A DNA stretch of 54,895 bases from an uncultured Akkermansia sp. Its GTDB lineage: Bacteria > Verrucomicrobiota > Kiritimatiellia > RFP12 > JAAYNR01. How positions within the stretch are numbered: the stretch's first letter is position 1; each line of letters opens with the position of its first letter. Location: assembly GCA_964580075.1 (NCBI GenBank), contig CAZOJL010000006.1, positions 1 to 54,895 on the forward strand. The letters are read 5' to 3'. The translations under genes were made by a program, and so were the position numbers. Positions 1 through 54,895 of this stretch are shown in pieces. The notes under the pieces are model-generated. The model was not told where the DNA came from. It did no database searches and was given only the letters and a program-made list of their open reading frames with translations.

Positions 1-81
1 TCGCTCTTCCCCAGCCTCAATCCAGCCCGAAGAATGGGGTGATTTGGAATCGCTGCCGCTCCGCGTTAAACCAGACGGCCT

Positions 82-2436
82 TTACGGCGTGGTGACCCGG
101 AAGAACTTGCGCTTCGCGTCGCGGGGCGAGATCAAGTGGTAGAACCACGCGTTGGAGGTAACGAAACTTGATCCGATGTTGGTCCATCCGCCAGGCACTT
201 CCAGGCTGTCAATGGCCTGGAATTGCCTCGTCACGCCCAGCTCGCCGGGGAAGTACCCCAGTTCAAACGCGGGCAGGAAGGACACCTGATTGGTTCCCGG
301 CCGCGAACCCGCGCTCAGCGGATCGGTGCCGGCCTGGAGCTCGGCGCCATCCCACACGCCGTCGTTATCCGTGTCTTTCAGTTTCGGATTTGTGCCGAGC
401 GCCTTTTCCTGGGCATTCGTGAGACCGTCGCCGTCGTAGTCGCTGCTGCCGCTCTGGCTGGTCAGATTTCCGAACATGGCGATCTCCCAGGCGTCCGGGA
501 GGCCGTCATGATCCACGTCAATGCCGCCCTTCAGGTCGTCGATCGAGGCGCGCAGGATAGCGGCGATATACTTGGGATTATGCACGCCCAGGCTGCCGTC
601 TTCCGTGACGAGCAGCCAGTTGTACCGGGCCTGACGCAAGCTGGCCATCGTCGCAGTGCTAATCGGCGGCTTCGAGCTTGTGGTCAGTCCGGTGCTCGTG
701 GTGATATTTGTGCTGAATATGTTGATGTTTGTGTATACCGAACTCAGCGTATCCAGCATGTCACTGATCTCCTTCTGCACGCCCTCGACCGAACCGTCCT
801 GATCGTAGTCTTCGCCGCCGAAATTGAACGATTCGATCTCGCCGTGGCAAGAGACACAGGCTTCGGTCAGGTGCACGGTGTTCGACGCGTTGGCCCAGCC
901 GATCGTAAAGGTGTGCCCGCCGACATGGTTCTTCGCCTCCGCGGTCATGCCGGCAGGCGTCTCCTGCATGTGGCAGGTGACGCAGGTGTCTTTCACCACA
1001 TCCCAGTGGCGTGACGACGGCATGCTCATACCGTATTCAATGGCATTCTCCCCGAACAATAAGTCGCCCTGTACGCCGTGATGCGGGCCACTGGTACCCA
1101 GCGCCCTGTTATTGGCCTCATTGCGGTCGTGGTGGCATTTCATGCAAAGAAGCCCTGCGCCGCCCCGGGTGACGACAGTGCCATTTTCCAAGGTCACGGA
1201 GGTCGCCTCACGGAGTTGGCTCTCGCCCATGCCCGTCGTGTGGGGGTCGTGACACGCGGCGCAGGTGACCCCTTCGTTGTAGGTGCCGCGTGTTAAATTG
1301 GTGCTCACGCCGTCCGTGAGCCTGATACTGGGATCGTTCGCTTCAACAAAGCCCTTGGTGCTGTGACAGGGCGCGCAGGAACCGCTCCTGAACACATAGC
1401 CGGAAGCATGGAGCGTCTGGCCCCATTCATAGTTCTTGACGTGATGGCTCATTTTGTCGTGGCATTGTCCGCAGTTGCCCGCGCTCAATGAAATACCGAT
1501 CATTGCTGTCTTTCCGCCGCCGGTCATGTGCCGATATCCGGGACCATGGCAACTCTCGCACTGAATCATCCCCTTGGCCTGAAGGGCGGGGGGCATGGCG
1601 TCCCAATTGTTGGTGGCGGCGGGCGTCGCCAGATTCGACGGAAACGCCCACGCGACCTGCAGGGCGACATCGTCAAACCCGCCGTTGGTGGCGCCGGCCG
1701 TGGCATCATACCCCAGCACGTGGCAGGAGACACACGTTGACTTGAATCCGGCCCCGGCTTCGCCGTTGATCTTGCGCTTGAATGCCGTGGCATGCTGTGT
1801 CAGCGCGAAGTCCTCGACCGCCGTCATCTTGGGGTTGTCCGTCGGGAGTTTATAATGGCACATCTCGCACCCGAAGCCTTCTTCACTGTACATGCCCTGG
1901 TACTTCGAGCCGTAGACCATATTCGTGACCGTCAGGGTCTTGTTGGTCAGCATGACCTTAGCGACGACGGTGTAGTCACCCTTGAGCGTGGAGCCCACCA
2001 CGTCCGGCACGAGCACCGCCCGTCCCACGACGTCGAAAGCGTTCCGGTCGCCGACGTCATACGTGGGCACGTTCGCCAACGGGCTGTTCGTGTTGATCAC
2101 AGCGGCCGACCCGGTCGGTCGGCCCGGCAGGGACCAGGTCACCTGCGTGACGACCGTGCCCTTGGTGATCATCAGTTCCAGATAGGCTGGCTGCCCGATG
2201 CCCACATTCGGCGTGCCGGGCGAGGTCTGCGTCGTGCTCGGCAGCACATTGTTGGTGATTTCCTGAGCCGTGAGGGGGCGCAGGTTGATCTTCACCGTCT
2301 GAGCCTGAACACGCCATGCACCCAAAGTAAAGAACAGCGACAAGGCCAGCGCGTGACCCAGAAATAGGACATTACGACTGCGGTTTACACGCTGACGCGC
2401 CAGACCACACGACATACAGGCTGCATGTTTTTCCAT
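82..2436 (-). CDS. Secreted multiheme (nine CxxCH) c-type cytochrome with C-terminal thrombospondin-type-3-like Ca-binding repeats
   Basis: 784-aa ORF with an N-terminal hydrophobic signal-like segment. Nine CxxCH motifs: CEMCH, CVSCH, CESCH, CGQCH, CAPCH, CAACH, CMKCH, CVTCH, CVSCH. DxDxDG-type repeats near the C-terminus: DVDHDGLPD, DYDGDGLTN, DTDNDGVWD. Confidence 0.85.
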   Translation of the reverse strand: MEKHAACMSCGLARQRVNRSRNVLFLGHALALSLFFTLGAWRVQAQTVKINLRPLTAQEITNNVLPSTTQTSPGTPNVGIGQPAYLELMITKGTVVTQVTWSLPGRPTGSAAVINTNSPLANVPTYDVGDRNAFDVVGRAVLVPDVVGSTLKGDYTVVAKVMLTNKTLTVTNMVYGSKYQGMYSEEGFGCEMCHYKLPTDNPKMTAVEDFALTQHATAFKRKINGEAGAGFKSTCVSCHVLGYDATAGATNGGFDDVALQVAWAFPSNLATPAATNNWDAMPPALQAKGMIQCESCHGPGYRHMTGGGKTAMIGISLSAGNCGQCHDKMSHHVKNYEWGQTLHASGYVFRSGSCAPCHSTKGFVEANDPSIRLTDGVSTNLTRGTYNEGVTCAACHDPHTTGMGESQLREATSVTLENGTVVTRGGAGLLCMKCHHDRNEANNRALGTSGPHHGVQGDLLFGENAIEYGMSMPSSRHWDVVKDTCVTCHMQETPAGMTAEAKNHVGGHTFTIGWANASNTVHLTEACVSCHGEIESFNFGGEDYDQDGSVEGVQKEISDMLDTLSSVYTNINIFSTNITTSTGLTTSSKPPISTATMASLRQARYNWLLVTEDGSLGVHNPKYIAAILRASIDDLKGGIDVDHDGLPDAWEIAMFGNLTSQSGSSDYDGDGLTNAQEKALGTNPKLKDTDNDGVWDGAELQAGTDPLSAGSRPGTNQVSFLPAFELGYFPGELGVTRQFQAIDSLEVPGGWTNIGSSFVTSNAWFYHLISPRDAKRKFFRVTTP

Positions 2437-2715
2437 TGTTCGACTCTCCCGCCTTTTCTATGAATGATACTCCGACACGGTTCTCGTGATTAACGTGTGT
2501 CAAGTATCGCACAGACCCGGACCGAGGCCATCAGGATAAATCTATGAATGTCGGGAGATGTCTGAATGTCGCGCCGTTTGCGTGACCGGTGCGCGCGAAC
2601 ACGAGGCGTTCACACACAGCGGGGGCGAACGGAATCCGGCGCGCGACGGGGCGGATGAGCAGGCGCCGCAACGGCGGTATGCGCACCCGGCAGACAAGAT
2701 TTTCAGAATCGCTGA

Positions 2716-2745
2716 TTGATATGGGCGGCGCAATCGTCGTATACT
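2716..2745 (+). promoter_or_regulatory. Candidate sigma-70-type promoter for the hemX-hemA-ahbCD operon
   Basis: TTGATA, 18-nt spacer, TATACT, about 80 nt upstream of the GTG start at 2824. GGAGGA Shine-Dalgarno at 2809-2814. Confidence 0.3.
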
Positions 2746-2823
2746 GGGGTCGGCGTGCTGATCTCGGCACGGTGGAGTGTCGCGACAAAAGTCTGTAGTG
2801 TATTGACTCGGAGGATTTGAGCT

Positions 2824-3669
2824 GTGGACCTTGAACGTGCCACCGCGCTGCTGGGTGTCGCGTGCTATGTGGCCGCATCGCTGCTGGCAGGCGGATTACT
2901 GATTTGGACCCCGTCGCGCGGCGTGCGCGCGGCTCGGGTGCTGCTGGCTGTGGGTGCATCCCTGCTGGCCGCCGTGCTGATAGGCGGCTGGGTGCGCGCC
3001 GCCGCCATTCCCGTTTTCAACCGGTTCGACGCCATGACCTGCTACGCGCTGGCGCTCAGCGGAGCCTATCTGCTGATGGGGGCGTCCTGCCATGCCCGCG
3101 GCATCGCCTGCCTGCTGATCCCCGCGGCCACCGTCATTCTGCTGAGCGGCGTCTCCGCCGGCGGAGGCGGCGCCGGGGAGCCCGCTCCCGTACAGGGAAC
3201 CTGGCTGGTGATGCACGTGGTAACCGCCTTTGCGGCTTACGGCGTGTTCACTGTGGCCAGCATCAGCGCGGCGGCCTATCTGATACAGGACAGCAACCTC
3301 AAACACAAGCGGTTTGGGCTGATCTGGGAGCGACTGCCTTCCTTGGAAGCCCTCGATCAGAACATGAGTCGGCTGGTGGGCGTCGCCTTTTTGCTGCTGA
3401 CCTGTTCCATTGTGATGGGCTTCGTGTTGGTGCGCAAAAGCGGAGGGGGCGATGCCTGGTTTACGGATCCCAAGGTGGCGGCAACCGTGGCCACCTGGAT
3501 CATGCTGGCCGTGTTCGTGCATCTGCGCGCCAGTTCCGACCGGCACGGACGCGGGATTGCCCTGATGGCGGTGGCGGGTCTCGCCTGCCTGCTCTTCTCC
3601 TTCATCGGCGTGCACGCCGTGTCGGCCACGCTGCATGCGTTCCTGAAGATCGGAGCGGGTACGCCATGA
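2824..3669 (+). CDS. HemX/CcsA-like cytochrome c assembly family membrane protein
   Basis: 281-aa polytopic hydrophobic ORF with a GTG start. It lies immediately upstream of hemA with an ATGA overlap, the classic hemX position. Confidence 0.55.
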   Translation: MDLERATALLGVACYVAASLLAGGLLIWTPSRGVRAARVLLAVGASLLAAVLIGGWVRAAAIPVFNRFDAMTCYALALSGAYLLMGASCHARGIACLLIPAATVILLSGVSAGGGGAGEPAPVQGTWLVMHVVTAFAAYGVFTVASISAAAYLIQDSNLKHKRFGLIWERLPSLEALDQNMSRLVGVAFLLLTCSIVMGFVLVRKSGGGDAWFTDPKVAATVATWIMLAVFVHLRASSDRHGRGIALMAVAGLACLLFSFIGVHAVSATLHAFLKIGAGTP

Positions 3670-5027
3670 CGCTCAGCGTGGTCGGTGTTAGTTTTCATAC
3701 CGCGCCTGTCGGACTCAGGGAATGGGTCGCGATCGGCGAGCGCGACGTCCCCGGCAGACTGCACAGCCTGCAGGCTGAATTTCCGGAATCGGAACTGGTG
3801 TTGGTGTCGACCTGCAACCGCACCGAGATTTACGTGGCGGGGAAGGCTGCGGCCGCCGATCCGCACCGCCTCATGCGCCTGTTGCTCCAACGCGACGCGG
3901 CCCAACCCCCGCCTGACTTCGACACGCATGTGTTTGTCCACAGCGGCTTGAAAGCCGCGGAGCACTTGCTGGCGGTCGCCTCGGGTCTGGATGCGATGGT
4001 GGTCGGCGAAACGGAAATCCTGGGACAGGTCAAACGGGCGTTCGCCACGGCGGAGGCGTGCCAAACCACGGGCAGAATGCTGCAGCCGCTGTTCCAGAAC
4101 GCTTTCAAAATCGCCAAACGCGTCCAGTCCGAGACGGACATCGGCCGCGGACGCGTCTCCGTGAGCGCGTTGGCCGTCGAATTCGCCGAGAAGGTTTTTG
4201 ACGAACTCGGCGCCAAGACCGTCATGCTCGTCGGCGCCGGGGAAACAGCCGAACTGGCGCTCAAGAGCCTGATGGACCGGGGGGCGCGCGACGTCCTGGT
4301 GCTCAATCGCTCCCTGGAACGCGGGCAGGCGCTCGCCGAACGCTGCGGGGGCCGGGCGCTTCCCTTCGACCTGCTCGACGATTACCTCCCGCGCGCCGAC
4401 ATCGTGATCAGCTCGACCAGCGCCCCGCATCTCGTGATCCAGGCCGCCGCCGTGCAACGTGCCATCGAGATCCGACGCGGCCGCCCCATGCTCTTGGTCG
4501 ACATCGCCGTTCCCCGCGATATCGACCCGACCGCCAGCCAGATCAAGAATGCCTACGTGTATTCCATCGATGACCTCCAACGCATCGCCAGCGCGAATCT
4601 CGCCAAACGCCAGGGGGCGGTCGATCAGGCATGGCACATTGTTCGGCAGGGCACCGCCGACATCGCGACGCACTTTGACAGCCGGGGCGCGCGGGAGGTG
4701 CTGCGCAAGTTCGATGAACAGGGACGGGACGTCTGCGAACGCGCGTTGCAGCGGGCATTTGCCCGCGAGTGCCTGGCAAACCTGCCCGATCCCAGCCGCG
4801 AGGAAATCCGGGAACTCGCCCGGAAGATTGTCAACAACCTGTTGGCGGAACCGCGGCAGGCGCTCAAGCGCGCCGCCACCGGCAGCGAGTGGGACACCTA
4901 TGTACGGGTGGTCAACGACCTGTTCGGCTTCGACCGGCAGGAGGCCCCCGCGGAGGATGCCGCTCCTGAATCGGAAAAGCCCCCCCCCCGACACCCGACC
5001 CTGAAACAGAAGGAGAACTCACGATGA
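3666..5027 (+). CDS. hemA: Glutamyl-tRNA reductase
   Basis: Internal ATG of the long 2862-5027 ORF. Protein starts MTLSVVGVSFHTAPVGLRE. Contains STCNRTEIY, ETEILGQVK and the NAD-binding VGAGETAELA motif. ATGA overlap with the upstream gene. Confidence 0.9.
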   Translation: MTLSVVGVSFHTAPVGLREWVAIGERDVPGRLHSLQAEFPESELVLVSTCNRTEIYVAGKAAAADPHRLMRLLLQRDAAQPPPDFDTHVFVHSGLKAAEHLLAVASGLDAMVVGETEILGQVKRAFATAEACQTTGRMLQPLFQNAFKIAKRVQSETDIGRGRVSVSALAVEFAEKVFDELGAKTVMLVGAGETAELALKSLMDRGARDVLVLNRSLERGQALAERCGGRALPFDLLDDYLPRADIVISSTSAPHLVIQAAAVQRAIEIRRGRPMLLVDIAVPRDIDPTASQIKNAYVYSIDDLQRIASANLAKRQGAVDQAWHIVRQGTADIATHFDSRGAREVLRKFDEQGRDVCERALQRAFARECLANLPDPSREEIRELARKIVNNLLAEPRQALKRAATGSEWDTYVRVVNDLFGFDRQEAPAEDAAPESEKPPPRHPTLKQKENSR

Positions 5028-6208
5028 TTGGAATATCCAAACTTTACTGCGGCACTGTGGAGGCCTCGGATCCGTTGCGCTATGGACGCCGCTCGAAGGA
5101 TCTGCCCTCGCATTTGCTGCAATTTTCGGCCGACAAGAAACCCGTTGTGGTCTGGAATGTCGGGCGTCGCTGCAATCTCAAATGCGTGCACTGCTATTCT
5201 CACTCCCGAGATCAGGCCTACTCCGACGAACTGTCGCACGAAGAGGGACGGCGCCTGCTGACCGATCTCGCTGACTTTGGCGCCCCGGTGATCCTCTTTT
5301 CAGGGGGAGAGCCGTTGCTCCGGCCGGACATCTTTGAATTGATCCAGCACGCGACACGCGGGAAGATGCGCGCCGTCGTCTCGACAAACGGCACGCTGAT
5401 CACCCCGGATATCGCCGCCCGCCTCAAGGACGCGGGGCTTTCCTATGTGGGCATCAGCCTGGATGGTCTGGAGGCGACCAACGACCGGTTTCGCGGCGTC
5501 AAGGGCGCGTTCCACATGGCGCTGGAAGGTGTGCGGAACTGCCTCAAGGCCGGCGTCAAGGTGGGGCTTCGCTTCACGATGACCCGGGAGAACTACCACG
5601 ATGTGGGGGGCATCCTGGACCTTATCGGACAGGAAGGGATCCCCCGTGCCTGCTTCTATCATCTCGTCTATACCGGACGGGCGACCCGGTTGGTCCATGA
5701 GGCGCGCATGTCTCACGCCGAGACGCGCGCGACCGTGGATCTGATTATGGCCCGCACCCGGGCGTTTCATCAGCAGGGGCGGCCGGTTGAAGTGCTCACC
5801 GTCGACAACCACACAGACGGCCCCTATCTCTACCTGCGGCTCCTGCAGGAAGATCCCCAACGGGCGGCGGAAGTGCTCACGCTCCTCAAGATGAACGGTG
5901 GCAACAGCACCGGCACCGGCATCGGCTGTGTCAGTTGGGACGGTTCCGTTCATCCGGATCAGTTCTGGCGTCATTATTCTTTTGGAAATGTCAAAGAACG
6001 CCCGTTCGGCGCGATCTGGACCGACACGTCCGAACCCCTGCTGGGCAAATTGCGGGAACGCAAGAAATACCTGACGGGCCGCTGCGCGGCCTGTCAATGG
6101 CTGGATCTCTGCAATGGCAACTTCCGGGTGCGGGCCGAAGCGGTCACAGGCGATGTGTGGGCGCCCGAGCCGGATTGTTACCTGACCGACCCGGAGATCG
6201 GAATATGA
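5024..6208 (+). CDS. ahbC: Radical SAM/SPASM enzyme of the alternative heme pathway (NirJ-like, probably Fe-coproporphyrin III synthase AhbC)
   Basis: CNLKCVHC radical SAM cluster motif and a Cys-rich C-terminal SPASM-like region. Long N-terminal ISKLYCG..LRYG extension. Operon context with hemA and ahbD. AAGGAG RBS and ATGA overlap. Confidence 0.65.
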   Translation: MIGISKLYCGTVEASDPLRYGRRSKDLPSHLLQFSADKKPVVVWNVGRRCNLKCVHCYSHSRDQAYSDELSHEEGRRLLTDLADFGAPVILFSGGEPLLRPDIFELIQHATRGKMRAVVSTNGTLITPDIAARLKDAGLSYVGISLDGLEATNDRFRGVKGAFHMALEGVRNCLKAGVKVGLRFTMTRENYHDVGGILDLIGQEGIPRACFYHLVYTGRATRLVHEARMSHAETRATVDLIMARTRAFHQQGRPVEVLTVDNHTDGPYLYLRLLQEDPQRAAEVLTLLKMNGGNSTGTGIGCVSWDGSVHPDQFWRHYSFGNVKERPFGAIWTDTSEPLLGKLRERKKYLTGRCAACQWLDLCNGNFRVRAEAVTGDVWAPEPDCYLTDPEIGI

Positions 6209-7368
6209 AAGACGACCTACGCCTGGTGTTCTGGGAACTGACGGCGCGTTGCAATCTGAAGTGTTGCCACTGTCGCGCCGAAGCTCACGACGCCTTTGTC
6301 GCCGGTGAACTGACAACCGCACAGGTGCTGGACGTGGCGCGCGATATCCGCGCCGTCGGCGATCCCATCCTTGTCCTCACCGGCGGCGAGCCGCTGGTGA
6401 GGCCGGACTTCTTCGAGATCGCCCGCGCCTGCACGGGCCTGTTCAGCCGGGTGGCGCTGGCGACCAACGGCACGCTCATCGACGATGATCTGGCGCGCCG
6501 CATCGTCAGCACCGGCATCCAGCGCGTCAGCGTCAGTCTCGACGGCGCCCGGGCGGCCACCCATGACGCCTTCCGCGGCGTCCCGGGCAGCTTCGACGCC
6601 ACGATCCGCGGTTACGATGCGCTGGCACGGGCCGGCGCTTCGCTCCAGGTCAACGCGACCGTGGCCCGGAACAACATCGCCGAAGTCCCGGCGTTGCTGG
6701 ACTTCCTGCTCGAACGCAAGGTGGACGCCTTCCATGTGTTCGCGCTCGTCCCGGTCGGCTGTGGCGCCCAGATCAGCGATGACGCACGGCTCTCCTCTGA
6801 ACAAATGGAGACTTTTCTTCGCTGGCTGTTTGAGCAATCCATCGCGTTGCGCGACCGCATCCACATCAAGGCGACCTGTGCGCCGCAGTATTACCGGATC
6901 ATGCGGGAAGTGTCGCGCGAGAAGGGGCTCCCGCCGCCCGGCGCGGGTCATGGCGGCCACGGACCGGCGAGCGGCAATGGCATGCAGGCGATGACCCGCG
7001 GCTGCCTGGCCGGCTCCGCCGTATGCTTCATCTCCCGGACCGGCAACGTCCAGCCCTGCGGCTATCTCCCCGTGTGCGTGGGAAACGTCCGCCAGCAGCC
7101 CTTCGGCGAGATCTGGCGCCACGCCGCCGTCTTCGCGGCCCTCCGGGACCCCGGCCAGCTCAAAGGGAAGTGCGGCTCCTGCGGCTACCGCGTGATCTGC
7201 GAAGGGTGCCGCGCCCGGGCCTTCGCCGCCACGTCGGATTTCATGGCCGAAGATCCCGATTGTTCGTACGGCCTGCCCGCAGGGGTCGAGGATGTGAAAC
7301 AGACGGCTGATGAAGCGCGAATGAAAACGGAAACCACTGGTTTTTTCGGAAGAGACCCGATATCATAG
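6205..7368 (+). CDS. ahbD: Radical SAM/SPASM heme synthase (AhbD/NirJ2-like)
   Basis: Starts MKDDLRLVFWELTARCNLKCCHCRAEA. C-terminal CGSCGYRVICEGCRARA SPASM cysteines. ATGA overlap with ahbC. Confidence 0.65.
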   Translation: MKDDLRLVFWELTARCNLKCCHCRAEAHDAFVAGELTTAQVLDVARDIRAVGDPILVLTGGEPLVRPDFFEIARACTGLFSRVALATNGTLIDDDLARRIVSTGIQRVSVSLDGARAATHDAFRGVPGSFDATIRGYDALARAGASLQVNATVARNNIAEVPALLDFLLERKVDAFHVFALVPVGCGAQISDDARLSSEQMETFLRWLFEQSIALRDRIHIKATCAPQYYRIMREVSREKGLPPPGAGHGGHGPASGNGMQAMTRGCLAGSAVCFISRTGNVQPCGYLPVCVGNVRQQPFGEIWRHAAVFAALRDPGQLKGKCGSCGYRVICEGCRARAFAATSDFMAEDPDCSYGLPAGVEDVKQTADEARMKTETTGFFGRDPIS

Positions 7369-7399
7369 CCGCACTTGCCAATGTGGTTAAAAAGCCGAG

Positions 7400-10300
7400 G
7401 TGGACGTGGCGCAGACAGAACGGGAACAGGCGGTTTTGAACATCCTTCAGAACCTTCAGGATCTCGACGGGCTGAAACGCCTGTTCTGGGAGGAATTGAA
7501 CTACGAGCGGGAGAACAAGCCGCTCAGCCCGCGTCAATGGCCGGACAGTGCCAGGCAAGCCCTTGCCGAAGACCCGGTTCTTTTTGCCAGTGGCGGCGAG
7601 GACAAGGCATTCCACGTTGTTTACTGTCGCCTGGCTTCACCCGATTTGAGTCGTGGGCTTGAGCGCCCGGTTGTGAACCAACTGCTTCGCGACCATCCCT
7701 ACGCCTTGTTCGTATTCTCGAATAAGGATCAATCTGCCTGGCACTTCCTGAACGTCAAGTATGACGAGAAAGCCGAGAACAGGCGTCTGTTTCGTAGAAT
7801 CACGGTCAGGCCGGGCGCTGGTTTGCGCACGGCGACGGAGCGCGTTCAACTTCTGGACCTGGCCGGGATCAATCCCAAATTGTTTGGCATCGCGCCGCTG
7901 GCGATCCAACAACGCTGCGACGTGGCTTTCGATGTCGAAGCGGTCACAAAAGATTTCTTCCGCGAAGTCGCCAACTGGTACTTCTGGGCGCTGAAACACG
8001 TCGCGTTTCCGAAGGATGCGCCCAAGGAGGCTGACGGCCACGACCACATCAGCGTGATCCGCCTCATCACGCGCCTCATCTTTTGCTGGTTCGTGAAAGA
8101 AAAAGGACTCATCCCCGACGGCCTTTTCGACGAGCGCACACTCGCCCGGACTCTCACTGGCTTCGAGCCGGCGAAGACCAGCGACAAGGAATCTGTTTTC
8201 TACAGAGCCATCCTGCAAAATCTATTTTTCGCCACACTCAATACCGAAATGGACAAGCGCGGCTGGACGAAGGAAGAACAGAATTTCATGGCGCACAGCC
8301 TCTACCGTCATCGCGACTGTTTCAGCGAACCGAAATCCGCGCTCGATTTGTTCAAGGAGATCCCGTTCCTCAACGGCGGGTTGTTTGAATGTCTCGACAA
8401 AGACCTCGGCCTGCCTGCCGCGCCGCCTGCCTGTGCCGCCACGGCAGACAGGAACGCGGCGCAGGCAGGCGAAAACGCGAAGCCGCGCTACGTCCGCATT
8501 GACGGTTTCTCCCGGCGCGAAGACAGCCAGCCCATCGTCCCGGACTTTCTCTTCTTCGGCGGAGAGCGCGAAGTGGATTTGAGCGCGGATTACAATGACA
8601 AGAAATTCGGACGCGTGCCGGTGCGCGGCCTCATTCACATTTTCACCCGCTACCACTTCACGATCGAGGAAAACACGCCGATCGAGCAGGAAGTCGCGCT
8701 CGACCCGGAATTGTCCGGCAAGGTGTTTGAAAACCTCCTCGCGGCCTATAACCCGGAAACCGGCGCGACCGCCCGCAAACAGACCGGCTCGTTCTACACG
8801 CCGCGCGAAATCGTCAACTACATGGTGGACGAGGCGCTCATCGCCTGTTTGAAGGAAAAACTTGAAGGTGGCACAGGCATTCCTGCCTGTGGTGGAGATG
8901 CACAGACAGGAATGTCTGTGCCACCCTTGCCCAATCGCGGCGTGCGGCCACTCCCGAACCTGGAAACGAAGTTTGTTGCCGCCAACACACTCATTGGCGT
9001 GAACCGACCCGGCCAGCAATTGCTTCGCAACCTCGACATTGACAAGAAGGAAGCCGAACTGCGCGACGTACGCAGACGGCACTTTCTTGCCCGGAATCTC
9101 CGCGACAAACGCAAGTGCCGCGATGATGACGCCAGACTCCGCGCCGAAATCGCCGAACTGCTCAAAGGCGACGGATGGGACACCGCCACCGCCCGCAAAC
9201 TCGCCTCATGGGACCCCTACGACCAGAACGCCTCCGCGGATTTCTTTGATCCCGAATGGATGTTTGGGATCATGGACGGCTTCGCGGTGGTAATTGGCAA
9301 TCCTCCTTATGGGCTGGTTGGCAGTGATCGAGTTGAGGCGCGGGCATACTATACTTCAGGGCGCTTCAAACTGACGGCATACAAGATAAATCTTTATCTG
9401 CTGTTCTTGGAACGCGGCCTCGAATTGCTCAACGGGCAGTCAGGCATTCTGAGCTTCATTATTCCAAAATCACTTGTGTTCAATTCATATTTTGAGGCAA
9501 CACGACGAAAGCTTCTCGACCAATATTGTGTCCCGCTAATCGTAGAGGTAAGAAAAAAGGTGTTTGAAGCAGCGGAAGTGGGCGATAGCGTTCTTTTCTT
9601 CAGTGCCGCACATCGTCCAACTGCCAATTCCAGACTGGAGTATAGAGTAGTCGAAGACGTGAGTCCCGGCAGCCAAGTCATTTCGATGCAAGCCAATCTA
9701 CAGACGGAATTGGCTGCGTCGATCGGAGCGCGATTTCGTTTATCGAGCGTCAAAATTCCAAAGACGCGGAATACCCTCGGCGATCTCTGGGAAGTGAGCA
9801 ACGGACTAAACCCGGGCAACGTAAGGCATCTCCTGCTTTCCGCCACCAGACTCACTCCGAAACACAGAAAGATGCTTCTCGGACGGGATATCCAAAGATA
9901 CGCGCTCAAGTGGTCGGGAACGTGGGTTAATTTTGATCCTTCATTGAAAGAAACGATCAAGCCGAGCGAAACACGGTCAAAAAAAGGAATGACTGCTCAA
10001 CAGCACGTGGACTTCGCTCTCCGTTCACCCGAGATATACAAACCGCATAAGGTGATGGTCAGAAAGACAGCCGACCGAATTGTTGCATGCTTTGATCTCG
10101 ATGGACTGTGCTTTGATTCGCTGTCGTATGGAATCCACCCGAAATCCAATGGGTTCAATCCGAAGTTTCTTCTAGGTTTATTGAATTCGACAGTGCTTGG
10201 ACACATTCATGCAGAACTCTCGCAGAACCAGGAAAAGGTATTTGCGAAGGTTTTGGCCGAGAACCTCCGTAAGCTTCCCATGCCCAATCTCAACCACAAC

Positions 10301-10480
10301 CTTGCAGATGATCGTGCGAAACACGACGCTCTTGTGGCTTTGGTTGACCGCATTCTCGTCGCAAAGCAGACGAATCCCGCCGCCGACACGAGCGCGTTGG
10401 AGCGGGAGATAGACCAACAGGTTTACGCCCTCTACGGGCTGACGCCGGAGGAGATCAAGATTGTGGAGGGGGCGAAATGA
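7400..10480 (+). CDS. Large N6-adenine DNA methyltransferase of the type IIG / Eco57I / BREX PglX-like class, probably catalytically dead (SAM-binding motif I region replaced)
   Basis: 1026-aa ORF with a GTG start. Contains FLNGGLFE, GSFYTPREIV (motif X), PLPNLETKF and VVIGNPPYG (motif IV), a C-terminal TRD-like region, and the tail LEREIDQQVYALYGLTPEEIKIVEG. No DPACGSG-like motif I is visible between FYTP and NPPY; a palindromic repeat sits there instead. Confidence 0.75.
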   Translation: MDVAQTEREQAVLNILQNLQDLDGLKRLFWEELNYERENKPLSPRQWPDSARQALAEDPVLFASGGEDKAFHVVYCRLASPDLSRGLERPVVNQLLRDHPYALFVFSNKDQSAWHFLNVKYDEKAENRRLFRRITVRPGAGLRTATERVQLLDLAGINPKLFGIAPLAIQQRCDVAFDVEAVTKDFFREVANWYFWALKHVAFPKDAPKEADGHDHISVIRLITRLIFCWFVKEKGLIPDGLFDERTLARTLTGFEPAKTSDKESVFYRAILQNLFFATLNTEMDKRGWTKEEQNFMAHSLYRHRDCFSEPKSALDLFKEIPFLNGGLFECLDKDLGLPAAPPACAATADRNAAQAGENAKPRYVRIDGFSRREDSQPIVPDFLFFGGEREVDLSADYNDKKFGRVPVRGLIHIFTRYHFTIEENTPIEQEVALDPELSGKVFENLLAAYNPETGATARKQTGSFYTPREIVNYMVDEALIACLKEKLEGGTGIPACGGDAQTGMSVPPLPNRGVRPLPNLETKFVAANTLIGVNRPGQQLLRNLDIDKKEAELRDVRRRHFLARNLRDKRKCRDDDARLRAEIAELLKGDGWDTATARKLASWDPYDQNASADFFDPEWMFGIMDGFAVVIGNPPYGLVGSDRVEARAYYTSGRFKLTAYKINLYLLFLERGLELLNGQSGILSFIIPKSLVFNSYFEATRRKLLDQYCVPLIVEVRKKVFEAAEVGDSVLFFSAAHRPTANSRLEYRVVEDVSPGSQVISMQANLQTELAASIGARFRLSSVKIPKTRNTLGDLWEVSNGLNPGNVRHLLLSATRLTPKHRKMLLGRDIQRYALKWSGTWVNFDPSLKETIKPSETRSKKGMTAQQHVDFALRSPEIYKPHKVMVRKTADRIVACFDLDGLCFDSLSYGIHPKSNGFNPKFLLGLLNSTVLGHIHAELSQNQEKVFAKVLAENLRKLPMPNLNHNLADDRAKHDALVALVDRILVAKQTNPAADTSALEREIDQQVYALYGLTPEEIKIVEGAK
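8409..8470. repeat. REP-like imperfect palindrome, in frame inside the methyltransferase ORF
   Basis: GCCTGCCTG..CCTGCCTGTGCCG / CGGCAGACAGG..CAGGCAGGC arms. Shares the CCTGCCTGTG / CAGACAGG core with the 8867 and 25610 copies. Translates as LPAAPPACAATADRNAAQAG. Confidence 0.55.
8867..8925. repeat. REP-like palindrome, in frame inside the methyltransferase ORF
   Basis: GGTGGCACAGGCATTCCTGCCTGT..ACAGACAGGAATGTCTGTGCCACC. Near-perfect 24-nt arms. Translates as GGTGIPACGGDAQTGMSVPP. Confidence 0.8.
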
Positions 10481-10592
10481 GAACCGCCATTAGCGCCATG
10501 CTCTCCAATCTTAAGTCGCTGGCCGTGGTGCGGGTGATCGAGGATGCGGACAACGTGGTGGAGAGAATGTCTGCGAAACAAGGAGTGCAACT

Positions 10593-12344
10593 ATGATCAC
10601 AAAACTGGTACTGAAGAATTTCAAGAGCATAGCCGGGCAAACGTATGATCTGACGAAGTTTGATCTGTTGGTGGGGCGAAACAACTGCGGCAAGAGCACC
10701 ATCCTGCAAGCCATGGCGATTTGGCAGTTCTGCGTGGATGAGTTTCACCGCGCACGCAGAAGCGGAAGCAACGGCATCCAAATCGTTCTGCCAAACTTCA
10801 CCGCTTTGCCGGTGCCGGAGTTCAACCTCTTGTGGCATGCAAAGGTTGACAGGAAATATGCTTTGGTTGATGGCAAACGATCCAAGAAGACCGACTTTGT
10901 CTTGATTGAAATCGAACTCACCTGGTTGGCCGCCAATCGGGAGCTTCGGTCTTTCGGTGTGCAGCTTCGATACACGGCGGCGCAATCCGTTTACGCGATT
11001 CCGATGCAAGGTTGGAAGATCTTTCGAGAGATGGAAAAGGATCTGAGTTTTCCGAAGATCGCGTATGTTCCCCCGTTTTCCGGCCTTGAGCCCAGCGAGG
11101 AGTGGAGAGATGAAGGTCCGCTCAGAAAACAGGTCGGCAAGGCTCAGCCGGGGAGCATTCTCCGTAATCTCTTGCTCAAAGTGTGTCCCGCGCCGCCGCG
11201 CGATCACACCGGGCGCATCGCCAAGACGTACGAACCGCCTGCGGAATGGAAGGAACTGAAGCAGGTTGTCAGTCGCTGGTTCTCTGTTGAGTTGACGGAA
11301 CCCCAGTACGAGCGCGGGGTGGACACGCAGATTCTCTGTGAATACAAGCAGGGCGGCAAGTCGTACGACATTATCTCCGGCGGAAGCGGCTTCCATCAGG
11401 CGTTGACGCTCTTGGGTTTTCTCTACGGCTACCGCCCGACCACGCTTCTTCTGGACGAACCCGACGCCCACATGCATGTGAATCTTCAACGTGAAATGCT
11501 CGACTACTTCAAGAAGAAAGCCAGCGAAACAGGCGTCCAATTCCTCCTGGCAACGCATGCCGAGGAGCTGATCAGAGGTGTTGACCCGAGTCAGGTGGTA
11601 TCCATTCTGCAGCATGAGCCGCGTCGGCTGACTTCTGCGACCGGTGTGCTGAGCGCGATGGCCGACGTGTCCAACGCGGAACTCAGCCAGCTCGCCGCTT
11701 CGCCATTTATCCTGTATGTCGAAGGCGAAACCGATGAACGCATTTTACGCGCCTGGGCTCCCACCTGCAAAGCCGATAATGCGCTTGCGAAGGTTTGTTT
11801 TCATACCATGGGCGGCGGCACCAAGAAGCTGATGAAAGATCATGCGGACCGGCACTACGAAGGTGTCCGGCAGGTGTTTCCAGAGGCGCGGCGTTTGATG
11901 CTGTTCGATTATGACAGCGACGAAAACGCTTTCCACCCTCCAGGAGAAAATTCCGCGCTGTTTGAGTGGGGGCGCAAGAACATTGAGAACTATCTTCTCG
12001 TACTTGATGCGTGGATGCGTACGGTGACCAAGGAATTAGGATTGCCGGACGATGATTTATTGGCGGAACCGGCTCGGCAGGTCATCAGGGACTTCTTTTC
12101 CAATGAAAATCTAACGCTACCCCGAGGGCAGACTTGGGAAAGCGTGTCGGCGAACGTCTTTAAAGTGGTGGACGGCAAGAAGCTGCTTTTTGACTCTAGC
12201 GAGGCGCTGTTCACGAAACTTGAGAGGATGGAGCCGCCCCTTAAGGCGATCCGCGAGAAGATCGCGGGCATGATGGGCGAGAACGAGATACATGATGACG
12301 TGAAACGGTTCTTCGCCAAGTTGCGCACCACGGTTGGTGACTGA
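10593..12344 (+). CDS. ABC-type ATPase fused to a DUF4435/TOPRIM-like nuclease domain (PARIS AriA-AriB-like fusion or OLD-like)
   Basis: Walker [10 protein letters not shown], Walker [13 protein letters not shown]-loop LLATHAEE. C-terminal [13 protein letters not shown] and FDYDSDE acidic TOPRIM-like motifs. Confidence 0.6.
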
Positions 12345-12355
12345 AGGAGCGAACA

Positions 12356-12841
12356 ATGGCAAGCGGATCTTCTATAGAATGGACCGAGTCGACATGGAAT
12401 CCGGTCACAGGCTGCACGAAAATCAGCGCGGGCTGTGCGCACTGCTACGCGGAGCGCATGGCCCGCCGGTTGCAGGCCATGGGTCAGCCGAATTACCGCA
12501 ACGGGTTCAAGGTCACATGCCATCACGATGTGCTGGGGCACCCGATGCGGTGGAAAAGGCCGCAGGTGATTTTCGTGTTTCTGTCGCTGGAACCTTTGCT
12601 AGGCCCATTGCCCAGGCTTGATCTCAATGGGATCGGCTGGGTGATCGTCGGCGGCGAATCCGGCCCGGGTGCGCGCCCGATGGACTCGGCCTGGGCGGCC
12701 GACATCCGCGACCCGTGTCTCGCCGCTAATGTGCCGTTCTTCTTCAAGCAATGGGGCGGCGTGCAGAAAAAGAAAGCTGGGCGTTTATTGGAGCACCGCA
12801 CGTGGGATCAAATGCCCCAGTTATCGGAGGTTGGCGCATGA
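12356..12841 (+). pseudogene. DUF5131 (phage Gp37/Gp68) family gene with an apparent in-frame internal deletion
   Basis: N-terminus [30 protein letters not shown] and C-terminus [33 protein letters not shown] are typical. The central segment expected after [10 protein letters not shown] (NSMSDLF...) is absent. 161 aa versus my recollection of about 250 aa for the family. Confidence 0.55.
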
Positions 12842-12899
12842 TCTCTGGACCATGCGTCGCGAGAAGATCGATCTGCGTTAAGTAACTAAGGAGACCATC

Positions 12900-14789
12900 A
12901 TGCCGAGAACCAACAAGACAGCCAACGAACAACGGCTCAGCGCCGAGCAAATCGCCTTCTTGAAGGAAAAGATGGGCCACTTCGCAGATCGGAACCCGTC
13001 CGCAGGGATCGCGCGCACCGACTGCAAACAGCTTTTCGAATATGTGGCGGTCCAGAAGATCACGTACCTCTATGACGATGAACTGCTCGAAGGCCTTCTG
13101 CACGTGGATCGTAAGCGAACCGGCAAGGCTGAAGAGTTGTTGGACGCCTACCTGATTCTGGATCAGGGCGATGAGGTCCAACTCAAACTCTTTCAGTTCA
13201 AGTGGAAGGAGGACTACAGCGGGGGGATTTCGACCAAGGAACTCCATCATTTTGTCACCCGCATGAATGCGGTCTTCCTGCACGGCGATCTTCAGGACGA
13301 CAAGACTCTGGAGGCCTTCAAGGAGGTTCGCGAGGCTTTCGACGCCGCCCTGTCCGCAAACAAGCGCGCCCGGCCGCGAATCCAGTGTTACTACGTCGTC
13401 AACGGGCAGAACGTTTCACCCACCGACGTCGCCAAGATTCAGGAAATCCGCGACATCTTCGCACACGACCGACAGGCCTATGGGTTTACGTTCGAGACCT
13501 ATGGCGGTACGGACATCTACAGCCTGTGCGCACTCGGCCGCGTCCCGATCCAAGAGGAGACGCTGGAGGTGAACCACGAATGGGGCAATGAGTCATTCCT
13601 GTTGCACAACATTGGCGCCAATCCCAACGGTATGCCGCTGAAAGTTATGGTGGGATTCGTCAACGTGAACCAGTTGATCCGACTGGTAGACCGTTACAGC
13701 AACAACGAATTGTTCGAGAAGAATGTCCGGCTCTTCCTCGGCACAGGCAAGGATGTGAACAAAGGGATCATCAAGACGGTCACCAGCAACGAGAGTGTCT
13801 GGTTCGGCTACATGAACAACGGTGTGAGCATGACCGCCGAGGATGTCCGCGTGGACCTTCCCGCTAGCAAGGGCAAGGTGCGCGTGCGGCTGACGGGGAT
13901 GCAGATCATCAACGGATGCCAGACGGTCAATGCGCTCTACCATGCCAAATATTCGCCCGACCTGAAGGATCGCTTCCAAGGCAATTCGAACGTCATGGTG
14001 CGCATTTACCAGATCGATCCCGCAAACAAGCCGTTTCACGATGCGCTGATCATTGCGACGAACTCGCAGAACGCGATCCGGCCGGAGGACTTGGTCTCGA
14101 ACGATGCGACGCAGTGCGCCATCCAGCGGGTCTATCAGGAGTACGGCATCGGCTATGAGCGAAAGGAGGGTGAAACACCTCCCGGCCATGGTTATCAAAT
14201 GACCTTCTCGAAGGAACAAGCCGCAATGGCTTACCTTGGTGTCATCGACGGAAAGTGCTCCAAGCTCCGAAACTCGCTCAGCCGTAGGGAGTTCTTCCGT
14301 CAAGGTGAAGATTATTATCGCGTTTTCAACCTCCGTGGATCCGAAGGAGAGTCGCCGTCCGGGTCGCTCCCCGAAGGGTTCGAGCCTGGCGCTGCCGCCA
14401 ATGCGCGCGCATTGGATATCTTGGCGGCGCGATGCATCGAGGAGGCGTGCCGCGTGAATATTGCTAAAGTGCCCAAGCAGGATCGTGGTCCGCTGAAAAA
14501 AGGCGCGTACTATTTGGCTCGCATCATTTTCCTGCAAAATGAGGCGCAGGTTCTGGATGTCGTGGCCAAATTGAAGGGCCAGGAGAGGAAGCCTTGCGTT
14601 TCCAAGGAGGTGATCGATCCCGTATCTATGATCGGAAACAATGGTTTTATCGCCGCACGAGGCGTGTTTGAAGCCGCGATCACGGAGTATCTGGCCAAAG
14701 AGGGCGGCAACGAGGACGCCGCACTAAAGAACACGGCTTTTGCATCGTTGGTCGATGAGCGGAGCGTACTGAAGATGGAGGGAATATGA
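12900..14789 (+). CDS. AIPR (abortive infection phage resistance) family protein
   Basis: 629-aa ORF with AAGGAG RBS. Central IINGCQTVNALY motif characteristic of AIPR proteins. Confidence 0.75.
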   Translation: MPRTNKTANEQRLSAEQIAFLKEKMGHFADRNPSAGIARTDCKQLFEYVAVQKITYLYDDELLEGLLHVDRKRTGKAEELLDAYLILDQGDEVQLKLFQFKWKEDYSGGISTKELHHFVTRMNAVFLHGDLQDDKTLEAFKEVREAFDAALSANKRARPRIQCYYVVNGQNVSPTDVAKIQEIRDIFAHDRQAYGFTFETYGGTDIYSLCALGRVPIQEETLEVNHEWGNESFLLHNIGANPNGMPLKVMVGFVNVNQLIRLVDRYSNNELFEKNVRLFLGTGKDVNKGIIKTVTSNESVWFGYMNNGVSMTAEDVRVDLPASKGKVRVRLTGMQIINGCQTVNALYHAKYSPDLKDRFQGNSNVMVRIYQIDPANKPFHDALIIATNSQNAIRPEDLVSNDATQCAIQRVYQEYGIGYERKEGETPPGHGYQMTFSKEQAAMAYLGVIDGKCSKLRNSLSRREFFRQGEDYYRVFNLRGSEGESPSGSLPEGFEPGAAANARALDILAARCIEEACRVNIAKVPKQDRGPLKKGAYYLARIIFLQNEAQVLDVVAKLKGQERKPCVSKEVIDPVSMIGNNGFIAARGVFEAAITEYLAKEGGNEDAALKNTAFASLVDERSVLKMEGI

Positions 14790-15607
14790 CCACGAAGAGC
14801 AAAAAACAGTCGCGTGAAGCCGAATCGCTCTCTCGGCGGATGGAACGTCTGGCGGGCGGGGCGGCGAAACGCGGGGTCCGCGACGCGCAAGATTTGGTCT
14901 ACGACGCCTGGGAGGCGGCGAACAGCGACGAGGCGTTCGATCTGCTGACCCAAGCCGTCGAACTCGACCCGACCAACGTGGACGCCTGGCTGGGGCTGAT
15001 GCGCTACGAGCCGCTTGACGGCAAGGAGGAGGTCGTGTTTCTCCGCCGTCTCGTGGCCTTGGGTGAGAAGAACCTCGGCAAGAAGGTGTTTCGTGAGGGC
15101 AAGGGCATCTTCTGGGGGCTTTTTGAGACGCGGCCCTACATGCGGGCGCGGGCTCGGCTGGCCTTTCGCCTGATGGAGGCCGGGCGGCTGGAGGAGTCCG
15201 TGGCCGAACACGAGGGCATGCTCGAACTCTGTTCGAACGACAATCTGGGCGTGCGCTACGGGCTCATGGCGCTCTATCTGGCACTGAACAACCTCGACGG
15301 CGCGAATCGCCTCTTCCGGGAATACGACGAGCGGGAGCACCGCGCGATGTTCGCCTGGGCCTACGTGCTCGAACGCTATCTGGCGGGCGATACGGGGGGC
15401 GCAACCCAAGCGCTCGCGGCGGCGCGGAAGCAGAACGAGCATGCCGAAGCCTATTTTGCCGCGCTCAGGAGGTTGCCGAAGAAGATGCCGGGATCGTACG
15501 CCATGGGGAGTCCAGAGGAGGCCGTGATCGCATGGGAGATCCTCAAGCCGGCATGGAAGAAGCATCCGGAGGCGCAAGCCTGGCTAATCGGCCAGTGCGC
15601 GAAGTGA
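14786..15607 (+). CDS. TPR-like all-helical protein, translationally coupled to the AIPR gene
   Basis: 273-aa ORF with ATGA overlap to the AIPR stop. Repeated helical A/L/E-rich TPR-like segments. No catalytic motif recognised. Confidence 0.45.
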   Translation: MTTKSKKQSREAESLSRRMERLAGGAAKRGVRDAQDLVYDAWEAANSDEAFDLLTQAVELDPTNVDAWLGLMRYEPLDGKEEVVFLRRLVALGEKNLGKKVFREGKGIFWGLFETRPYMRARARLAFRLMEAGRLEESVAEHEGMLELCSNDNLGVRYGLMALYLALNNLDGANRLFREYDEREHRAMFAWAYVLERYLAGDTGGATQALAAARKQNEHAEAYFAALRRLPKKMPGSYAMGSPEEAVIAWEILKPAWKKHPEAQAWLIGQCAK

Positions 15608-15644
15608 GTGAGCTTTGGGAAAAGAACGTGCTGGGAGGTCAGCC

Positions 15645-15815
15645 ATGATCCGACTGCACGTCACCGTGGAGGGGGCAACGAAACAGCGATTCCTGAAGGA
15701 TGTACTTTGTCCTCAAACTCGCTTGCGTTGCTCCGATAAAGGCGCTACAGTGAGTCGCAAATCGGGAATGCTCCCTGCGCATTATGGATGTGGTGCGTCC
15801 GATTCTACGGCATAA
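15645..15815 (+). pseudogene. Possible remnant of a DUF4276-family (TOPRIM-like) gene
   Basis: GGGAGG RBS followed by MIRLHVTVEGATKQRFLKDVL, which resembles DUF4276 N-termini. The ORF is only 56 aa and the remainder shows no resemblance. Confidence 0.3.
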
Positions 15816-15864
15816 TGATGCTTGGCTGCATTTTGGATTTATTGGATCAGTGAGCGAGGTGGAT

Positions 15865-18666
15865 ATGGATGCTGCTTGGAAATGGAATGGCGCTCGGTGG
15901 TGGAAGTTCGACTGCCACGCCCATACGCCACAGTCGGATTGTTATGGCGAAGGGGACGCCGCGCTCAAGGCGCGCACGCCCGAGGAGTGGCTGCTCGACC
16001 ACATGCGGGCCGGGTTCGATTGCGTCGCCGTTACCGACCACAATTCGGGCGAATGGATTGACCGGCTTCAGGAGGCGGCGGCGAATGAAACCTTGCGGAA
16101 ACATCCCGACTTTCGCGAGTTGGTTCTCTTTCCGGGAGTGGAACTGTTCGTCAACGGCGGGTTCCATGTATTGGCGATTCTGGGCGCGGATAAGACCGGG
16201 GCGGACGTGACGCGCTTGACTGGTGCTTGCGGATACGATTCGGCCAGTGGGGCCACAACCAAGTCTTTTTCCGAAGTTGCCGCCGCCATTGCCGCAACTG
16301 GCGGCGTGGTGTTGCCGGCGCACGTGGATGAACGAGACAAGAAGGGGCTTTGGGCGTTGTCTGACGAAAAAACGTGGCAGCAGGTGTTGGCTGTCAAGAC
16401 GTTGACAGCCTGGGAGGTTATGGATGCCTCCCAGCAACCACCGGACGTGGTTGTCCGATCCGGGCGGCAGTTTACGCGCATCCTTGGTTCGGATAGCCAT
16501 TGTCCCGAAAAAGTCGGCACGCGGTGGTCTTGGGTGAAGATGACCATGCCGAGCATTGGCGAACTGCGTTTGGCTCTGCAAGACGGCGAACTGGCGGTCC
16601 GCCCCTCGGACAAATACCCGGACGATCCGAACAATGTTCTGCCCGCTTTGGCGGTGGAATCCGTCACGGTCACGGATGCCAAGTATTTGGGTCGCACTTT
16701 CAGTGACGGAAGATTGAATACTTTTGCAGCCGCTTTTGGCCCTTGGCTGAATGCCATCATTGGCGGGCGCGGCACCGGGAAGTCGTCGCTGCTGGAATTT
16801 ATGCGCATCGCCTTGCGCCGGGAGGGCGAACTCGCAAAAGCCTTCGATAAGGAACAGATACGCGAAAATTTTGAGCGCTATCGGATAACCGGCGAGAAAG
16901 GTCTCTTGCTTCCGGGCGCCCTTATTCAGATCGTCTACCGGAAGGAAGGGCAGCGTTATCGCATCCAATGGAGCGTTAACGGGAACGCAACGGCCATCGA
17001 AGAGGAAACGCATGGCGGCTGGGTGCGCGCGGACGGCGACATAGCCGCTCGTTTTCCGGCGAGCATCTACAGCCAGAAGCAGTTGTTTGCCCTGGCGGGC
17101 AATCCAGCCGCTTTGTTAGACATCATTGACCAGACACCGGACATCAATCGCCAGGAATGGGATCAGAAGAGAAGCGAATTGGAAGGATCGTTTCTGTCTT
17201 TGCGCGCCAAGGAACGCGAGTTACAGGCACGCTTGACCGATGAAACACGACTGCGCGGAGAACTGGCCGACATCGAGCGACGATTGGCTGTCTGGGAAAA
17301 GAAGGCCACGCGCGACACCTTAAGAGCCTTCCAGCGACTGGCCCAACAGAGGGTTGGGCTGGAAAACTGGACAGCGGCTTTAGACGAAACGGTTGCGCGG
17401 CTCGCCGCTTATCCTGACGCCTTGACGCTGGAGACGCTGAACACCAGCATCTTCGACACCGGAACGCAGAATGAGAAAGCCGTTCTGGATCGGATACAAA
17501 CCACCACCGCCGCCTGGGCAGGCGTGATCAAGGCGGTCCAGACTGGGGCTGTTGATGCCGGGCGGGTGGCGCAGGAATGGAAAACATGGCTGGACCGTTC
17601 GGAATGGAAGAAACAGGCGCAGGAGATTGAGGCGGAATATGCGGGCTTGATTGAGCAATTGGCCGGGGAAGGCGTGGCGGATGCGGCCGACTATGGGAAT
17701 TGGTTGCAACAGAAACAAGCGCTGGAGGCCCGTCTCCGCGCGATTGCCGGTTATCGGACGGAAATTGCGCGATTGCAGGCACAGGCAACGGGCAAGTTGT
17801 CCGAAATTCGATCTCATCGTCGCGACCTGACGGAGAAGCGGCGGCAGTTTCTAAGCAACATACTGGCCACCAACAGTTTTGTGCGCATGGATGTGATACC
17901 TTATGGCGAATTGGATGATGCGCATGGTCAGTTGTCGGAATTGTTGCGCTGTGAAGACGCAAGGTATTCCACGGATGTTACCGGGTTACTGGACAGTGTG
18001 TATTTTCCTGACGGCAAGTCCTACATTTCGACATGGAAAGGCGTGGATGCGAGCCAGAGAATGCAGCTAGAGGAGGACATGGATAAGCGCTTGGTCGCTC
18101 TTAAGAAGCGTATCGGCGATTGCGCATTGGGAACAGTGCCGGAATCGCTTGGCCGTGGTTGGTTCCGGAATAAATTGAAGGATGCCGCGCAATCGCCGGA
18201 AACGCTCAATCATCTCGACCTTTCCTGGCCCGGGGACAGTGTGCATGTCTCCTATGCGAATCCGGCCACCGGCAAGTTCAGCGCGTTGGATCAGGCATCG
18301 CCCGGACAAAAAACGGCGGCTATTCTGGCCTTTGTGCTTTCCTATGGGCAAGACCCCATGATCCTGGACCAGCCGGAGGACGACCTGGACAATCACTGGA
18401 TCTACGAACTGGTGGTTCGCCAGATTCAGGAGAGCAAAAAGCGGCGGCAAATCATCGTCGTCACGCACAATGCCAATATCGCTGTGAACGGCGATGCGGA
18501 ACTGGTGCTCGCCCTGAAGTCGGATGGCGGTCGCACGGAGTACGAAGCGCAAGGCGGTTTGCAGGAAGCGGATGTTCGCGACACTGTCTGTCTGGTCATG
18601 GAAGGCGGCAGGGATGCCTTTGCGCGGCGATACGACCGGATTGTTGGAGGAACAGGACATGTATGA
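15865..18666 (+). CDS. PHP phosphoesterase domain fused to an SMC/Rad50-like coiled-coil ABC ATPase
   Basis: PHP metal ligand motifs FDCHAHTPQS, VTDHNS, FHVLAIL, LPAHVDE, GSDSHCP. Walker A GGRGTGKSS. Long Q/E/R/A-rich coiled coil. SPGQKTAA signature-like motif, Walker B ILDQPEDDLD, IIVVTHNANI. An alternative upstream ATG at 15784 is possible. Confidence 0.7.
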   Translation: MDAAWKWNGARWWKFDCHAHTPQSDCYGEGDAALKARTPEEWLLDHMRAGFDCVAVTDHNSGEWIDRLQEAAANETLRKHPDFRELVLFPGVELFVNGGFHVLAILGADKTGADVTRLTGACGYDSASGATTKSFSEVAAAIAATGGVVLPAHVDERDKKGLWALSDEKTWQQVLAVKTLTAWEVMDASQQPPDVVVRSGRQFTRILGSDSHCPEKVGTRWSWVKMTMPSIGELRLALQDGELAVRPSDKYPDDPNNVLPALAVESVTVTDAKYLGRTFSDGRLNTFAAAFGPWLNAIIGGRGTGKSSLLEFMRIALRREGELAKAFDKEQIRENFERYRITGEKGLLLPGALIQIVYRKEGQRYRIQWSVNGNATAIEEETHGGWVRADGDIAARFPASIYSQKQLFALAGNPAALLDIIDQTPDINRQEWDQKRSELEGSFLSLRAKERELQARLTDETRLRGELADIERRLAVWEKKATRDTLRAFQRLAQQRVGLENWTAALDETVARLAAYPDALTLETLNTSIFDTGTQNEKAVLDRIQTTTAAWAGVIKAVQTGAVDAGRVAQEWKTWLDRSEWKKQAQEIEAEYAGLIEQLAGEGVADAADYGNWLQQKQALEARLRAIAGYRTEIARLQAQATGKLSEIRSHRRDLTEKRRQFLSNILATNSFVRMDVIPYGELDDAHGQLSELLRCEDARYSTDVTGLLDSVYFPDGKSYISTWKGVDASQRMQLEEDMDKRLVALKKRIGDCALGTVPESLGRGWFRNKLKDAAQSPETLNHLDLSWPGDSVHVSYANPATGKFSALDQASPGQKTAAILAFVLSYGQDPMILDQPEDDLDNHWIYELVVRQIQESKKRRQIIVVTHNANIAVNGDAELVLALKSDGGRTEYEAQGGLQEADVRDTVCLVMEGGRDAFARRYDRIVGGTGHV

Positions 18667-19906
18667 CACACGCGAAGAACTGCTGGCAAAGATTCGCCTG
18701 GGAGAGGACACGACCTTTGAGATGAAGGCGGTTGTCTTCGCCGGTAATCAGGTTAGAGGACCGGGACGTGACGAACTGGCTGACGAACTGGCGGCGATCG
18801 CCAATACGTCCGAAGGGGTTTGTCTGTTGGGCATCGACGACAAGAGTCGGGAAGTCACGGGCATTCCCGTCAACCGCCTGGACGCCGTGGAAGCGTTGGT
18901 TCGAGAAGTGCTGAACGACAGTATCGTTCCGCCGCTGACAGCGCGGGTGTTGCGCATGGAGTTGCCCGATTCGCTGGGTGAACTCAAGCCGATCGTGCGG
19001 ATCGATGTTCCGCGCAGTCTTTTTGTGCACCGTAGCCCGCACGGATATTTTCACCGCGTTGGGAGTTCAAAACGCGAACTTTCGCCGGAAATCCTTGCCC
19101 GGTTGTTTCAGCAACGCAGTCAATCCCGGATCATTCGGTTCGACGAGCAGGCGGTGCCCGAGACTTCAATTGCGGACTTGGACACCGCTTTATGGAGCCG
19201 GTTTGTCCGCGATGCGTCCGGCAATGCGGAGGAAATCCTTCGAAAACTGCGGATTGTGACAAATGACGATACCGGGGCAGAGCGACTTTCAGTTGGCGGC
19301 GTGCTGATGTGCACGCGTAACCCGGAACGGTGGCTCAGTGGCGCCCAGATTGAGGCTGTTTGTTACCGAGGGCTCACGCGCGATGCAAACTACCAACTCG
19401 ATGCCAGAACCATCACTGGCCCGCTCGACCGGCAGGTGTTCGATACATTGTCCTTTGTCGCGAAAAACATGCGGCGACCGGCCGTCAAAGACCCGGCGCG
19501 GAACGAGGTTCCGGAATACAGCGAACGCGCGTTATTCGAGGCCATCGTCAATGCGGTGGCGCATCGCGACTATTCGATTCACGCTTCACGAATACGCTGC
19601 TTTATGTTCGAGGATCGTGTCGAAATCTATTCGCCGGGGCCGCCGCCCAATAGCGTGACCGTGGAAAGCATGCCATTGCGACAGGCTACACGAAACGAAA
19701 TGGTTGCGTCACTGCTGTCCAATTGCCGTGCCGCCGGCGTTGCAGGCGGACTCGGCAGGACTTTCCTGATGGAGAAGCGTGGGGAAGGCGTGCCGATCAT
19801 CATGAACGAGAGCCTTCGATTGTCAAATCGGAAGCCGGAATATCAACTTATAGATAACACGGAAATCATGCTTTCCATCTGGGCCGGCAAGAGCGCCGTC
19901 GCGTAA
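18659..19906 (+). CDS. AlbA_2 (Schlafen-like) domain plus HATPase_c_4 (GHKL-like) protein
   Basis: Start overlaps the upstream stop (ATGTATGA). N-terminal TFEMKAV..LAAIANTSEGVCLLGIDD (AlbA_2-like). C-terminal EAIVNAVAHRDYS..DRVEIYSPGPPP (HATPase_c_4-like). Confidence 0.7.
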   Translation: MYDTREELLAKIRLGEDTTFEMKAVVFAGNQVRGPGRDELADELAAIANTSEGVCLLGIDDKSREVTGIPVNRLDAVEALVREVLNDSIVPPLTARVLRMELPDSLGELKPIVRIDVPRSLFVHRSPHGYFHRVGSSKRELSPEILARLFQQRSQSRIIRFDEQAVPETSIADLDTALWSRFVRDASGNAEEILRKLRIVTNDDTGAERLSVGGVLMCTRNPERWLSGAQIEAVCYRGLTRDANYQLDARTITGPLDRQVFDTLSFVAKNMRRPAVKDPARNEVPEYSERALFEAIVNAVAHRDYSIHASRIRCFMFEDRVEIYSPGPPPNSVTVESMPLRQATRNEMVASLLSNCRAAGVAGGLGRTFLMEKRGEGVPIIMNESLRLSNRKPEYQLIDNTEIMLSIWAGKSAVA

Positions 19907-19910
19907 CCGC

Positions 19911-20027
19911 GTTGATCCCGCAGCGGATACGTCGGCGTGGGAGCGGGAGATCGACCAACAGGTTTACGCCCTTTACGGCCTGACGGAGGAGGAGATCAAA
20001 ATCGTGGAGGGGAGCACGCAACGATGA
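19911..20027 (+). pseudogene. Orphan 3' end of a second PglX/type IIG-like methyltransferase gene (tail copy B)
   Basis: Translates VDPAADTSAWEREIDQQVYALYGLTEEEIKIVEGSTQR-stop. Homologous to 10370-10480. Its TGA overlaps the ATG of the PIN gene. Confidence 0.75.
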
Positions 20028-20521
20028 ACAAGGATAGAAAAATGAGACCGAAAGTCTATTTGGAAACGAGCGTGGTGAGTTACCTGGCGGCACGACCGAG
20101 TCGCGACCTGGTGGTCGCGGCGAATCAGGAAGTGACGCGGGAATGGTGGGCAAATGCACAAGAACGTTTGGATTTGTTTCTGTCTGAAATTGTTTTGAAG
20201 GAAATCGCGGCGGGCGATCGTGTTGCGGCGGCTGAACGTAAACGCTATCTTGTGAAAGTGCCGCTCTTGCCGTTGAACCTCGATGCGCGAGCTTTGGCGG
20301 ATCGCTATCTTGCGGCAAGGATTATGCCGGCAAAGGCGGCGACCGATGCCCTGCATATTGCCTTGGCGACGGTGCACGGCATGGATTACGTGGTCACATG
20401 GAACTGTGCGCATATCGCCAATGCCCTTACGCAAAAGGCCATTGCCCGGATCAGCAGCGAAGGCGGGTATGAACCGCCCGTGATCTGTACGCCTTTGGAG
20501 TTAATGGAGGACGAAGCATGA
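20024..20521 (+). CDS. PIN-like (VapC-family) toxin
   Basis: MNKDRKMRPKVYLETSVVSYLAARPSRDL..ATDALHIALA..VVTWNCAHI. Matches a widespread PIN-like family that has Glu in the first acidic position. Confidence 0.55.
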   Translation: MNKDRKMRPKVYLETSVVSYLAARPSRDLVVAANQEVTREWWANAQERLDLFLSEIVLKEIAAGDRVAAAERKRYLVKVPLLPLNLDARALADRYLAARIMPAKAATDALHIALATVHGMDYVVTWNCAHIANALTQKAIARISSEGGYEPPVICTPLELMEDEA

Positions 20522-20766
20522 AACCAGACCCGATTGTGGCGGAAGTCCGTAAAGTGCGGGAAGCGCATGCCCTGCGGCATGGAAACGATCTTCGAAGAAT
20601 CTATGCGGATATGAAGAAAGCCGAGGCTCGGGATCATTGGCCACAGGCGCAAGTTCGCGTGCAATCGCCCGTTCGCGCTTGCGTGGCGGAGGATTCCGCC
20701 CAGTATGTTGCGAAGAAGGGGCGTAGTGCCACCAGGCACGCGCCAAGCGATACTGGCGGAGCTTAA
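20518..20766 (+). CDS. Small partner protein of the PIN-like toxin (putative antitoxin)
   Basis: 82-aa ORF with ATGA overlap to the toxin. The N-terminus DPIVAEVRKVREAHALRHGNDLRRIYADMKKAE resembles partners found downstream of this PIN family. Confidence 0.4.
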   Translation: MKPDPIVAEVRKVREAHALRHGNDLRRIYADMKKAEARDHWPQAQVRVQSPVRACVAEDSAQYVAKKGRSATRHAPSDTGGA

Positions 20767-20861
20767 CGAACGCATTGGAGCGCGAGATCGACCAGCAGGT
20801 TTACGCCCTCTACGGCCTGACGCCGGAGGAGATTAAGATTGTGGAGGGGACGGTAAAATGA
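20767..20861 (+). pseudogene. Orphan 3' end of a third PglX/type IIG-like methyltransferase gene (tail copy C)
   Basis: Translates LEREIDQQVYALYGLTPEEIKIVEGTVK-stop. Differs from the intact gene's tail at five synonymous third positions only. Confidence 0.75.
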
Positions 20862-20898
20862 GAAACATACTTTTGCCCGGCAATACAGGAGGTTCCAT

Positions 20899-22107
20899 AT
20901 GACAACGCCCGTTTTTATTAAGCGCGTGGTGCTGAATAATTATAAAAGCATCAAAGAGTGTTCCGTCGCCCTGGGGCCGCTCACGTTTTTGGTAGGCCAG
21001 AACGGCGCGGGGAAGAGTAATTTTCTCGATGCGTTGCGACTGGTGACAGACGGACTGAACACCTCCCTTGAGCATGCCTTGCGGGAGCGCGGCGGCATTA
21101 ACGAAGTCCGGCGCCGTTCTTCGGGGCATCCCACGCATTTTGGCATCCGGCTTGAGTGGGTTCTTCCCAACGGAAGCGAAGGCGTTTATGCGTTTCGGAT
21201 TGGTTCTCAGAAGAAGGGCGGCTTTGAAGTTCAGCGCGAAGAGTGCCGCGTTTTCGAGCCGGATCGGGTGCAGGTGAGTTTCTACAAGGTGGAATGCGGG
21301 GTTCTGAAGAGTTCGAATTTCGAGGTCGCGCCGCCGACTTCGAGCGACCGGCTCTATCTGGTTTCCGCCGCCGGACTTCCGCCGTTCCGTCCGCTTTACG
21401 ATGCGTTGTCGCACATGGGGTTCTACAATCTGAATCCTGACGAGATCCGCGAACCCCAGCCGCCGGATCCGGGCGAGGTGCTTAAGCGGGACGGCAGTAA
21501 TCTGGCCAGCGTACTGGGACTGCTTGAAAAGGGCGGGGTTGAGCGGATTGTCGAGTTGCTGTCGAAGGTTGTCCCGGGGATACAGAATATTGAGGTCAGG
21601 CATGTCGGCAAAAAGGAAACACTGGAGTTCCGGCAACAGGTGGGTAAGAATAAAGACCCGTGGCGGTTTATGGCGGAGAATATGTCGGACGGTACATTGA
21701 GGGCGCTGGGAGTACTTACTGCGCTGTTCCAGTCCTCTAAGGCGGACGGCAAGCGGGTTCCTTTGGTTGGAATTGAGGAGCCCGAAACCGCTGTTCATCC
21801 CGGCGCTGCCGGTGTGCTGCGGGACGGGTTGCGGGCGGCTGCCGAGCTTACTCAAACCATTGTAACCAGTCACAGCCCGGATCTTCTGGATGACAAGGAA
21901 ATTGCCGATGAACACATTTTGGCAGTTATGAACCGGAATGGTGAAACCCTGATCGGCCCGCTGGACGACGCGGGCAGAACGGCAATTCGCCAACGTCTCT
22001 ACACGGCAGGGGAACTGCTTCGCTTGAATCAGATGGAGCCGGATCAGGATGTAATAAGCAAGGTTTCTTCGAATCAACTGGAGCTGTTTTCAGAGTACAA
22101 GCCATGA
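20899..22107 (+). CDS. AAA_15/AAA_21-type (RecF/SMC-like ABC) ATPase
   Basis: Walker A GQNGAGKSNFLDAL, Walker B-like LVGIEEPETAVHP, H-loop IVTSHSPDLLD. No nuclease domain recognised. Confidence 0.7.
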   Translation: MTTPVFIKRVVLNNYKSIKECSVALGPLTFLVGQNGAGKSNFLDALRLVTDGLNTSLEHALRERGGINEVRRRSSGHPTHFGIRLEWVLPNGSEGVYAFRIGSQKKGGFEVQREECRVFEPDRVQVSFYKVECGVLKSSNFEVAPPTSSDRLYLVSAAGLPPFRPLYDALSHMGFYNLNPDEIREPQPPDPGEVLKRDGSNLASVLGLLEKGGVERIVELLSKVVPGIQNIEVRHVGKKETLEFRQQVGKNKDPWRFMAENMSDGTLRALGVLTALFQSSKADGKRVPLVGIEEPETAVHPGAAGVLRDGLRAAAELTQTIVTSHSPDLLDDKEIADEHILAVMNRNGETLIGPLDDAGRTAIRQRLYTAGELLRLNQMEPDQDVISKVSSNQLELFSEYKP

Positions 22108-22234
22108 CCGAGATCTGCATACAAGCAATTTGATATGGTTGCCGCTCGGCGGGCCGATTCCTTTGACAAGTGTTACAGGGAAATCCACAAAATGCTTTCG
22201 GCCTTGCGACAGACCGTAATGGATTGAGAAATCA

Positions 22235-23989
22235 ATGAGCGACACAATCCGACAGCCTATCGCCCGCTGGACCGCCGCCGAAGAAGGTCAATTCTTCGAA
22301 CGGAAGTCGGCGTTGGATCGTTCATCCGGGCGCGTGAAACCGCGCAAGGCGGCGGAAATCGCGCATGACATTGCTGAAACGGTTTGCGCCATGGCCAATG
22401 CCGATGGTGGGGAACTCGTGGTCGGCATGGAGGATGATGGGGCGATTTCGGGAGTTCCGCACGCCGAGGACAAACTGCAATTGTTGTTGGGTGTGCCGAA
22501 GGACCGGAACTACGTGAACCCGCCGCTGCCTTGCCGATCCCGCAAGGTGGTCTCCTCGGACGGATTGGTTCTCCTGCATTTCGAGGCGGATTGGAGTCCA
22601 GCCGTTCACCTCCTGGCCGACAGCCGGTGCCTATTGCGCGTGGACGACACCAATTCGCCATTCGCGCCCGACAAGGTGGGCGCATTGAAGGCGGCCAAGG
22701 CTCAGGGCCTTCTTGAACGCTCCTTTCCTCCCGGCGCACAAATGGAAGACCTCGATCTGGACTTGGTATCCACCGAATTGGGCAAGGTCTGGCCGGGTTT
22801 GTCGCCGGAGGCTGTTTTGCGACGGTACGGACTCATCGCGGGCCGCAACGGGCATTCCGTGCCAACGCTGGCGGCGCTGCTGTTGTTTGGCCGAGAACCG
22901 ACTCGCTGGCATCCCCGATGTGGTCTCGATTTCATTCGTTGGGAAGGCACGCAGGGCAAGACCGGTTCGGAGTTGAACATCGCCAAGCGGATTCGTATAG
23001 AAGAACCGCTGGCGGTGCTGATCCGCAAGGCGCGCGAAGCGATTCATCCCTTCATCCGGGAACGTCAACATCTGCACGACCTGTTCTTTGTCGAAAAACT
23101 CGAATACCCGACGTTTGCCTGGCAGGAGGCCATCGTCAACGCGGTGGCGCACCGGGATTACAGCCTGCAAGGCGCGCCGATCGAGGTCTGGATGTACGAC
23201 GACCGTATGGAGATTCGCAGCCCTGGCATGCCTCCCGCGCCGGTTACGGTCGATGCGCTGAACCATCGCAAGCGCGTCCATCTCTCCAGGAATCCCATAC
23301 TGGTTCGGGCGCTGGCAGACCTGCAGTATATGCGGGACGTCGGTGAAGGAGTTCCACGTATCTTCGACGAAATGGACCGCGCCGGTTGCTATCCGCCAAG
23401 GTTCGAGATCATCGGCGGATTTGTGTTTCAGTTGACGTTGCGCAACGAACCGGTCTACGACCGCAAGACCCTGGATTGGCTCAAGCAGTTCACCGATGTC
23501 GATCTGTCAGGTGACCAGAAGCGTATGCTTGCCTACGCCCATGCTCATGGGGAACGGTTCACCAGCCGGGAATTCCAGAAGGTCATCGGCACGGACATCT
23601 ACGGCGCCTCGAACGCGATCAAGGACATGATCCGCAAGGGGGTGGCTAAATCCACCGAGAAGGGCAGTCGGGTCTATGGGATTCACAAGCCATTACGAGA
23701 GCAGCCCGGCATGCCGACGGAACTCCGACAACTTCTTCCATTGCTTAGGAAGAAGGGACGCCTGGCCAATCAGGATGTACGGAAGATCTGTGGGCTGACG
23801 AAGATCACGGCCGCGCGTCTCCTGCGCGAACTCACGTCAGGGCAATGGCTTGCGGGAACGGGGAAGCGGGGTGCAGGTGCGTGGTACTCCGCTGGTCCTC
23901 GTCTATTGTCTCAGTCTCAAACTAGTTCGGAAAGCCGTGAGACTGATACAATGAGCCATGAGGCTGATACAATGAAAAAGCGAAAGTAG
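22235..23989 (+). CDS. AlbA_2 (Schlafen-like) plus HATPase_c_4 (GHKL-like) plus C-terminal wHTH-like protein; paralog of 18659-19906
   Basis: FFERKSAL..VCAMANADGGELVVGMEDDG (AlbA_2). EAIVNAVAHRDYS..DRMEIRSPGMPP (HATPase_c_4). C-terminal basic helical region. Confidence 0.7.
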   Translation: MSDTIRQPIARWTAAEEGQFFERKSALDRSSGRVKPRKAAEIAHDIAETVCAMANADGGELVVGMEDDGAISGVPHAEDKLQLLLGVPKDRNYVNPPLPCRSRKVVSSDGLVLLHFEADWSPAVHLLADSRCLLRVDDTNSPFAPDKVGALKAAKAQGLLERSFPPGAQMEDLDLDLVSTELGKVWPGLSPEAVLRRYGLIAGRNGHSVPTLAALLLFGREPTRWHPRCGLDFIRWEGTQGKTGSELNIAKRIRIEEPLAVLIRKAREAIHPFIRERQHLHDLFFVEKLEYPTFAWQEAIVNAVAHRDYSLQGAPIEVWMYDDRMEIRSPGMPPAPVTVDALNHRKRVHLSRNPILVRALADLQYMRDVGEGVPRIFDEMDRAGCYPPRFEIIGGFVFQLTLRNEPVYDRKTLDWLKQFTDVDLSGDQKRMLAYAHAHGERFTSREFQKVIGTDIYGASNAIKDMIRKGVAKSTEKGSRVYGIHKPLREQPGMPTELRQLLPLLRKKGRLANQDVRKICGLTKITAARLLRELTSGQWLAGTGKRGAGAWYSAGPRLLSQSQTSSESRETDTMSHEADTMKKRK

Positions 23990-23992
23990 GCC

Positions 23993-26800
23993 ATGCCCAC
24001 CCACGACATCATAGACAACCGGACCGAGAAACTGGTTGACCACCTGTCCCAGATGCTCGGATCGACCGAACGCGCCCGGTTCGCGGTGGGCTACTTGTTC
24101 CTGTCCGGCCTGACGAGCGTTGCGAAACGGCTCCTGAACTTGAAGGATTTGCGCCTGCTCATCGGCAACACGACGAACCGCGAGACGGTCGAAATGCTGG
24201 CCGAAGGCTACCGCCGGATTGATCTGGCTGCAGAGGAAGTCGAGAAGCAGGTTTATCCGAAGCGCACTGAGGCCGGCAAAATGGCGCAGGAGACCGCCGG
24301 GAATCTCCGGAACACCGTCGAGTTGATGGACCAAACAGACGAGGCGCAGGATCTGATTGCCGGGCTGATTCGGATGATCGAGGAGAAGCGACTCAAGGTC
24401 CGCGTCTTCACGAAGGGCCGCCTTCACGCCAAGGCGTACATCTGCGACTACGGGAAGGTGTTCGACTTGCTGGGCAAGGAGATTGACCGGCATGAAAGAG
24501 GGATCGCCGTAGTGGGGTCTTCCAACTTGACATTGGCCGGGCTTACCCACAACACCGAGTTGAATGTTGTCGTTCAGGGTAACCAGAATCACGGCGAACT
24601 GGTCCGCTGGTTCGATGACCTCTGGAAAGAGGCGCAAGAGTTCGACGACACGCTGATGGCCGAGCTCAAGGAGTCCTGGGCGGCGGCGCAGGTCCGGCCT
24701 TACGACATCTACATGAAGACCCTCTACGCCCTCGTGCGCGACCGGTTGGAGAGCGAGGACGAAGCGGAATTGCTTTGGGATGATGACATCTTCCGCAAAC
24801 TGGCGAGTTTTCAGAAGGTGGCCGTGCGGCAGGCGGTGCAAATGACCCGTGACTTCGGCGGGGCGTTTGTGTCCGACGTGGTAGGTCTGGGCAAGAGTTA
24901 CATCGGCGCGGCGATCGTGAAGCACTTCGAGCGCACCGACCACGCGCGCCCGCTGATCATCTGCCCCGCCCCGTTGGTGGAGATGTGGGAGCGGTATAAC
25001 GAGGTTTATCAACTCAACGCCCGCGTCCTTTCAATGGGGTTCTTGCGCGAGGACGAACAGGATGGCGTCACCCGGATGCTGAACGACATCAAGTTCAAAG
25101 ACCGGGACTTCGTCCTTGTGGATGAGAGCCATAATCTCCGACACCCGGACACGCAGCGTTACAAGATCGTGCAAACCTTCCTTTCGACGGGGCGGCGGTG
25201 CTGTTTCCTGACCGCAACACCCCGGAACAAGAGCGCCTGGGACGTTTACCACCAGATCAAACTGTTTCATCAGGACGACCGCACCGACTTGCCGGTGGAC
25301 CCGCCGAACTTGAAGGAATACTTCAAACTGATCGACAAGGCCGAACGGAAACTCCCGGACTTGCTGGCGCATATCCTCGTTCGCCGGACCCGGCAACACA
25401 TCCTACGCTGGTATGGTTTCGACGCCGAGACCCACGAACCGGTTGACCCGAACCGCTTTCAGGAATACCTCCAGGGCACGCGGAAGGCTTACGTGTTGGT
25501 GGGCGGCAAACACCAGTTCTTCCCAAAACGCGAACTGGAAACCATCGAGTACAGCATCGAAGACACCTATCAGGGACTTTATCAGGAGTTGCGCGGCTAT
25601 CTGGGCAGGGGTGGCACAGGCATTCCTGCCTGTGTACCACAGACAAGAATGTCTGTGCCACCCTCCTCAACCATCGAAGTCATCTTCAGCGGCGACAAGA
25701 GCAAGGAGAAGGTTGTCGGCCGCTTCGCGCCCAAGGCGAACCCGGAGTATCGCTTCGCCAAGGACGAGGCAGAACTGATGATGGTGATTGCCACCGACGT
25801 TCTTGCCGAAGGCTTGAACCTTCAGGACTGCGACAACATCATCAACTACGACCTGCACTGGAACCCCGTCCGGCTGATTCAACGTTTTGGGCGCATTGAC
25901 CGTATCGGCTCGGAACACGAACGCATTTTCGGCTTCAACTTCCTGCCTGAAACCAAGCTCGACAAGAATCTCGGCCTCAAAGACAAATTGCACAACCGCA
26001 TTCAGGAAATACACGACACCATCGGGGAAGATTCGGAGATTCTTGACCTGACTGAGAAGCTCAACTCGGAAGCCATGTATGCGATCTATGAGACTCGTGG
26101 AGGCGCTCCAGTCCAACTGGACCTGTGGGGCGGCGCTGACGACGAGTTCCTTGACCTGAACGAGGCCGAGGAAATCCTGCGACAGTTGCGGAAGGACAAT
26201 CCCGACGAGTACGAGCGCATCGCCAGTCTGCGCGACGGCATCCGTACCGCCCGGCCGTCGTTGCAACGCGGCATGTACGTCTTCTGCCAAGCCGGGCGGT
26301 TTCAGCAGTTGTTCCTGCTCGACGACAAGGGCGCTGTGATCTCCCGGGACGTGCCCAAGGTGGTCGGCGCGATCAAGTGCGCCCCCGACGCTAAAGCCGC
26401 ACCATTACCAGAGGGCTACAACAAGGCGGTCATGGCGATTCAACGCAAGTTCGCGGAGGATGTCCGGCGCCGCGAGGCCGAGCGGACCTACACGGCGAAC
26501 CTGACTCACGGCCAACTCTACGTTTTGCGGGAACTGCGAATCCTGTTTGAAGCCACGGAAGACGAAGATATCAAACAGAACGTCAACGTCTTAGAGAAGG
26601 CCTTCCGGGGGCCGCTCACCGGCACGGTGAAGCGTGAACTCAACCAGTTGCGACGGAACTCGGTGACAGGTGAAGGGCTGCTCAAGAACCTGGCTCGAAT
26701 GTATGATCGGCACAATCTGAAGGACGCCGCCGCCCAACGGAGCCTCGGCATGGCGGACAGGGCCATTCCTCGGATTGTCTGCAGCGAGGCTTTTGTCTGA
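23993..26800 (+). CDS. PLD-family (HKD) nuclease domain fused to an SNF2-family helicase, helicase C-lobe probably damaged
   Basis: HKD motif GRLHAKAYI..VGSSNLT. SNF2 motifs VVGLGKSY (I), LVDESHNLR (II), LTATPRNKS (III), ATDVLAEGLNLQ, QRFGRIDRIG (VI). A palindromic repeat is embedded between YQELRGYL and IEVIFSG, where the first strands of the RecA2 lobe are expected. Confidence 0.8.
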   Translation: MPTHDIIDNRTEKLVDHLSQMLGSTERARFAVGYLFLSGLTSVAKRLLNLKDLRLLIGNTTNRETVEMLAEGYRRIDLAAEEVEKQVYPKRTEAGKMAQETAGNLRNTVELMDQTDEAQDLIAGLIRMIEEKRLKVRVFTKGRLHAKAYICDYGKVFDLLGKEIDRHERGIAVVGSSNLTLAGLTHNTELNVVVQGNQNHGELVRWFDDLWKEAQEFDDTLMAELKESWAAAQVRPYDIYMKTLYALVRDRLESEDEAELLWDDDIFRKLASFQKVAVRQAVQMTRDFGGAFVSDVVGLGKSYIGAAIVKHFERTDHARPLIICPAPLVEMWERYNEVYQLNARVLSMGFLREDEQDGVTRMLNDIKFKDRDFVLVDESHNLRHPDTQRYKIVQTFLSTGRRCCFLTATPRNKSAWDVYHQIKLFHQDDRTDLPVDPPNLKEYFKLIDKAERKLPDLLAHILVRRTRQHILRWYGFDAETHEPVDPNRFQEYLQGTRKAYVLVGGKHQFFPKRELETIEYSIEDTYQGLYQELRGYLGRGGTGIPACVPQTRMSVPPSSTIEVIFSGDKSKEKVVGRFAPKANPEYRFAKDEAELMMVIATDVLAEGLNLQDCDNIINYDLHWNPVRLIQRFGRIDRIGSEHERIFGFNFLPETKLDKNLGLKDKLHNRIQEIHDTIGEDSEILDLTEKLNSEAMYAIYETRGGAPVQLDLWGGADDEFLDLNEAEEILRQLRKDNPDEYERIASLRDGIRTARPSLQRGMYVFCQAGRFQQLFLLDDKGAVISRDVPKVVGAIKCAPDAKAAPLPEGYNKAVMAIQRKFAEDVRRREAERTYTANLTHGQLYVLRELRILFEATEDEDIKQNVNVLEKAFRGPLTGTVKRELNQLRRNSVTGEGLLKNLARMYDRHNLKDAAAQRSLGMADRAIPRIVCSEAFV
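25610..25662. repeat. REP-like palindrome, in frame inside the PLD-SNF2 ORF
   Basis: GGTGGCACAGGCATTCCTGCCTGTG..CACAGACAAGAATGTCTGTGCCACC. Same family as 8867-8925. Translates GGTGIPACVPQTRMSVPP. Confidence 0.8.
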
Positions 26801-26851
26801 CGCGACGGCATCTGCGAATTGCCATGCAAGCGATATGGATGAAGTGCAGTT

Positions 26852-27880
26852 GTGAATAGGCGCATATCAAACACCGCCGAAGACCGTTTGCTGGTGGCCC
26901 TCCAGAAGGGACTGCCACTCGAGGCGCGGCCTTTTGCCCGTATCGGCGACGACCTCGGCGACGACCTCGGATTGACCGAAGAGTCCGTGCTCGCCCGGGT
27001 TCGAGGGCTTTTCGAGACCGGCGTGGCGCGCCGGTTCGGCGCGGTGTTCGACTCGCAGAGCCTCGGCTACGAAAGCACCCTCTGCGCAGCCGAGGTGCCG
27101 GCGCCTGACGTGGCGCCGGCCGTCGCCCGGATCGTTCCGCATCCGGGCATCACCCACTGCTACGAACGGGAAGGCCACCCCAACCTGTGGTTTACCCTGA
27201 CCGCGCCGGCGGACGCGCTGCTGGCGGAACTGGCGCGCGTCTCGTCCGCCTTGGGCCGTTATACCGTGCTCAACCTGCCGGCGTTGCGCAAGTTCAAAAT
27301 AGAGGCCGTGTTCGGGCAACAGGCGGAGGCTCCCGTCCCGCGCGCCAAGTCCTTCGCGCCGACCGGAACCGCCGCCCCGCTCACGGCGCGCGAGCGGCAG
27401 GTCGTGCGGCGCCTGCAGGCGAACCTCGCTGTCGACGCCGACCCGTTCGGCGTCCTGGCACAGGAACTCGGCTTCGCCCCCGCCGATCTGCTCGCGCTGC
27501 TCACGCGGTGGGAGGCCACCGGGGTGATCCGGCGCATCGGCCTGATCCTGCGTCACCGGGAACTGGGCCTTGCCGCCAATAGCATGTGCGTCTGGGCCGT
27601 CGCCGCCGATCGGATTGAGGCCGCCGGCGCGTCCATGGCGCGCAGCCCGCACGTCTCTCACTGTTATGAACGCCCGTCGTTCGAAGCCTTCCCCTTCAAC
27701 CTGTATGCCATGATCCACGCCACAACGCGCGCGGAGGCCGTCGGCTTTTTTGAACGGCTCGGCTCGGACGCCGGACTCGCCGACGGGCGCATGCTGTGGT
27801 CGGCCCGCGAGTTCAAGAAATCAAGCCCCGTGTTTTTCTGCGAACCGTCTCCCGCGCTCGAAAGGCCAGGTCCGGCATGA
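26852..27880 (+). CDS. ahbAB: Fused siroheme decarboxylase (AhbA/AhbB, NirD/L-like)
   Basis: 342-aa ORF with a GTG start. Two tandem Lrp/AsnC-like halves (LQKGLPLEARPF.. and LQANLAVDADPF..), each followed by a CYER motif, as in NirDL/AhbAB. Confidence 0.7.
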   Translation: MNRRISNTAEDRLLVALQKGLPLEARPFARIGDDLGDDLGLTEESVLARVRGLFETGVARRFGAVFDSQSLGYESTLCAAEVPAPDVAPAVARIVPHPGITHCYEREGHPNLWFTLTAPADALLAELARVSSALGRYTVLNLPALRKFKIEAVFGQQAEAPVPRAKSFAPTGTAAPLTARERQVVRRLQANLAVDADPFGVLAQELGFAPADLLALLTRWEATGVIRRIGLILRHRELGLAANSMCVWAVAADRIEAAGASMARSPHVSHCYERPSFEAFPFNLYAMIHATTRAEAVGFFERLGSDAGLADGRMLWSAREFKKSSPVFFCEPSPALERPGPA

Positions 27881-28701
27881 GCGCGCGCACCGGCATCCTG
27901 TTTGCCACGCCCGGCTCGACCTGCCCCACGGCGGCGGACGTGTACGATCATCTGGAGCGCGCGGCTTCCCACCGCTTTCCGGGGGTGACCCCGCATTGGT
28001 GTTTCACGTCGGGGCCCGTCCGCCGCAAACGGGCCGAGCAAGGCCTCCCCGCGCAAGACCCCGCGACGGCGCTCGCCGTGCTGCAGGCCGAGGTCTACAC
28101 CCATGTGGCGGTCATGCCCCTGCATCTTGCGAATGGACTGGAGTTCCGCGAACTGGCCGAACAGGTGAGCGCTTGGGCACACCGTCCGGGTACCGCCCTG
28201 ACGGTGGCGATGGGGCATGCGCTTCTCACCTCCGACGCCGACTGGAAACGCACGCTCCAGGCCCTGCTCGCGTCTCTGCCGCAGGCGCCCGGGGAACACG
28301 ACCGGGTCATCCTGGCCGTGCACGGCAGTCAAGATCCCGAGGGACAACGCACGCTCCGGGAGGCGGCCCGCCTCTGCGGCACGGTTGACCCGCGCCTCAT
28401 GCTGGGCATGCTGCTCGGGAAGCCCGACCTGGCCGACGTGCTGCGCGCCTGCACCGCGGCCGGCGTGAGGAAAGCCTGGCTGCTTCCCTGCATGATGGTG
28501 GCCGGATACTCGGCTCGCGAGGTGATCACCGGAAGCGGCGAACAGGCGTGGGCCGTCGCCCTGCAACGCGCCGGCATCGAAACGATCCCCGTCCTTCGGG
28601 GGCTGGGCGAGATTCCCGGTGTCGTCGCCGTCTGGATGGATCACCTCGAACACCTGCTGGCCGCGCTGGCCGCGCCGCCCCAACACCCGGAGAGCCCGTG
28701 A
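27877..28701 (+). CDS. CbiK-type sirohydrochlorin chelatase (likely ferrochelatase in this context)
   Basis: ATGA overlap. GILFATPGS..WCFTS, PLHLANGLEF and ILAVHGS match the CbiK pattern. Sits between ahbAB and sirC. Confidence 0.6.
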   Translation: MSARTGILFATPGSTCPTAADVYDHLERAASHRFPGVTPHWCFTSGPVRRKRAEQGLPAQDPATALAVLQAEVYTHVAVMPLHLANGLEFRELAEQVSAWAHRPGTALTVAMGHALLTSDADWKRTLQALLASLPQAPGEHDRVILAVHGSQDPEGQRTLREAARLCGTVDPRLMLGMLLGKPDLADVLRACTAAGVRKAWLLPCMMVAGYSAREVITGSGEQAWAVALQRAGIETIPVLRGLGEIPGVVAVWMDHLEHLLAALAAPPQHPESP

Positions 28702-29228
28702 TGCGCAATGAAACTGTGACACGTCCGATTCTACCCGTCAGCCTGCTGATTGCGGGCAAACGCTGCCTCGTCGTGGGCGGGGGGCAGATCGCCACGCGTA
28801 AAACGGGACACCTGCTGGATGCGGAAGCCGACGTGACGGTGGTCTGTCCGGACGCGTCCGAGGCGATCGCCACCCTCGCGCGCAGCGGCAGAATCAGGCT
28901 GGTATTGCGCGCCTTCTCCGAATCCGACGTGACGGGGCAGTATCTGGTGTTCGCGACGACCGACAACCCGGACGTGAACCGACGTGTCATCGCGTGCTGC
29001 CACGCGCAGGGCGTGCTGTGCAGCGCCTCCGACAGCAACTGGCCGGATGGCGATCTCGTCGTGCCGGCCATCTGCCGGAAGCACGGCGTGGTGGTTTCGG
29101 TTGCCACGGGGGGCCGGTCATGCCGGCTGGCACGCCACGTGAAGGACAAGATCGCCGAATGGCTGACATCCCTGACGGACGAAACAAGCGGGAGAGACAA
29201 TCATGACGACAGCCAGGATGACGTTTAA
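28701..29228 (+). CDS. sirC: Precorrin-2 dehydrogenase (SirC / CysG N-terminal domain-like)
   Basis: LPVSLLIAGKRCLVVGGGQIATRK Rossmann motif typical of siroheme synthase N-domains. Stop/start overlap with the upstream gene. Confidence 0.75.
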   Translation: MRNETVTRPILPVSLLIAGKRCLVVGGGQIATRKTGHLLDAEADVTVVCPDASEAIATLARSGRIRLVLRAFSESDVTGQYLVFATTDNPDVNRRVIACCHAQGVLCSASDSNWPDGDLVVPAICRKHGVVVSVATGGRSCRLARHVKDKIAEWLTSLTDETSGRDNHDDSQDDV

Positions 29229-31338
29229 GGCCGGGACGCGGAGCAGTCCGCTGGCCCGGATTCAGACCCATGACGCGCTGGCCCGGATAACGGCGTGTTT
29301 GCCGATGTGCGCGTTTGTGGAGGTGCCCATCTCGTCGCCGGGAGACCGCGATCAGGCGACGGACCTGCGTGAAAGCCCGGCCGATTTCTTCACACAGGAT
29401 CTCGACCGTCAGGTGCTGGACGGCGAACTCGACTGTGCCGTGCATAGCGCCAAGGACCTGCCCGATCCGGTGGCGGCGGGGCTGGACTGGTGCTGGTTGC
29501 CCTGGCGGGAGGATCCCCGCGATGTGCTGGTTCTGCCGCGCGGCCGGAGTCTGACCGAGTTCACCCCCGGTTTCACAATCGGAGTCAGCAGTGAGCGCCG
29601 CGCGGCCTACTGTCGCTCCCGCTTCCCCCAGGCCCGCCAACAGCCGATCCGCGGCACGATCGAGGATCGGCTCCAGCAGGTAGATCGACACGACTTCGAC
29701 CTGATCATCATGGCGGGCGCCGCCCTCAATCGCCTCGGCCTGCAGGATCGTTGTAGCGAATGGATCCCGGCCCACGCGCTGCCCCCGCCTGACGGACAGG
29801 GGTCGCTGGCGCTGACGTTCCGCGCCAACGATGCGCGCTTTCAGCACATCCGCCGGTTGTTTGTGAGCAGCGTGACGTTCGCTGCCGCGGGCGCGGGATC
29901 GGCCGGCGCCCTGACGCGCGACGCCCTCCATGCCCTGGAGCGCTGCGACGTGTGCCTGCACGACACCCTCCTCGGCCACGATGTGTTCGATCTGCTGCCG
30001 CCAACCGTGAACTGCATCGATGTCGGCAAACGATGCGGCAAGCACAGCACGCCGCAGGACGAGACGACCTACCTGATCACCCGCTACGCGCGCCGCGGCC
30101 TCACCGTCGTGCGGCTCAAAGGCGGCGACCCGGGGATCTTTGGCCGGCTGGCGGAAGAGGTCGATGCACTGGACGCCCTCCACCTGCCCTACCGTGTGCT
30201 GCCGGGTGTGAGCAGCATGAGCGCCGCCACCTCGGGCACCGGCATGTTGCTCACGCGGCGCGGCGTCTCGCGCGGGTTCACCGTGCTGACCCCCCGCACG
30301 GAGGGGGGCGGCATCGGCTCCGTGGCCGCGGACGAACGCCGCCGTCTGCCGCTGGTCTTCTTCATGGCCCTGTCCGTGGCGGACGACGTGGCCCGCCAGT
30401 TGATCGGCGAGGGCATGTCCCCGGAAACACCGGCAGCGGTCGTGTTCGCCGCCGGCAGCGACCAGTCGCGCATCCTCGCAGGGACGCTGGCCGACATTGC
30501 AGCGCGCATTCAGGCCGCGGAAACCGGGCAGCCCGGCCTGCTCATCGTCGGCGAAGCGGCAACGTACCGCTACCGGAATTGGGGCGCCCTGGAGGGGCGC
30601 CGGGTCCTGCTGACCGCCAGTCAAGCCCTGCAGGACAAAGCGGCGGATCGGGTTACGGACTGGGGCGGAATCCCCGTGTGCCGTCCCCTCTTCAAACTGG
30701 AAGCCACGTCCGACGCGCTGGACGCCATCCGCCGGATCAGCACCTATGACTGGGTCGTCCTGACGTCTCCCTCGGCGGTACGCTGCTTCGGCGAGCTGCT
30801 GCAACGCGCCCGGATCGATTTGCGCACCGTCCCGTACCTGGTCACGTGCGGCGGAGGCACGTCACACGCGCTCGCGCCCCTGAGGCTGAAGGCCGACATC
30901 GCCCCGTCCTCGCAGTTCAGCGCGGACAGCCTCCTCGACACGGTCAAACCGCTTGTGAAACCGGGTCTGCGCATCCTGAGATTGCGCTCGGACAAGGCCG
31001 GAACCGGGTTGGCCCAAGCCCTGCGCGCCCAGGGCGCCCAGGTGGACGATGTGCTGCTGTATCGCAACCTGCCGATCCCGCAGGCCGAGAAGCCCGATTT
31101 CGAGGTGGCCTTCTTCGCCAGCGCCTCCGCCGTCGAAGCCTATGCCGCGCAGTGGGGCGTCGCCACGCTGCAGGGCACGGTGGTGGTCGCGATCGGCAAG
31201 CCCACCCTGACCGCCCTGCAGACCTGCGGCGTCACGGCAGACCTGGTGCCGCCCGAGGCGACCGTCGAATCGAGTTTCGCGTGTCTGGCCGAATACTGCG
31301 TCCGTCACAACCTGGCCGAGACTCATTCAGGACCTTGA
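29203..31338 (+). CDS. Triple fusion: HemC-like domains 1-2 (no domain 3), uroporphyrinogen-III C-methyltransferase (CobA/SUMT), and uroporphyrinogen-III synthase (HemD)
   Basis: N-terminus GTRSSPLARIQT, AVHSAKDLP, SSERRAAY, IRGTIEDRL (HemC signatures). Then AAAGAGSAGALT..CLHDTL..LKGGDPGIFGR..LPGVSS (SUMT). The C-terminal roughly 240 aa is HemD-like. Confidence 0.7.
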   Translation: MTTARMTFKAGTRSSPLARIQTHDALARITACLPMCAFVEVPISSPGDRDQATDLRESPADFFTQDLDRQVLDGELDCAVHSAKDLPDPVAAGLDWCWLPWREDPRDVLVLPRGRSLTEFTPGFTIGVSSERRAAYCRSRFPQARQQPIRGTIEDRLQQVDRHDFDLIIMAGAALNRLGLQDRCSEWIPAHALPPPDGQGSLALTFRANDARFQHIRRLFVSSVTFAAAGAGSAGALTRDALHALERCDVCLHDTLLGHDVFDLLPPTVNCIDVGKRCGKHSTPQDETTYLITRYARRGLTVVRLKGGDPGIFGRLAEEVDALDALHLPYRVLPGVSSMSAATSGTGMLLTRRGVSRGFTVLTPRTEGGGIGSVAADERRRLPLVFFMALSVADDVARQLIGEGMSPETPAAVVFAAGSDQSRILAGTLADIAARIQAAETGQPGLLIVGEAATYRYRNWGALEGRRVLLTASQALQDKAADRVTDWGGIPVCRPLFKLEATSDALDAIRRISTYDWVVLTSPSAVRCFGELLQRARIDLRTVPYLVTCGGGTSHALAPLRLKADIAPSSQFSADSLLDTVKPLVKPGLRILRLRSDKAGTGLAQALRAQGAQVDDVLLYRNLPIPQAEKPDFEVAFFASASAVEAYAAQWGVATLQGTVVVAIGKPTLTALQTCGVTADLVPPEATVESSFACLAEYCVRHNLAETHSGP

Positions 31339-31617
31339 GTGGAGCAAGCGCGGCGGAAAGTGGCGGACGCCCTCATTCACGGCAAGGCGCTCCGCATAGA
31401 AGGTGGCGCCGTGTTCCTGGATGAAATCGGCGATATCAGCCCGGCGATGCAAGTCCGCCTCCTGCGCGTGCTCCAGGAAAGGACCTACGAACCCCTGAGC
31501 GGCACGCACACGCGACACGCCGACGTGCGCGTCATCGCCGCCACCCATCGCGATCTGGTCGCGCTGATCCGCACAGGCACCTTTCGGGAAGACCTCTTCT
31601 ACCGATTGAACGTCCCT
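31339..31617 (+). pseudogene. Remnant of a sigma-54-dependent (NtrC-family) activator AAA+ domain
   Basis: GGAVFLDEIGDISPAMQVRLLRVLQERTYEPLSG..VRVIAATHRDL..GTFREDLFYRLNV. Walker A, GAFTGA and the HTH domain are missing. Confidence 0.6.
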
Positions 31618-31790
31618 CTCGGGATGGCCGTTCCCGTCGGGAAGCCACATAAAGTCGCATACTGCACTTCTATGCGTGTCGGACAGTCGCGTATACGCGA
31701 CTCCGCCCATGTTTTGCCTCCCTGCCACTCTATGTGCATCCCTCTGCGCACAAACATGTTGCGCGAATTCCGCGTGTTCGTACTGCGCCT

Positions 31791-31806
31791 TGGCACGGTT
31801 CGTGAT
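31791..31806 (+). promoter_or_regulatory. Weak sigma-54-like promoter upstream of the NifX-like gene
   Basis: TGGCACGgttcGTGAT. The -24 element is perfect and the -12 element is poor (TGA instead of TGC). Lies 36 nt upstream of the ATG at 31842. Confidence 0.25.
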
Positions 31807-31841
31807 ATAGACTATGGCATGAAGCTGAGGAATGGCAACTG

Positions 31842-32201
31842 ATGAAAATCGCGATTACTGCAACGGGCAAGGAAATGACGAGCAACGTGGATCCGCGGTT
31901 CGGACGCGCGAAGTATTTCATTGTCGTGGAGACGGATACGAACGAGTCGGCGGCGCATGACAACGCGCAGAACTTGAATGCCGCGCAGGGTGCGGGGATT
32001 CAAGCCGGTGAAACGGTTGCGCGACTGGGGGCAAGAGCCGTCGTCACGGGCAATGTCGGCCCCAAAGCGTTTCGCATTCTGAATGCGGCGGGGATCAAGG
32101 TTTACCTGTCGAAGCAAGGCACGGTGGCTGACGCCATACGCACGTTCAAGGCGGGCGAGTTGAAGGAGACTACGGTGGCCAATGTCGAAGGACATTGGTG
32201 A
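31842..32201 (+). CDS. NifB/NifX-family (dinitrogenase FeMo-cofactor-binding fold) protein
   Basis: MKIAITATG..VDPRFGRAKYFIVVE..AVVTGNVGPKAF..GIKVY. Typical of the family. Confidence 0.75.
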   Translation: MKIAITATGKEMTSNVDPRFGRAKYFIVVETDTNESAAHDNAQNLNAAQGAGIQAGETVARLGARAVVTGNVGPKAFRILNAAGIKVYLSKQGTVADAIRTFKAGELKETTVANVEGHW

Positions 32202-32237
32202 AAGCAAACAGAAAACACGACCAGAAAGGAGGCAGCA

Positions 32238-32489
32238 ATGCCAGCAAGAGACGGAACGGGACCGACAGGAGCAGGACCGAGAACAGGACAGGGAATGGGT
32301 GGTGGAGGAGGCTCAGGAGCCGGTCAAGGACAGGGCCGGGGCCGGGGCCGTATGGGCGGATTTGCCATGGGACCTGGAGGAAACTGTGTTTGCCCGAAAT
32401 GCGGCAAAACCGTTCCGCATCAGCGTGGCGCGCCCTGTACGCAGGTGAAATGCCCTGCTTGCGGTGCGGCGATGACAAAAGAGCGGTAA
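32238..32489 (+). CDS. DUF5320-like Gly/Arg-rich small protein with a C-terminal zinc-ribbon-like CxxC..CxxC
   Basis: MPARDGTGP..GRGRGRMGG..CVCPKCG..CPACG. Usual partner of NifX-like/MinD-ferredoxin clusters. Confidence 0.6.
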   Translation: MPARDGTGPTGAGPRTGQGMGGGGGSGAGQGQGRGRGRMGGFAMGPGGNCVCPKCGKTVPHQRGAPCTQVKCPACGAAMTKER

Positions 32490-32831
32490 GAACCGCTTCC
32501 CAGGCGGTTTGAGGTCGAGTTGTCGCTCAGCGCATGGAATCAGCCTAAATCCGGCAGTTCATCTTCACCATTCGCTCTAAGTAACCAGTGATCAGTGGGC
32601 TTCGCACCAAATGGTGATGCCTCTGGTTATGCATATGGCATTGGCCGCCAGGTTCTACACGGCACGAGAGGTTATCGTGACGCCCAAGCAGGCCGGTTTC
32701 TATCTGGATCGGGCGACAAGCTGTCGGTTTGAGGGACCTGACCAAACGGTCGAGCGGTATACGTATCCGCGCGAGGGCATGGCGAAAGGCGCTGGTTTCA
32801 TGGGTATGCGATTTAACAAAGGAGAACAACA

Positions 32832-33263
32832 ATACCGGAATTTGGATCGCCCTTCTCAGGGCTAGCAAACGACAGGAAACTCACGGAGTCTGAACTCATA
32901 AGGGCCATTCGGTTCATGGTGGCCGCAGAGTACAATGGCGCTTACTTAAGGGGCTATTGCCATCTTAATCATAATCCTAATCTTGATCTTAATCTCCTGG
33001 TGGAGAACGGATTACGATTAAGATTATGATTATGATCGGAAGCATCGCTTAAGTAAGCGCCATTCGCCGCAGAGTACGAAGCGATTCAGTTGTACATGCA
33101 GCTTGCAGAGTCAACAGACAACAAACTCGCCATCGAAGTGCTCAAGGATATCGCCGACGAAGAACGCGTTCACGCAGGCGAGTTCCTTCGTCTCCTCCGT
33201 GAGCTTGCCCCAGATGAAGAGAAGTTCTATGCTAAGGGGGCAAAGGAAGTCGAAAAACCATGA
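32832..33263 (+). pseudogene. Ferritin-like/rubrerythrin-like small protein gene disrupted by a MITE; ATA at the expected start position
   Basis: The two halves read (I)PEFGSPFSGLANDRKLTESELIRAIRFMVAAEY and EAIQLYMQLAESTDNKLAIEVLKDIADEERVHAGEFLRLLRELAPDEEKFYAKGAKEVEKP. A 132-nt insert introduces a TGA. GGAG lies 7 nt before ATA 32832. Confidence 0.6.
32934..33065. mobile_element. MITE-like hairpin element with 17-bp perfect terminal inverted repeats and a 12-bp flanking duplication
   Basis: TIR AATGGCGCTTACTTAAG / CTTAAGTAAGCGCCATT. AT-rich internally self-complementary body (ATCTTAATCATAATCCTAATC.. / ..GATTAAGATTATGATTATGAT). GCCGCAGAGTAC repeated at 32922-32933 and 33066-33077. Confidence 0.65.
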
Positions 33264-33273
33264 AAGGACAGGC

Positions 33274-34632
33274 ATGAGCATGAAAACGGCGGATATTGTT
33301 GTGGTTGGCGGCAGTGCGGCGGGCGTGACGGCTGCTATTACCGCGAGGCGTCACTACCCCGGTAAAAGCGTCTTGTTGGTGCGGAAAGAGAAGCAGGTGC
33401 TGATTCCCTGCGGCATTCCCTATATCTGCGGCACGGTGGGGAGCCCGGACAAGAACCTTATTCCCGACGCCGTCTTGGAAAAGGAACAGGTCGAACTCCT
33501 TGTCGCGGAAGTGACCGCCATCGACCGCGAGCGGAAAAGGGTAACCACCGCGTCAGGCGAGGTCGGGTATGACCGTCTGATCGTTGCCACCGGGTCGCTT
33601 CCAGTTACCCCGCCCATTCCGGGCGCGACTATGGACGGCGTGTTCACGATTCTCAAGGATGAGGACTACCTGCGCCGGATGCAGGAGTGCCTGAAAACCG
33701 CCCGCGATGTTGTGGTTGTGGGCGGCGGCTTCATCGGAATCGAATTTGCCGATGAGATTCGCAAGACAGGCGGAAAGACCATTACGATCATCGAAATCGC
33801 GCCTCACTGCCTGAGTCTATCCTACGACGAGGAGTTCTGCGTCGAAGCCGAGCAGGTGCTGCAGACCAACGGCATTCGGATTCTGACCGCGACCAAGGTT
33901 GCCGGCTTTGCAGGCAACGACCGTGTGACCGGCGTAAAGCTCTCCAACGGCGAAACCCTCACGGCGGACGTGGTCATTCTGGGAACCGGCTCGAAGGCCA
34001 GCGCGGAACTGGGGAAAGCCGCCGGTCTACGCATCGGGGCCACGGGCGCCATTGACGTGGATCGCACGATGCGCACTTCCGACAAGCACATCTTCGCGTG
34101 CGGAGATTGCGCGGAGAAGATATCGTTCTTCGGCGGCGGACATTCCACGCTGAAGCTTGCCTCCATCGCCACGCTCGAAGCGCACATTGCGGGCGCGAAC
34201 CTGTTCGGCATCACACGCGAGAATCCCGGCACGGTGGGAGTCTGGGCCACGGCATTGGGCGATTTCGCGCTGGGCACGGCGGGACTGACCGAGACGATGG
34301 CGAAGGCCCTCGGATATGACGCAGTGGCCGCGACCGTCGAGGGGCCGAATCGGCATCCGGCCGGAATGCCGGGCGGTGCCATGACCAAGGTCAAGCTGGT
34401 CTTCGAGTCCAACTCCAGCGTGCTCCTGGGCGGCCAGGTCCGAGGCAACGCGGTCGCGGGAGAGATCATCAACACGATCTCCGCCTGTGTGCAGAAGCGC
34501 ATGACCGCTGAAGACATCGCCACATTCCAGATGGGTACCCATCCGGCGTTGACGGCCTCGCCCATCGCCTATCCGCTGGTCAACGCTGCGGAGTTGGCCA
34601 TCGGAGAGATCAGAAAAAGGAAAGGAGCCTGA
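33274..34632 (+). CDS. FAD-dependent pyridine nucleotide-disulfide oxidoreductase (NADH oxidase / CoA-disulfide reductase family)
   Basis: Starts MSMKTADIVVVGGSAAGVTAA (FAD GxGxxG). Single redox Cys context LIPCGIPY. Second Rossmann VVVVGGGFIGIE. CGDCA motif. Confidence 0.8.
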   Translation: MSMKTADIVVVGGSAAGVTAAITARRHYPGKSVLLVRKEKQVLIPCGIPYICGTVGSPDKNLIPDAVLEKEQVELLVAEVTAIDRERKRVTTASGEVGYDRLIVATGSLPVTPPIPGATMDGVFTILKDEDYLRRMQECLKTARDVVVVGGGFIGIEFADEIRKTGGKTITIIEIAPHCLSLSYDEEFCVEAEQVLQTNGIRILTATKVAGFAGNDRVTGVKLSNGETLTADVVILGTGSKASAELGKAAGLRIGATGAIDVDRTMRTSDKHIFACGDCAEKISFFGGGHSTLKLASIATLEAHIAGANLFGITRENPGTVGVWATALGDFALGTAGLTETMAKALGYDAVAATVEGPNRHPAGMPGGAMTKVKLVFESNSSVLLGGQVRGNAVAGEIINTISACVQKRMTAEDIATFQMGTHPALTASPIAYPLVNAAELAIGEIRKRKGA

Positions 34633-34824
34633 TTGGCGCGAACATCGGCGCACCGGTGGGAGCGTTGGTTGTGAAACGCGGAAGAAGGTCACAGGCAAGG
34701 TTGAAAATGAACAGGTTACAGGTTTATTCGCGCGCACCCAAGGGTGAACAGGCCCCATTTGCATAATCGATTGCAACCCAAGCCTTACAGCCTCACAGTC
34801 TTCCGCCCTTTTTAGGTTGCCCTG

Positions 34825-37710
34825 TCAGAACTCCGTGAGCGCGTCCCTGGATTCCTTGAGTGGCCAGAGAGCGGCGCGCTCGATGCGTGTCAATCCCCCG
34901 CCAAGCGTTCCCAGCCAGATGTAGCGGTTGTCGGCCTCCAGCGCGCCGGTAGCCGGCGTGTCGAGCCCGCTATCGCGGTTGTAGAAGGCGGTAGGATTGT
35001 TGCTGGTGTCGCAGGCAACAAGACCTCGATCGGTTGCCATCAGAGTCCCATTTCCCACGGGGTGGACGCAGTGGATAGGCGCCCAGGCCCGGGCTTGCTG
35101 GATCTCAGCCGCTGGCTGGCCCGCGTCTCGCAAAACGTACAGCGCGTCCCGGGATGTGATCCACAGCGCGGCTTCCGCCGGCCAAAGTCCCTGAAGATCT
35201 GCCGCAGCGGGGATCACCGTTGCCTCGGTCCATCCGCCCGCGCCAAGCGTACGGCGACAGAGTCCTCTTGCCGTTGCGGCCCAAAGGGCATTCCGCCAGA
35301 GGCAGAGGGAACGCACGGACGATGGTGCCGTCCAGGACAGGTCCTCCTTCCATGCCCGTACGACCGGATCGTAGGCCCTCACCTTTCCGTTGTCTCCGCC
35401 CGTCCACACGAGTCCCCCCGCCACCGCCACTCCTTTGATGATCCCCGCTTTCTCCTCAATGACTTCAAACCCGCTCGGCGTGCGATCCGGATCGTGCATG
35501 ATGAGACCATGGTTCGTGGCCATCCAGACGCGCCGCCCATCCGGCGCCATCGCGTAGATGTTTTCCCATCGAATGGCGTCGTGATCGCCGAGGTAGTGGT
35601 ACAGATGATCGTTGATGTACAACCCCAGATTCAAGTTGAACCAGCTCCTCAATTTGAGATCGTAACGCCACACGCCGACGCCCATGGTGCCGACATAGAG
35701 CGCATCCCCGATACGCGTCAGCGACAGAATGTGGCTGGCCGGTGAACCTGCCCGATAGGGGATCTCCCGCCAATCCTGCGCGTCGGCGTTCCGCCGCCAC
35801 AAGCCTCCGTTGGGCCACAGGGCCGCCCACACCGCTCCTTCATCAAACACCATGCGCGCCACACGGAGCGATCGGTCGCGCGCAACGCCCGGCAGCATCC
35901 AATGATGGACAAGCGAACCGTCGGATAAGGCAAGGGCGTAGATGCCAAGGTTGTCCTGCATGCCGATGAGCAATCCGGTTCCGTCCGTGGCCAGGGAAAC
36001 CGCCTTGTCCAGATCGACTTCATCAGGAACTTTCCATTCGGAAAAGACTTCGCTGCCGAGATCGAAGCGCACCATTTTGACGTGGTCTTCCACGGGGGAA
36101 AGAAACCATGCGGCGCGGGTGTCACAGGCCATGTCAATGGCGTTACGCGGCAACAACGGGGTTTGTTTCGAGAGGTCCGTCCATCGCCCTCGCCTTTTGT
36201 CGAAGCGGGCCACGCCGGCAAAGTGGTTTGCCCACACGAACGGCCCTCCCTTCATGAGTCCGATCATGAAGGGCCCTGCTTCGGGAAACGCCGGATCCGT
36301 GATCACCGTAACCCGGATCTGCTCCGTGTCTGGCGCGGGTATTTCCTGCCGGAGGGATTCGCCGGAAAACGCGGGCATCTCGCGGAGGTCGTCGTCTTCA
36401 ACCCTCTCGCGAAAACGAGTAGAGGGGGTGCGAGGGCGCTGTTCGGGAGTCGGCCTTCTCGTCGCTTCCCCCCCTCCGCGGCCGCGATCAAGCACGGCGA
36501 TTCCCTGGCGGCAGGCGACCCAGAGACGGTCCTCATCGTTCAGGACGGCAACCACCCGGTCATGCGGCAGTCCCTGCTCGGTTGAGAACGTGCTCCACCG
36601 GCCGGTGGCGGGATCGAAAGTGGCCATGCCTTTCGTCCACTTCCACGTGTCGCTGCCGACGAGCACCTTTTCTCCGCGTAGCGCCAGGCAGTTGATCTCC
36701 TCGCTCAGAATCCCCTCTGCGTCCATGAATACGCGCCAGTGGCCTGTGCTTTTCTCATAGCGCGCCATGCCCTCATCGTCGCCGGGCAGGAAAGAGAAAC
36801 CGCCGAACCAGACGTAATCCCTGCCCGGGGCAATCGCCGTGATGTGCGTGCTGGGCAGTTGGCGGCGCATGGGATAGCACACGACCGCACCCGCGGGTAA
36901 AGGCGTGGGCGGGGGCAGCGCGGCGCGTTCGACACTTGCGTGGACGGGAGCGGATGGCCCGCCCAGATCCTGCCGCAGCGCGTGCAGGATGACATTCACA
37001 CCAAACCGCAATGCGTCCTCACGCTTGCCTTCCTCGATGACATGCACATAAGTCCCGTTTGGATATTGCTCCCATGCGCACGGCAAGTCTGTATCGTGTG
37101 TATATACAACAGCCAGACGGCCATCTTGAACAACCCCAAACGCTTCCGCCGGTCCCCCATAAAGGTCGACGACCTTCGGAATGTCTTGGATGGTGTAAAA
37201 CTCCTTGAAAACCGGATGATCGGACGCGAGAGGCTTCATTTCCGCGTCAGGAAGGATCTCCTTGATCATGCGTCGGAACGACCAATCCGCCCCCCCGCAA
37301 TCATCCGCATACAAGAACCCGCCGTGCCGCAGGTAGTTCCGCAGGTTGGCAATCTCTTCCTTGCTCAGCCTGAAAACGCGGTTCCCCGTCATGATCAGAA
37401 CGGGATTTCGAAGCATCTGCGGATCATCCAGCCCCACGGACTTGAAATCCACGGCGGCCTTCATGGGCGTGCGTCTGGCCAGCTCACTCAAAATGCCTGG
37501 AACCGCCGTGGGATCCGTGTTCCACTCGTAGAACTGGCCGACAACCAGTTGGTAAGCGAATGTTCCGGCCAGCAGGCCATTCCTTTCGGCGATGACGGCG
37601 TTGCCTTCACCCGCTTGAACGGAATCCGCCGCCGCCGCCCGCGCGGCGGAGCCGATGCCCAACACAAAAACGCAGCCAAATGTGACGAGGCGCCTGTGCG
37701 TCGACGTCAT
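34825..37710 (-). CDS. Secreted protein with an N-terminal DUF4159-like domain followed by beta-propeller (two-component-regulator-propeller-like) repeats
   Basis: Start taken at MTSTHRRLVTFGCVFVLG (ATGA overlap with the upstream gene). FLYADDCGG motif. Many W/G-rich repeat blades. Confidence 0.5.
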   Translation of the reverse strand: MTSTHRRLVTFGCVFVLGIGSAARAAAADSVQAGEGNAVIAERNGLLAGTFAYQLVVGQFYEWNTDPTAVPGILSELARRTPMKAAVDFKSVGLDDPQMLRNPVLIMTGNRVFRLSKEEIANLRNYLRHGGFLYADDCGGADWSFRRMIKEILPDAEMKPLASDHPVFKEFYTIQDIPKVVDLYGGPAEAFGVVQDGRLAVVYTHDTDLPCAWEQYPNGTYVHVIEEGKREDALRFGVNVILHALRQDLGGPSAPVHASVERAALPPPTPLPAGAVVCYPMRRQLPSTHITAIAPGRDYVWFGGFSFLPGDDEGMARYEKSTGHWRVFMDAEGILSEEINCLALRGEKVLVGSDTWKWTKGMATFDPATGRWSTFSTEQGLPHDRVVAVLNDEDRLWVACRQGIAVLDRGRGGGEATRRPTPEQRPRTPSTRFRERVEDDDLREMPAFSGESLRQEIPAPDTEQIRVTVITDPAFPEAGPFMIGLMKGGPFVWANHFAGVARFDKRRGRWTDLSKQTPLLPRNAIDMACDTRAAWFLSPVEDHVKMVRFDLGSEVFSEWKVPDEVDLDKAVSLATDGTGLLIGMQDNLGIYALALSDGSLVHHWMLPGVARDRSLRVARMVFDEGAVWAALWPNGGLWRRNADAQDWREIPYRAGSPASHILSLTRIGDALYVGTMGVGVWRYDLKLRSWFNLNLGLYINDHLYHYLGDHDAIRWENIYAMAPDGRRVWMATNHGLIMHDPDRTPSGFEVIEEKAGIIKGVAVAGGLVWTGGDNGKVRAYDPVVRAWKEDLSWTAPSSVRSLCLWRNALWAATARGLCRRTLGAGGWTEATVIPAAADLQGLWPAEAALWITSRDALYVLRDAGQPAAEIQQARAWAPIHCVHPVGNGTLMATDRGLVACDTSNNPTAFYNRDSGLDTPATGALEADNRYIWLGTLGGGLTRIERAALWPLKESRDALTEF

Positions 37711-39716
37711 GGGGCCACCTCCATTCTCGATCCCCGGAACCGACGGCTCGTGAGCCAGGCGCTGCACAATGCGGCGGCCGGCACGCACCAGGCGATCGCC
37801 AGGCCTCCGATGAGGAGCCGGTATGCTTCCGTCGCCACGCGTTCATTTTCGAGCATCTGGCGGAGCACATCGGGAGCCGTCCACGGAAGCAGGAAAAGCC
37901 CGATGTTCAACCCGATGCTCGCAAAGAATATGGCGCCGAACATGGCCACGATCACCTTTCTCCCCACCGACATTCCTGCCGAGAGCAAATGCCTGAATCC
38001 GCTCGCCGGGTCTGCGCGATGGACTTCTTCGACGGCCGAAGCCACGGCAATGGACACGTCCATTGTGACACCCAAAGCCCCGATAAGGACCGCGACACCG
38101 AGGAGCGCCGGAAAATCGAACGCCTGTTCGGATGAGTAGAAGGCCAATGCCATCAGGTCGCTGTCGTACCGGCCGGAGAGACCCAGCCACCGCCCGAAGA
38201 AAAGGCCCGCGCCTGAAGCCACCATCAAGCCGAGAACGACGCCCAGACAGGCTCCCGCCGCTTTTCTCCCGAAGCCGCACAGGATGAGATAGGTGACGGC
38301 GGCCACGGCGAAAGCGCACGTGATCGTCAAAGGAAGAGGAGGGGCCCGCGTGCGAATGATGATGAACAGGAATGCGACAATGATGCCGAGCGAAGCGGTG
38401 AGCGCCGCCAGGGCGCGCCATCCATTCCACCCGCTCACCAGCACGACCACCGTACAGACACCCAGCAGAAGCAACAGCAACCCGCGATCCCGCTCGATCT
38501 CGCTTATGGACGCATAGACCTCGCCACCCGCCTCCTGGACCCGAATGACCGCGCGGTCGCCGGGCGCAACGATACGGTCGTTCACCGGCGAACCGGTAAT
38601 CGCATTTTCGACCGTCAGGATTCTTCCATCCATGGCGAACACCTCGAGAGCCTGCACAGCCTCTGACCGACGGCGTCGTTCCAGGTTCTCAGCCGGCGGC
38701 CCGGGCGTGTGGACAGCGAGCACACGGCCCCGGACCAGGCTCGTCTGCGTTCCCCGGTTTTCAGAGGGATAGCGGTATGTGGTGCGCCCCACGAACCGAA
38801 ACGCGGCGACGGTGATCAACGCCGCCACAACCAGCAACACGCCGGGAGATGCGTGTCGAAGAAACGTCCTTGCCGGGACGGCAACGCGCAACGGGCCGCA
38901 AGGGAGCGCCACGCAGCAGAGATGACGCGAAGCCAGGAGGGCGGTCAGCGGAATCGTCAACGCCAGCCCTATCGTTCCCGCCGCCATTGCCGCGACTTCG
39001 ACCGCTATGCTTTGCCGGTTGGACAGACTCATCCAACTGTAAGGCCAGTGCGCCACGTCCGGCTTCACCAGTACAAGCAAGATGCCCCCCATGCCGCATC
39101 CCAGAAGGGCAAAGGGGAGGGTGTTGATCTCCGTGCCGATGACGTCTCGTCCGAAGCGCATGCCGGAGGCGAACAACTGGAAACGCGAGAGACCCGGATT
39201 CGCCTTGTGGACTTCCTGAATCGTGGCCGTCACGGCCACGGCCAGGTCGGCGATGATGCCCACGCCCGCGAGCGCAATTGCGCCCAGCGCCAGAAGGCCG
39301 AAGTCCAGATGCCCTGTGCCGGGCGCATACCACACGTCTCGCAATAGCGGCGAGTAGACCCCGGTGATATGAAACCATTGAACGCACAGTCCGGCGACGA
39401 TCACCGCAAAAACATATCCGCCAACAGCGCCCAGGAACGCCAGACGCCCCGATGCTCCCGCCCCAAGCAGCAAAAACACTTGGCAGGCCAACGCGATCAG
39501 CCCTGCCGTCAGCAGCGTGGGCAGGACCGGCGAGCGTCCGCTGATGAGCAGCCATCCCGCCATGAAGAGCAGCGCCGGGAACGCCGCGAGCATGACCAGA
39601 CATTTCAGTCCCTGGCCCCGCCCCACGATAAGCAGACTGCCCGTCAGGAGGAGCGCCAGCGTAAACAGGGGTGTTCCATGCCCGGTTGTCATAAAGCTAT
39701 CTGAAATCACCGGCAT
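37707..39716 (-). CDS. Duplicated YibE/F-family integral membrane protein
   Basis: 669-aa ORF with two blocks of about 6 TM helices. They are separated by a soluble segment (VAPGDRAVIRVQEAGGEVYASISEIERDRGL) that resembles the YibE/F N-terminal barrel region. Confidence 0.5.
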   Translation of the reverse strand: MPVISDSFMTTGHGTPLFTLALLLTGSLLIVGRGQGLKCLVMLAAFPALLFMAGWLLISGRSPVLPTLLTAGLIALACQVFLLLGAGASGRLAFLGAVGGYVFAVIVAGLCVQWFHITGVYSPLLRDVWYAPGTGHLDFGLLALGAIALAGVGIIADLAVAVTATIQEVHKANPGLSRFQLFASGMRFGRDVIGTEINTLPFALLGCGMGGILLVLVKPDVAHWPYSWMSLSNRQSIAVEVAAMAAGTIGLALTIPLTALLASRHLCCVALPCGPLRVAVPARTFLRHASPGVLLVVAALITVAAFRFVGRTTYRYPSENRGTQTSLVRGRVLAVHTPGPPAENLERRRRSEAVQALEVFAMDGRILTVENAITGSPVNDRIVAPGDRAVIRVQEAGGEVYASISEIERDRGLLLLLLGVCTVVVLVSGWNGWRALAALTASLGIIVAFLFIIIRTRAPPLPLTITCAFAVAAVTYLILCGFGRKAAGACLGVVLGLMVASGAGLFFGRWLGLSGRYDSDLMALAFYSSEQAFDFPALLGVAVLIGALGVTMDVSIAVASAVEEVHRADPASGFRHLLSAGMSVGRKVIVAMFGAIFFASIGLNIGLFLLPWTAPDVLRQMLENERVATEAYRLLIGGLAIAWCVPAAALCSAWLTSRRFRGSRMEVAP

Positions 39717-39978
39717 CTCATAGGCTCACTTGGAAACGTTCCGTTTCCCATGACATGAAAAAAAACCGCAGATCGCGTGACCGCCCAACATCGAGACCAA
39801 TGAAGCCAGTTTACACCGGCCTGCGGCAAATCGTCCAGCAGCAATTCTCAGGATGCGATTTTTTCTGTTGAAGATTAAGGGGGTGTGTTCGGGAAGAGGA
39901 TAGGCTAAGCTTTGCGGCGGATGGATTGGCTGACGCCAATTCGCTCAGGCACCGGTTCACTGCGGACGGGTAAAGGCC

Positions 39979-40374
39979 ATGCGTAAAAGACGCGTCAACG
40001 CGGGGTTTTCCAAATGCAGGAGTCTCCGCCTCAAGGCTGGGGCGCTGGCGCTGATTTTCGCGTTCTTGTCGCTGTTGCCGTGGGGTCATGTGATGATGGG
40101 CGCCCATGACGGGCACGGGTGCTGCCATCACGCCACGTCGGCGTGGCCCGCCGATCACTCACCTGCCTTGGCGTCGCAAGTCGCGACCTCATCCGCCACG
40201 TGCTGGGTGTGCGACAGCCTCGTCTCTCTGCAGCATCCCACTGTTCTGACAGATGCCCCAACCTTCGACCGCTCCGTCCTTTCATTCGCCTATATCCCGC
40301 GCGCGCCGCATGCGCACATGCTCAGCCACATCTATCCAGCCAGCCGCTCGCAGGCCTCGCCTGCGCGCATCTAA
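39979..40374 (+). CDS. Hypothetical small exported His/Cys-rich protein
   Basis: 131-aa ORF with a signal-like LALIFAFLSLL segment, followed by HDGHGCCHH and CWVCD motifs. Lies upstream of the zinc-uptake genes. No family recognised. Confidence 0.3.
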   Translation: MRKRRVNAGFSKCRSLRLKAGALALIFAFLSLLPWGHVMMGAHDGHGCCHHATSAWPADHSPALASQVATSSATCWVCDSLVSLQHPTVLTDAPTFDRSVLSFAYIPRAPHAHMLSHIYPASRSQASPARI

Positions 40375-40531
40375 AATATTCTGGCGTTGGCAGGCGCGTT
40401 TTTCCGCCTGCCGCTCTTGCGGCTTCTCCAAGCATTAGGCATAACCTGCCTTTCTCCGGGGTGTGTCGCATTCATTAACGTTTCCGTTGCCGCCTACGCA
40501 AGACGTGCCGGCACATGCTTTTTACCTATTT

Positions 40532-41989
40532 ATGAAAACTTTATTTTCACGTGCGAGGACTCTCGTGGCGGGAGTCGCACTCGTGTTTTCCGCCACACTG
40601 GCGTCGGCCCAGACGGGCGACGCGCGTTACCAGCAGCTCGAAGACGAGGTGAAAGCGCTTCGTCAGCAGGTCAACACCCTGCAGGAACAGCACACCCGCG
40701 AAATGGCGGAGCTCAAGGCTTTGCTGCAGAAACAGGCAGAACCCCACGTCAGCATGCCTCAGACACCGGCAGCGCAGGGGACGGCGGCCGCGGCACCTTC
40801 CCTGTACGAGTCGCTCAAACAGTCGGCCACGGTGCTGGTGCCGCAGGCGCAGGGCGTCAACGGCGCTGACCTCGACATGTCCGTCGTGCTGGACCTCTAC
40901 TTCTATCATGACGACACGCAGGAGGGGATGAGCCACCTGCGTCAGGGACTCAGCGGTTTCGGTCATCACCACGACGACGCCGAAGGACATGCCCACGGCG
41001 GGTCGGAGAACGGCTTCAATCTGCGCCATGTGGAACTGGGCTTCTCGGCAGAGGTCGATCCCTACTTCCGGGCGTGGGCCACAGTCGCCGTGGATGAGGA
41101 CGGCGCCGAACTGGAAGAGGCTGTCATGCAGACCACCTCGCTGCCCTATGGACTGACGCTCAGCGGCGGCAAGATCAAGAGCGGCATCGGCCGCCTCAAC
41201 CGGCAGCACTCGCACAACTGGGACTTCTTTGACGCCCCGCTCGTGTACGAGCAGATGTTCGGCGCGCATGGTCTGGCCGAAAAAGGGCTCCAGATCACCT
41301 GGCTTGCGCCCACGTCGTTCTATCTGTTACTCGGAGCCGAGGTGTTCAACGGCGACAACGAGCACTCGTTCAATGCGGCTGATTCCGCCGCGCTTCCGAA
41401 ACACGACGCGACGCGGCTGTATACGGCTTTTCTGAAGACGGGGCCGGATCTCGGCTCAAACCACGCGCTCCAATTCGGGTTGTCTGCCCTGTCCGGACGC
41501 CATCAGGTGGTGCATGAGGACGCGGAATGCGCGGACGGCGACTCGCGGATCTTCGGCACCGACTTCGTCTACAAATACGACGCCCAGCGGTCGCACGGCG
41601 AGGGGGACTTCGTGCTGCAGGGAGAATATTTCCTCCGCGACATGGATCTCGACGGCGCAGGCGACTGGGCCGGCTCGCCGTGGACCGCAACGCAGGACGG
41701 CTACTACCTGCAGGGCCTCTATGGCTTCCTCCCGCGTTGGCGCGGCGGCCTGCGCTGGGATCAGCTCGGCTTGATCAACGATCTGAACACCCCCGAGGAC
41801 GGCTCGGTCACCTACGGCGACTCCAGCCGTCTCGCCGCGATGCTGGACTGGAAGCTCTCGGAGTTCTCGCTCCTGCGCCTACAGGCTGGGCGGGGCCGGT
41901 ACGCGACAGACGAGGGAGACGTGAACGCGTGGGAATGCGCGCTGCAGTGGCAGGTGACGTTCGGCAAGCACCCCGCCCACGATTTCTAA
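40532..41989 (+). CDS. Outer-membrane beta-barrel (porin-like) protein with an N-terminal coiled coil and a His-rich segment
   Basis: Signal peptide MKTLFSRARTLVAGVALVFSATLASAQ. Heptad region QQLEDEVKALRQQVNTLQEQ. GFGHHHDDAEGHAHGG segment. Alternating beta-strand pattern and a C-terminal aromatic F. Confidence 0.45.
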   Translation: MKTLFSRARTLVAGVALVFSATLASAQTGDARYQQLEDEVKALRQQVNTLQEQHTREMAELKALLQKQAEPHVSMPQTPAAQGTAAAAPSLYESLKQSATVLVPQAQGVNGADLDMSVVLDLYFYHDDTQEGMSHLRQGLSGFGHHHDDAEGHAHGGSENGFNLRHVELGFSAEVDPYFRAWATVAVDEDGAELEEAVMQTTSLPYGLTLSGGKIKSGIGRLNRQHSHNWDFFDAPLVYEQMFGAHGLAEKGLQITWLAPTSFYLLLGAEVFNGDNEHSFNAADSAALPKHDATRLYTAFLKTGPDLGSNHALQFGLSALSGRHQVVHEDAECADGDSRIFGTDFVYKYDAQRSHGEGDFVLQGEYFLRDMDLDGAGDWAGSPWTATQDGYYLQGLYGFLPRWRGGLRWDQLGLINDLNTPEDGSVTYGDSSRLAAMLDWKLSEFSLLRLQAGRGRYATDEGDVNAWECALQWQVTFGKHPAHDF

Positions 41990-42056
41990 CATGGATGGTT
42001 CGTCAGGTTTCATCATGTGAATCCTGTCAAAACAATCTCCCCAGAGGGAAGACCCA

Positions 42057-43064
42057 ATGAAAAAAATCAGTTTGCTGTTGTTGGCTGCCGCCTGCCTGAC
42101 GAACGCGCAGGCCGCAGGAATCAAGATCGTGGCCACGACCACGGACCTGGCCGACATCACCCGCGCCGTCGCGGGCGATTTGGCGGAGGTGTCGAGCATC
42201 ACGACCGGACGCGAAGACCCGCACACGTTGACCGCGAAACCGAGTTTCATCGTGCGGGCACGCGACGCGAACGTGTGGATCCGCATCGGCATGGAACTGG
42301 AGCTCGGTTGGGAACCGGTGATCCTGCGCGACGCCCGCAACCCGCGAATCCATGTGGGCACGCCCCGGCACATCGACGCCTCCGACCACGTCATCCGGCT
42401 GGAGGTGCCGACCCAGCGCGTCACGCGCGATCAGGGGGACATCCATCCGGAAGGCAACCCGCACTACTGGCTCGACCCGCTCAACGGCCGGCTGGTGGCC
42501 GCGACCATCGCCGAACGGCTGAGCGACCTGTACCCTGAGCACAAAGCCGCGTTCGAGGAAAACCTCCACCGTTTCGAGCACGATCTGGACACGCGCATGT
42601 TCGGCGTGGCGCTGGTTGAGACGCACGGCGGAGAGAATCTCTGGCAAGCGATGGTCGAGAGACGCCTCGAGAAATTCCTTGCTGAAAAGGAATTCGCTAG
42701 CAAGGCGGGCGGCTGGTACGGGGCGATGCGCCCGCACCAAGGCAAGACGATCATGACCTACCACCGCAGTTGGCCGTATCTGGCCGAGCGCTTCGGCTTG
42801 CGGGCTGACCTTCAGTTGGAACCCAAGCCCGGGATTCCACCGACCGCCAAACATCTGACCTCTCTGGTATCCGAGGCCGAGGCACGCAAGGTCCGCGTAA
42901 TTCTGCAAGAGCCTTTCTATACGCTCAAGGCCGCCGATTTCGTGGCCTTGCGGACAGGCGCGAAAGTCGTTGTGGTCCCGACGATGACCGGCGGTTCGCC
43001 AGAAGCAGGAAGCTATCTGGAGATGTTGGACAACGTGATCCGGAATGTAAACGCGAGCTTATGA
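42057..43064 (+). CDS. znuA: Metal (Zn/Mn) ABC transporter substrate-binding protein
   Basis: Signal peptide. GEDPHTLTAKPS, GNPHYWLDP and YHRSWPYLAERFGL are typical cluster A-I SBP motifs. Confidence 0.8.
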   Translation: MKKISLLLLAAACLTNAQAAGIKIVATTTDLADITRAVAGDLAEVSSITTGREDPHTLTAKPSFIVRARDANVWIRIGMELELGWEPVILRDARNPRIHVGTPRHIDASDHVIRLEVPTQRVTRDQGDIHPEGNPHYWLDPLNGRLVAATIAERLSDLYPEHKAAFEENLHRFEHDLDTRMFGVALVETHGGENLWQAMVERRLEKFLAEKEFASKAGGWYGAMRPHQGKTIMTYHRSWPYLAERFGLRADLQLEPKPGIPPTAKHLTSLVSEAEARKVRVILQEPFYTLKAADFVALRTGAKVVVVPTMTGGSPEAGSYLEMLDNVIRNVNASL

Positions 43065-43732
43065 ACGGCAGGCCTGTCATCCAGTGCTGCGGGGTCACGG
43101 TCGCGTACGGTCGGGACGTGGTGCTCGACCGCATCGACTTGACGGTGCCCCGCGGCGCCCTTCTGCCGTTCGTCGGCCCGAACGGCGCGGGCAAGACCAC
43201 GCTGCTGAAAGCGTGCCTCGGGCTGATCCCGCACCAGGGCGGCGAGATCGCGTGCGATTTCGGCGGACGCCCGCCCGCCTATGTGCCGCAGCAGAAACGG
43301 CTCGATCCGATCTACCCGGTTTCGGTCCGCGCCCTCGTGCGCATGGGGCTTTATCCGGAACTGGGATGCTGGGGACGTCTGAACAGCGAACAACACAGCC
43401 GCGTGGCACAGGTGATTGCACGGTTCGGCCTTGAGGCGCATCAACGCAAGCATTTCGGCGAATTGTCCGGCGGGTTGCGCCAGAAATCCCTGCTGGCGCG
43501 GGCCGTGGTGACGCAGGCCGAAGTGCTGGTGCTGGACGAGCCCACGGCCGGTCTGGATGCCGCGTCTGAGGCCGACCTCCTCTCGCTGATCCGTTCGCTT
43601 CACGAGAACGAAGGCAAAACCGTGCTGTGGGCCCACCACCGTCTGGACCAGTGCGCGGCCTTGGCCTCGCACGTGTGCCGGGTGGACAAACGGGGTGTGC
43701 GTCTCGTCGCTGTATCGGAGGAGGCGTCATGA
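43061..43732 (+). CDS. znuC: Metal ABC transporter ATP-binding protein
   Basis: Walker A GPNGAGKTT, signature LSGGLRQK, Walker B LVLDEP. ATGA overlaps on both sides. Confidence 0.8.
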   Translation: MNGRPVIQCCGVTVAYGRDVVLDRIDLTVPRGALLPFVGPNGAGKTTLLKACLGLIPHQGGEIACDFGGRPPAYVPQQKRLDPIYPVSVRALVRMGLYPELGCWGRLNSEQHSRVAQVIARFGLEAHQRKHFGELSGGLRQKSLLARAVVTQAEVLVLDEPTAGLDAASEADLLSLIRSLHENEGKTVLWAHHRLDQCAALASHVCRVDKRGVRLVAVSEEAS

Positions 43733-44613
43733 GCCTTTGGCAAGATGCGGTGTCGTTCACGAATCTCTTCCCGGAGGCGGTGCTCTGCGGCACGATCATG
43801 GCGGCGGTGTGCAGCGCGTTCGGGGTGTTTGTGGTGCTCAAGCGGATCGTGTTCATCAGCATCGCGCTCTCCGAGGCGGCAACGTGCGGACTGGCGTTGG
43901 CGCTGGTCTTTCACTTCTCGCCTCTGGCGGGTTCGGCGCTGGTGACGGGCGCGGTCGTGTTCATGCTGACGCTCCCGGAGAAGCGGCAGCACCTGCCCAA
44001 GGACGTGGTGCTCGGCACGGTGTTCCTGCTGGCGTCCAGTGCCAGTGTGCTGCTGGTGGCGCAGAGCGGCTTCGGCTTGGAGGAGATCAAGGCCATGCTC
44101 TACGGAGACCTCATCGTCAGCAGCTCGCACGACCGTTGGGTCTTGCTGGCGACGGGCGTGCCGTCGCTGGCCGTCTTGTTGCTGTTTCTCAGGCCGGTGC
44201 TCTACGTGTTCCTCGACCGCGAGGCGGCGTTCGTCATGGGTATCCGCTGCTGGTTCTGGGAAGGCCTGTTCTTCCTCCTGCTGGGGCTGGTGGTGTCGGG
44301 AGCGTCGAAAAGCGGTGGCGCATTGCTGGTGTTCTGCCTCTTGGTGGTGGTCCCCGCGACGGCCCTGCTTCTGGCGCGGCGGCTGTGGACTGTGATCGGG
44401 ATCTCCGTGGCTTTGGGCGTGCTCACGACCTGGACTGGCCTTTTGACCGCCTATAGCGCTGATCTTCCGGCAAACCCGACCATCATCGGCCTTTCGTGCC
44501 TGCTTTTAATGGGCGTAGCGCTCATCCGCTCCGTCTTTATTAAGTTGGACGCGCGGCAGACACGCGTGGGGGTGTTGAAACGCGTTACCGTCGGTATGCA
44601 TCGGTCAGGGTGA
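43729..44613 (+). CDS. znuB: Metal ABC transporter permease
   Basis: Starts MSLWQDAVSFTNLFPEA. Polytopic ABC-3 family-like membrane protein following znuC. Confidence 0.75.
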   Translation: MSLWQDAVSFTNLFPEAVLCGTIMAAVCSAFGVFVVLKRIVFISIALSEAATCGLALALVFHFSPLAGSALVTGAVVFMLTLPEKRQHLPKDVVLGTVFLLASSASVLLVAQSGFGLEEIKAMLYGDLIVSSSHDRWVLLATGVPSLAVLLLFLRPVLYVFLDREAAFVMGIRCWFWEGLFFLLLGLVVSGASKSGGALLVFCLLVVVPATALLLARRLWTVIGISVALGVLTTWTGLLTAYSADLPANPTIIGLSCLLLMGVALIRSVFIKLDARQTRVGVLKRVTVGMHRSG

Positions 44614-45631
44614 CACAACTCCCCGGTGAGGTCAGAAGAGTCTCAAATCCCGCCTCGTAGAGCATTGTCTTGCAGGCGTTGATGTCTCGCCCGCGATGTC
44701 CCGTGGTATTCTTTTCCAAGTCTCTCGGGTTCGCTCCGGCCTCCGCGTAGACCGTGTTCGCCCCCGCTGTGAGACCGAGCAGATTCGGTTCGTGCACCGC
44801 GATGCTTTTCGTCTCGAGGCAGGCCAGCGTCGCCAGCGTGACCACAGCCGTCACTTGCGCAAGCCGGAGTTCCGAAATCTGGCCATGCGGCGCCAATGGC
44901 GCCAACGGCACGTACACGCGCCGCATGGCGGCATGCTGGAAACACCCGTATTCAAGCCCGATGAAAATCTGATCCGCCAACTCCTCCGGGCTATGTTCCG
45001 GCCCGATGGGCTCGCAACAGTAGTACCAGTCCAGCCCGGCCTCCTTGATGACCCGGATCGTCGCCTTCCGCTGCTCTGGGTCGAGCGCCGTGTCGACCCC
45101 TTCCCGGAGCCGACAGACATGATAGGCGCCGTTCACGCCCGCCGCTTTCAAGTCCCGCGCCTGAGCCTGATCGAAGTCTCCGATGTTGACGACTATTTGG
45201 GTTCTCTGCGGAATCCGTTCCCGCGCCATCAGCACGATGCGGGTCAACCGCTCGAAATCGAACGTGTGCATGGTCATGAGAAAAAGCGCGAAAAGTTCAC
45301 CCGACGCCGTAAAGCTGTCGGCGCTGCGGAGGATCTCTTCGTCGCTCATCACGCTCGGTTCGAACGCCGTGTGGCCTTCGCCGAACGAGCAGAACTTGCA
45401 TTTGCCGGGACAGGCCGCGATCTCGACGCCGATCTGCCCCAGAACAATCCCGCCGTTGTCGAACCGCCGCCGGGAGCTCGCGTCCGCAACCGCGCGCAGA
45501 ACAGCGGCTTCGAGGGAGGTCTCGGCGAATCGCAGCAGGAAAACGCACTCGTCGCGAGTGGGCGCGATGCCGCTCTGCGCCGCATCGAGAAGCCCCTGAA
45601 CTCTCGTGTCAACTTTCATCCGTCTCTCCAT
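44585..45631 (-). CDS. Radical SAM protein (BioB/HydE-like fold)
   Basis: CPGKCKFC CX3CX2C cluster motif. Start uncertain: M at 45631 or 45619, and the longest ORF reaches 45709. Confidence 0.6.
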   Translation of the reverse strand: MERRMKVDTRVQGLLDAAQSGIAPTRDECVFLLRFAETSLEAAVLRAVADASSRRRFDNGGIVLGQIGVEIAACPGKCKFCSFGEGHTAFEPSVMSDEEILRSADSFTASGELFALFLMTMHTFDFERLTRIVLMARERIPQRTQIVVNIGDFDQAQARDLKAAGVNGAYHVCRLREGVDTALDPEQRKATIRVIKEAGLDWYYCCEPIGPEHSPEELADQIFIGLEYGCFQHAAMRRVYVPLAPLAPHGQISELRLAQVTAVVTLATLACLETKSIAVHEPNLLGLTAGANTVYAEAGANPRDLEKNTTGHRGRDINACKTMLYEAGFETLLTSPGSCVTLTDAYRR

Positions 45632-45705
45632 TGCTCCCACGTCACCTTCGAACCCATTGCACCGTTGCCGCCAACGCCAACACGGCCAACAGCGCAGACA
45701 GCTTT

Positions 45706-46695
45706 TCACAAACCGACACCCTTATCAAGCGTTTCCGGAAACTCCCTGCCGGCGCGGGTGCGATTCAACTTTGTTGAATTCGCACAGGAGTCAGGAGTCA
45801 GAATCAAGGAGCCAGAAGGTGAGCGCCAATGCTTTATGTCGTTTTTCCGGAAAATATGTGTGTCTCCGGTTTTGAGGGCACGATAAAGGGAGGCAAAGTC
45901 ATGCCTAAGTCGTTGGAAATCAATTCTGACTCCTGAGTCCTGAATTCTGGGTGCGATGCAACGAAGTAAAATCGCACCCTGCCGGCGCTCCCGGCTTGCC
46001 GCAACCCGTGCTTCCTCGTAGCGCACAACACACGCCGGATCGGCGGTGTCTTCAATGATAGCGCCTGCATCAAGCATAACGAACCGGCGGCAAACGCGCC
46101 GAGCGAAACCCAGATCGTGGGTCGCGACCAGCATGGCGGCCTCTTGCTCGTCCAAAAGTCCGGCGAGTTCTTCCTTGCCGACCGGGTCAAGCGAAGCGGA
46201 GGGTTCGTCCAGCAGCAACAGCGGCGGGGCTGAAACAAGCGCACCGGCCAGCGCGACGCGCTGCCGCTGACCCTGCGACAAATGGTGCGGTGAAAACGAC
46301 GCAAGATCCCCGATCCCCAGCAGTGTCATGACCTCTGACGCCTTCGCCCTCGCCTTCTCACGGGCAACGCCCCGGCGCTCTAAAGAGAAAGCCACATCTT
46401 CCATCACGTTGGGAAAGAGAATCTGATCATCCGGCACCCCAAATAAAAAACCGAGTTTGTCACGGACCGCACGTTCCGTCGCCTGTGACAAGGGTATGCC
46501 GCAAACAGCGATATCGCCCGTAAACGGCAGCAGCCCGGCCGCCGCACAGAGCAACGTCGTCTTGCCGGATCCGTTGAGGCCCAACAGAGCCACCCGTTCC
46601 CGTGAGCCGATGCACAGGGAGACGTTCCGTACAACCTCGGGTTCGCCCGCCCTGTAACGGACAGATATGTCACGATAGACAAGTGCTTCACTCAT
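45706..46695 (-). CDS. cbiO: ECF/cobalt-type ABC transporter ATPase (CbiO/EcfA-like) with a C-terminal extension encoded by an inserted repeat element
   Basis: Walker A GLNGSGKTT, signature LSQGQRQR, Walker B LLLDEP, ATHD. About 75 C-terminal codons derive from the 45756-45976 element. Confidence 0.7.
   Translation of the reverse strand: MSEALVYRDISVRYRAGEPEVVRNVSLCIGSRERVALLGLNGSGKTTLLCAAAGLLPFTGDIAVCGIPLSQATERAVRDKLGFLFGVPDDQILFPNVMEDVAFSLERRGVAREKARAKASEVMTLLGIGDLASFSPHHLSQGQRQRVALAGALVSAPPLLLLDEPSASLDPVGKEELAGLLDEQEAAMLVATHDLGFARRVCRRFVMLDAGAIIEDTADPACVVRYEEARVAASRERRQGAILLRCIAPRIQDSGVRIDFQRLRHDFASLYRALKTGDTHIFRKNDIKHWRSPSGSLILTPDSCANSTKLNRTRAGREFPETLDKGVGL
45756..45976. mobile_element. 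MITE-like structured element flanked by a 12-bp direct duplication
   Basis: CCCTGCCGGCGC at 45744-45755 and 45977-45988. Internal inverted repeats AGGAGTCAGGAGTCAGAAT / ATTCTGACTCCTGAGTCCT. Terminal GGGTGCGAT / ATCGCA(CCC) hairpins. Confidence 0.5.
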
Positions 46696-47444
46696 CACGC
46701 CTCCAAACATCGCATCACAAGAACCACGCCAAACACGAGGAGCGAAAACGCGACCGCACAGCGGTCAGAGGCGGATGTGCACGCCGTGCGCTCCCCGCGT
46801 AGCGGACCGTCGAACCCGCGCACCTCCATGGCGGCGCTCACACGCTCGGCCCGCAGCAGCAGGCGCAGCAGCCAGATCACCGGCAGCGCGAAAAGGCAGC
46901 GCAGACGGACGGACACGGTAGCAGACGGAACACCGCGCACGCGCAGCGCCGCCGCCATCCGCCTCGACTCATCCGCCAGCAGGGCGGTCTGATGCGCGAT
47001 CTGCATGATCAAAGCCGCCAGCGTGTGCGGCAGCGGCAGTCCGGAGAGGCCTTGCCCGAGTTCGGCTAAATCAAGCACCGACAGGGTCGCCGCACACACC
47101 ACGATACCGGCTGTTCCGCGCAGACCGATCACCAGCGGAACACGCACCGCCTCGGGCCACGAGCCTGAATCCGTTTGAATGCGGGCAACCGGCGCGAGCA
47201 GCAACAACGGCAGAAAGAGGCAACCGGCAAGAAGTAGGACAGAGACCAGCCGCCGCAACGGAATTCCGCACCCCGCCGTCCAGCCGATCAGAACAACAGA
47301 GAAAAGCGCAATGCCCCAAAAATTTGCTAAAGATGCGGCGAAACAGCTCGCTAAAGCGAAGGTTCCGCACACCAGACGCGTCGAAGGCGTCAGCTTCCGC
47401 ATCCGTCCGCTTCCCCCGCCCCACGCCTCTGTAAACGCCGTCAC
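46695..47444 (-). CDS. cbiQ: ECF transporter transmembrane component (CbiQ/EcfT-like)
   Basis: 249-aa polytopic membrane ORF directly upstream of cbiO, with a stop/start overlap. Confidence 0.6.
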   Translation of the reverse strand: MTAFTEAWGGGSGRMRKLTPSTRLVCGTFALASCFAASLANFWGIALFSVVLIGWTAGCGIPLRRLVSVLLLAGCLFLPLLLLAPVARIQTDSGSWPEAVRVPLVIGLRGTAGIVVCAATLSVLDLAELGQGLSGLPLPHTLAALIMQIAHQTALLADESRRMAAALRVRGVPSATVSVRLRCLFALPVIWLLRLLLRAERVSAAMEVRGFDGPLRGERTACTSASDRCAVAFSLLVFGVVLVMRCLEA

Positions 47445-47447
47445 AAA

Positions 47448-48071
47448 TTATCCCTCTTTTCGGGCCGTCAGCAGATAGCGCTGCGCCTCGTCGGCCGTCG
47501 CAAGAACGGCAAAGCCGCCGCGCTCGAACAGGGACGCTACTTCACGAACCGGTGCCAGCAGGTCGGCACTGACAGAGGGGTGAGCTTCTCTGTGGATTCG
47601 GTTGACCTCGTCCCGCGAGATGAAATGAAAGATATGGACACAACCGTCCGACCGCAGCACCCGATGAAACTCCCGGGCCACTGCCCCCTGGTCTTCGAAA
47701 TGCGGCCAAGCCGAAAAACAGAGGATGCGGTCGCACGAGGCAGCCGCGACAGGGATCCGGTCGGCCGCAGCCTGTACCCACGTCACGCGCGGGTCGCCGA
47801 TTTTCTGTCTCGCTCGTTCGAGCATCACCGGCGATATGTCCAATGCGACCACACGTCCGTCGAGGCCGAGCCACCCCAAGAGTGCCCGCGTGAGATTTCC
47901 CGTGCCGCAGCCGACGTCTAATATCGTTTCAGCCGTCTGGATGCCGAATCCGTCAAACACCACGTTCAGCTTATCGGCCAGCAAAGCCAAGTCATGCCAG
48001 CCGTCCCAAGCTTCTGCTATCGAGTCAAAAAAGACCACACGCGGGTCAACTTGTATTTCGCGTTCCATCAT
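47448..48071 (-). CDS. Class I SAM-dependent methyltransferase
   Basis: ILDVGCGTGNLT motif I and VVALDISPVML motif II. Confidence 0.75.
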   Translation of the reverse strand: MMEREIQVDPRVVFFDSIAEAWDGWHDLALLADKLNVVFDGFGIQTAETILDVGCGTGNLTRALLGWLGLDGRVVALDISPVMLERARQKIGDPRVTWVQAAADRIPVAAASCDRILCFSAWPHFEDQGAVAREFHRVLRSDGCVHIFHFISRDEVNRIHREAHPSVSADLLAPVREVASLFERGGFAVLATADEAQRYLLTARKEG

Positions 48072-48639
48072 CCGTCATCCTCTCGTATGGCACGGGCGTC
48101 TCGCCCGTGTCCGTGTGGGTCACGGGCGAGACGCCCGTGCCACATGGCCCCTTCCCCGCCAGACGCACAACCTGCGGGATCACCACCATCATCAAGACCA
48201 GTCCCATCCAGCCGCTCAGCAGCGAAATGCCGACAATCAATCCGGCCGGCAATTCCAGCGCCCGCGCCGCCCCATACAGAAGCCCTGCGTTGACAACCCT
48301 CCCGGCCGCCAGCGCGAGGGCCAAAACAACCCAGACGGGAAGACGCGGGAACGCCGCGCGAAGCGCCCCGATCACAACCGCCATCAGCGCCAGCTCCGCC
48401 GCCATCACTGGCGCAACCGGCGGCATAAACGGCGGCATGCCCGTCACCGCGCCACACAGAAGCGGCGCCAGCAGGGCCGTCACCGCTGCGGCCCCGGGCC
48501 GCACGAAGAAGGCCAGCGCGACCAGCGGCAGGTACATGGGCATGAAGACATGCCCCACGTGCAGGACATGGAACAGCACCGGCAACAGCAACGCCGCCGC
48601 GCCGAATAACCCGCAGTACGCCAGTTCACGCGGCTTCAT
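48046..48639 (-). CDS. Small polytopic membrane protein, possible ECF S-component
   Basis: About 6 predicted TM segments, in an operon with cbiQ/cbiO. The last roughly 30 codons are encoded by a REP palindrome. Confidence 0.4.
   Translation of the reverse strand: MKPRELAYCGLFGAAALLLPVLFHVLHVGHVFMPMYLPLVALAFFVRPGAAAVTALLAPLLCGAVTGMPPFMPPVAPVMAAELALMAVVIGALRAAFPRLPVWVVLALALAAGRVVNAGLLYGAARALELPAGLIVGISLLSGWMGLVLMMVVIPQVVRLAGKGPCGTGVSPVTHTDTGETPVPYERMTDDGTRNTS
48088..48142. repeat. REP-like perfect palindrome at the 3' end of the S-component-like gene
   Basis: TGGCACGGGCGTCTCGCCCGTG..CACGGGCGAGACGCCCGTGCCA. Related in pattern to the GGCACAGGCATTCCTGCCTGTG family. Confidence 0.75.
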
Positions 48640-48649
48640 TGTCTTGTCC

Positions 48650-50593
48650 TCAGAACTTCAGTTTCATGCCGGTGTACCACATGATCCCAGGCATGGGATA
48701 GTCCGGAAAATACTCGTAATGCTGGTTCGTGAAGTTCTCAGCCGCGAGATACAGCTCGCCCTTCAGTTTGGAGAAGGCCTGCAGGGCGAGCGACACGCGC
48801 ATGTTGAAGACCAGATAACTGTCGAGCCTGTCTAAAACGGGGTTGGCGCTGCGTACACTGTATGCGTACTGACTCGCGACATACTCGGCGTCCACATCCC
48901 ACCGCACATAGCGTGCGACCTGATAGGAGGCCCCTGCACTGGCGGTCACCTCGGGCAACCGCGAGACCGGATGAGTCTCAGGGACCGTGTACGTACCGCC
49001 CGCAAAAAAGGCCAGATCCTTGCGCGGATACAGATGCAGCGAAAACTCTGCTCCTTCGGCCCGCATCCCGCCGATGTTGAGATAATCCCCCGAACTGGTG
49101 GCATCCATACGGTTCTCGACCTCCGTGTGAAAAACCGAAGCTTGGAACGCCGCGTGCTCGCCCAATTCCATATGAACGCCCGCCTCGGTTGTATCCATGG
49201 TCTCAGCCTCGAGTGAACGCCACGTCGCGGGAGAAATCCCCCGCATATAGATGCCCGGATAATGCACGCCGCGCGAATGGGAGACAAAGAAGTCCAAACC
49301 GTCCCTCGCCAAGGTCAACGCCGCGCAGGGCGCGATCTCGTCGCCAAACTCGTTGCTCGCATAGTAGCGTGTGCCAACCGACGGCGTCAGCGTCCAGCCA
49401 TGCCCGACATCGAAATCATATCGCGTGCCCACATACGGCGCGGTCGTAAAGAACCGTCCGTTGTACCCCCATACGCGTGTTCCGCTGGACTCACGGATGT
49501 TTCCCGTCTCCCCGCCTTCGGACCACGTGTCGCACGACACGGTGAGGGTCAGCCGGTCGAACAGAATGTCGTAGGACGAGCGGAACCCGTAGTTCTGCCA
49601 GTCCGTGTTTGAATAGCCTGCGGGGGACGTCAGTACGCCATCCGACAGATGGTCCTTGTGCCATGTGATCTTTCCGTCCTCGAAGTAAAGGAGCGAATAG
49701 CCTTTCACGGTCTCATGGTCGCTCTCCAAACGGAGGATATGCGTGTCCGTCTGCGTGTTGAACTGGTCGCGCAGCGGCGTCGGCCCGCCTTTCGGCCCCG
49801 GATCGCGGACCCAGTTGTCCGTGTGCTGAAAGATGTATGAGAGGTGATCCTCCGCCGAGAGATCCCATCCGGCCCGCGCGAACACGCTCTCAAGCTCGGC
49901 CTCGCCATGCTCCCGCGCACCCTCGGAATACTTGTACGATGCTCCCGCGTAGTAATCGAAAAGGCCGACCTTGCCGCCTGCGGAGGCCGAGCCTATCAGC
50001 GTGTTGAAGCGCCCGTAGGCTACATCCAGCTCGCCCTCATGCCCCTGCTCGGTCCGCCGCTTCGTCTCGATATCCACCGCGCCGAAGGTTCCGGGGTAGT
50101 TCTGCGGCTGCGGATTCTTGGCGACCCTAACGCTCTCCGCAAAATCGATCGGCACAATGTCCATCAGCGGATGCGACCAGACGCCGGATTCCCGCGGGAC
50201 GCCGTCCGTGTAGATCTTGACCTCGCCTCCGGGACGCGCCGTGCCCGCCCCGCGGATGTAGACTGAGCCGCCCTGCGCGCCGCCATAAGCGCCGACCGGA
50301 CTGTAACGGGAAATGGAGACGCCCGGCACCTGCCGCAACGCGGTCGGCAGGTCTGTCGCGCTCAGGCGTCCGATCTGCTGGCGTCCGACGACCGCGCTGT
50401 TCGCGCCGTCCTTGGCCGTCTGCTCATATTGGGTGATGGGCGAGGCCATCACAACAACCTTTATTTCCGCACCCGTGTTGCTGCTCGTAACGTCCGTTCC
50501 GGCAACCTGATTGCTGACCGTCTGTGCGGCACCCGTCAGTGCCGCCAGACAAACCCCCACAAGCGCCGGCACACATTGCGTTGTTCTGCGCAT
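48650..50593 (-). CDS. TonB-dependent outer-membrane receptor
   Basis: Start at MRRTTQCVPALVG, preceded by AAGGAGGG. Plug-domain motifs LRQVPGVSI and YIRGAG. Terminal beta-strand ends in F. Confidence 0.8.
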   Translation of the reverse strand: MRRTTQCVPALVGVCLAALTGAAQTVSNQVAGTDVTSSNTGAEIKVVVMASPITQYEQTAKDGANSAVVGRQQIGRLSATDLPTALRQVPGVSISRYSPVGAYGGAQGGSVYIRGAGTARPGGEVKIYTDGVPRESGVWSHPLMDIVPIDFAESVRVAKNPQPQNYPGTFGAVDIETKRRTEQGHEGELDVAYGRFNTLIGSASAGGKVGLFDYYAGASYKYSEGAREHGEAELESVFARAGWDLSAEDHLSYIFQHTDNWVRDPGPKGGPTPLRDQFNTQTDTHILRLESDHETVKGYSLLYFEDGKITWHKDHLSDGVLTSPAGYSNTDWQNYGFRSSYDILFDRLTLTVSCDTWSEGGETGNIRESSGTRVWGYNGRFFTTAPYVGTRYDFDVGHGWTLTPSVGTRYYASNEFGDEIAPCAALTLARDGLDFFVSHSRGVHYPGIYMRGISPATWRSLEAETMDTTEAGVHMELGEHAAFQASVFHTEVENRMDATSSGDYLNIGGMRAEGAEFSLHLYPRKDLAFFAGGTYTVPETHPVSRLPEVTASAGASYQVARYVRWDVDAEYVASQYAYSVRSANPVLDRLDSYLVFNMRVSLALQAFSKLKGELYLAAENFTNQHYEYFPDYPMPGIMWYTGMKLKF

Positions 50594-50700
50594 AAGTCCC
50601 TCCTTTGTCGTATCCGTTACCGACGCCGGTGTCAGCCTAGCCGACACCATTGCGCCGCGTTTGACGTAATACTTATCATAGAAACGTAATACGCGTCCAA

Positions 50701-50722
50701 TCAAAAAAAACAGGCCCTGTTT
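50701..50722 (-). terminator. Candidate intrinsic terminator after the C_GCAxxG_C_C gene
   Basis: The minus strand reads AAACAG-GGC-CTGTTTTTTTT: a short stem followed by a T-run. Confidence 0.4.
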
Positions 50723-50737
50723 ACGGTTCGACCCGCG

Positions 50738-51211
50738 TCAGACAGGATCCTGATCCTGCGCGCTTAAATGGGATTCAACGATCTGGGCAGCAAGGCCGAC
50801 AAGCTCTGCGCAGGGCCGTTTTCTGTAGTAGTCAGCCGTCCGCGCTTCTGACACCGGTGCCTCTTCGCCCTCGAAAAGCCCCAGCAGTTCACGGCAGATC
50901 AGTGATCCGGTCGTGTTTTTAAATTCAGCGGCGAGCGCCTGGATGCGCGCGTAATGCCGGTCCTTTAGCGTCTTGCTCGTCAGATCGCTATAGCCCTCCT
51001 TTAGGCCGATGACCATGAACATTCCCGATACGGCGCCGCAAACCTCGCGCAGTTTCCCCATGCCGCCCCCAAAAGAGGACCCCAGTTGCAGCGCCTGTTC
51101 AAACTCCAGGCCGCACTCTGCGGCAAACGCGCCCAGGACCGCCTGAGCGCAATTCGCCCCGTTTTTGAATAGCTTCTTTGCTTCGTCGTCTTGCATCGCA
51201 TTTCCTTTCAA
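50738..51211 (-). CDS. C_GCAxxG_C_C family protein
   Basis: NCAQAVL and CGAVSG motifs plus a C-terminal Cys, as in the family. Confidence 0.75.
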   Translation of the reverse strand: MKGNAMQDDEAKKLFKNGANCAQAVLGAFAAECGLEFEQALQLGSSFGGGMGKLREVCGAVSGMFMVIGLKEGYSDLTSKTLKDRHYARIQALAAEFKNTTGSLICRELLGLFEGEEAPVSEARTADYYRKRPCAELVGLAAQIVESHLSAQDQDPV

Positions 51212-51217
51212 CTTGCC

Positions 51218-52069
51218 TCACAACGTGACTTTCATTCCCGCATACCCCGGCTGCACTGACGCGCCCAAACGCTTCGCCAGATACGCGCATGCCGCATCCC
51301 CTGTGCAGTGGCAGGGAATCACAAGTGGGATAGCATACGCCTTGAGCGCCTCGGCTGTCTGCTCCAATCGTGCGTCTGTCGCATGCAGCAGGTGCATCCC
51401 GCCGATCACGGCGGCAATCCGGTCCTCGCCGGCCACGCGAATGCAATGCGTCAAGGTGTTGATGACACCCGCGTGGCAACAGCCCAGGCACACCACCAGC
51501 CCCGTACGGGCCTCGATCCAGAGCGAAAGATCGTCCGGAATCATGTCCGCATGCTTTCCATCCGCATCCAGAAAAAACGGGCCGCCCGTGTTCTCGTACG
51601 CGGTGATGCGCGGCACAGGCCCGGTCATCATCACGCCTTCGGCAAGAGCCCACGGGGTTGTAACCCGGCAACGACGCGCGTCGGGCAGAGCCCGGACCGC
51701 CACCTGAGACGCTTCCGGCATACCGACCGGTTGCGGCGCATCGTGAATGCTGTACCGCGCCTGCACCGCGTCCGGATGCAGAAACAGGCGCGAGTGCCCG
51801 GCACGTTCAAGCACGGTGGGCAGATTTCCGGTGTGATCGTAGTGGCCATGACTCAGAACCACACAGTCAGCCAAGCCGAGATCGATTCCCAACGCCTCCG
51901 CATTCCTCAACATCGCCTCGCCGTGACCGGTGTCGAACAGGATTGTGTGCCCTGCGATCTCGATCCACAGCGACACTCCATGTTCCGCTTCCAGCCCGTA
52001 TGCGGCCCGATTGTCCGACAGTACCGTGATGAAGATCGACTTGTGTGTGCCCATCACCGTCCCTTTCAA
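51218..52069 (-). CDS. MBL-fold metallo-hydrolase
   Basis: LSHGHYDHTG (HxHxDH) motif and downstream His/Cys ligands. Confidence 0.7.
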   Translation of the reverse strand: MKGTVMGTHKSIFITVLSDNRAAYGLEAEHGVSLWIEIAGHTILFDTGHGEAMLRNAEALGIDLGLADCVVLSHGHYDHTGNLPTVLERAGHSRLFLHPDAVQARYSIHDAPQPVGMPEASQVAVRALPDARRCRVTTPWALAEGVMMTGPVPRITAYENTGGPFFLDADGKHADMIPDDLSLWIEARTGLVVCLGCCHAGVINTLTHCIRVAGEDRIAAVIGGMHLLHATDARLEQTAEALKAYAIPLVIPCHCTGDAACAYLAKRLGASVQPGYAGMKVTL

Positions 52070-52084
52070 ACGACCGGTGCGGCC

Positions 52085-52441
52085 TCAGTGATCGCAGACA
52101 TTCGCACCCGCCTGCAGTGTGCCGGCCAAGTATTTCTCGATCAGCGTGTCGGGCGTCTCCGCAGGCAACCCCACCGTCACCTTGATGTTCTGTTCCGCGA
52201 AGAGCCCCTGCGCGCGCTGGCCCATGCCACCCGCCAGGATCTGCCCCGCGCCCTGTTCCGCCAGCCAGCGCGGCAACACACCCGGCTCATGCGGCGGCGG
52301 GGTGAGATCCACGCGCCCGACAATCTTCCGCTGCGCCAGATCCACGTCGACCAACGCGAACGTCTCACAGTGTCCGAAGTGCATGCACAGTTTTCCCTCG
52401 GCCAGAGGGATCGCGATCTTGATTCTCATTGTGTTACTCAT
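52085..52441 (-). CDS. NifB/NifX-family protein
   Basis: MRIKIAIPLAEGKLCMHFGHCETFALVD..GAGQILAGGMG. An ATGA overlap with the upstream gene exists if the start is at 52441. Confidence 0.7.
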   Translation of the reverse strand: MSNTMRIKIAIPLAEGKLCMHFGHCETFALVDVDLAQRKIVGRVDLTPPPHEPGVLPRWLAEQGAGQILAGGMGQRAQGLFAEQNIKVTVGLPAETPDTLIEKYLAGTLQAGANVCDH

Positions 52442-53349
52442 TCGTCTTCTCCTTGTTTCTGATTTCGGGTTTGAAAACCCAACTTCTCCCATACGCTCCT
52501 GATATCCTCTGCTGACGGCGCGTCAATCTCTACGACCGCCTTCGCCTGAATCTGGGCCGCCGTCACCGCGCGGTCGTAGCGGATTCGTCCGACTCCCTGC
52601 GCTCCGGCCGCCTCCGCTTTTTTTTCGATCCGTTCCGTCATCTCCGGGTTAATGTCCCATTTGTTCACGCACACCGAAGTCGGAATGTCGAAGTGCCGCG
52701 CCAGCGTCAGCACCCGCTCCAGATCATGCTCGCCCGAGACCGTCGGCTCCGTCACCACCAGCACCTGCGACGCGCCCGTCATCGAGGCGATCACCGGGCA
52801 CCCGATGCCGGGCGGCCCATCCGTGATGATCAGCGGCACCCCTTTCACCTCCGCGATCTGCCGCGCCTCGCGCCGCACGATGGAGACCAGCTTTCCGGAA
52901 TTCTCGGCCGCCACTCCCAGACAGGCGTGTACCATTGGCCCGCAACGCGTCTCGGACACCCTCCACTTGCCGCACAGACGCTCGGGAAATGCGATCGCGC
53001 CCACCGTGCAGAATCGCACGCACACGCCGCATCCTTCGCACGCCACGGGATCGACCCGGTACTGGTTTCCAGACAAGAGCTTCACCGCCCCGAATCGGCA
53101 TACCTCAACGCACATGCCGCAGCCCATGCACGTTTCACGCCGGATCACCGCTTCGTGTCCGCTCTTGAAATCCGTGCTCTTGCTCATCTTCGGCGCGAGC
53201 ACGAGGTGCAGATCCGCCGCGTCCACGTCGCAATCAGCGATGACCGCGCGCCCGGCCGCCAACACGGCGAACGACGCCGCCACGCTGGTCTTGCCCGTGC
53301 CGCCCTTGCCGCTGATGATCACGATCTCGTGTGGGTTCTTTCCGCTCAT
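52438..53349 (-). CDS. MinD/Mrp/CooC-type P-loop ATPase with an inserted 2x[4Fe-4S] ferredoxin domain
   Basis: Start MSGKNPHEIVIISGKGGTGKTS. CMGCGMCVEVC and CEGCGVCVRFC motifs. ATGA overlap with the upstream paralog. Confidence 0.75.
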   Translation of the reverse strand: MSGKNPHEIVIISGKGGTGKTSVAASFAVLAAGRAVIADCDVDAADLHLVLAPKMSKSTDFKSGHEAVIRRETCMGCGMCVEVCRFGAVKLLSGNQYRVDPVACEGCGVCVRFCTVGAIAFPERLCGKWRVSETRCGPMVHACLGVAAENSGKLVSIVRREARQIAEVKGVPLIITDGPPGIGCPVIASMTGASQVLVVTEPTVSGEHDLERVLTLARHFDIPTSVCVNKWDINPEMTERIEKKAEAAGAQGVGRIRYDRAVTAAQIQAKAVVEIDAPSAEDIRSVWEKLGFQTRNQKQGEDE

Positions 53350-54218
53350 GTCTGTGTTTGTCCGTATCTGTCCTTGTCCGTCAGTTTTCCGCCGCTCACC
53401 GTCTCCCACAGCGCCCGAAACCGTTCCCGGTATTCCGGCAGCGCGTCCACGATCAACTCGCCGCGTGAATAAGCTTCCGCGATGCGCCGGTCGTCCGGGA
53501 TCTCGCCGAACACCGGAATCCACTCCTCGCGACAGTACGCCTGCACGCGGTCATCCCCGCTGCCGGCGCGATTGACCACCACGCCGAACGGCACCTTCAT
53601 CTCCCGCACCATCGCCACCGCCAGCTTCAAGTCATTCAGCCCGAAGGGAGTCGGCTCGGTCACCAGCACCACGGTGTCGGTCTCGCGCAGCGTGGCGATC
53701 ACGGGACAGGAGGTGCCGGGCGGCGCGTCCAGAATGGCGTCGCCCTCCTTCGGAATATGGGCTTTGACCGCACGGATCAGCGGCGGCGACATCGCCACGC
53801 CGACGTCGAGCCGACCTTGGACCAGCGTGATCTCTCCCGCACGTCGCGTCTCGACCACACCGATGCGCCTGGGCACTTCTAAAATCGCGCCCTTCGGACA
53901 CACCCGCATGCAGCCGCCGCAGCCGTGGCACATCTCTGGAAACACAAGCACCCGCTTAGCGAGCACGGCCAGCGCCTTGTATTCGCAAAAACGACTGCAT
54001 TCGCCGCACCCGTCGCACAGCGCCTCGTCCACCTCCGGCACGGGAATCGAGACCGTCTCCTGATCCCCGCACAGTTCGCCTTTGAGAAACAGGTGCGCGT
54101 TGGGTTCCTCCACGTCGCAGTCCAACAGATGCACGTCCGTGCCGCACACCCGTGCCAGATTCACTGCGACCGTCGTCTTGCCGGTCCCGCCTTTGCCCGA
54201 TGCCACCGCGATGATCAT
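53346..54218 (-). CDS. MinD/Mrp/CooC-type P-loop ATPase with a 2x[4Fe-4S] ferredoxin domain (paralog)
   Basis: MIIAVASGKGGTGKTT. CDGCGECSRFC and CHGCGGCMRVC motifs. Confidence 0.75.
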   Translation of the reverse strand: MIIAVASGKGGTGKTTVAVNLARVCGTDVHLLDCDVEEPNAHLFLKGELCGDQETVSIPVPEVDEALCDGCGECSRFCEYKALAVLAKRVLVFPEMCHGCGGCMRVCPKGAILEVPRRIGVVETRRAGEITLVQGRLDVGVAMSPPLIRAVKAHIPKEGDAILDAPPGTSCPVIATLRETDTVVLVTEPTPFGLNDLKLAVAMVREMKVPFGVVVNRAGSGDDRVQAYCREEWIPVFGEIPDDRRIAEAYSRGELIVDALPEYRERFRALWETVSGGKLTDKDRYGQTQT

Positions 54219-54223
54219 GATTA

Positions 54224-54300
54224 CGCCCAATGCCCTTCGACGTCCGCCGACGTGTTTTCCTTCAGCTTCCCGTTGCTGTAGAGCTCCATCGCCGCAGCCA
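54224..54300 (-). pseudogene. Possible C-terminal remnant of a NifX-like gene
   Basis: Encodes ..VAAAMELYSNGKLKENTSADVEGHWA-stop. This parallels the C-terminus ..IRTFKAGELKETTVANVEGHW of 31842-32201. No matching N-terminal part in frame. Confidence 0.3.
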
Positions 54301-54308
54301 CTCTCTCA

Positions 54309-54704
54309 CTAAGCTTTCCGTGCGGCGCAACAGCCTCCCGTGCCGTCGCGTCGCCGCATCCGCCGTCGTCCGCAACACCCCGGCATCGCGAATGCCGCGC
54401 CCTTGAGCAATCCGTCAAACGAGGCATGAATGACCTGGCACAAATCACCGGCAATAAACGGAACAACCTTGATGCCGACGGCGGCGAGCCGCGCCTGCAG
54501 CGGACGCGAAATCGCGCCGCACACGAGCGTGCCCACGCCCTGCGCAGAGAGCCAGGCAATCTTTTGCCGAATGTCATCCCCGACAATCGCGTGCGCCTTT
54601 TCAGCCGTGATACGCATGCCGTCCGACTCGACCAAATGAATCTGGCGCGCGGTGTCGAAGACGGGAGCGATCCGTTGCTCCCAAACTGAGAAGGCCGTTT
54701 TCAT
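54309..54704 (-). CDS. NifB/NifX-family protein with a Cys/Arg-rich tail
   Basis: MKTAFSVWEQRIAPVFDTARQIHLVE..GVGTLVCGAIS..GIKVVPF, followed by the AMPGCCGRRRMRRR tail. Confidence 0.65.
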   Translation of the reverse strand: MKTAFSVWEQRIAPVFDTARQIHLVESDGMRITAEKAHAIVGDDIRQKIAWLSAQGVGTLVCGAISRPLQARLAAVGIKVVPFIAGDLCQVIHASFDGLLKGAAFAMPGCCGRRRMRRRDGTGGCCAARKA

Positions 54705-54717
54705 AATGTTGTATAAG

Positions 54718-54732
54718 GCATGGCTCGTGCCA
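54718..54732 (-). promoter_or_regulatory. Sigma-54-type promoter candidate
   Basis: The minus strand reads TGGCACGagccATGC, with both the GG and GC elements at correct spacing. Only 13 nt separate the GC from the ATG at 54704. Confidence 0.4.
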
Positions 54733-54895
54733 AGCGCTCACTTCTTGGGAAGATGATCGTAACACGCGCCCCGTCAATGACTTGCGGTCCATGTGAAGGC
54801 GTCTGCCTCAAAATATGTAGGTGCATTATTGCAATCTATTTTTGTAACCGTTCACGGCGTCTTTCTTCTCACGGATCCGCCCGCCGCATGCGGGA

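Follow-up and report, generated by a model that had tools for sequence, protein, structure and literature searches.

REP doublets at in-frame deletion junctions in a methyltransferase gene and its HKD-SNF2 partner suggest a recently inactivated restriction-modification-like module

Organization of the locus

The window analyzed here is the whole stretch of 54,895 nucleotides from an uncultured Akkermansia sp. Two of its genes, encoding a gamma-class methyltransferase and a protein with HKD nuclease and SNF2 helicase domains, enclose a series of defense genes:

7400-10480, plus strand: internally deleted Eco57I-like gamma-class N6-adenine methyltransferase/specificity gene (Pfam, homolog sizes, alignments A1 and A3)
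10477-23989, plus strand: co-directional defense cargo nested between both partner genes (Pfam, PADLOC, NCBIfam), made up of the following ten ORFs
10477-10596, plus strand: 39-aa ORF
10593-12344, plus strand: OLD/AriA-like ATPase
12356-12841, plus strand: DUF5131
12900-14789, plus strand: AbiU/AIPR
14786-15607, plus strand: TPR protein
15784-18666, plus strand: Ppl/TrlF ATPase
18524-19906, plus strand: SLFN-AlbA2
19937-20521, plus strand: PIN
20899-22107, plus strand: HEC-01A ATPase
22235-23989, plus strand: SLFN-AlbA2 (second)
23993-26800, plus strand: partner gene, HKD (PLD-like) nuclease and SNF2 helicase, internally deleted (Pfam PLDc_2, SNF2-rel_dom, Helicase_C)

The stop codon of the methyltransferase gene overlaps the start of the 39-aa ORF, the end of which overlaps the start of the ATPase gene at 10593. 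All genes from 2862 to 31338 point in the same direction, with heme genes downstream in the array. In the DUF5131 gene a third internal gap was observed, which is also in frame.

The methyltransferase and helicase genes share one locus not only in the window but also in the contexts of two intact methyltransferases (P0002 and P0004), and many of the methyltransferase and helicase matches sit on contigs of equal size. The pair appears to constitute a conserved two-gene restriction-modification-like module.

The methyltransferase lacks motifs I and II

The mechanical ORF at 7400-10480 comprises 1026 amino acids (1024 from the gene-caller start at 7406, P0001), versus about 1130-1170 amino acids in its homologs. 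Three landmarks of the family have been kept:

8786-8815, plus strand: motif X, GSFYTPREIV, aa 463-472 (translation, regex; invariant in alignment A1)
9299-9310, plus strand: motif IV, NPPY, aa 634-637 (regex; invariant in alignment A1)
9869-10279, plus strand: TaqI_C-type target recognition domain, aa 824-960 (Pfam PF12950, E 1.7e-16; alignment A1)

The recognition domain is common to P0002 and P0003. P0002 is 86% identical to the window protein over a full-length alignment, has the identical type of recognition domain and keeps motifs I and II.

It is the region between motifs X and IV that has changed. Some 157-180 residues, present in the other 119 listed homologs, are missing from the window protein (alignments A1 and A3), and this internal deletion is found in the window allele only, among 120 cluster representatives. 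In nine aligned homologs the missing block holds motif I (DPAVGSGAF) and motif II (IYGVDIQ), both of which are gone from the window protein. In enzymes of this class, motif X is a helix ahead of the SAM pocket, motif I forms the SAM-binding loop behind strand beta1, motif II supplies an acidic residue where strand beta2 ends, and NPPY of motif IV is the catalytic loop. A preliminary description of this DNA had noticed that a palindrome sits between GSFYTPREIV and PLPNLETKF, where motif I would be expected, and that no such motif occurs elsewhere in the protein. Both observations hold: the nine homologs have motifs I and II in precisely this interval, and a regex search for a motif-I-like string (D/E-P-x-x-G-S/T-G) returned nothing anywhere in the window methyltransferase, with the strict motif I pattern being matched by 117 of the 119 other listed homologs. 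The profile alignment that had been proposed as a check agrees. In Pfam, the window protein matches positions 51-171 of 171 of Eco57I, 122-233 of 311 of N6_Mtase, and TaqI_C, while the intact P0002 and P0004 cover Eco57I from 1 to 171, including the first 50 positions that are unmatched here. No relocated copies of the deleted segments were found in the window, where the search returned only a weak motif-II-like match at 44645-44734 (E 0.008). Among solved structures, only BseCI was matched, from motif IV onward and in the recognition domain, leaving no anchor for motif I.

The protein thus appears, from its alignments, to keep the N-terminal domain, motifs X and IV-VIII and the recognition domain, and to have lost strands beta1-beta2 of the SAM-binding fold. 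Because motifs I and II are missing together with these strands, the protein is expected to be incapable of SAM binding and of methylation.

Palindromic elements in the window

The palindromic elements relevant to this analysis are the following (no strand assigned):

8409-8470: first palindromic element, a nested (composite) hairpin, encoding GLPAAPPACAATADRNAAQA (inverted repeats I2-I4; nested repeat 8409-8471)
8867-8925: REP doublet (REPIN-like) at the methyltransferase deletion junction, read as GGTGIPACGGDAQTGMSVPP (inverted repeat I1)
25609-25663: second copy of the REP doublet, with a 3-nt loop, read in the same frame as GGTGIPACVPQTRMSVPP, at the helicase deletion junction
48088-48142: member of a related REP-doublet family with compensated stems, GGCACGGGCGTCTCGCCCGTG... 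(inverted repeat I2, 25-nt arms, 96% complementary)

The 55-kb window therefore holds two copies of the doublet and one related element. As had been described, the first two palindromes lie within the methyltransferase ORF and leave its frame unbroken (inverted-repeat search, ORF translation). The element at 8867-8925 consists of two GTGG-headed REP units placed tail to tail; its arms (8867-8891 and 8901-8925) measure 25 nt, are 92% complementary and enclose a 9-nt loop. One unit can be written as GTGG-CACAGGCA-TTCC-TGCCTGTG and its partner as GTGG-CACAGACA-TTCC-TGTCTGTG, and the doublet arms, with the units inverted, are 25-26 nt long. When the 24-mer singled out in the preliminary description was searched with up to three mismatches, four occurrences were obtained in the window (both arms of 8867-8925 and both arms of 25610-25662) versus none expected from shuffles.

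All four elements fold stably as single-stranded DNA compared to shuffled sequences. The values are -28.0 kcal/mol (z -4.0) for 8409-8470, -26.1 kcal/mol (z -7.4) for 8867-8925, -23.1 kcal/mol (z -5.4) for 25609-25663 and -35.9 kcal/mol (z -10.5) for 48088-48142; for the two doublets at the deletion junctions, none of 200 shuffles was as stable. No Rfam family reached its gathering score anywhere in the window.

The palindromes can be classified as RAYT-associated REP doublets (REPIN-like), because a GTGG head, a hairpin unit and the inverted arrangement of two units come together in them, and because the element flanks a RAYT-like ORF in relatives. The latter was seen in five related loci (L130, L131, L132, L039 and L090), in which the complete REP-RAYT-REP unit is read through in frame within the host methyltransferase ORF. 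In some homologs the RAYT insertion occupies the same linker as the element of the window. The RAYT-like ORFs match NCBIfam REP_Tyr_transpos (E 1.7e-16 and 4.5e-19) without reaching the curated cut-off, and Pfam Y1_Tnp with 34.3 bits, above its cut-off. In the window itself, a tblastn search for a RAYT gave nothing below E 0.4. GTGG is the head variant of most GTAG-20 elements of Opitutus terrae (Di Nocera et al. 2013, PMC3733652). The element itself could be assigned to no named GTAG family, the supplement of PMC3733652 holding no matching sequence or peptide.

The two elements within the methyltransferase gene differ in what they mark. The site of the first holds a full copy in L001, 33 nt in L003 and nothing in seven other homologs, and the methyltransferase of L001, although it carries the element, is intact. 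It is best read as a tolerated in-frame loop insertion of 60 nt, tied to no deletion. The suggestion that the palindromes reflect a repeat-associated in-frame loss consequently stands for the second element, which lies at a deletion junction, and fails for the first.

The deletion junction and two-copy alleles in relatives

Alignment of the DNA with L001 and L003 places the right end of the deletion as follows:

8926-8946, plus strand: right deletion junction, at which the element end ..GTGCCACC abuts CTTG/CCCAATCGCGGCGTG (L-P-N-R-G-V)

In intact homologs the L-P-N-R-G-V stretch follows ..IVDQKIDDxx. Directly after the element 470 nt are missing, and a loop shortened by 7 nt relative to L001 brings the total to 477 nt, in frame. 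L001 has the element at the left site as in the window and continues with intact motifs I and II. In the comparison with orthologs that had been called for, intact homologs keep motifs I and II in the interval that the second element occupies here.

Four loci, L130, L131, L132 and L039 (the last from a reference-genome MAG), carry two direct copies exactly at the left and right deletion boundaries. The copies have the same orientation and the same frame (GGTGIPAC...QTGMSV). The single copy of the window combines the left flank of the left site (..GAA/GGTGGCAC) with the right flank of the right site. Its loop of 9 nt has the length found in all three right-site copies (GTGGAGATG vs ATGGAGGAA in L132), and the left-site loops measure 3, 15, 15 and 17 nt. 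A two-copy direct ancestor would nevertheless have to be postulated, because a right-site copy is missing from L001 and L003, the relatives nearest to the window in N-terminal identity (about 90-92%), and because the right junction of the window is offset by 6 nt from the two-copy loci (TTG CCC kept). The two-copy lineage is only 58-71% identical to the window allele. The exact deletion junction had no match in the reference genomes.

A comparable scar in the partner helicase gene

The preliminary description had missed that the partner HKD-SNF2 gene bears a scar of the same kind. The window helicase has 935 amino acids, versus about 1115 in nearly all of 119 homologs, and outside the gap it is 93% identical to the protein encoded at L003:5210-8557 (P0123). 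A segment of 64 nt in the window (25608-25671), which includes the element, replaces 607 nt of L003 (approximately 6825-7431). The net loss is 543 nt or 181 codons, in frame, and takes out KRLIFTQYADTARYL, the strand of SNF2 motif IV. The Helicase_C profile is covered from 64 to 110 in the window protein, compared to 2-110 in the intact P0123. By alignment, the helicase seems to be without the insert between its lobes, and its second RecA lobe without the first strand (motif IV).

None of the 119 helicase homologs contains element-type peptides or has the element at either boundary. In JGI metagenomes, the right-site pattern of an undeleted helicase allele with the element gave no matches, and the left-site pattern gave four, all of them chance matches with no helicase homology.

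Origin of the deletions

We infer that ORF 7400-10480 is probably a dead allele, generated by a deletion between two direct REP copies, and that its partner was scarred likewise, so that the whole module is off. The last point follows because the methyltransferase lacks motifs I and II and the helicase lacks motif IV, activity loss being deduced from sequence in both cases. In the proposed course of events, an ancestral methyltransferase gene would have carried one copy in the variable linker that follows motif X and another immediately ahead of PNRGVRPLPNLE. The intervening segment, including motifs I and II, would then have been lost when the copies recombined or when replication slipped between them, and one copy would have stayed behind at the junction. 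With both copies read in the same frame, such a deletion would be in frame automatically, and selection against polar effects would not be needed to explain the open frame. The partner gene at 23993-26800 would have undergone an event of the same kind. Rather than a new kind of enzyme, the pair seems to represent a restriction-modification-like module that was inactivated recently, and the cargo genes nested in it appear intact while the module itself looks off.

The junction could also have formed in a single step from an allele with only the left-site copy. A hairpin break or slippage, or aberrant cleavage by a RAYT, would be followed by microhomology joining about 470 nt downstream, and the helicase gene would have been changed in a similar single step, with both a deletion and an insertion. 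This course is considered unlikely. It would agree with L001, which has the left copy only; the deletion of the window begins exactly at the 3' end of that copy. It would also agree with the junction, where a microhomology of only 1-2 nt is possible (CT/TTG), and with the finding that no helicase homolog has an element at either boundary. However, it turns the right breakpoint into a coincidence, since this lies at most 6 nt from the right-site copy of three other lineages, for which unrelated events would have odds of about 12 in 3000 positions. The loop that was kept matches the right-site copies in length and in part of its sequence. Moreover, a single step would leave the element in its benign frame and the downstream codons in register only about 1 time in 9, and this would be needed in both genes. 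Combinable with either deletion mechanism is the proposal that selection kept the frame open, either avoiding polar effects on the coupled array and heme genes, as the preliminary description had suggested, or retaining a non-catalytic role for the truncated proteins (DNA-recognition scaffold, decoy). The overlapping gene borders from the methyltransferase stop through ORF 10477-10596 to the ATPase at 10593, the co-directionality from 2862 to 31338, the in-frame nature of both deletions and of the DUF5131 gap, and the wide occurrence of nearly invariant alleles would all suit it. Yet such selection is superfluous if two same-frame copies were present. The near-zero diversity among contigs also gives no power for purifying selection: 90%-cluster-mates differ by 1-5 residues, so selection after the deletion could not be detected. 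Altogether, this proposal is regarded as quite improbable.

Two further explanations question the deletion itself. If full-length genes with two repeat copies each had been present, an assembler could have jumped between the copies, and a two-copy architecture can indeed confuse assembly. An artefact of this type is very improbable and was rejected. The exact methyltransferase protein, with an identical junction, occurs on 15 contigs from at least six independent assemblies among the places listed, obtained with two pipelines (MEGAHIT-style with k=141, and Logan). The exact repeats are only the arms of about 25 nt, shorter than either k, and both loci would need the identical mis-assembly every time. 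Near-identical copies of both alleles are present in NCBI, ENA, Logan and JGI data, and the longest contig with the methyltransferase allele and the longest with the helicase allele both measure 81,244 nt. That the protein belongs to a natural subfamily which never had motif I has practically no probability left; beyond the open frame nothing speaks for it. The preliminary description had named such a subfamily as a finding that would overturn its reading, and it was refuted by the aligned homologs, all of which keep motifs I and II, the 86% identical P0002 included. The gap is a clean block at the DNA level in otherwise about 90% identical sequence.

Relation to known systems

In enterobacteria (Salmonella/E. 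coli), REP elements mediate duplications and deletions and are found at the join points. The deletions in the window resemble these rearrangements in that short dispersed copies would serve as substrates for recombination or slippage, with one copy left at the junction. The enterobacterial REPs are intergenic and whole genes are affected, whereas intragenic in-frame copies in the window would lead to an internally deleted ORF.

The doublets share the architecture of the REP/REPIN GTAG superfamily with its RAYT (PMC3733652; Bertels & Rainey 2011, PMC3116915), namely a unit of about 24 nt with a 4-nt head, an 8-bp stem and a 4-nt loop, two inverted units forming a long hairpin, and, in related loci, a RAYT-like gene enclosed by copies. 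REP dimers that lie in frame within genes are already known; they encode 20-30 aa, sometimes occur twice per ORF and are reported to be most numerous in O. terrae (Verrucomicrobia) (PMC3733652). The window is a further instance. What sets it apart is that its doublets mark deletions of the catalytic core in two partner genes. In the related loci, the REP-RAYT-REP unit is read through inside the host methyltransferase ORF, again unlike the described elements, and the exact 21-mer core occurs across several phyla, in contrast to REPIN populations, which are usually called lineage-specific. Rickettsia palindromic elements (RPE) are likewise short palindromes inserted in frame into probably functional genes, where they add a surface peptide (PMC3733652). 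The likeness ends with the in-frame palindromic insertion and the short added peptide, as RPEs belong to an unrelated sequence family and host and have been described as insertions, not as scars of a deleted catalytic motif.

The methyltransferase resembles the Eco57I/TaqI-like gamma-class N6-adenine methyltransferases (Type IIG/IIL, BREX PglX, DISARM DrmMI) in the motif order X-I-II-III-IV, the helical N-terminal spacer and the C-terminal TaqI_C domain, but motifs I and II are gone from the window allele. Unlike in the single-chain Type IIG enzymes, its intact relatives have no recognizable nuclease domain and are paired with a separate HKD-SNF2 protein. With PADLOC, the best matches of the window methyltransferase were REase_MTase_IIG models, followed by weaker DrmMI and PglX; the NCBIfam models of BREX PglX scored far below their cut-offs.

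A helicase with an N-terminal HKD domain beside an N6-adenine methyltransferase is also known from other systems: DISARM (DrmD/DrmC), PADLOC C3a139 'HKD+Snf2' and the Type-2 BREX-related (BR) systems. All of them share the predicted restriction-modification-like logic. In Type-2 BR systems, an HKD nuclease and a Swi2/Snf2 helicase occur with an N6-methyltransferase, a DUF499 AAA+ ATPase and a standalone DUF3780 (PMC12839542). The intact helicase homolog at L003:5210-8557 (P0123) matches C3a139 with E 1.2e-80, and the similarity to the DISARM DrmD and DrmC models in PADLOC is only partial. DUF499 ATPase, DUF3780, DrmA and DrmB (DUF1998) were searched for in Pfam, PADLOC, NCBIfam and gene tables and found neither in the window nor in the related loci examined. 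The recognition domain of the window family is C-terminal, not nested. The module appears to be a bare pair of genes, often with other defense genes between them. With their defining components absent, the locus was assigned neither to BREX, DISARM and Type-2 BR nor to single-chain Type IIG.

Implications and distribution of the element

If the proposed course of events is true, the locus would show concretely how restriction-modification-like modules can be turned off with the defense genes nested in them left intact. It would also be a clean case, at the level of sequence, of tolerated intragenic REP repeats that later remove catalytic subdomains and leave the frame open. For metagenome defense counts, there is a practical consequence. 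Domain matches alone would label the two proteins as an intact methyltransferase and helicase, which they almost certainly are not, and checks of profile coverage are therefore needed. A bolder proposal is that REP doublets placed in frame around the catalytic cores of defense genes act as frame-preserving 'off' cassettes, such that one recombination would inactivate the methyltransferase and a second one the nuclease-helicase, with translation of the cargo and the downstream operon undisturbed, together with the related idea of a RAYT expressed within a host defense protein, a lifestyle that is as yet undescribed. Taken jointly, these two ideas are a long shot.

The spread and persistence of REP/RAYT are usually called vertical and extragenic, and two observations bear on both: the in-frame read-through of the RAYT and the sharing of one identical REP core of 21 nt by several phyla. 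This core was located at more than 120 places in reference genomes, on several contigs per MAG. There, long open frames contain 37 of 123 elements, compared to 58% of random positions; the element is depleted from coding sequence, not absent. The three copies tied to the finding in the window are all intragenic. The doublets are free of stop codons in all frames, and mostly one frame is used (GTGIPAC/QxGM(S/P)V). Surface loops tolerate them as in-frame insertions, and the GTGIPA/QAGMPV frame was found in 12 of 19 coding-like insertions vs 7 of 39 other open frames.

A methyltransferase without its SAM-binding motifs

The window holds two internally deleted genes, together with the palindromic elements of the first of them:

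Internally deleted genes and palindromic elements of the methyltransferase
7400-10480, + strand: Eco57I-like N6-adenine methyltransferase ORF, internally deleted, open over 1026 codons (Pfam: Eco57I, N6_Mtase, TaqI_C)
8409-8471, no strand: first element, a nested inverted repeat inside ORF 7400-10480
8867-8925, no strand: second element, an inverted repeat (arms 8867-8891 and 8901-8925; 25-nt arms, 92% complementarity, 9-nt loop)
23993-26800, + strand: partner gene, PLDc_2 (HKD nuclease) + SNF2 + Helicase_C (Pfam), internally deleted

Both palindromes lie within the open frame, as the preliminary description had stated, and both form hairpins. Folding as single-stranded DNA gave -26.1 kcal/mol (z -7.4) for the second element, -23.1 (z -5.4) for a further copy at 25610-25662 and -28.0 (z -4.0) for the first, far beyond the shuffled controls. 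The 24-mer named in that description (up to 3 mismatches) has four matches in the window, where none would be expected, namely both arms at 8867-8925 and both arms of the copy at 25610-25662.

Homologues of the methyltransferase number thousands and usually measure 1130-1170 aa, against 1024-1026 aa for the window protein. In the protein alignment A1, the latter aligns from its N-terminus through the retained motif X (GSFYTPREIV, aa 463-472) and then again from PNRGVRPLPNLETKF onward, while the block between is missing. In the homologue P0004 this block comprises 157 aa (EHKLRHLF to IVDQKIDDTL, preceded by a variable linker) and carries motifs I (DPAVGSGAF) and II (IYGVDIQ) as well as a long helical insert. 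In the window protein the second palindrome, translated as GGTGIPACGGDAQTGMSVPP, takes its place and stands where motifs I and II had been expected. Only the C-terminal part of the fold is matched by Pfam (Eco57I profile 51-171 of 171, N6_Mtase 122-233 of 311), whereas intact homologues match Eco57I 1-171. No motif-I-like string occurs elsewhere in the window protein, and no coding copy of the deleted segment was found elsewhere within the window. The absence of motif I is not a natural trait of a subfamily, since the strict pattern is present in 117 of the 119 other homologues listed; the internal deletion is peculiar to the window allele in this set. In gamma-class N6-adenine methyltransferases, strands beta1 and beta2 belong to the SAM-binding fold. 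Because both are missing, the window enzyme should no longer bind SAM, judging from this established architecture.

At the DNA level, the second element is found at the same place in L001 (the locus of P0005, from a Lentisphaerae MAG), in a variable linker after LK.K, followed by intact sequence. Relative to L001, the window lacks the 470 nt directly 3' of the element's end (..GTGCCACC|), and the loop of its element is 7 nt shorter, which brings the total loss to 477 nt with the frame kept. The core of the earlier proposal, a repeat-associated in-frame deletion predicted to abolish SAM binding, is thereby upheld. That proposal had implicated both elements; the second indeed marks the deletion, but the first does not. 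It is a 60-nt in-frame insertion in the loop between CLDKDL and GENAKPRY, complete in L001 and present as a 33-nt form in L003 (the locus of P0004), both with intact methyltransferases, and missing in 7 other homologues of A1. It is a tolerated insertion, unrelated to the missing motifs.

The first element is also composite. L003 (2250-2290) retains the outer hairpin only (33 nt); in the window and L001, the loop of that hairpin encloses an inner one (CCTGCCTGTGCC..GGCAGACAGG) that is akin to the main REP core.

The methyltransferase family is a mosaic. Homologues share 70-92% identity over the N-terminal ~630 residues (A1, window versus P0002-P0023), and the recognition domain (after NPPY) is unrelated in most of them, that of the window being common to P0002 and P0003 only. 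This is consistent with the swapping of specificity domains.

The partner gene carries the same scar

The partner protein measures 935 aa, against 1115±1 aa in nearly all homologues from several phyla. It is 93% identical to L003:5210-8557, save for ~205 residues that are replaced by RGGTGIPACVPQTRMSVPPSS. In the DNA, 64 nt with the element stand in for 607 nt, leaving the gene 543 nt (181 codons) shorter. Among the lost residues is KRLIFTQYADTARYL; this first strand of the second RecA lobe would by its position be SNF2 motif IV (our own assignment). Only positions 64-110 of the Helicase_C profile are matched. The HKD region is untouched.

Because the methyltransferase and helicase genes both carry the scar, the whole module is predicted to be off. 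The nuclease probably depends on the methyltransferase subunit, as in Type I enzymes, because that subunit also holds the recognition domain. Either order of loss is plausible.

Origin of the deletions

Two direct copies of the second element are found in P0022 (L131), P0025 (L130), P0028 (L132), and also in L039, a MAG locus among the reference genomes. The left-site copy follows LKGKLE and the right-site copy lies between IVDQKV and PNRGVRALPNLE; these sites are the two boundaries of the window deletion. Both copies have one orientation and one reading frame (GGTGIPAC...QTGMSV). The single window copy has the left flank of a left-site copy (..GAA|GGTGGCAC) and the right flank of a right-site copy. 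Its loop measures 9 nt (GTGGAGATG), as do those of all three right-site copies (ATGGAGGAA, CGGACGAAT, AAGAAAAGG), against 3, 15, 15 and 17 nt at the left site. Recombination or replication slippage between two direct copies would generate the window allele. The frame would be preserved automatically because the copies share orientation and reading frame, which makes the avoidance of polar effects, offered earlier as the reason for the open frame, unnecessary, although it may still have played a part.

We infer the two-copy ancestor rather than see it, for three reasons: the lineage with the two-copy alleles shares only 58-71% identity with the window protein, L001 and L003 (the closest relatives) are without the right-site copy, and the right junction of the window retains 6 nt more (TTG CCC, likewise present in L003). 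The main rival would be a deletion in one step from the left copy onward. Such an event, however, would need a chance breakpoint within 6 nt of the site where other lineages have the element. For the helicase, a one-step event would yield the observed frame of the element (that of the tolerated insertions) together with the restored downstream frame about one time in nine. The left boundary of this deletion is an indel-prone loop; none of 119 helicase homologues has the element at either boundary, and two metagenome scans for such alleles gave nothing relevant.

An assembly artefact is unlikely as the source of the deletions, because the exact methyltransferase protein is found on 15 contigs from at least 6 assemblies and two pipelines, near-identical copies of both deleted alleles (cluster-mates 1-5 residues apart) are present in NCBI, ENA, Logan and JGI data, and the assemblers' k exceeds the length of the exact repeats (~25 nt). 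The longest contig is common to the methyltransferase and helicase proteins (81,244 nt). REP-mediated rearrangements and in-frame intragenic REPs are already known, and the window case is a new instance.

Nature and distribution of the element

The unit of the element consists of a GTGG head, an 8-bp stem and a 4-nt loop, and two units are joined tail to tail with compensated stems (GGCA/TGCC and GACA/TGTC). This agrees with the description of GTAG-superfamily REPs, including the GTGG head variant and heterodimers (PMC3733652). The verrucomicrobium Opitutus terrae is reported to have the greatest number of in-frame intragenic dimers, which encode 20-30 aa and sometimes occur two per ORF (PMC3733652). 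A second REP-doublet family of the same architecture, with different compensated stems (TGGCACGGGCGTCTCGCCCGTG...), lies at 48088-48142 in the window (25-nt arms, 96% complementarity, -35.9 kcal/mol).

No RAYT was found within the window. In five other loci, the left-site element is followed in one open frame by a RAYT-like domain and further REP hairpins. The domain shows the motifs RRNLPHW, PTHVHVVLEP (HUH) and ESYDHIVRS, and matches NCBIfam REP_Tyr_transpos (E 1.7e-16 and 4.5e-19, under the curated cut-off) and Pfam Y1_Tnp (34.3 bits).

Methyltransferase ORFs with an in-frame REP-RAYT-REP unit
L131:60-4193
L132:564-4727
L130:10001-14173
L039:672-4856
L090:2180-6253

The complete unit is read through without a stop codon in the linker that joins motifs X and I of these Eco57I-like ORFs, and it has the HUH and catalytic-Tyr motifs. 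The L090 enzyme is clearly from another methyltransferase family, and its RAYT occupies the corresponding position. To our knowledge, no RAYT has been described as an in-frame part of a host gene. P0025 and P0028 also have an extra REP-type peptide (GGTDIPVCAKGK.QAGMPV) in frame in the N-terminal domain (aa 259-276), so one gene can hold at least four REP-derived inserts.

REP families are usually lineage-specific. The exact 21-mer core GGCACAGGCATTCCTGCCTGT is nevertheless found at more than 120 places among the matches listed from reference genomes (loci L010-L129), an unexpected identity across phyla that include Verrucomicrobiota, Planctomycetota (Gemmataceae, Kuenenia, Phycisphaerae), Acidobacteriota (Solibacteraceae, Bryobacteraceae), Lentisphaeria, Eisenbacteria and Dormibacterota, some on Mb-size contigs. 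This identity and the in-frame REP-RAYT-REP units are most worth pursuing. Elements appear depleted from genes, because long open frames hold 37 of the 123 listed matches in reference genomes, compared with 58% of random positions. Real in-frame insertions are found there in, for example, an RNase R-like protein, a glycosyltransferase, a SNF2 helicase and membrane proteins. The GTGIPA/QAGMPV frame is used in 12 of 19 coding-like frames versus 7 of 39 other open frames (heuristic classifier, small sample).

The two-gene module and its island

The methyltransferase and HKD-SNF2 genes are a module. At the P0002 and P0004 loci, the methyltransferase and the 1116-aa PLD-SNF2 protein are encoded 0.5-2.6 kb apart with small or unrelated genes between, and many matches to both fall on equal-sized contigs (e.g. 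27331, 35234, 250778, 89884, 210629). In PADLOC, the helicase falls under the candidate C3a139 'HKD+Snf2' (E 1.2e-80), and Type IIG-like models are matched by the methyltransferase. BREX (PglZ/BrxC missing), DISARM (DrmA/DrmB missing) and the Type-2 BR system (DUF499 and DUF3780 missing; PMC12839542) were ruled out; in the latter the recognition domain is nested, whereas it is C-terminal in the window module.

The conserved pair encloses variable defence cargo, from 0.5 kb (L003) to 13.5 kb (window):

Co-directional cargo between the pair in the window (13.5 kb)
OLD/AriA-like ATPase; DUF5131; AbiU/AIPR; TPR protein; Ppl/TrlF ATPase
Two SLFN-AlbA2 proteins; PIN protein; HEC-01A ATPase

The DUF5131 gene (12356-12841, + strand, 161 aa) matches Pfam in two stretches (aa 75-154 to profile 157-243). 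Profile positions ~75-156 are apparently missing at ..QVIFV|FLSLEPLL.., and this gene appears to be the third of the island to have lost an internal segment in frame; its junction has no palindrome.

The helicase is 73-96% identical at ~1115 aa across Verrucomicrobiota, Chlamydiota, Nitrospirota, Deltaproteobacteria and Terriglobia; this identity and the fixed size suggest frequent horizontal transfer. The L130 methyltransferase gene is preceded by a phage-type integrase and an HTH_17 gene, that of L132 by an HTH_17 gene.

The island interrupts a co-directional heme biosynthesis array (2862-7368 and 26852-31338), in the order GlutR fusion, two radical-SAM/SPASM genes, island, NirDL-like and HemC-CobA-HemD fusion genes. 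The host belongs to the PVC group of bacteria; its HemC-CobA-HemD fusion shares 65-78% identity with counterparts in Verrucomicrobiota, Victivallales and Kiritimatiellia MAGs. A long AT-rich inverted repeat at 32934-33064 (55-nt arms, 80% complementary, 21 nt apart; no Rfam match) lies just upstream of a Pyr_redox_2 gene (33103-34632).

Follow-up and report, generated by a model that had tools for sequence, protein, structure and literature searches.

The window, i.e., the whole stretch of 54,895 nucleotides analyzed here, carries on its plus strand both core genes of a widespread system in which an Eco57I-type methyltransferase is followed by a PLD(HKD)-SNF2 helicase-nuclease. The upstream gene (7400..10480) was assigned as Eco57I/TaqI_C-type N6-adenine methyltransferase with Pfam and PADLOC; its N-terminal region of ~490 amino acids had no Pfam match and is 70-90% identical across phyla. 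This gene is degenerate. An alignment with 38 relatives showed that about 140 amino acids are absent, AdoMet motif I included, with the missing block reading 'LDPAVGSGAFP...YGVDIQPIAVQIAKMRFFISLIVDQKID'. A palindromic REP-like element (8867..8925) that encodes 'GGTGIPACGGDAQTGMSVPPL' sits at this in-frame deletion, as seen from its inverted repeat, the alignment and a pattern search. The downstream core gene (23993..26800, plus strand) lacks 200 amino acids of its relatives: by BLASTP against the helicase of related locus L011, residues 1-539 were 90% and residues 561-935 81% identical, and L011 residues 540-739 were absent. Repeat and pattern searches placed a second copy of the palindromic element (25609..25663) at the helicase deletion. 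Each core gene of the window is hence gutted by an in-frame deletion bearing the same palindrome. These internal deletions were absent from the sequence-only reading that preceded our analysis.

Methyltransferase and helicase genes are directly adjacent in five related loci (L017, L022, L034, L039, L047), whereas in most others 0.6-8.5 kb of varied genes lie between them. The interval is a variable slot for defence cassettes, and the slot genes are known or candidate defence genes.

A repeat search of the window found a direct-repeat family with three copies, at 10374-10471, 19915-20012 (86%) and 20752-20849 (81%), the last with real homology only from near 20766. The second and third copies lie on the same strand as the methyltransferase gene and repeat its last ~100 nt. 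A DNA profile built solely from the tails of 41 methyltransferase genes, all from other loci, matched 19909-20018 (E 6e-28) and 20766-20861 (E 1e-23), both far beyond chance, and thereby upheld the earlier by-eye claim of three significantly aligning copies. The profile also matched tail A (10329-10480), the last ~50 codons of the methyltransferase gene itself. Orphan tail B (19909..20027) comprises the last ~38 codons and stop, orphan tail C (20766..20861) the last ~31 codons and stop; both are on the plus strand and were delimited by repeat search, profile and codon comparison. As had been described, both orphans abut the preceding stop codon and end in their own: tail B begins 3-9 nt past a TAA (19904-19906) and ends with an in-frame TGA (20025-20027), and tail C begins at the last base of the TAA of an 82-aa gene (20764-20766) and ends with an in-frame TGA (20859-20861). 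Tail B is non-coding because it has no in-frame start codon; tail C is non-coding as well. At all three tails the stop overlaps an ATG.

The tail structure is genuine and no assembly artefact. In an assembly comparison the gene order around the methyltransferase was the same in eight places and that around the HEC-01A gene identical in at least 10 of 22 contigs, and 19851-20900 was matched exactly in nine independent ENA, JGI and Logan assemblies. The cassette presence/absence polymorphism for which a comparison of strains had been suggested was found in none of this population's 22 contigs.

All cassette genes in the slot are on the plus strand. A 39-codon ORF or spacer (10477..10596) connects tail A to the first of them with ATGA overlaps at both ends; it is called as a gene in other assemblies and kept beside tails in L009, L033 and L050, and a Pfam search with its product gave no match. 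It is followed by an OLD/Gabija/PARIS-like ABC ATPase (10593..12344; AAA_15/AAA_21 by Pfam and PADLOC), whose homologues immediately follow the methyltransferase in L011 and an orphan tail in L050; in L009 a truncated homologue remains. A DUF5131 gene (12356..12841; PADLOC PDC-M41B) matched Pfam and PADLOC models in two separated stretches and has an internal deletion, with 161 amino acids compared with the ~241-residue model; its PDC-M41A partner is absent in the window and present in L043. The AIPR/AbiU-like gene (12900-14789) and its TPR partner (14786-15607), both assigned with Pfam and PADLOC, recur in L024 directly after the methyltransferase tail at 83% nucleotide identity. Next, a Ppl-like ABC ATPase (15784-18666; PADLOC Ppl, 2e-140) and an AlbA_2/HATPase_c_4 partner (18659-19906) form a two-gene module with an 8-nt overlap. 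L173 and L175 have this module too, with the same overlap and away from any methyltransferase locus. The first block (10593-19906) combines at least four modules as a mosaic. Its internal module boundaries have no tail, so the tails mark only some events.

Between tails B and C lies a toxin-antitoxin-like pair (20024..20766), i.e., a VapC-like PIN gene (Pfam PIN) ending at 20521 and the 82-aa partner (20518-20766). Homologues of this pair are free-standing, without any tail, in L089-L092. Nucleotide homology to these free-standing PIN genes starts exactly at the second ATG, which makes 20042 the probable native start of PIN. The ATGA overlap between the stop of tail B and an ATG at 20024 exists as noted earlier, but it probably does not involve the native start. 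Behind tail C, a 14-codon mini-ORF (20858..20902) overlaps the tail stop with its ATG and, with its own stop, the ATG of a HEC-01A-type ABC ATPase (20899..22107; PADLOC HEC-01A, 3e-162, and Pfam). A domain search identified the next gene (22235..23989) as AlbA_2 plus HATPase_c_4 (plus MarR-like), a frequent immediate upstream neighbour of the helicase that has the same position in L011, L024, L033, L043 and L135. The tails thus delimit blocks of defence genes in the window, as proposed.

Over 26 shared codons, tails A and C differed by six synonymous and no non-synonymous changes, A and B by five and two, and B and C by seven and two. Our recount agrees with the previous figures for A and B; for A and C it retains the all-synonymous pattern and corrects the count from five to six. 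The chance that six of six random substitutions are synonymous is P about 1.6e-4. Synonymous changes made up 70-86% of differing codons in the window pairs and 56% in pairs of intact tails from other loci, compared with ~25% expected under neutral change. This excess supports the proposals that the tails diverged as coding sequence in separate genes and that they are not a recent local duplication. The codon pattern marks tails B and C as stubs of the 3' ends of this methyltransferase gene in other alleles that are closely related. Among about 120 tails, the best match was often a tail of the same locus (window C to A 0.91, L068 0.93, L029 0.90). Such similarity is expected if a homologous anchor works only between similar alleles, with relatives as donors; gene conversion or old in-situ duplication could be alternative sources.

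We surveyed 160 related loci, about 100 of which have any tail. About a fifth of the tail-bearing loci, i.e., about 21 beyond the window, together contain about 30 orphan tails. These orphans are co-directional with the methyltransferase, with two minus-strand matches only, both in L156. Every one is 15-70 codons long, and none in this survey includes the specificity domain. Left ends vary from -15 to -70 codons; for about half of the stubs, the stop codon of the gene before is no more than 25 nt away. On the other side, the native junction with the following gene is preserved in most, with the start of that gene -4 to +14 nt from the tail stop; stubs in L050, L057 and L070 are frameshifted or decayed. 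The opposite border of the slot has left stubs as well: 5' helicase stubs of 13-54 codons occur in L021, L022, L030, L042, L043, L069 (two) and L123, and three immediately precede an orphan tail. L043 has helicase codons 1-36 joined in frame to the last 16 tail codons ('AVGYLF|LYGLT') at bases common to helicase 'LSGLT' and tail 'LYGLT'. In L016, L055 and L123, the junction is at the overlap between this tail motif and the end '..CNCTG*' of a cassette gene.

Larger arrangements were found as well. L069 has two helicase stubs, each right ahead of an orphan tail, and in L022 a complete system is preceded by a tail-ORF-helicase-stub remnant. In L055, the methyltransferase belongs to a tail-less subfamily; it and an OLD gene are followed by an orphan tail and then a two-gene cassette, the second gene of which is 84% identical to that of L016; this arrangement fits displacement. 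L009 and the window share a contiguous 82% block that runs from the specificity domain through tail A and the spacer into the OLD gene, of which it includes the first 250 nt; this indicates linked transfer. The same cassette-plus-stub units were found in several loci.

We propose, with a probability of about 0.6, that blocks from related alleles were added serially by one-sided homologous plus illegitimate recombination, and that stubs B and C are the scars. The stubs are real, come from coding-constrained alleles, have one polarity and variable left ends, and are mirrored by the helicase stubs; the order of events, the anchor used in the window and the enzymology we infer. Incoming DNA from a related locus would pair by homology with the strongly conserved methyltransferase gene, or, at other loci, with the helicase gene as anchor, and would bring its own specificity domain, tail and cassette(s). 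Its far end would be joined illegitimately inside the resident tail, often at a few shared bases, and the resident tail stub with everything behind it would be shifted downstream and retained, as in 'sequential displacement' or homology-facilitated illegitimate recombination. Of the three blocks, the one with HEC-01A/AlbA_2 after tail C would then be the oldest, the PIN pair behind tail B the second arrival, and the block behind the present tail A the latest. Existing stubs may double as ordinary homology arms, and cassette-plus-stub units could then travel between loci by plain homologous recombination. The joints are confined to the last 15-70 codons and never lie in the ~1.2-kb specificity domain; 'YGLT' microhomology accounts for only some of them. 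Near-identical donor and recipient loci differing by exactly one block were not found among the loci, and no single event was read directly.

Serial addition is close to one suggestion of the sequence-only reading, cassette exchange by recombination within conserved methyltransferase sequence, minus the dedicated hotspot, against which variable left ends and the missing hairpin speak. Its other model, stacked loci with deleted methyltransferase bodies, is a weaker variant of sequential addition: three complete methyltransferase-cassette-helicase systems would have stood head to tail, with two deletions each taking a helicase and the next methyltransferase body. The junctions predicted by this model are present, namely helicase-stub/tail junctions in L043 and L069 (two) and the L022 remnant, and large internal deletions are known in the family (L056 versus L016, with methyltransferase fused to helicase; also L020). 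The stacked loci themselves are not, as a second methyltransferase N-domain occurred in 0 of 42 methyltransferase-then-helicase loci (fetched DNA with 10-kb flanks, a search of limited power). About 30 independent deletions, each with its end among the last 15-70 of the gene's ~1,100 codons, would moreover be required; no helicase stub was found at tails B and C or elsewhere in the window; and insertion of a partial unit (tail-cassette-helicase head) yields the same junctions equally well. A full-length methyltransferase had been expected ahead of the PIN pair or the Ppl-like/AlbA_2 pair at donor-like loci. Both pairs occur elsewhere as free modules with no adjoining methyltransferase and therefore need not each stem from a 'methyltransferase-led locus'. 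We consider telescoping of tandem systems unlikely.

Retention of the stubs for function, i.e., as ribosome-binding site with stop/start overlap or as a small peptide, required for expression of each cassette's first gene, is less probable still. The 'VEG' codons are GTGGAGGGG with GGAGG within, each of the three tail stops overlaps an ATG, and orphans with strong profile matches retain the 3' end. However, about 20 nt would suffice for such signals and 90-120 are present; ribosomes would not arrive through B and C, which have no in-frame start; PIN has its own start and its own upstream AAGGA; and decayed stubs occur at other loci. Function could account for keeping the extreme 3' end, not for the origin of the stubs. 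That insertions duplicated the resident tail (target-site or tandem) and the copies diverged in place would explain why same-locus tails are often mutual best matches, but start-less copies should drift neutrally, and six of six A-C and seven of nine B-C codon differences are synonymous, a bias seen even between two non-coding copies (B versus C). If only A were constrained, about 40% synonymous changes would be expected from codon counts, so that six of six has P about 0.004. Tail A also resembles the L093 (0.94) and L009 (0.92) tails more than it does tail C, and we regard in-situ duplication as very unlikely. A dedicated recombination site like integron attC/attI, at which a site-specific enzyme inserts and excises cassettes, would match the integron-like array, in which one fixed gene is followed by co-oriented cassettes with direct repeats between them, and the recurrence of cassette-plus-stub units in several loci. 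We tested this on sequence grounds and rejected it as highly improbable: the left ends have no fixed boundary, synonymous sites are unconstrained (at conserved residues, codon identity was 0.51 for the tail and 0.52 for the N-terminal domain; p = 0.71), folding z-scores of -1.3 to +0.5 on both strands reveal no significant structure or hairpin, no integrase or transposase gene was among the island ORFs scanned, some stubs are decayed, and tails are missing from other module boundaries. This makes the tails scars and not a dedicated site. There was no excess of promoters or terminators.

Orphan arrays made by sequential displacement include CDI orphan modules. The V. cholerae T6SS Aux1 cluster has the same architecture, for which homology-facilitated illegitimate recombination was proposed (PMC5361080, PMC9711863); Rhs 'C-terminal displacement' is cited there. 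As in V. cholerae effector-immunity clusters, homologous pairing would be anchored in a conserved upstream gene, the resident variable gene receives the second joint at its 3' end, resident downstream genes are retained and pushed back, and arrays log successive acquisitions without a recombinase. In contrast to these clusters, the window cargo consists of anti-phage defence cassettes in a restriction-like system and not of immunity genes, displacement affects a methyltransferase gene, the specificity domain of which would swap at every event, and a second conserved border, the helicase head, has mirror-image stubs. With integron arrays the window shares one-directional, promoter-less cassettes after a fixed gene with a repeated element between them, and proximal-end addition of new cassettes is plausible in both; it differs in lacking an integrase and an attC-like folded site, and its repeats are gene fragments with variable boundaries.

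Regarding the host system, assignment as Hma was rejected by a membership test. Type-2 BR systems (BREX-related, DUF499-centred; NAR 2026, PMC12839542) likewise combine an N6-adenine methyltransferase with a helicase of N-terminal HKD/PLD nuclease and Swi2/Snf2 core, and have auxiliary nucleases embedded in the locus. Unlike them, the island contains neither a DUF499 ATPase nor a DUF3780 gene, the five relatives have methyltransferase and helicase immediately side by side, and the window-family methyltransferase has the Pfam-unmatched N-terminal region.

Defence genes 'embedded' within multi-gene defence systems (Hma, BREX, DISARM, Type I RM) were catalogued with their cargo by Payne et al. 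(bioRxiv 10.1101/2024.01.29.577857), who state that significance and origin of embedding 'remains to be explored' and in whose text the word 'recombination' is absent. Embedding itself is hence already known; stubs as a clue to its mechanism appear to be undescribed. Unlike in that catalogue, stubs of the flanking core genes lie here between the embedded blocks and bear on the mechanism of embedding: as scars, they indicate how new defence genes accumulate inside a restriction-like system. Otherwise the window resembles embedded systems, in that a methylation-based system holds co-oriented defence genes, known or candidate, between its core genes. The HEC-01A model of Payne et al. is strongly matched by one gene of the window, and further typical embedded cargo is present, i.e., OLD-like ABC ATPases, PIN and Schlafen/AlbA_2 genes.

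The 3′ end of the methyltransferase gene occurs three times in the window, as the sequence-only reading had proposed. A repeat search returned one three-copy direct family at 10374-10471, 19915-20012 (86%) and 20752-20849 (81%), and reading of the sequence placed copy A at the terminus of the 1026-codon ORF 7400-10480. Copies B and C are orphan tails, or stubs. Copy B (19909-20027) starts 3-9 nt past the TAA that closes the preceding gene at 19906; its in-frame TGA is at 20025-20027. Copy C (20766-20861) starts at the last base of the TAA 20764-20766 and has an in-frame TGA at 20859-20861; each stub thus abuts the preceding stop and ends with its own, again as described from sequence. A nucleotide tail profile, built solely from the methyltransferase tails of 41 genes in other loci, matched both copies, B (E 6e-28) as well as C (E 1e-23). 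Neither the sequence nor the codon listing contained an in-frame start codon upstream of B or C, and we therefore regard both as non-coding. The three-tail structure is not an assembly artefact, a concern raised at the outset, as nine independent assemblies from ENA, JGI and Logan contain exact matches to window 19851-20900. The methyltransferase gene order of the window was repeated in 8 places, and for the HEC-01A gene the window order recurred in at least 10 places among 22 contigs read. No strain polymorphism, i.e., presence or absence at the tails, was found in the 22 contigs; one of them stops 168 nt upstream of HEC-01A yet equals the window exactly.

We compared copies A, B and C over 26 shared codons. 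A and C differed by six synonymous and no non-synonymous changes, A and B by five and two, and B and C by seven and two. The earlier counts for A and B were reproduced, whereas for A and C five differences over 25 codons had been given; that all of them are synonymous held. For six of six random substitutions to be synonymous, P is about 1.6e-4. Synonymous changes made up 70-86% of the differing codons in the window pairs and 56% in intact-tail pairs at similar divergence, with ~25% expected under neutrality. From this synonymous excess over the neutral share we conclude that the tail copies diverged while each ended a working gene, which bears out the proposal that they had been coding sequence in separate genes. 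Some stubs in other loci were frameshifted or heavily substituted, as expected of older remnants. Among ~120 tails, those of one locus were often mutual best matches, e.g., window C to A at 0.91; among the fetched relatives (L-handles), within-locus values were 0.93 in L068, 0.90 in L029, 0.80 in L151 and 0.87 for the stubs of L057, compared with medians of 0.6-0.7. For tail A, the tails of L093 (0.94) and L009 (0.92) were nevertheless nearer than C. In the simplest reading, donors were close relatives, as a homologous anchor would require.

All island genes are on the + strand. The Eco57I/TaqI_C methyltransferase (7400-10480) is followed by an OLD-like ABC ATPase (10593-12344), a shortened DUF5131 gene (12356-12841), an AIPR/AbiU-like gene with its TPR partner (12900-15607) and a Ppl-like ATPase with an AlbA_2/HATPase_c_4 protein (15784-19906). 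Tail B stands between this Ppl/AlbA_2 block and a PIN gene with an 82-aa gene (20024-20766), and tail C separates the PIN pair from the HEC-01A ATPase (20899-22107). The island ends with another AlbA_2/HATPase_c_4 protein (22235-23989) and a PLD(HKD)-SNF2 helicase (23993-26800). PADLOC matches of the embedded genes were to Ppl, AbiU, HEC-01A, PDC-M41B and OLD/AriA-like models. The defence block is located within a haem-synthesis operon, downstream of a glutamyl-tRNA reductase gene and two radical-SAM/SPASM genes and upstream of a sirohaem-decarboxylase-like gene and hemC/hemD. Its G+C content is 52-59%, that of its neighbours 63-69%, and the window contains no tRNA gene. This 19.4-kb block of lower G+C is inserted between two genes of the haem (sirohaem-decarboxylase pathway) operon with just ~30-50 nt of intergenic DNA on each side (7368-7400 and 26800-26852), and no integrase, tRNA gene or flanking repeat was seen at its edges. 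Relatives of this methyltransferase-helicase system are hosted in other genomic contexts.

The methyltransferase family is very large, with at least 8000 proteins in our family search. Its domains are Eco57I, N6_Mtase and TaqI_C. Over the N-terminal ~490 residues, members from Verrucomicrobiota, Lentisphaerae, Phycisphaerae and Deltaproteobacteria share 65-92% identity; the specificity region varies, and the tail follows the consensus '..LVxRILAAKxxDPxADTSALEREIDxxVYxLYGLTxEEIxIVE'. No Pfam model matched residues 1-490 (window 7400-8860), although conservation within the protein is highest there and many aromatic residues are invariant; this region possibly contacts the helicase. In the helicase, PLDc_2 (residues 123-211) precedes SNF2 and Helicase_C. 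We sampled 160 loci, 80 from metagenomes and 80 from species-representative genomes, the latter being the best 80 of ~560 species-level matches to the methyltransferase. A close homologue of the PLD-SNF2 helicase followed the methyltransferase on the same strand in 42 of the 160. The two genes were directly adjacent in L017, L022, L034, L039 and L047, and in most other loci 0.6-8.5 kb of varied, co-oriented genes lay between them. The host is therefore a methyltransferase and helicase-nuclease system with a variable slot; its closest relatives are in PVC-group metagenome-assembled genomes. In a more distant clade the gene order is reversed, and a weaker PLD-SNF2-like gene precedes the methyltransferase (L059, L063, L065, L070, L071, L077-L079, L081-L088 and many of L126-L172). 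Orphan tails are still found downstream of the methyltransferase there (L070, L151); the methyltransferase 3′ end attracts cargo regardless of helicase position.

Beyond the window, the tail profile detected ~30 orphan tails in ~21 of the ~100 loci in which a tail was present at all; this count excludes matches at the genuine termini of methyltransferase genes that are frameshifted or split. Orphan tails were co-directional with the methyltransferase, the only two minus-strand matches being in L156, and none included the specificity domain that precedes the tail in the intact gene. Strong matches kept the tail 3′ end and started 15 to ~70 codons ahead of the stop. Orphans covered methyltransferase residues ~986-1025 only, whereas true gene ends matched from ~873 onward. 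About half of the stubs started at most 25 nt past the stop of the preceding gene, and the gene behind a stub typically started -4 to +14 nt from the stub stop, as it does behind a real methyltransferase. Cargo between stubs comprised DUF4258/DUF2283 toxin-antitoxin-like genes (L057, L064, L068, L125), a reverse transcriptase (L069), an AAA_15/21 ATPase (L029), PDC-M41A (L043, L055) and an SPL-like radical-SAM gene (L016, L055, L123). L086, L157 and L158 are 98-100% identical loci that differ by rearranged ~190-nt repeats directly past the methyltransferase stop, which could be a recent event at the tail.

The helicase border leaves fragments as well. In L043, an AlbA_2 gene is followed by helicase codons 1-36 ('MPAHD..AVGYLF'), fused in frame to the final 16 tail codons ('LYGLTEEEIRIVEGGR' and stop), and the stop of the fused tail overlaps the GTG of a PDC-M41A gene. 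Because the helicase normally continues with 'LSGLT' where the tail reads 'LYGLT', this joint falls within a short shared stretch. L069 carries, in order, a methyltransferase tail, a helicase stub, an orphan tail, the RT gene, a helicase stub, an orphan tail, an ORF and a full, though frameshifted, helicase; in L022, a complete methyltransferase-helicase pair is preceded by an orphan tail, a 291-aa ORF and a helicase stub of 19 codons. L021, L030, L042 and L123 also carry helicase stubs, 13-54 codons long. One radical-SAM gene, common to L016, L055 and L123, ends '..CNCTG' and stop within the tail fragment 'LYGLTEEEI..'; this is one junction that travelled with its cassette, and the radical-SAM proteins of L055 and L016 are 84% identical. 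In L029, a REP-like palindrome abuts the left edge of the stub. Both conserved slot borders thus leave partial copies, and the joints are illegitimate and variable, some of them at microhomology. We did not count the L119 junctions ('RFVRLGY|RLYGLT') as helicase/tail fusions, as the helicase-head profile gave no confirmation.

The cargo itself is modular. The PIN pair was found free-standing with no tail nearby, and nucleotide homology to the window begins exactly at 20042. A donor in which a full-length methyltransferase precedes the PIN pair, which the sequence-only reading had suggested looking for, was not found; the nearest PIN homologues stand in unrelated contexts without a tail. Elsewhere, the Ppl-like and AlbA_2 genes form a pair with the same 8-nt overlap where this methyltransferase is absent, and we accordingly rejected the AlbA_2 gene 18659-19906 as the partner of a lost helicase: it is the second gene of this free-standing pair. 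AIPR-TPR stands immediately behind the methyltransferase tail in L024; L011 has the order methyltransferase, OLD, AlbA_2, helicase, and L050 the order orphan tail, spacer, OLD. A single 82% block is common to L009 and the window; it runs from the specificity domain through tail A and the spacer into OLD, where the L009 copy is cut off after the first 250 nt. Boundaries without a tail exist inside 10593-19906. One such cassette boundary is window 15605-15711, the 107 nt behind the TPR gene, which is 79% identical to L024 17350-17456, where the segment stands after an extra HEC-01A-like gene inserted behind TPR. Two mini-ORFs bridge tails and cargo, of 39 codons at 10477-10596 and 14 codons at 20858-20902; the ATG of each overlaps the tail stop (ATGA), and its own stop overlaps the ATG of the gene behind it. 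Beside tails in L009, L033 and L050, the 39-codon spacer is conserved even without OLD.

By analogy, these data fit the sequential displacement model of V. cholerae T6SS clusters, in which the crossover lies within a conserved gene upstream, the second joint is illegitimate and falls at the 3′ terminus of the variable gene already in place, and the resident downstream genes are retained (PMC5361080, PMC9711863). As in such Aux1/Rhs-type arrays, there is a conserved upstream gene that could anchor homologous recombination between alleles, the methyltransferase with its 65-92% identical N-terminal half, and 3′ remnants of different alleles stand before kept genes, namely stubs B and C and ~30 others. 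Each event would bring in a new specificity domain, a tail and one or more cassettes, and would push the resident tail stub with its cargo toward the helicase; the helicase stubs would arise by the mirror image of this process, with the helicase as anchor. L055 agrees well with displacement: behind a methyltransferase of a tail-less subfamily and OLD, it carries an orphan tail and then a cassette of two genes, the second of which matches the one in L016. L055 versus L016 and L009 versus the window would be compatible with one homologous and one illegitimate joint. All-against-all megablast of the 160 loci showed deletions (L056 versus L016) and shared cassettes, and no near-identical before/after pair that would represent a clean single event.

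The stacking of whole methyltransferase-led systems with later deletion of the methyltransferase bodies, as first proposed, would produce the same junctions. However, none of the 42 loci shows a second methyltransferase N-domain, and ~30 deletions would all need to end within the last 70 codons, which makes stacking less economical than displacement. Insertion of circularised partial units would be indistinguishable from displacement in these data. At conserved residues, the tail, the N-terminal domain and the remaining sequence had codon identities of 0.51, 0.52 and 0.51, respectively (p = 0.71), and we rejected a DNA-level constraint on the tail, its codon identity being equal to that of the rest of the gene. 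None of the three tails folded better than shuffles on either strand (z -1.3 to +0.5), which speaks against an attC-like folded site; promoter-like and terminator-like sites were no more numerous than in shuffles, with zero in the tails. The island ORFs encode no recombinase, and with no integrase and tails that fold no better than shuffles the locus differs from an integron with IntI and attC hairpin sites. Phase-variable specificity shufflons of the Type I hsdS type have inverted repeats between alternative segments and a nearby recombinase; here, in contrast, all tail copies are direct repeats and the stubs lack a specificity domain. A target-site duplication in L050 was likewise rejected, as its two tail fragments are just ~70% alike and internally rearranged.

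Extra co-oriented genes lie between the core genes in the window and in most relatives, and the cargo is made up of defence genes, known or candidate, that are found outside the host too, as seen for the PIN pair and the Ppl/AlbA_2 pair. This arrangement, a methyltransferase and a helicase with a variable slot, matches the embedding known from Hma, BREX, DISARM and Type I systems. The host is not Hma (HmaA helicase, HmaB methylase, HmaC DUF499 ATPase): the island proteins include no DUF499 ATPase, and the HmaA model covers the helicase core only in part (4e-20 for the window, 5e-25 for the intact L011 protein), the best helicase model being 'C3a139 HKD+Snf2'. With Type-2 BR it shares an N6-methyltransferase and a helicase in which an N-terminal HKD nuclease precedes a Swi2/Snf2 core. 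In Type-2 BR, DUF3780 is reported in 98% of taxa (PMC12839542), whereas both DUF499 and standalone DUF3780 are absent from every island ORF; relatives with adjacent methyltransferase and helicase leave no space for these genes between the two, a comparison confined to that interval.

[quoted passage not shown] Embedding and the kinds of cargo are already known, as are displacement arrays for toxin-immunity loci. Our literature searches returned no account of border-gene stubs delimiting embedded defence cassettes and no proposed embedding mechanism. The stubs are a sequence-level record of events, i.e., of their polarity, of junction types (microhomology, stop-codon-adjacent, helicase-head fusions) and of donors as related alleles, and they therefore make the embedding question testable. 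Orphan border-gene fragments are also a simple bioinformatic marker to delimit cassettes and perhaps to order acquisitions. We tentatively propose, at a probability of roughly 0.3, that methyltransferase-tail and helicase-head stubs act as portable homology arms, and that the slot is a recombinase-free, integron-like cassette array whose cassette-plus-stub units would spread from locus to locus by ordinary recombination. If so, each proximal acquisition would also swap the methyltransferase specificity domain, and this would be a general route by which defence systems become embedded in restriction-like systems, one that might occur too in BREX, Hma and Type I loci.

Both core genes of the window have decayed. 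The methyltransferase lacks about 140 residues that are present in 38 of 38 aligned relatives, including the AdoMet motif 'DPAVGSGAFP' and the next 'YGVDIQPIAVQIAKMRFF' block; their place is taken by 'GGTGIPACGGDAQTGMSVPPL', the translation of a palindrome at 8867-8925. The helicase lacks 200 residues (L011 positions 540-739) between flanks that are 90% and 81% identical, and this gap carries the same palindrome again, at 25609-25663. Both deletions are in frame, and we infer that both enzymes are probably inactive. Embedded cargo can thus outlast its host system, as both core genes are gutted and most cargo ORFs are still open. The DUF5131 (PDC-M41B) gene 12356-12841 has an internal in-frame deletion (161 aa compared with a ~241-residue model), and its usual partner PDC-M41A is missing from the window; it is a decayed cassette within the first block, with full-length versions in L060, L101 and L135. 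Large deletions that fuse or truncate methyltransferase and helicase and erase the slot were seen in L056 versus L016, L020, L073/L099 and L080, and host-system decay is common in this methyltransferase family.

The ~57-nt palindromic, REP-like element has exactly two copies in the 55-kb window, each at an in-frame deletion. In 2.2 Mb of fetched loci, elements of this family (at most 4 mismatches) were restricted to the methyltransferase-family linker (L019, L037, L040, L152, L153) and the L029 tail junction. The family proteins P0022, P0025 and P0028 are about 1380-1390 aa long, one being named 'REP element-mobilizing transposase RayT' by JGI, and the ~1395-codon gene at L019 699-4787 contains seven palindrome copies. 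This suggests that in L019 and the long family members a REP/RAYT element is lodged in frame in the methyltransferase linker.

Follow-up and report, generated by a model that had tools for sequence, protein, structure and literature searches.

A trlF-trlG-type gene pair of the Ppl/TrlF family in a bacterial defence island

The window, i.e., the whole stretch of 54,895 nucleotides that was analysed, carries two overlapping forward-strand genes that we refer to as gene 1 and gene 2, with the following features.

15865..18666, + strand: gene 1 (trlF/ppl-like), 933 aa, PHP phosphoesterase fused to an SMC/Rad50-like coiled-coil ABC ATPase
15889..16614, + strand: predicted PHP domain of gene 1 (about residues 9-250), ligands D16/H18/H20, D58-H59, E93, H101, H153 and D210/H212
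15940..15942, + strand: gene 1 codon 26, TGT (Cys), at a PHP motif-I Asp that is near-invariant in the family
16762..16788, + strand: Walker A motif GGRGTGKSS of gene 1 (residues 300-308), from the alignment
17149..18222, + strand: coiled-coil (long helical) insert separating the two halves of the ABC ATPase head (residues ~429-786), from the secondary structure of the model and the SMC/JetC/Rad50 matches
18232..18645, + strand: C-terminal half of the gene 1 ATPase head, with SPGQKT (812-817), Walker B LDQPEDD (834-840) and H-loop THN (867-869)
18646..18651, + strand: GGAGGA, putative ribosome-binding site of gene 2 within the 3' end of gene 1, read from the sequence
18659..18666, + strand: 8-nt overlap of the two genes, ATGTATGA, with the gene 2 ATG at 18659-18661 and the gene 1 TGA at 18664-18666
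18659..19906, + strand: gene 2 (trlG-like), 415 aa, prokaryotic Schlafen nuclease domain and HisKinase-like domain (HATPase_c_4), without C-terminal HTH
18704..18727, + strand: predicted Schlafen catalytic motif E16-x4-E21-x-K23, from the alignment, with D60/D61 at 18836-18841
19526..19855, + strand: HisKinase/GHKL-like domain of gene 2 (about residues 290-399), with E294, N298, HRDY 302-305, SPG 325-327 and G375/G377

Genes 1 and 2 constitute a genuine operon that is widely conserved. The N-terminus of gene 1, MDAAWKWNGARWW, agreed with the family consensus MxxWxWNGARWWKFD, and independent gene callers gave the same length of 933 aa on other copies of the island. An initial sequence-only reading had noticed that the stop of gene 1 overlaps the start of an AlbA_2 and HATPase_c_4 gene. 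We recovered this overlap and found one of the same 8 nt (ATGTTTGA, ATGTATGA or ATGTTTAA) in 43 of 59 orthologous loci, the junction lying within -17 to +3 nt in all 59. GGAG-like sites were present in orthologous loci at the position equivalent to the GGAGGA of gene 2.

Gene 1 matched the PADLOC Ppl model PDLC02208 over its full length (2e-140, residues 9-927) and passed the NCBIfam TrlF_fam_ATP model (544 bits for a cut-off of 350), whereas its score against NCBIfam Ppl_antiphage (525 bits, profile positions 1-882) was below the equivalog cut-off of 1000. PADLOC matches to LmuB, GajA and PtuA were marginal (1e-4). The Pfam models matched were AAA_21 (residues 799-872), SMC_N and AAA_23; the Pfam PHP model gave no match to gene 1, and the NCBIfam CehA/McbA metallohydrolase model matched residues 11-245. 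Using the AlphaFold model (m35abbe3f21a7, pLDDT 84), Foldseek retrieved JetC, SMC, Rad50 and RecN heads as well as RecF, the best being JetC, SMC and Rad50, and matched the PHP part to the PHP domain of RNase AM. The PHP assignment thus combines the CehA/McbA match, the conserved ligand motifs and the structural match to RNase AM. These ligand motifs were invariant or nearly so in alignments of 24 and about 78 homologues, and the Walker A, Q-loop, signature, Walker B and H-loop motifs were invariant across about 76 homologues (76/76 for G303, K306 and S307 of Walker A). NCBIfam, the conserved motifs and AlphaFold/Foldseek all agreed with the fusion of a PHP domain to a Rad50/SMC-like ATPase that had been proposed from the sequence. 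Homology searches and alignments showed that gene 1 is homologous to the anti-phage protein Ppl along its whole length and that its PHP and ABC-ATPase motifs are essentially intact.

All PHP ligand motifs had been described as visible in gene 1. This was correct for ten of the 11 PHP positions but not for residue 26, which is Cys here. Among the 77 homologues with a residue in this column, 74 have Asp and two have Glu, the only Cys being that of gene 1, next to Asp25. The five other island copies examined (L164-L168) also have Cys26, and the closest relatives of gene 1 (P0001 and P0002) have Asp. Over about 146 strongly conserved positions, the TrlF of this island deviated at 12-13, where the family median is 1, and ranked 77th of 79. 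These deviations include PHP Asp26, G233, R247 and W787, and eight of them are absent from its nearest relatives; TrlG was ordinary in this respect (3 deviations, for a median of 2). The TrlF deviations could correspond to decay, and the PHP activity of this copy may be weakened by D26C and the other unusual substitutions.

Gene 2 can be classified as a prokaryotic Schlafen-HisKinase protein with a predicted E-x4-E-x-K catalytic motif. Pfam SLFN_AlbA_2 matched residues 16-141 (7.9e-12) and HATPase_c_4 residues 311-399 (3.9e-16). Foldseek matched the gene 2 model (pLDDT 79) to DIP2311 (3lmm), to the N-domains of SLFN13, SLFN11, SLFN14 and SLFN5 and to the tRNase domain of SAMD9, and its HisKinase-like domain to PDK and to GHKL/histidine-kinase ATP-binding domains. 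In a profile alignment, E16, E21 and D60-61 corresponded to E206, E211 and D248-249 of human SLFN14, E211 being the residue changed (E211A) in structure entries 9jr9/9uie. The residues E16, E21 and K23 were kept in 56/56 orthologues and D61 in 55/56, and the HisKinase-like motif residues were invariant in the 56 orthologues. E-x4-E-x-K is the defining motif of prokaryotic Schlafens, which act against phages via tRNA cleavage and of which Schlafen-HisKinase is the commonest architecture, with 34% (Taboada et al. 2025, bioRxiv 10.1101/2025.07.24.666596).

A gene 2 orthologue was located directly downstream of the gene 1 relative in 59 of 80 loci (59 of 75 when loci lacking room downstream are left aside), a proportion that describes the best 80 of at least 558 gene 1 relatives and is not a family-wide rate. 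The adjacency and the same 8-nt overlap recurred over many phyla, and the two proteins co-diverged (Mantel r 0.81, with 0/2000 permutations as high), which supports the proposal that gene 1 and gene 2 form a functional unit. The partnership is nevertheless one-sided, being backed from the gene 1 side, whereas gene 2 orthologues also occur alone (without TrlF in four of the eight long contigs sampled). Two solo TrlG were found at a chromosomal site by queG where relatives hold both genes. TrlF would thus not be needed by TrlG. Solo trlF genes grouped mostly in one nested clade of the tree, and 477 plasmids as well as E. coli chromosomes carried solo TrlF/Ppl-like genes; this clade and the fact that Ppl works alone in E. 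coli suggest that TrlF need not require TrlG. No orthologue was found in viral contigs, a result that we counted as neutral. The functional partnership advanced in the sequence-only reading was therefore upheld by the conserved overlap and the co-divergence but has to be qualified by the solitary gene 2 orthologues.

The neighbours of the pair in the window are a Type IIG methyltransferase, an AbiU/AIPR protein, HEC-01A and an HKD-SNF2 helicase. BREX genes were present in 24 of 79 loci, and trlF, with or without trlG, was located between pglX/pglXI and brxHI/pglZ in at least 12 BREX-carrying loci, trlF and trlG being inserted in BREX operons as a pair. A copy on a Burkholderia thailandensis plasmid lies next to a PLD restriction endonuclease and the plasmid's own MobF relaxase gene, and some loci are found among housekeeping genes (for instance queG, methyltransferase and AhpC genes). 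The full-length homology to Ppl, the defence-rich island and the embedding in BREX elsewhere make a defence role of the pair plausible, as had been suggested. We also observed that a DUF5131 gene in the island looks shortened.

A second ATPase/Schlafen pair is indeed present downstream, and its recurrence had been used as an argument for the partnership. It comprises the following features, all outside the module.

20899..22107, + strand: HEC-01A ABC ATPase (PADLOC HEC-01A PDLC04178, 3e-162)
22104..22234, + strand: deletion remnant of HEC-01B (TOPRIM), with its first 9 codons (MTEICIQAI, then stop) and its last ~34 codons in another frame (22129-22230)
22235..23989, + strand: second Schlafen-HisKinase protein, 584 aa, with a C-terminal wHTH, 26% identical to gene 2

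The 127-bp gap between HEC-01A and the second Schlafen gene thus holds a gene remnant, to which intact HEC-01B proteins aligned in tblastn with 71-76% identity (E 1e-8 to 1e-12). At the DNA level, similarity to L084 and L085 is lost at about 22122-22127, implying a deletion of about 490 bp. In about 60 of 63 close relatives with room downstream, the partner of HEC-01A is a TOPRIM protein of about 205 aa, identified when intact as HEC-01B (PADLOC, 1e-66), and an AlbA_2 protein was the next gene in none of the 63. In L180, the orthologue of the second Schlafen protein (80% identical) is followed by an HKD-SNF2 helicase, as here, and the second Schlafen gene pairs with this downstream helicase. 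The argument from recurrence thus fell, the second ATPase having lost a TOPRIM partner of its own.

The pair had been thought to be undescribed. However, gene 1 is a Ppl/TrlF protein, gene 2 belongs to the prokaryotic Schlafen-HisKinase class (2025) and the pair corresponds to the Photorhabdus trlF-trlG (2020), so that it matches already named systems at least in part. The TRL operon trlR-trlF-trlG of Photorhabdus laumondii (Hapeshi et al. 2020; bioRxiv 10.1101/2020.06.02.129163, PMC7554251) has the identical order of a PHP-ATPase gene, whose TrlF model gene 1 passes, and a gene for an AlbA_2 and HATPase_c_4 protein. On Yersinia ruckeri pYR3, trlF and trlG overlap too, by 22 nt, and gene 2 aligned to pYR3 TrlG over 84% of its length (28% identity, E 6e-35). 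In contrast, trlR (HTH_73) is not present upstream of gene 1, and two residues kept in the present clade, PHP H212 and Schlafen E21, are replaced on pYR3 by K (in TrlF) and Q (in TrlG), respectively. With identities of only 24% (TrlF) and 28% (TrlG) to the Photorhabdus/Yersinia prototypes, the trlF-trlG found here is best classed as a distant relative of the Photorhabdus temperature-restriction locus.

Gene 1 shares with E. coli Ppl (Gao_Ppl) the PHP and ABC ATPase architecture and is about 40% identical to enterobacterial solo relatives, but it is translationally coupled to a second gene; Ppl, in contrast, has been described as a single-gene anti-phage system (PMC12904381). Ppl reportedly forms an SMC-like dimer that acts on DNA ends or 3'-OH overhangs, is held off by cellular NTPs and degrades DNA 3'-5' by the PHP domain (summarised in PMC12904381; Xu et al., Mol Cell 2026, via PMC13434339). 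Gene 2 resembles the prokaryotic Schlafen class in its motif and fused HisKinase-like domain, but the members shown to be defensive are single genes with DUF262 or Ig-like fusions, and a link to a PHP-ATPase is not mentioned (bioRxiv 10.1101/2025.07.24.666596). SbcCD/Mre11-Rad50, Wadjet JetC and Lamassu LmuB share with gene 1 an ABC ATPase head into which a coiled coil is inserted; here, Mre11, kleisin and KITE partners are absent and the nuclease is the fused PHP domain.

We consider that this trlF-trlG-type two-gene member of the Ppl/TrlF family, located in a defence island, probably acts as one anti-phage/abortive-infection unit. It is possible, if doubtful, that the locus is a decaying relic in which TrlF is losing its function, as HEC-01B already has, only TrlG being under selection. 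The accumulated TrlF deviations including D26C, next to an ordinary TrlG, fit this reading, as do the deleted HEC-01B and shortened-looking DUF5131 gene in the same island and the persistence of TrlG without TrlF elsewhere; on the other hand, the 933-codon frame is intact, all ATPase motifs and ten of 11 PHP positions are kept, the five other island copies examined have the same sequence, Asp25 adjoins Cys26 and Cys is itself able to bind metal. Alternatively, the genes could be two single-gene defence systems independent of each other, with a Ppl-type nuclease-ATPase and a Schlafen-HisKinase effector that are neighbours by inheritance and each work alone. This could explain the single-gene Ppl of E. 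coli, the solo TrlF/Ppl-like genes of plasmids and E. coli chromosomes, the solo TrlG of half of the samples and the fact that single-gene prokaryotic Schlafens defend unaided (bioRxiv 10.1101/2025.07.24.666596). We find this unlikely since chance neighbours would not hold the same 8-nt overlap in 43/59 loci from many phyla, and the two proteins co-diverge and were inserted jointly inside BREX operons.

A stress- or temperature-response growth brake, i.e., a toxin-antitoxin-like housekeeping module without anti-phage role, would be suggested by the only genetics on the pair, the Photorhabdus temperature restriction, in which TRL transcription rises on temperature up-shift and phage is not mentioned (bioRxiv 10.1101/2020.06.02.129163), and by the loci between housekeeping genes. 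It seems quite improbable given that the homology of gene 1 to a validated anti-phage protein is full-length and that the pair is patchily distributed, plasmid-borne, embedded in BREX and located in a defence island. As for the SbcCD-like DNA repair machine with a PHP nuclease in place of Mre11, which the ATPase fold of gene 1 (matching Rad50/SbcC, RecN and RecF) brings to mind, we give it hardly any credence: the Rad50 and RecN family models score far under their cut-offs, the genes are sporadically distributed, occur on mobile elements and sit in BREX operons and defence islands, and among characterised relatives the closest one has an anti-phage function.

If the pair acts as one anti-phage unit, TrlF, like E. 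coli Ppl, would form an SMC-like dimer with DNA ends or 3'-OH overhangs as its binding sites; kept in check by cellular NTPs, it would use its PHP domain for 3'-5' DNA degradation. TrlG, made in a fixed ratio with TrlF, would be a growth-arresting effector that probably cuts tRNA or other RNA, like the tested Schlafens, its activity being gated by TrlF binding or by the NTP level sensed in the HisKinase-like domain. In Photorhabdus, loss-of-function mutations in trlG permit growth at 36 C and none were found in the larger trlF (PMC7554251), which suggests that TrlG may be the toxic component and temperature restriction a form of autoimmunity. Both families and their pairing were already described; only the link between the Ppl/TrlF, bacterial Schlafen and trlF-trlG descriptions is new.

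The architecture and the start/stop overlap proposed for this pair in the sequence-only reading agree with the coordinates, the domain matches and the structural models obtained here. Because frames, overlap, domain matches and models all agree, the description of the pair is correct.

The two genes of the pair
15865-18666, forward strand: gene 1 (trlF), 933 aa, PHP domain followed by an SMC/Rad50-like coiled-coil ABC ATPase
18659-19906, forward strand: gene 2 (trlG), 415 aa, SLFN_AlbA_2 and HATPase_c_4 domains

Gene 1 opens on the family-consistent ATG at 15865 and closes on the TGA at 18664-18666, gene 2 starts on the ATG at 18659, and the overlap between them is ATGTATGA, with GGAGGA located 7 nt 5' of the gene 2 start. 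On other metagenomic copies of the window's island, gene calling gave the identical two products. A scan of 15300-20300 for promoters and terminators gave counts at chance level.

Gene 1 matched AAA_21, SMC_N and AAA_23 (Pfam) and carries the Walker A, Q-loop, signature, Walker B and H-loop motifs. In its AlphaFold model (pLDDT 84), a helical insert of about 350 residues, forming a coiled coil, splits the ABC ATPase head; the model matched JetC, SMC, Rad50 and RecN, and its N-terminal domain the PHP domain of RNase AM. The N-terminal 245 residues, where the PHP His/Asp/Glu motifs are located, matched the CehA/McbA metallohydrolase model (NCBIfam). All PHP ligand motifs had been considered visible, which holds for H18, H20, D58-H59, E93, H101, H153, D210 and H212 but not for D26, replaced here by Cys. 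Sequence comparison of gene 1 with the PDB returned nothing at E <= 0.001, and no Ppl structure was among the fold-search matches of its model in the PDB.

Gene 2 matched SLFN_AlbA_2 and HATPase_c_4 (3.9e-16) in Pfam. Its model (pLDDT 79) matched DIP2311 (3lmm), an uncharacterised protein, as well as the nuclease domains of SLFN13, SLFN11, SLFN14, SLFN5 and SAMD9, and GHKL kinase domains. In the profile alignment, E16, E21 and D60-61 fall on E206, E211 and D248-249 of human SLFN14, E211 being the residue changed in the E211A entries 9jr9 and 9uie. The residues E16, E21 and K23, corresponding to the E-x4-(E/D)-x-K motif, were kept in 56 of 56 orthologues, as were the HisKinase-like motifs E294, N298, HRDY, SPG and GxG.

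The pair had been presented as undescribed, a view that we could not retain, as it belongs to known families: gene 1 to Ppl/TrlF, gene 2 to the prokaryotic Schlafens, and the pair as a whole to the type of the TRL operon. Gene 1 scored 544 bits against the TrlF family AAA-like ATPase NF045780 (NCBIfam, cut-off 350), its residues 8-925 aligning to profile positions 1-942. It matched the PADLOC Ppl model PDLC02208 end to end (2e-140) and obtained 525 bits against the anti-phage protein Ppl NF042955 (NCBIfam), under the strict equivalog cut-off of 1000. Ppl is a single-gene system, whereas gene 1 of the window has a second gene coupled to it by an 8-nt overlap. Gene 2 resembles the pSlfn-HisKinase proteins in combining a Schlafen/AlbA_2 domain carrying E-x4-(E/D)-x-K with a fused HisKinase-like domain. 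This motif defines the prokaryotic Schlafens, two of which have been shown to defend, with one characterised as a phage-activated tRNase; Schlafen-HisKinase is their largest architecture class, with 34% of the total (bioRxiv 10.1101/2025.07.24.666596).

The accompanying statement that the pair is not Lamassu, Gabija, Septu, Wadjet or PARIS was borne out. The PADLOC ATPase matches were marginal (LmuB 1.7e-4, GajA 1.1e-4 and PtuA 1.5e-4 for Lamassu, Gabija and Septu) or partial (for PARIS, an AriA match of 2e-10 limited to 70 C-terminal residues), the profile and partner-gene combination of Wadjet was not found, and the partner genes were absent in each case.

TrlF is named after the temperature restriction locus of Photorhabdus laumondii (bioRxiv 10.1101/2020.06.02.129163, PMC7554251). 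This TRL is a three-gene operon comprising trlR (79 aa), trlF (a "histidinol phosphatase") and trlG, the latter encoding an AlbA_2 plus HATPase_c_4 protein mis-annotated as recG (bioRxiv 10.1101/2020.06.02.129163). More than 30 independent Photorhabdus mutants growing at 36°C had changes in trlG and none in trlF, and deletion of the whole operon had the same effect as the trlG mutations (PMC7554251). The TRL paper names a further copy on plasmid pYR3 of Yersinia ruckeri (bioRxiv 10.1101/2020.06.02.129163). This copy, recovered in the plasmid collection, has an HTH_73 domain in trlR and a trlF/trlG overlap of 22 nt. Judged by their sequences, the window proteins are distant relatives of pYR3 TrlF (24% identity, E 7e-28) and TrlG (28% identity, E 6e-35), with an identical architecture.

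As in TRL, the trlF homologue of the window is directly followed by a trlG homologue with AlbA_2 and HATPase_c_4; unlike TRL, the window has no trlR (HTH_73, 79 aa) upstream. The 257-bp spacer 5' of gene 1 contains no HTH_73-like ORF, and its sole ORF (15615-15815, 66 codons, TTG start) has no family match. No conserved ORF was found upstream of trlF across the clade, and the clustering of small upstream ORFs across loci yielded mostly out-of-frame artefacts, only sporadic RHH genes being real. Such genes lie just upstream of trlF in loci L012 (6749-6925), L174 (487-669) and L081 (3851-4054); in these few loci they occupy the place of trlR (HTH_73) in Photorhabdus and Yersinia, and the window has none. 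The RHH genes that proved real in the clustering are those of L012, L174 and the Burkholderia thailandensis plasmid. The pair on this plasmid is next to a PLD restriction endonuclease and the plasmid's MobF relaxase gene. Its TrlG is closer to gene 2 (54% identity) than that of pYR3.

Relatives of gene 1 were sought by scanning one genome per species; at least 558 were found and the best 80 were kept. A gene 2 orthologue was located directly 3' of the gene 1 relative in 59 of these best 80 loci, or in 59 of 75 since five of the remaining 21 loci end too soon to tell, a proportion (79%) that is not the family-wide rate because the 80 loci are those nearest to the window's protein. With phmmer, the orthologues in these 59 loci scored 206 to 560 bits, in every case well above what chance would give. 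With the gene 2 starts set by an alignment-based method, the spacing between the two genes was -17 to +3 nt in all 59 loci and the exact 8-nt overlap (ATGTTTGA, ATGTATGA or ATGTTTAA) was recovered in 43 of them. The hosts of the best 80 relatives were Acidobacteriota, Latescibacterota, Desulfobacterota, Rhodothermales, Spirochaetota, Verrucomicrobiota, Chlorobi and others. The pairwise identities of the two proteins were correlated (Mantel r = 0.81, none of 2000 permutations as high), gene 2 being better conserved (mean pairwise identity 56% versus 47% for gene 1). The trlF-trlG feature is real.

Most solo copies of gene 1 (12 of 16) grouped in a single nested clade of the neighbour-joining tree, which includes Hafnia and Pectobacterium, whose gene is 91-96% DNA-identical to that of 17 E. 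coli genomes. Relatives about 40% identical to gene 1 were present on 477 plasmids. Enterobacterial, conjugative plasmids predominated, and most of the records lacked any relative of gene 2; in the plasmid collection, trlG stood beside trlF only on the B. thailandensis and Y. ruckeri plasmids. PGAP labels the solo TrlF/Ppl-like genes of plasmids "TrlF family AAA-like ATPase".

In the reciprocal sample of eight gene 2 orthologues (59-61% identical, on long contigs), four followed trlF with the 8-nt overlap and four stood alone, with no trlF remnant. The relation between the two genes is one-sided in that gene 2 is also found without gene 1. Two solo trlG adjoin queG, at the exact site where relatives have both genes. 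Among the loci compared at this site (L173 and L177 versus L171 and L179), some have trlF-trlG and others trlG alone; in the trlG-only genomes, trlG is about 20-50 bp from queG, without a trlF remnant. A search for gene 2 relatives on viral contigs gave 15 pattern matches, none of which was a relative. The functional partnership proposed earlier is favoured by the adjacency, the exact overlap and the correlated identities, but the solitary half of the reciprocal sample speaks against its being obligatory for gene 2; trlF-trlG is most likely a functional two-gene unit.

The DNA around the pair (7400-26800, about 19 kb) has a G+C content of 52-59%, as compared to 63-69% in the flanks.

Other features of the low-G+C island, in order
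7400-10480: Type IIG-like methyltransferase, Eco57I/TaqI_C-type, first in the island
10593-12344: AAA_15/AAA_21 ABC ATPase, 583 aa
12356-12841: DUF5131 protein, only 161 aa
12900-14789: AIPR/AbiU-like protein, 4-nt overlap with the TPR gene
14786-15607: TPR protein
19937 (or 20024)-20521: PIN-domain gene, overlapping the next ORF
20518-20766: 82-codon ORF, no family match
20899-22107: HEC-01A ABC ATPase (PADLOC 3e-162)
22104-22234: deletion remnant of HEC-01B (TOPRIM), the first 9 codons then a stop, and the last ~34 codons in another frame
22235-23989: second Schlafen protein, 584 aa, Schlafen-HisKinase-wHTH architecture
23993-26800: HKD-SNF2 helicase (PADLOC C3a139 "HKD+Snf2")

The middle part of the DUF5131 protein seems to be missing, since the profile (243 positions) matched in two stretches; the ATPase-DUF5131 locus matches the PADLOC candidates PDC-M41B and PDC-M30B. 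Other trlF-trlG loci had no nearby counterpart of the PIN gene, of the 82-aa ORF or of the AIPR gene, and the TPR gene recurred only in two other trlF loci, L051 and L047. The TPR gene of L051 (693-1463, 36% identical) is directly upstream of trlF, with no AIPR gene there. In L170 and L172, the solo trlG likewise has a PIN toxin-antitoxin-like pair next to it. The island splits a tetrapyrrole/alternative haem cluster (about 2862-7368 and 26852-31338), with hemA and two radical-SAM/SPASM genes on its left and an NirD/L-like siroheme decarboxylase, cbiK/X and a hemC-cobA-hemD fusion on its right. The tRNA scan of the window found no tRNA gene, hence no tRNA-type integration site.

The pairing of an ATPase with an AlbA_2 protein had been thought to recur at 20899-23989, which the relatives of this second ATPase contradict. 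HEC-01 combines an ABC ATPase with a TOPRIM protein; tests of this system did not reveal any defence (bioRxiv 10.1101/2024.01.29.577857). Among 80 metagenomic relatives of HEC-01A (68-87% identical), a gene of about 205 aa overlaps HEC-01A by 4 nt in about 60 of the 63 with room downstream. This partner is HEC-01B (PADLOC 1e-66), and an AlbA_2 protein was never the next gene after HEC-01A in these relatives. In the window, the HEC-01B remnant (71-76% identity for the last ~34 codons) lies in the 127-bp "spacer" before the second Schlafen gene, and a deletion of about 490 bp at 22122-22127 interrupts the DNA homology to the loci L084 and L085. HEC-01A is intact upstream of the remnant, and the window does not contain the complete two-gene HEC-01.

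The second Schlafen protein is only 26% identical to gene 2, and the HKD-SNF2 helicase starts 3 nt after its gene. In locus L180, the orthologues of both (Schlafen 80%, helicase 85-87% identical) are near that of the Eco57I-type methyltransferase (39-58%). Two small uncharacterised genes are all that separates the methyltransferase from the Schlafen gene there, and none of the other defence cassettes known from the window intervenes. The window itself has about 11.7 kb of such cassettes, including trlF-trlG, between the methyltransferase and the Schlafen and helicase genes. Compared in this way, the arrangement resembles a BREX-related system with defence genes embedded in it. For two further orthologues of the second Schlafen, the neighbouring genes are unrelated. 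On these grounds, the two ATPase-Schlafen adjacencies of the window are not two instances of one design.

BREX genes were present on the same strand within 7 kb in 24 of 79 trlF loci, and in at least 12 of these 24, trlF (with or without trlG) was located between pglX/pglXI and brxHI/pglZ (PADLOC models). The loci with trlF inside BREX operons are L004, L016, L019, L027, L032, L034, L048, L055, L056, L060, L073, L077 and L080, paired and solo forms occupying the slot alike. Time and again, genes nested in this manner within BREX and Hma operons have turned out to serve in defence (bioRxiv 10.1101/2024.01.29.577857), and Schlafen-"minimal histidine kinase"-wHTH proteins are among the BREX-linked backup effectors of a recent survey (PMC12839542). 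In itself an ordinary result, the window's pair adds a further cassette to a defence island that is crowded and has partly decayed.

The TrlF of the window is a peculiar copy. Of about 146 columns in which 93% or more of the relatives agree, it deviates at 12-13, against a family median of 1, and ranks 77th of 79. The deviations include Asp26 (PHP motif I), G233, R247, R691, W787 and L845; codon 26 (15940-15942) encodes Cys, where 74 of 77 homologues have Asp and two have Glu. Eight deviations, including these six, are absent from the closest relatives, and the deviations are identical in the five other metagenomic copies examined (L164-L168). TrlG is ordinary in this respect (3 deviations versus a median of 2). 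As the TrlF frame is intact, the deviations may correspond to adaptation or to early decay.

Ppl, the bacterial Schlafen tRNases and the Photorhabdus temperature restriction appear to be parts of one thing. Two papers were outside the search and may mention the association, one by Krishnan et al. 2020 (NAR) on the classification of ABC ATPases and one by Xu et al. (Mol Cell 2026), reportedly the primary paper on the mechanism of E. coli Ppl. Within the searchable literature, no paper joins Ppl, bacterial Schlafens and TRL, and none covers PHP, Schlafen and ABC ATPase at once. Phages go unmentioned in the TRL paper (bioRxiv 10.1101/2020.06.02.129163), as do PHP and Ppl in the Schlafen paper (bioRxiv 10.1101/2025.07.24.666596). 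The interest comes from this unifying link and not from the window's locus itself. If the link is real, defence-finding tools that call Ppl as one gene overlook half of the common form, an insect pathogen owes its temperature limit to self-damage by its immune system, and Schlafen-HisKinase, the largest bacterial Schlafen class, gains a natural partner and a testable trigger.

E. coli Ppl, known from the literature only, is a 3'-5' ssDNA exonuclease that protects against phage; NTP binding to the PHP and NTPase domains inhibits the enzyme, and NTP depletion together with 3'-OH ends produced by phage homing endonucleases activates it (PMC12904381). The ATPase motifs and PHP residues of gene 1 are invariant across paired and solo relatives in the alignment, so the same chemistry is expected for gene 1. 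By analogy, and in view also of the Photorhabdus mutants, the most parsimonious interpretation is that TrlG would be a growth-arresting nuclease and TrlF a sensor of DNA ends and NTPs as well as an exonuclease, presumably made in fixed ratio with TrlG. A bolder proposal, which we put forward tentatively and regard as rather unlikely, is that the Ppl family would be ancestrally, and most commonly, a two-effector system, in which an SMC-like TrlF sensor/exonuclease reading DNA ends and NTP levels is made in fixed ratio with the Schlafen RNase TrlG and licenses it. If this two-effector reading were true, foreign-DNA detection would be wired to translation shutdown, the single-gene E. coli Ppl would be a derived form that has lost its partner, the "temperature restriction" of Photorhabdus would be autoimmunity of the system, and the module would be a standard insert between pglX and pglZ of BREX.

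Follow-up and report, generated by a model that had tools for sequence, protein, structure and literature searches.

The low-GC island at positions 7400-26800 of the window (the whole stretch of 54,895 nt analysed here, from an uncultured Akkermansia sp.) is probably a single R-M-like defence locus, with a two-gene core formed by its first gene, a methyltransferase (MT), and its last gene, a helicase-nuclease (HEL), and with cassettes lying between the two. All features described below are on the forward strand. The left edge of the island coincides exactly with MT and its right edge exactly with HEL; heme-biosynthesis genes flank it, and domain searches of its genes turned up no integrase or transposase.

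The probable two-gene core

MT (7400-10480) encodes a type IIG-like N6-adenine methyltransferase with Eco57I, TaqI_C and N6_Mtase domains (Pfam), for which the best PADLOC match was REase_MTase_IIG (1e-42). Its N-terminal domain, for which neither a fold nor a nuclease motif could be assigned, may constitute a nuclease of its own or have another role. HEL (23993-26800) encodes an HKD (PLD) nuclease fused to an SNF2 helicase (PLDc_2, SNF2-rel_dom and Helicase_C in Pfam).

Among 80 related helicase (HEL) loci from many phyla, given below by L numbers, the constant unit is MT plus HEL. A same-strand MT was found upstream of HEL in about 30 of the 36 helicase loci having 10 kb of upstream sequence, and the gap between the two genes across the 80 loci ranged from 25 nt (L038) to more than 6 kb. 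In a reciprocal test on 42 MT-family loci with enough flank, a HEL-family neighbour was present in 37: HEL lay downstream of MT in 21, and a further 16, which form a distant subtype, had a same-strand HEL-like gene upstream; about five had no HEL homologue within reach. No gene was conserved upstream of MT or downstream of HEL among the related loci.

By analogy with type I/ISP/III enzymes and with MtsC/MtsD of MANTIS, MT would use its variable TaqI_C-type half for target recognition, reading a short sequence, and would methylate host DNA, and HEL would act as an ATP-driven motor that cuts DNA found unmethylated by MT. Since HEL carries a single HKD motif, it would have to dimerise to assemble one active site. 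Coupling to HEL probably takes place through the N-terminal ~490 aa of MT, which are strongly conserved.

Comparison with known systems

The locus is not DISARM, BREX, Hma or MANTIS; this agrees with a first-pass annotation of the window, which had tentatively grouped the PLD-SNF2 protein with such a methyltransferase as an R-M-like architecture distinct from DISARM and BREX. MANTIS (Gao_RL, or the Type-2 DUF499-centred BREX-related system; MtsA-D) is similar in that an N6-adenine methyltransferase marks self, the effector joins an N-terminal HKD/PLD nuclease and an SF2/SNF2-type ATPase in one protein, and a single HKD motif implies a dimeric active site (10.64898/2026.09.23.753747, PMC12839542). 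Unlike MANTIS, the window contains no DUF499 AAA+ ATPase (MtsA) or small MtsB, neither of which is a conserved neighbour in the related loci, and its methyltransferase is of the Eco57I/TaqI_C (type IIG-like) kind with a large conserved N-terminal domain. Hma consists of an m5C (or DUF1156-type) methyltransferase and a DUF499 ATPase (PMC8565338, PMC12839542). SNF2 helicase, PLD nuclease and N6-adenine methyltransferase domains are shared with Class 1 DISARM (DrmA, DrmB, DrmC, DrmD, DrmMI), but DrmA and DrmB are absent from the window, PLD and SNF2 are fused in one protein, and DrmD models match HEL only partially (NCBIfam DrmD score of 150 bits versus a cut-off of 610). The top PADLOC model for the full-length helicase was the generic 'HKD+Snf2' C3a139, at only 273 bits.

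In classical type IIG enzymes, cleavage is carried out by an N-terminal PD-(D/E)XK domain of the enzyme itself and no helicase partner is required, whereas the nuclease of the window system sits in the partner, HEL. The domain content and best PADLOC match of MT are nevertheless those of type IIG (Eco57I/MmeI-like) enzymes. Two loci in which a Cj0031-like type IIG gene adjoins a PLD+SNF helicase gene have been described, in both gene orders (PMC9881135), and both orders were also seen among the MT-family loci.

Decay of the core and REP-like double hairpins

The core pair in this window is broken and evidently dead, and the first-pass view of the locus as a remnant was borne out. The MT ORF is open (1026 aa), with about 159 aa missing, including SAM-binding motif I: alignment with L011 and L005 revealed the loss of the segment DPAVGSGAFP...IYGVDIQP, and the Eco57I profile was matched only from position 51, compared with 1-171 in intact homologues. 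At this point a REP-like double hairpin (8864-8929; DNA fold -26 kcal/mol, z -6.5) replaces 543 nt of MT, a net loss of 477 nt. A separate 60-nt GC-rich palindrome (8408-8470; -28 kcal/mol, z -4.8) forms an in-frame insertion that adds LPAAPPACAATADRNAAQA and is a gap in the alignment of homologues.

The HKD-SNF2 fusion named in the first-pass annotation was confirmed by Pfam, but the protein is about 180 aa shorter than its homologues (about 1115 aa in 80 of 80), the missing part including the first half of the second RecA lobe; the Helicase_C profile was matched only from position 64, compared with 2-110 in homologues. The HKD (H145, K147), Walker A (GKS, 300-302) and DESH (377-380) motifs are kept, and the identical 935-aa product is encoded on 21 contigs of independent assemblies. 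At the deletion junction in HEL lies a copy of the same double hairpin in the same reading frame (25609-25664; z -5.3). In the relative L001 the HEL segment missing from the window is intact and has a hairpin copy at each border. Part of the HEL motor was lost by recombination between two in-frame REP-like hairpin insertions. In MT the double hairpin takes the place of about 160 aa that include SAM motif I, in HEL that of about 180 aa, and the REP-like element evidently mediated deletion of catalytic parts of both genes.

In lying in-frame within protein-coding genes and keeping the ORF open, these short palindromes resemble REP and MITE-like sequences and the Rickettsia palindromic elements, reportedly described by Ogata and colleagues in 2000. 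Unlike the latter, the window element is a double hairpin of about 57 nt, has exact copies in several phyla and mediated the deletion of catalytic parts of two genes here. Two further genes of the island, HEC-01B and DUF5131, carry plain deletions, and only part of the cargo looks intact, namely the OLD-like ATPase, AbiU/AIPR, Ppl and the Schlafen proteins.

Embedded cassettes

The MT-HEL interval is a hotspot for embedding of unrelated defence cassettes. Gap content across the 80 loci was hypervariable (79 singleton ORF families) and included the known or candidate defences HEC-01 A+B (L013 and L027), PDC-S01 and DRT UG21 as well as, in the window, Ppl, AbiU and an OLD-like ATPase. Such embedding, with unrelated defence cassettes placed in the same orientation between the genes of a multi-gene system, has been described for Hma, BREX, DISARM and type I R-M in a preprint that left its origin open (Payne et al. 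2024, 10.1101/2024.01.29.577857); the host system of the window is none of these.

Three blocks are present in the window. The first (10593-19906; Pfam, PADLOC and gene calls on identical contigs) comprises an OLD-like ABC ATPase (10593-12344), a DUF5131 protein that lacks about 80 aa (12356-12841; a gap in the profile match spans positions 75 to 157), AIPR/AbiU (12900-14789), a TPR protein (14786-15607), Ppl (15865-18666) and a Schlafen-HisKinase protein without wHTH (18659-19906). The second (20024-20766; gene calls) consists of a 165-aa PIN-domain protein (20024-20521; Pfam PIN, 1.7e-5) and an 82-aa ORF (20518-20766), which together look like a toxin-antitoxin pair and have no relatives in the 80 loci.

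The third block is made up of HEC-01 and a Schlafen-HisKinase-wHTH gene. HEC-01A (20899-22107) is the intact ABC/SMC-type ATPase of the two-gene candidate defence system HEC-01 (AAA_21, AAA_15 and SMC_N in Pfam). It matches the PADLOC model PDLC04178 end to end (3e-162; residues 1-398 on profile positions 1-395 of 399) and has 89% aa identity to the copy in L013, where it is followed by a gene scored as HEC-01B (1.5e-70). Unlike complete HEC-01, the window has no B gene: alignments with L013 and L010 identified a remnant of this TOPRIM partner at 22103-22234, retaining 8 codons at the start (MTEICIQAI) and ~30 at the end, out of frame, with 488 nt gone. The ATPase, AlbA_2/HATPase_c_4/wHTH and HKD-SNF2 genes had been recognised correctly in the earlier reading, but this remnant had been missed; with PADLOC the ATPase classified cleanly as one half of HEC-01.

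The Schlafen-HisKinase-wHTH protein (22235-23989) is intact, with an SLFN_AlbA_2 nuclease domain, a minimal histidine-kinase-like HATPase_c_4 domain and a weak, MarR-type wHTH (Pfam); it keeps the predicted catalytic motif E17-x4-E22-x-K24 and equals its homologues in L004, L005 and L015 in length. It belongs to the prokaryotic Schlafen-HisKinase-HTH proteins, which are known as embedded effectors. The earlier remark that such a protein is not part of DISARM or BREX as known needs qualification, since embedding of this architecture in BREX and BREX-related loci is already known to be widespread (PMC12839542; bioRxiv 10.1101/2025.07.24.666596). HisKinase-HTH fusions account for 19% of pSlfn proteins (10.1101/2025.07.24.666596), with which the window protein shares its three domains and the E-x4-E-x-K motif; pSlfn proteins tested for defence, however, had other fused domains (DUF262, Ig-like).

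The position of this gene just before HEL, at 3 nt in the window and within 3-17 nt when L004, L005 and L015 are included, could reflect an optional functional link rather than pure cargo. More distant versions likewise lie directly upstream of HEL in L010 and L027, DNA homology extends from the AlbA_2 gene 3' end into HEL in L005 and L029, and close linkage of the architecture to the core loci of BREX and BREX-related systems has been reported for at least 1017 taxa (PMC12839542). We nevertheless consider it unlikely that the protein serves MT/HEL as an optional third component or as a regulator (such as a back-up RNase triggered on core inhibition, or a wHTH repressor of HEL) instead of independent cargo: AlbA_2 proteins were found in only about six of the 80 HEL loci, a second, diverged copy (18659-19906) sits after Ppl, away from HEL, and proteins of this architecture occur widely beyond such loci (10.1101/2025.07.24.666596).

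Orphan ends of core genes

The last ~25 MT codons form a conservation island inside an otherwise hypervariable C-terminal half (mean pairwise identity 0.43 over the last 25 aa versus about 0.2 over the preceding 275 aa). A direct-repeat search of the window returned one three-copy family of 98 nt, at 10374-10471 (the true MT 3' end), 19915-20012 (86%) and 20752-20849 (81%), and tblastn with the last 45 aa of the MT ORF returned the same three sites (E values of 1e-24, 6e-15 and 4e-13). Tail A (10376-10471) is the true gene end. Tail B (19917-20027) is an orphan MT 3' end of 36 codons plus stop, the stop overlapping the ATG of the following PIN gene (ATGA), and tail C (20772-20861) is another, of 29 codons plus stop, in which the copied stretch of 78-100 nt lies at 20772-20849. 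Both the second and the third block thus start with the final ~30 codons of a foreign MT gene.

The translation of tail C, ALEREIDQQVYALYGLTPEEIKIVEG, is identical to the real MT tail at 26 of 26 residues, and the orphan 3' end proposed in the first-pass annotation, with its left edge at 20767, is therefore real; its origin from a type IIG-like N6-adenine methyltransferase likewise held. Tail C differs from tail A at 6 of 78 nt, all synonymous, and tail B at 14 of 96 nt (nine synonymous and two non-synonymous codons; 30 of 32 residues identical). With 15 synonymous and two non-synonymous codons in sum, the differences are nearly all synonymous, which argues that the tails diverged inside working MT genes, not after local duplication, and suggests that cassettes were imported together with donor gene ends.

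Extra MT tails were also found in L008, L034, L035 (3-4 copies), L038, L041, L042, L061 and L070, and orphan HEL heads in L007, L038, L046, L061 (with a head-tail junction), L066 and L071, so that at least 12 loci besides the window carry one or the other; such ends are not described in the embedding preprint (10.1101/2024.01.29.577857). As far as the scars indicate, cassettes were probably acquired through recombination for which the conserved HEL gene or the MT tail served as anchor, with the other end joined illegitimately, so that a piece of the donor MT tail was carried along. Hypervariability of the MT region that precedes the tail makes the left junctions of orphan tails poorly mappable.

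Local scarring by repeated MT replacement or unequal crossing-over within the lineage, in place of cassette import, is a distinctly improbable source of the tails. They are direct repeats in a single orientation, and the complete MT-HEL pair of L038 is preceded by an orphan tail and an orphan head, as would be left by the overwriting of an older copy; yet DNA identity of only 81-86% to tail A beside such near-complete protein identity is unexpected after recent duplication and neutral decay. Moreover, each tail is nearest to a different foreign locus (B to the L046 tail, 88.5%; C to the L011 tail, 91%, and the L038 orphan tail, 90%), and the ATGA overlap is still present at tail B.

Status of the proposed four-gene system

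The first-pass annotation had taken tail C, the ATPase, the AlbA_2/GHKL/wHTH protein and the PLD-SNF2 helicase for the remains of a dedicated four-gene modification-dependent system that had lost its own methyltransferase. The methyltransferase is not lost, a same-family MT being the first gene of the same low-GC island. The annotation had itself named the lack of such an arrangement elsewhere as evidence against its reading, and no conserved four-gene arrangement was found among the 80 helicase loci, which largely refutes it. The window-type ATPase was present in one of them (L013, with HEC-01B) and more distant HEC-01A-like ATPases in four more; MT, a HEC-01A-like ATPase, HEC-01B, an AlbA_2 protein and HEL occurred together only in L027, as distant homologues.

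A dedicated system is thus highly improbable: all four elements follow one another in the same direction with short spacers, L027 holds all the components and L010 has HEC-01B, then an AlbA_2 protein, then HEL, but the genes are combined in only 1-2 of 80 loci, there with an extra TOPRIM gene, the ATPase is HEC-01A end to end and in L013 stands with HEC-01B directly before HEL without AlbA_2, and in the window a deleted HEC-01B remnant separates the ATPase from the AlbA_2 gene. Given the embedding of cassettes between MT and HEL, the module described earlier therefore comprises the last cassette block together with the core helicase.

Gene content and genomic setting of the island

The island extends over approximately 7400-26800, with a G+C content of 0.52-0.60 against 0.60-0.69 in its flanks, and all of its long ORFs lie on the + strand. 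Its first gene, designated MT (7400-10480, 1026 aa), carries Eco57I, N6_Mtase and TaqI_C domains and matched the PADLOC model REase_MTase_IIG (1e-42); the last, HEL (23993-26800), encodes a PLD-SNF2 protein with an N-terminal PLDc_2 domain followed by SNF2-rel_dom and Helicase_C. Between them, on the same strand, Pfam, PADLOC and gene calls placed an OLD-like ABC ATPase, a DUF5131 protein, an AIPR/AbiU protein, a TPR protein, Ppl (2e-140), an AlbA_2/HATPase_c_4 protein (18659-19906), a PIN protein accompanied by an 82-aa ORF, the HEC-01A ABC ATPase (20899-22107) and an AlbA_2/HATPase_c_4/wHTH protein (22235-23989).

The upstream flank contains hemA (2862-5027) and two radical-SAM genes ending at 7368, and the downstream flank a NirD/L-type siroheme decarboxylase gene at 26852 and hemC/cobA/hemD (29203-31338). 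An ahb-type heme/siroheme biosynthesis cluster is split by the island between the radical-SAM genes and the decarboxylase gene. A tRNA scan found no tRNA gene and hence no tRNA-linked integration, Pfam detected no integrase or transposase domains among the island genes, and neither border is marked by a tRNA, integrase or repeat. The number of sites returned by a promoter and terminator scan of 19800-27000 did not exceed that in shuffled sequences.

MT and HEL form a constant pair with variable cargo

Scanning one genome per species yielded 188 relatives of the helicase, of which the best 80 (57-93% identical) were analysed. These were distributed among Verrucomicrobiota, Lentisphaerota, Planctomycetota, Nitrospirota, Desulfobacterota, Acidobacteriota, Chlamydiota, Chloroflexota and Cyanobacteria. 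Of the 36 loci whose upstream sequence reached 10 kb, ~30 had an MT homologue upstream of HEL in the same orientation. The distance from MT stop to HEL start varied from 25 nt in L038 (MT 6563-9976, HEL 10001-13378, no cargo) to more than 6 kb. ORFs within this gap were extremely diverse (79 singleton families and few common ones), and included HEC-01 A+B (L013, L027), PDC-S01 (L008 and relatives) and a DRT UG21 reverse transcriptase (L014). No conserved genes flanked MT/HEL when 60 downstream and 25 upstream flanks were compared. On the basis of these neighbourhood counts, the diversity of the gap and the lack of conserved flanks, MT and HEL alone make up the constant unit, and the gap separating them is a cassette hotspot. 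Embedding of cassettes is known for Hma, BREX, DISARM and type I R-M systems (bioRxiv 10.1101/2024.01.29.577857), and the MT-HEL gap has the same architecture. In the window, the intervening genes are independent cargo, and the true partners are 13 kb apart (MT end at 10480, HEL start at 23993). The pair is present in many phyla (Verrucomicrobiota, Planctomycetota, Nitrospirota, Desulfobacterota, Acidobacteriota, Chloroflexota, Cyanobacteria) and is a candidate minimal ATP-dependent R-M-like system.

A reciprocal scan with the MT N-terminal domain as query gave 42 loci with enough flanking sequence. HEL was located downstream of MT in 21 of them, and a further 16 carried a HEL-like gene (27-30% identity) upstream of MT on the same strand, representing a distant subtype. 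Hosts of the latter included Cyanobacteria, Chloroflexota, Candidatus Kuenenia and Bdellovibrio (L249, L250, L259, L266, L269, L276, L283), and the first ~100-175 residues are missing from its MT. On long contigs, many MT-family genes were seen to stop at ~450-500 aa (P0010, P0011, P0035, P0062; L020, L033), a point coinciding with the start of the MTase half and with the site of the deletion in the window's MT. In some loci the N-terminal domain may be made as a protein of its own, or the short genes may represent additional broken copies.

The genes preceding HEL do not constitute a four-gene system

A first-pass annotation had interpreted 20767-26800, comprising an orphan methyltransferase 3' end, the ATPase, the AlbA_2/GHKL/wHTH gene and the PLD-SNF2 gene, as the remnant of a four-gene modification system. 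Pfam bore out its domain calls for the three genes, and its view of a modification-system remnant survives in part: a type IIG-like MTase with a PLD-SNF2 partner is R-M-like, but the MTase, presumed lost, is kept at 7400-10480.

The ATPase proved to be HEC-01A (PADLOC PDLC04178, 3e-162, 538 bits, residues 1-398 on profile positions 1-395 of 399). HEC-01 is a two-gene candidate system of an ABC ATPase and a TOPRIM protein, inactive against the phages tested (10.1101/2024.01.29.577857). At L013 an ATPase 89% identical to that of the window is followed by HEC-01B, the TOPRIM partner (1.5e-70), and then directly by HEL; the partner genes in both L013 and L027 were identified as HEC-01B by PADLOC. 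DNA homology between the window and L013 extends across the ATPase and the first 8 HEC-01B codons (MTEICIQAI), jumps 488 nt at a junction at 22126/22127 and continues over the last ~30 codons, out of frame. Since HEC-01B is thereby reduced to 8 + ~30 codons (22103-22234), with 488 nt missing relative to L013, only half of HEC-01 is present in the window.

The protein encoded at 22235-23989 matched SLFN_AlbA_2 (1.8e-11) and HATPase_c_4 (7.8e-22) in Pfam, with a C-terminal MarR_2 match under its cut-off, and retains the E-x4-(E/D)-x-K motif (EGQFFERK, residues 17-24). Its domains and motif are those of the prokaryotic Schlafen-HisKinase-HTH proteins, an architecture that makes up 19% of prokaryotic Schlafen proteins (10.1101/2025.07.24.666596). 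A close link of the Schlafen-HisKinase-wHTH architecture with the core loci of BREX and BREX-related systems is reported for at least 1017 taxa (PMC12839542).

AlbA_2 proteins occurred in 6 and HEC-01A-like ATPases in 5 of the 80 loci. The two were combined only in L027 and partly in L010, as distant homologues and with HEC-01B present, and no conserved four-gene arrangement was found among the 80. For annotation, this means that defence genes lying side by side after an orphan gene fragment are not necessarily one system.

In four places, the gene immediately after an ABC-ATPase defence gene (Ppl, HEC-01 or OLD-like ATPase) encodes an AlbA_2/Schlafen-HisKinase protein, namely 18659-19906 and 22235-23989 in the window, 6472-9996 in L005 and 4819-8506 in L027. 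This order could be due to chance, ABC ATPases being the commonest cargo, or to recurrent pairing. The OLD-like ATPase, AbiU/AIPR, Ppl and Schlafen proteins look intact. The related loci contained no relatives of DUF5131 or of the PIN/82-aa pair; the first apparent PIN relatives turned out to be alternative-frame translations of tail B, one of the orphan MT ends.

Orphan ends of MT and HEL

A 98-nt direct-repeat family is present in three copies (10374-10471, 19915-20012 and 20752-20849), and tblastn with the MT C-terminus hit exactly these three places in the window. Tail A is the true MT 3' end, and tails B (19917-20027) and C (20772-20861) are orphans, as the first-pass annotation had recognised for the latter. 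Tail B translates as PAADTSAWEREIDQQVYALYGLTEEEIKIVEG-STQR-stop, its stop codon overlapping the PIN gene start (ATGA), and tail C as ALEREIDQQVYALYGLTPEEIKIVEG-TVK-stop; their left ends lie 5 codons apart within the tail. Mean pairwise identity over the last 25 residues of MT was 0.43, compared with ~0.2 in the preceding hypervariable target-recognition half, and the last ~30 MT codons and the HEL 5' end are 70-93% identical across phyla. Extra MT tails or orphan HEL 5' ends (heads) were detected in at least 12 other loci (L007, L008, L034, L035, L038, L041, L042, L046, L061, L066, L070, L071). L035 has three or four tails with a small ORF just downstream of each, and in L061 an orphan head abuts an orphan tail.

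Relative to tail A, tail C has 6 differences in 78 nt, each of them synonymous, and tail B has 14 in 96 nt, corresponding to 9 synonymous and 2 non-synonymous codons; the nearest relative of each orphan tail is the tail of a different foreign locus. The synonymous differences, the foreign nearest tails, the recurrence in other loci and the ATGA overlap favour import: they fit tails that would have evolved inside working MT genes elsewhere and come with the cassette that follows each, and they fit poorly with local duplication. An integron-like or site-specific cassette array is at odds with the lack of a recombinase domain in the island and of a fixed border site, the left ends being different. 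Programmed inversion, or a shufflon of the MT 3' end, is contradicted by copies that are direct and confined to the last ~30 codons, with no target-recognition domain.

Given that no recombinase is present and that tails B and C have unlike left ends, we infer that imported cassettes may enter by homology-facilitated recombination, in which one crossover would take place in the conserved HEL gene (or the MT tail) and the second junction would form by illegitimate joining. We tentatively suggest, while considering it somewhat doubtful as a whole, that the MT/HKD-SNF2 pair is a widespread and as yet unnamed R-M-like defence of two genes and at the same time a recombinase-free cassette platform, its conserved gene ends serving as portable homology arms that move cassettes between unrelated bacteria and leave orphan tails and heads as scars. 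The origin of embedding was left open in an earlier study (10.1101/2024.01.29.577857), and the recurring orphan ends provide a concrete, testable idea of how defence systems embed in one another.

Comparison with known systems

Among the closest known systems is MANTIS, in which the PLD-SF2 protein MtsD, a relative of SauUSI, is dimeric (10.64898/2026.09.23.753747, PMC12839542). HEL shares with the type 2 DUF499-centred BREX-related systems, MANTIS among them, an N-terminal HKD nuclease fused to an SF2/SNF2 ATPase, a likeness of architecture only, and the model of MT and HEL as partners resembles MtsC/MtsD but lacks the DUF499 ATPase. No DUF499 AAA+ ATPase (HmaC/MtsA) was found in the island or conserved beside MT/HEL (60 downstream and 25 upstream flanks), which sets the locus apart from Hma, DUF499-centred BREX-related systems and MANTIS (Gao_RL) alike. 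Hma combines a different MTase with a DUF499 ATPase (PMC8565338, PMC12839542), and the PADLOC HmaA model matched only the helicase C region of HEL.

The first-pass view that the locus is neither DISARM nor BREX was upheld. For BREX, no BrxC or PglZ match to the island genes was obtained in Pfam or among the PADLOC matches listed, heme-biosynthesis genes border the island, and the NCBIfam BREX-1, -2 and -6 PglX models scored 25-53 bits against cut-offs of 400-900. For DISARM, neither DrmA (DUF1998-associated helicase) nor DrmB occurs in the 13 island genes or is conserved beside related loci, and a full-length HEL homologue scored 149.8 bits with NCBIfam DISARM_DrmD (cut-off 610) and 93 with DrmD_b (cut-off 950). 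The NCBIfam phospholipD_antiphage family also scored far under its curated cut-off.

Against the named NCBIfam families tested, the pair stayed below every curated cut-off. The best PADLOC models for full-length homologues were generic (C3a139 HKD+Snf2, 273 bits; type IIG, ≤200 bits), and PDB sequence searches with HEL and MT returned only generic SNF2/RapA and M.TaqI matches. The only earlier mention of such pairs that we found in the literature is a table listing two Cj0031-like type IIG genes adjoining a PLD+SNF gene (PMC9881135). Overall, the core is a variant of R-M-like systems, the cargo consists of known or candidate systems and embedding is a known phenomenon; for the putative tail and head scars and the apparently hairpin-mediated deletions, no description was found in the literature on embedding and related systems.

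Proposed working of the intact pair

MT is a gamma-class N6-adenine MTase with a fused TaqI_C-type target-recognition domain, a type IIG feature; its three Pfam domains are common to the window copy and intact homologues, and the motif I region is deleted in the window. The first ~490 aa of MT are 73-89% identical between loci, and the TaqI_C recognition domain varies strongly. HEL is among the most conserved proteins of the locus, with one HKD motif (H145, K147, GSSN 175-178), Walker A and DESH. In the simplest model, the pair would be an ATP-dependent R-M-like system in which MT reads and methylates a short site. At an unmethylated site, MT would recruit or license HEL via its constant N-terminal part, and a HEL dimer, forming one PLD active site, would cut after translocation.

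The MT N-terminal domain could conceivably be a nuclease in its own right, a role that a PD-(D/E)XK domain has in type IIG enzymes. An AF2 model of residues 1-336 (pLDDT 78) gave no Foldseek match in the PDB at E ≤ 1e-3, and no conserved E-x-K was present among 48 homologues.

Decay of the core genes and hairpin elements

HEL is 935 aa long in the window, compared with ~1115 aa in all 80 homologues. The loss of ~180 aa falls between the RecA lobes and takes away the first half of lobe 2 (KRLIFTQYADTAKYL...), such that the Pfam Helicase_C profile is matched from position 64 in the window and over 2-110 in homologues. The 935-aa product was called identically on 21 contigs from independent assemblies, so the deletion is not an assembly artefact. 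The deletion junction holds a 57-nt double hairpin, GGTGGCACAGGCATTCCTGCCTGTG..CACAGACAAGAATGTCTGTGCCACC (25609-25664). In L001, a Verrucomicrobiota MAG with a 92% identical helicase whose ORF is open at 1139 aa, one copy of this element is located at each border of the segment missing from the window (6360-6420 and 6966-7022), and the window HEL equals the L001 left flank, one element and the L001 right flank. The two-copy state in L001 versus the one-copy state in the window shows that recombination between two in-frame hairpin insertions caused the HEL deletion; a short in-frame repeat can thus be tolerated at first and later delete the catalytic core of a defence gene.

The element also occurs in MT (8864-8929), in the same reading frame as in HEL, and stands in place of 543 nt present in L011, among them the code for motif I (DPAVGSGAFP) and for the IYGVDIQP strand after it. 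It is read as GTGIPAC..QT.MSVPP in all four copies (window MT, window HEL and two in L001). The MT deletion has the same structure as that in HEL; an intermediate state was looked for and not found. With MT devoid of the SAM-binding motif I and the HEL motor of part of lobe 2, the core R-M-like pair is, judging from these lesions, almost certainly inactive in this organism. This follows the usual course for a toxic R-M pair, in which both halves have to be lost.

Four island genes (MT, HEL, HEC-01B and DUF5131) carry internal deletions of 240-540 nt. The DUF5131 ORF (12356-12841, 161 aa) skips ~80 Pfam profile positions at a clean junction near 12578 with no palindrome. A different, GC-rich 60-nt palindrome lies in frame in MT at 8408-8470 with no deletion, adding 20 residues not seen in homologues.

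The hairpin sequence GTGGCACAGRCATTCYTGYCTGTG was matched in genome contigs L081-L200, often in many copies per genome and commonly in +/- pairs spaced by 35 or 52 nt. Its hosts, both MAGs and isolates, belong to Planctomycetota, Acidobacteriota (Bryobacteraceae, Solibacteraceae), Ignavibacteriota/Kapaibacterium, Verrucomicrobiota and Eisenbacteria; a near-identical short repeat common to several phyla is unusual for REP elements.
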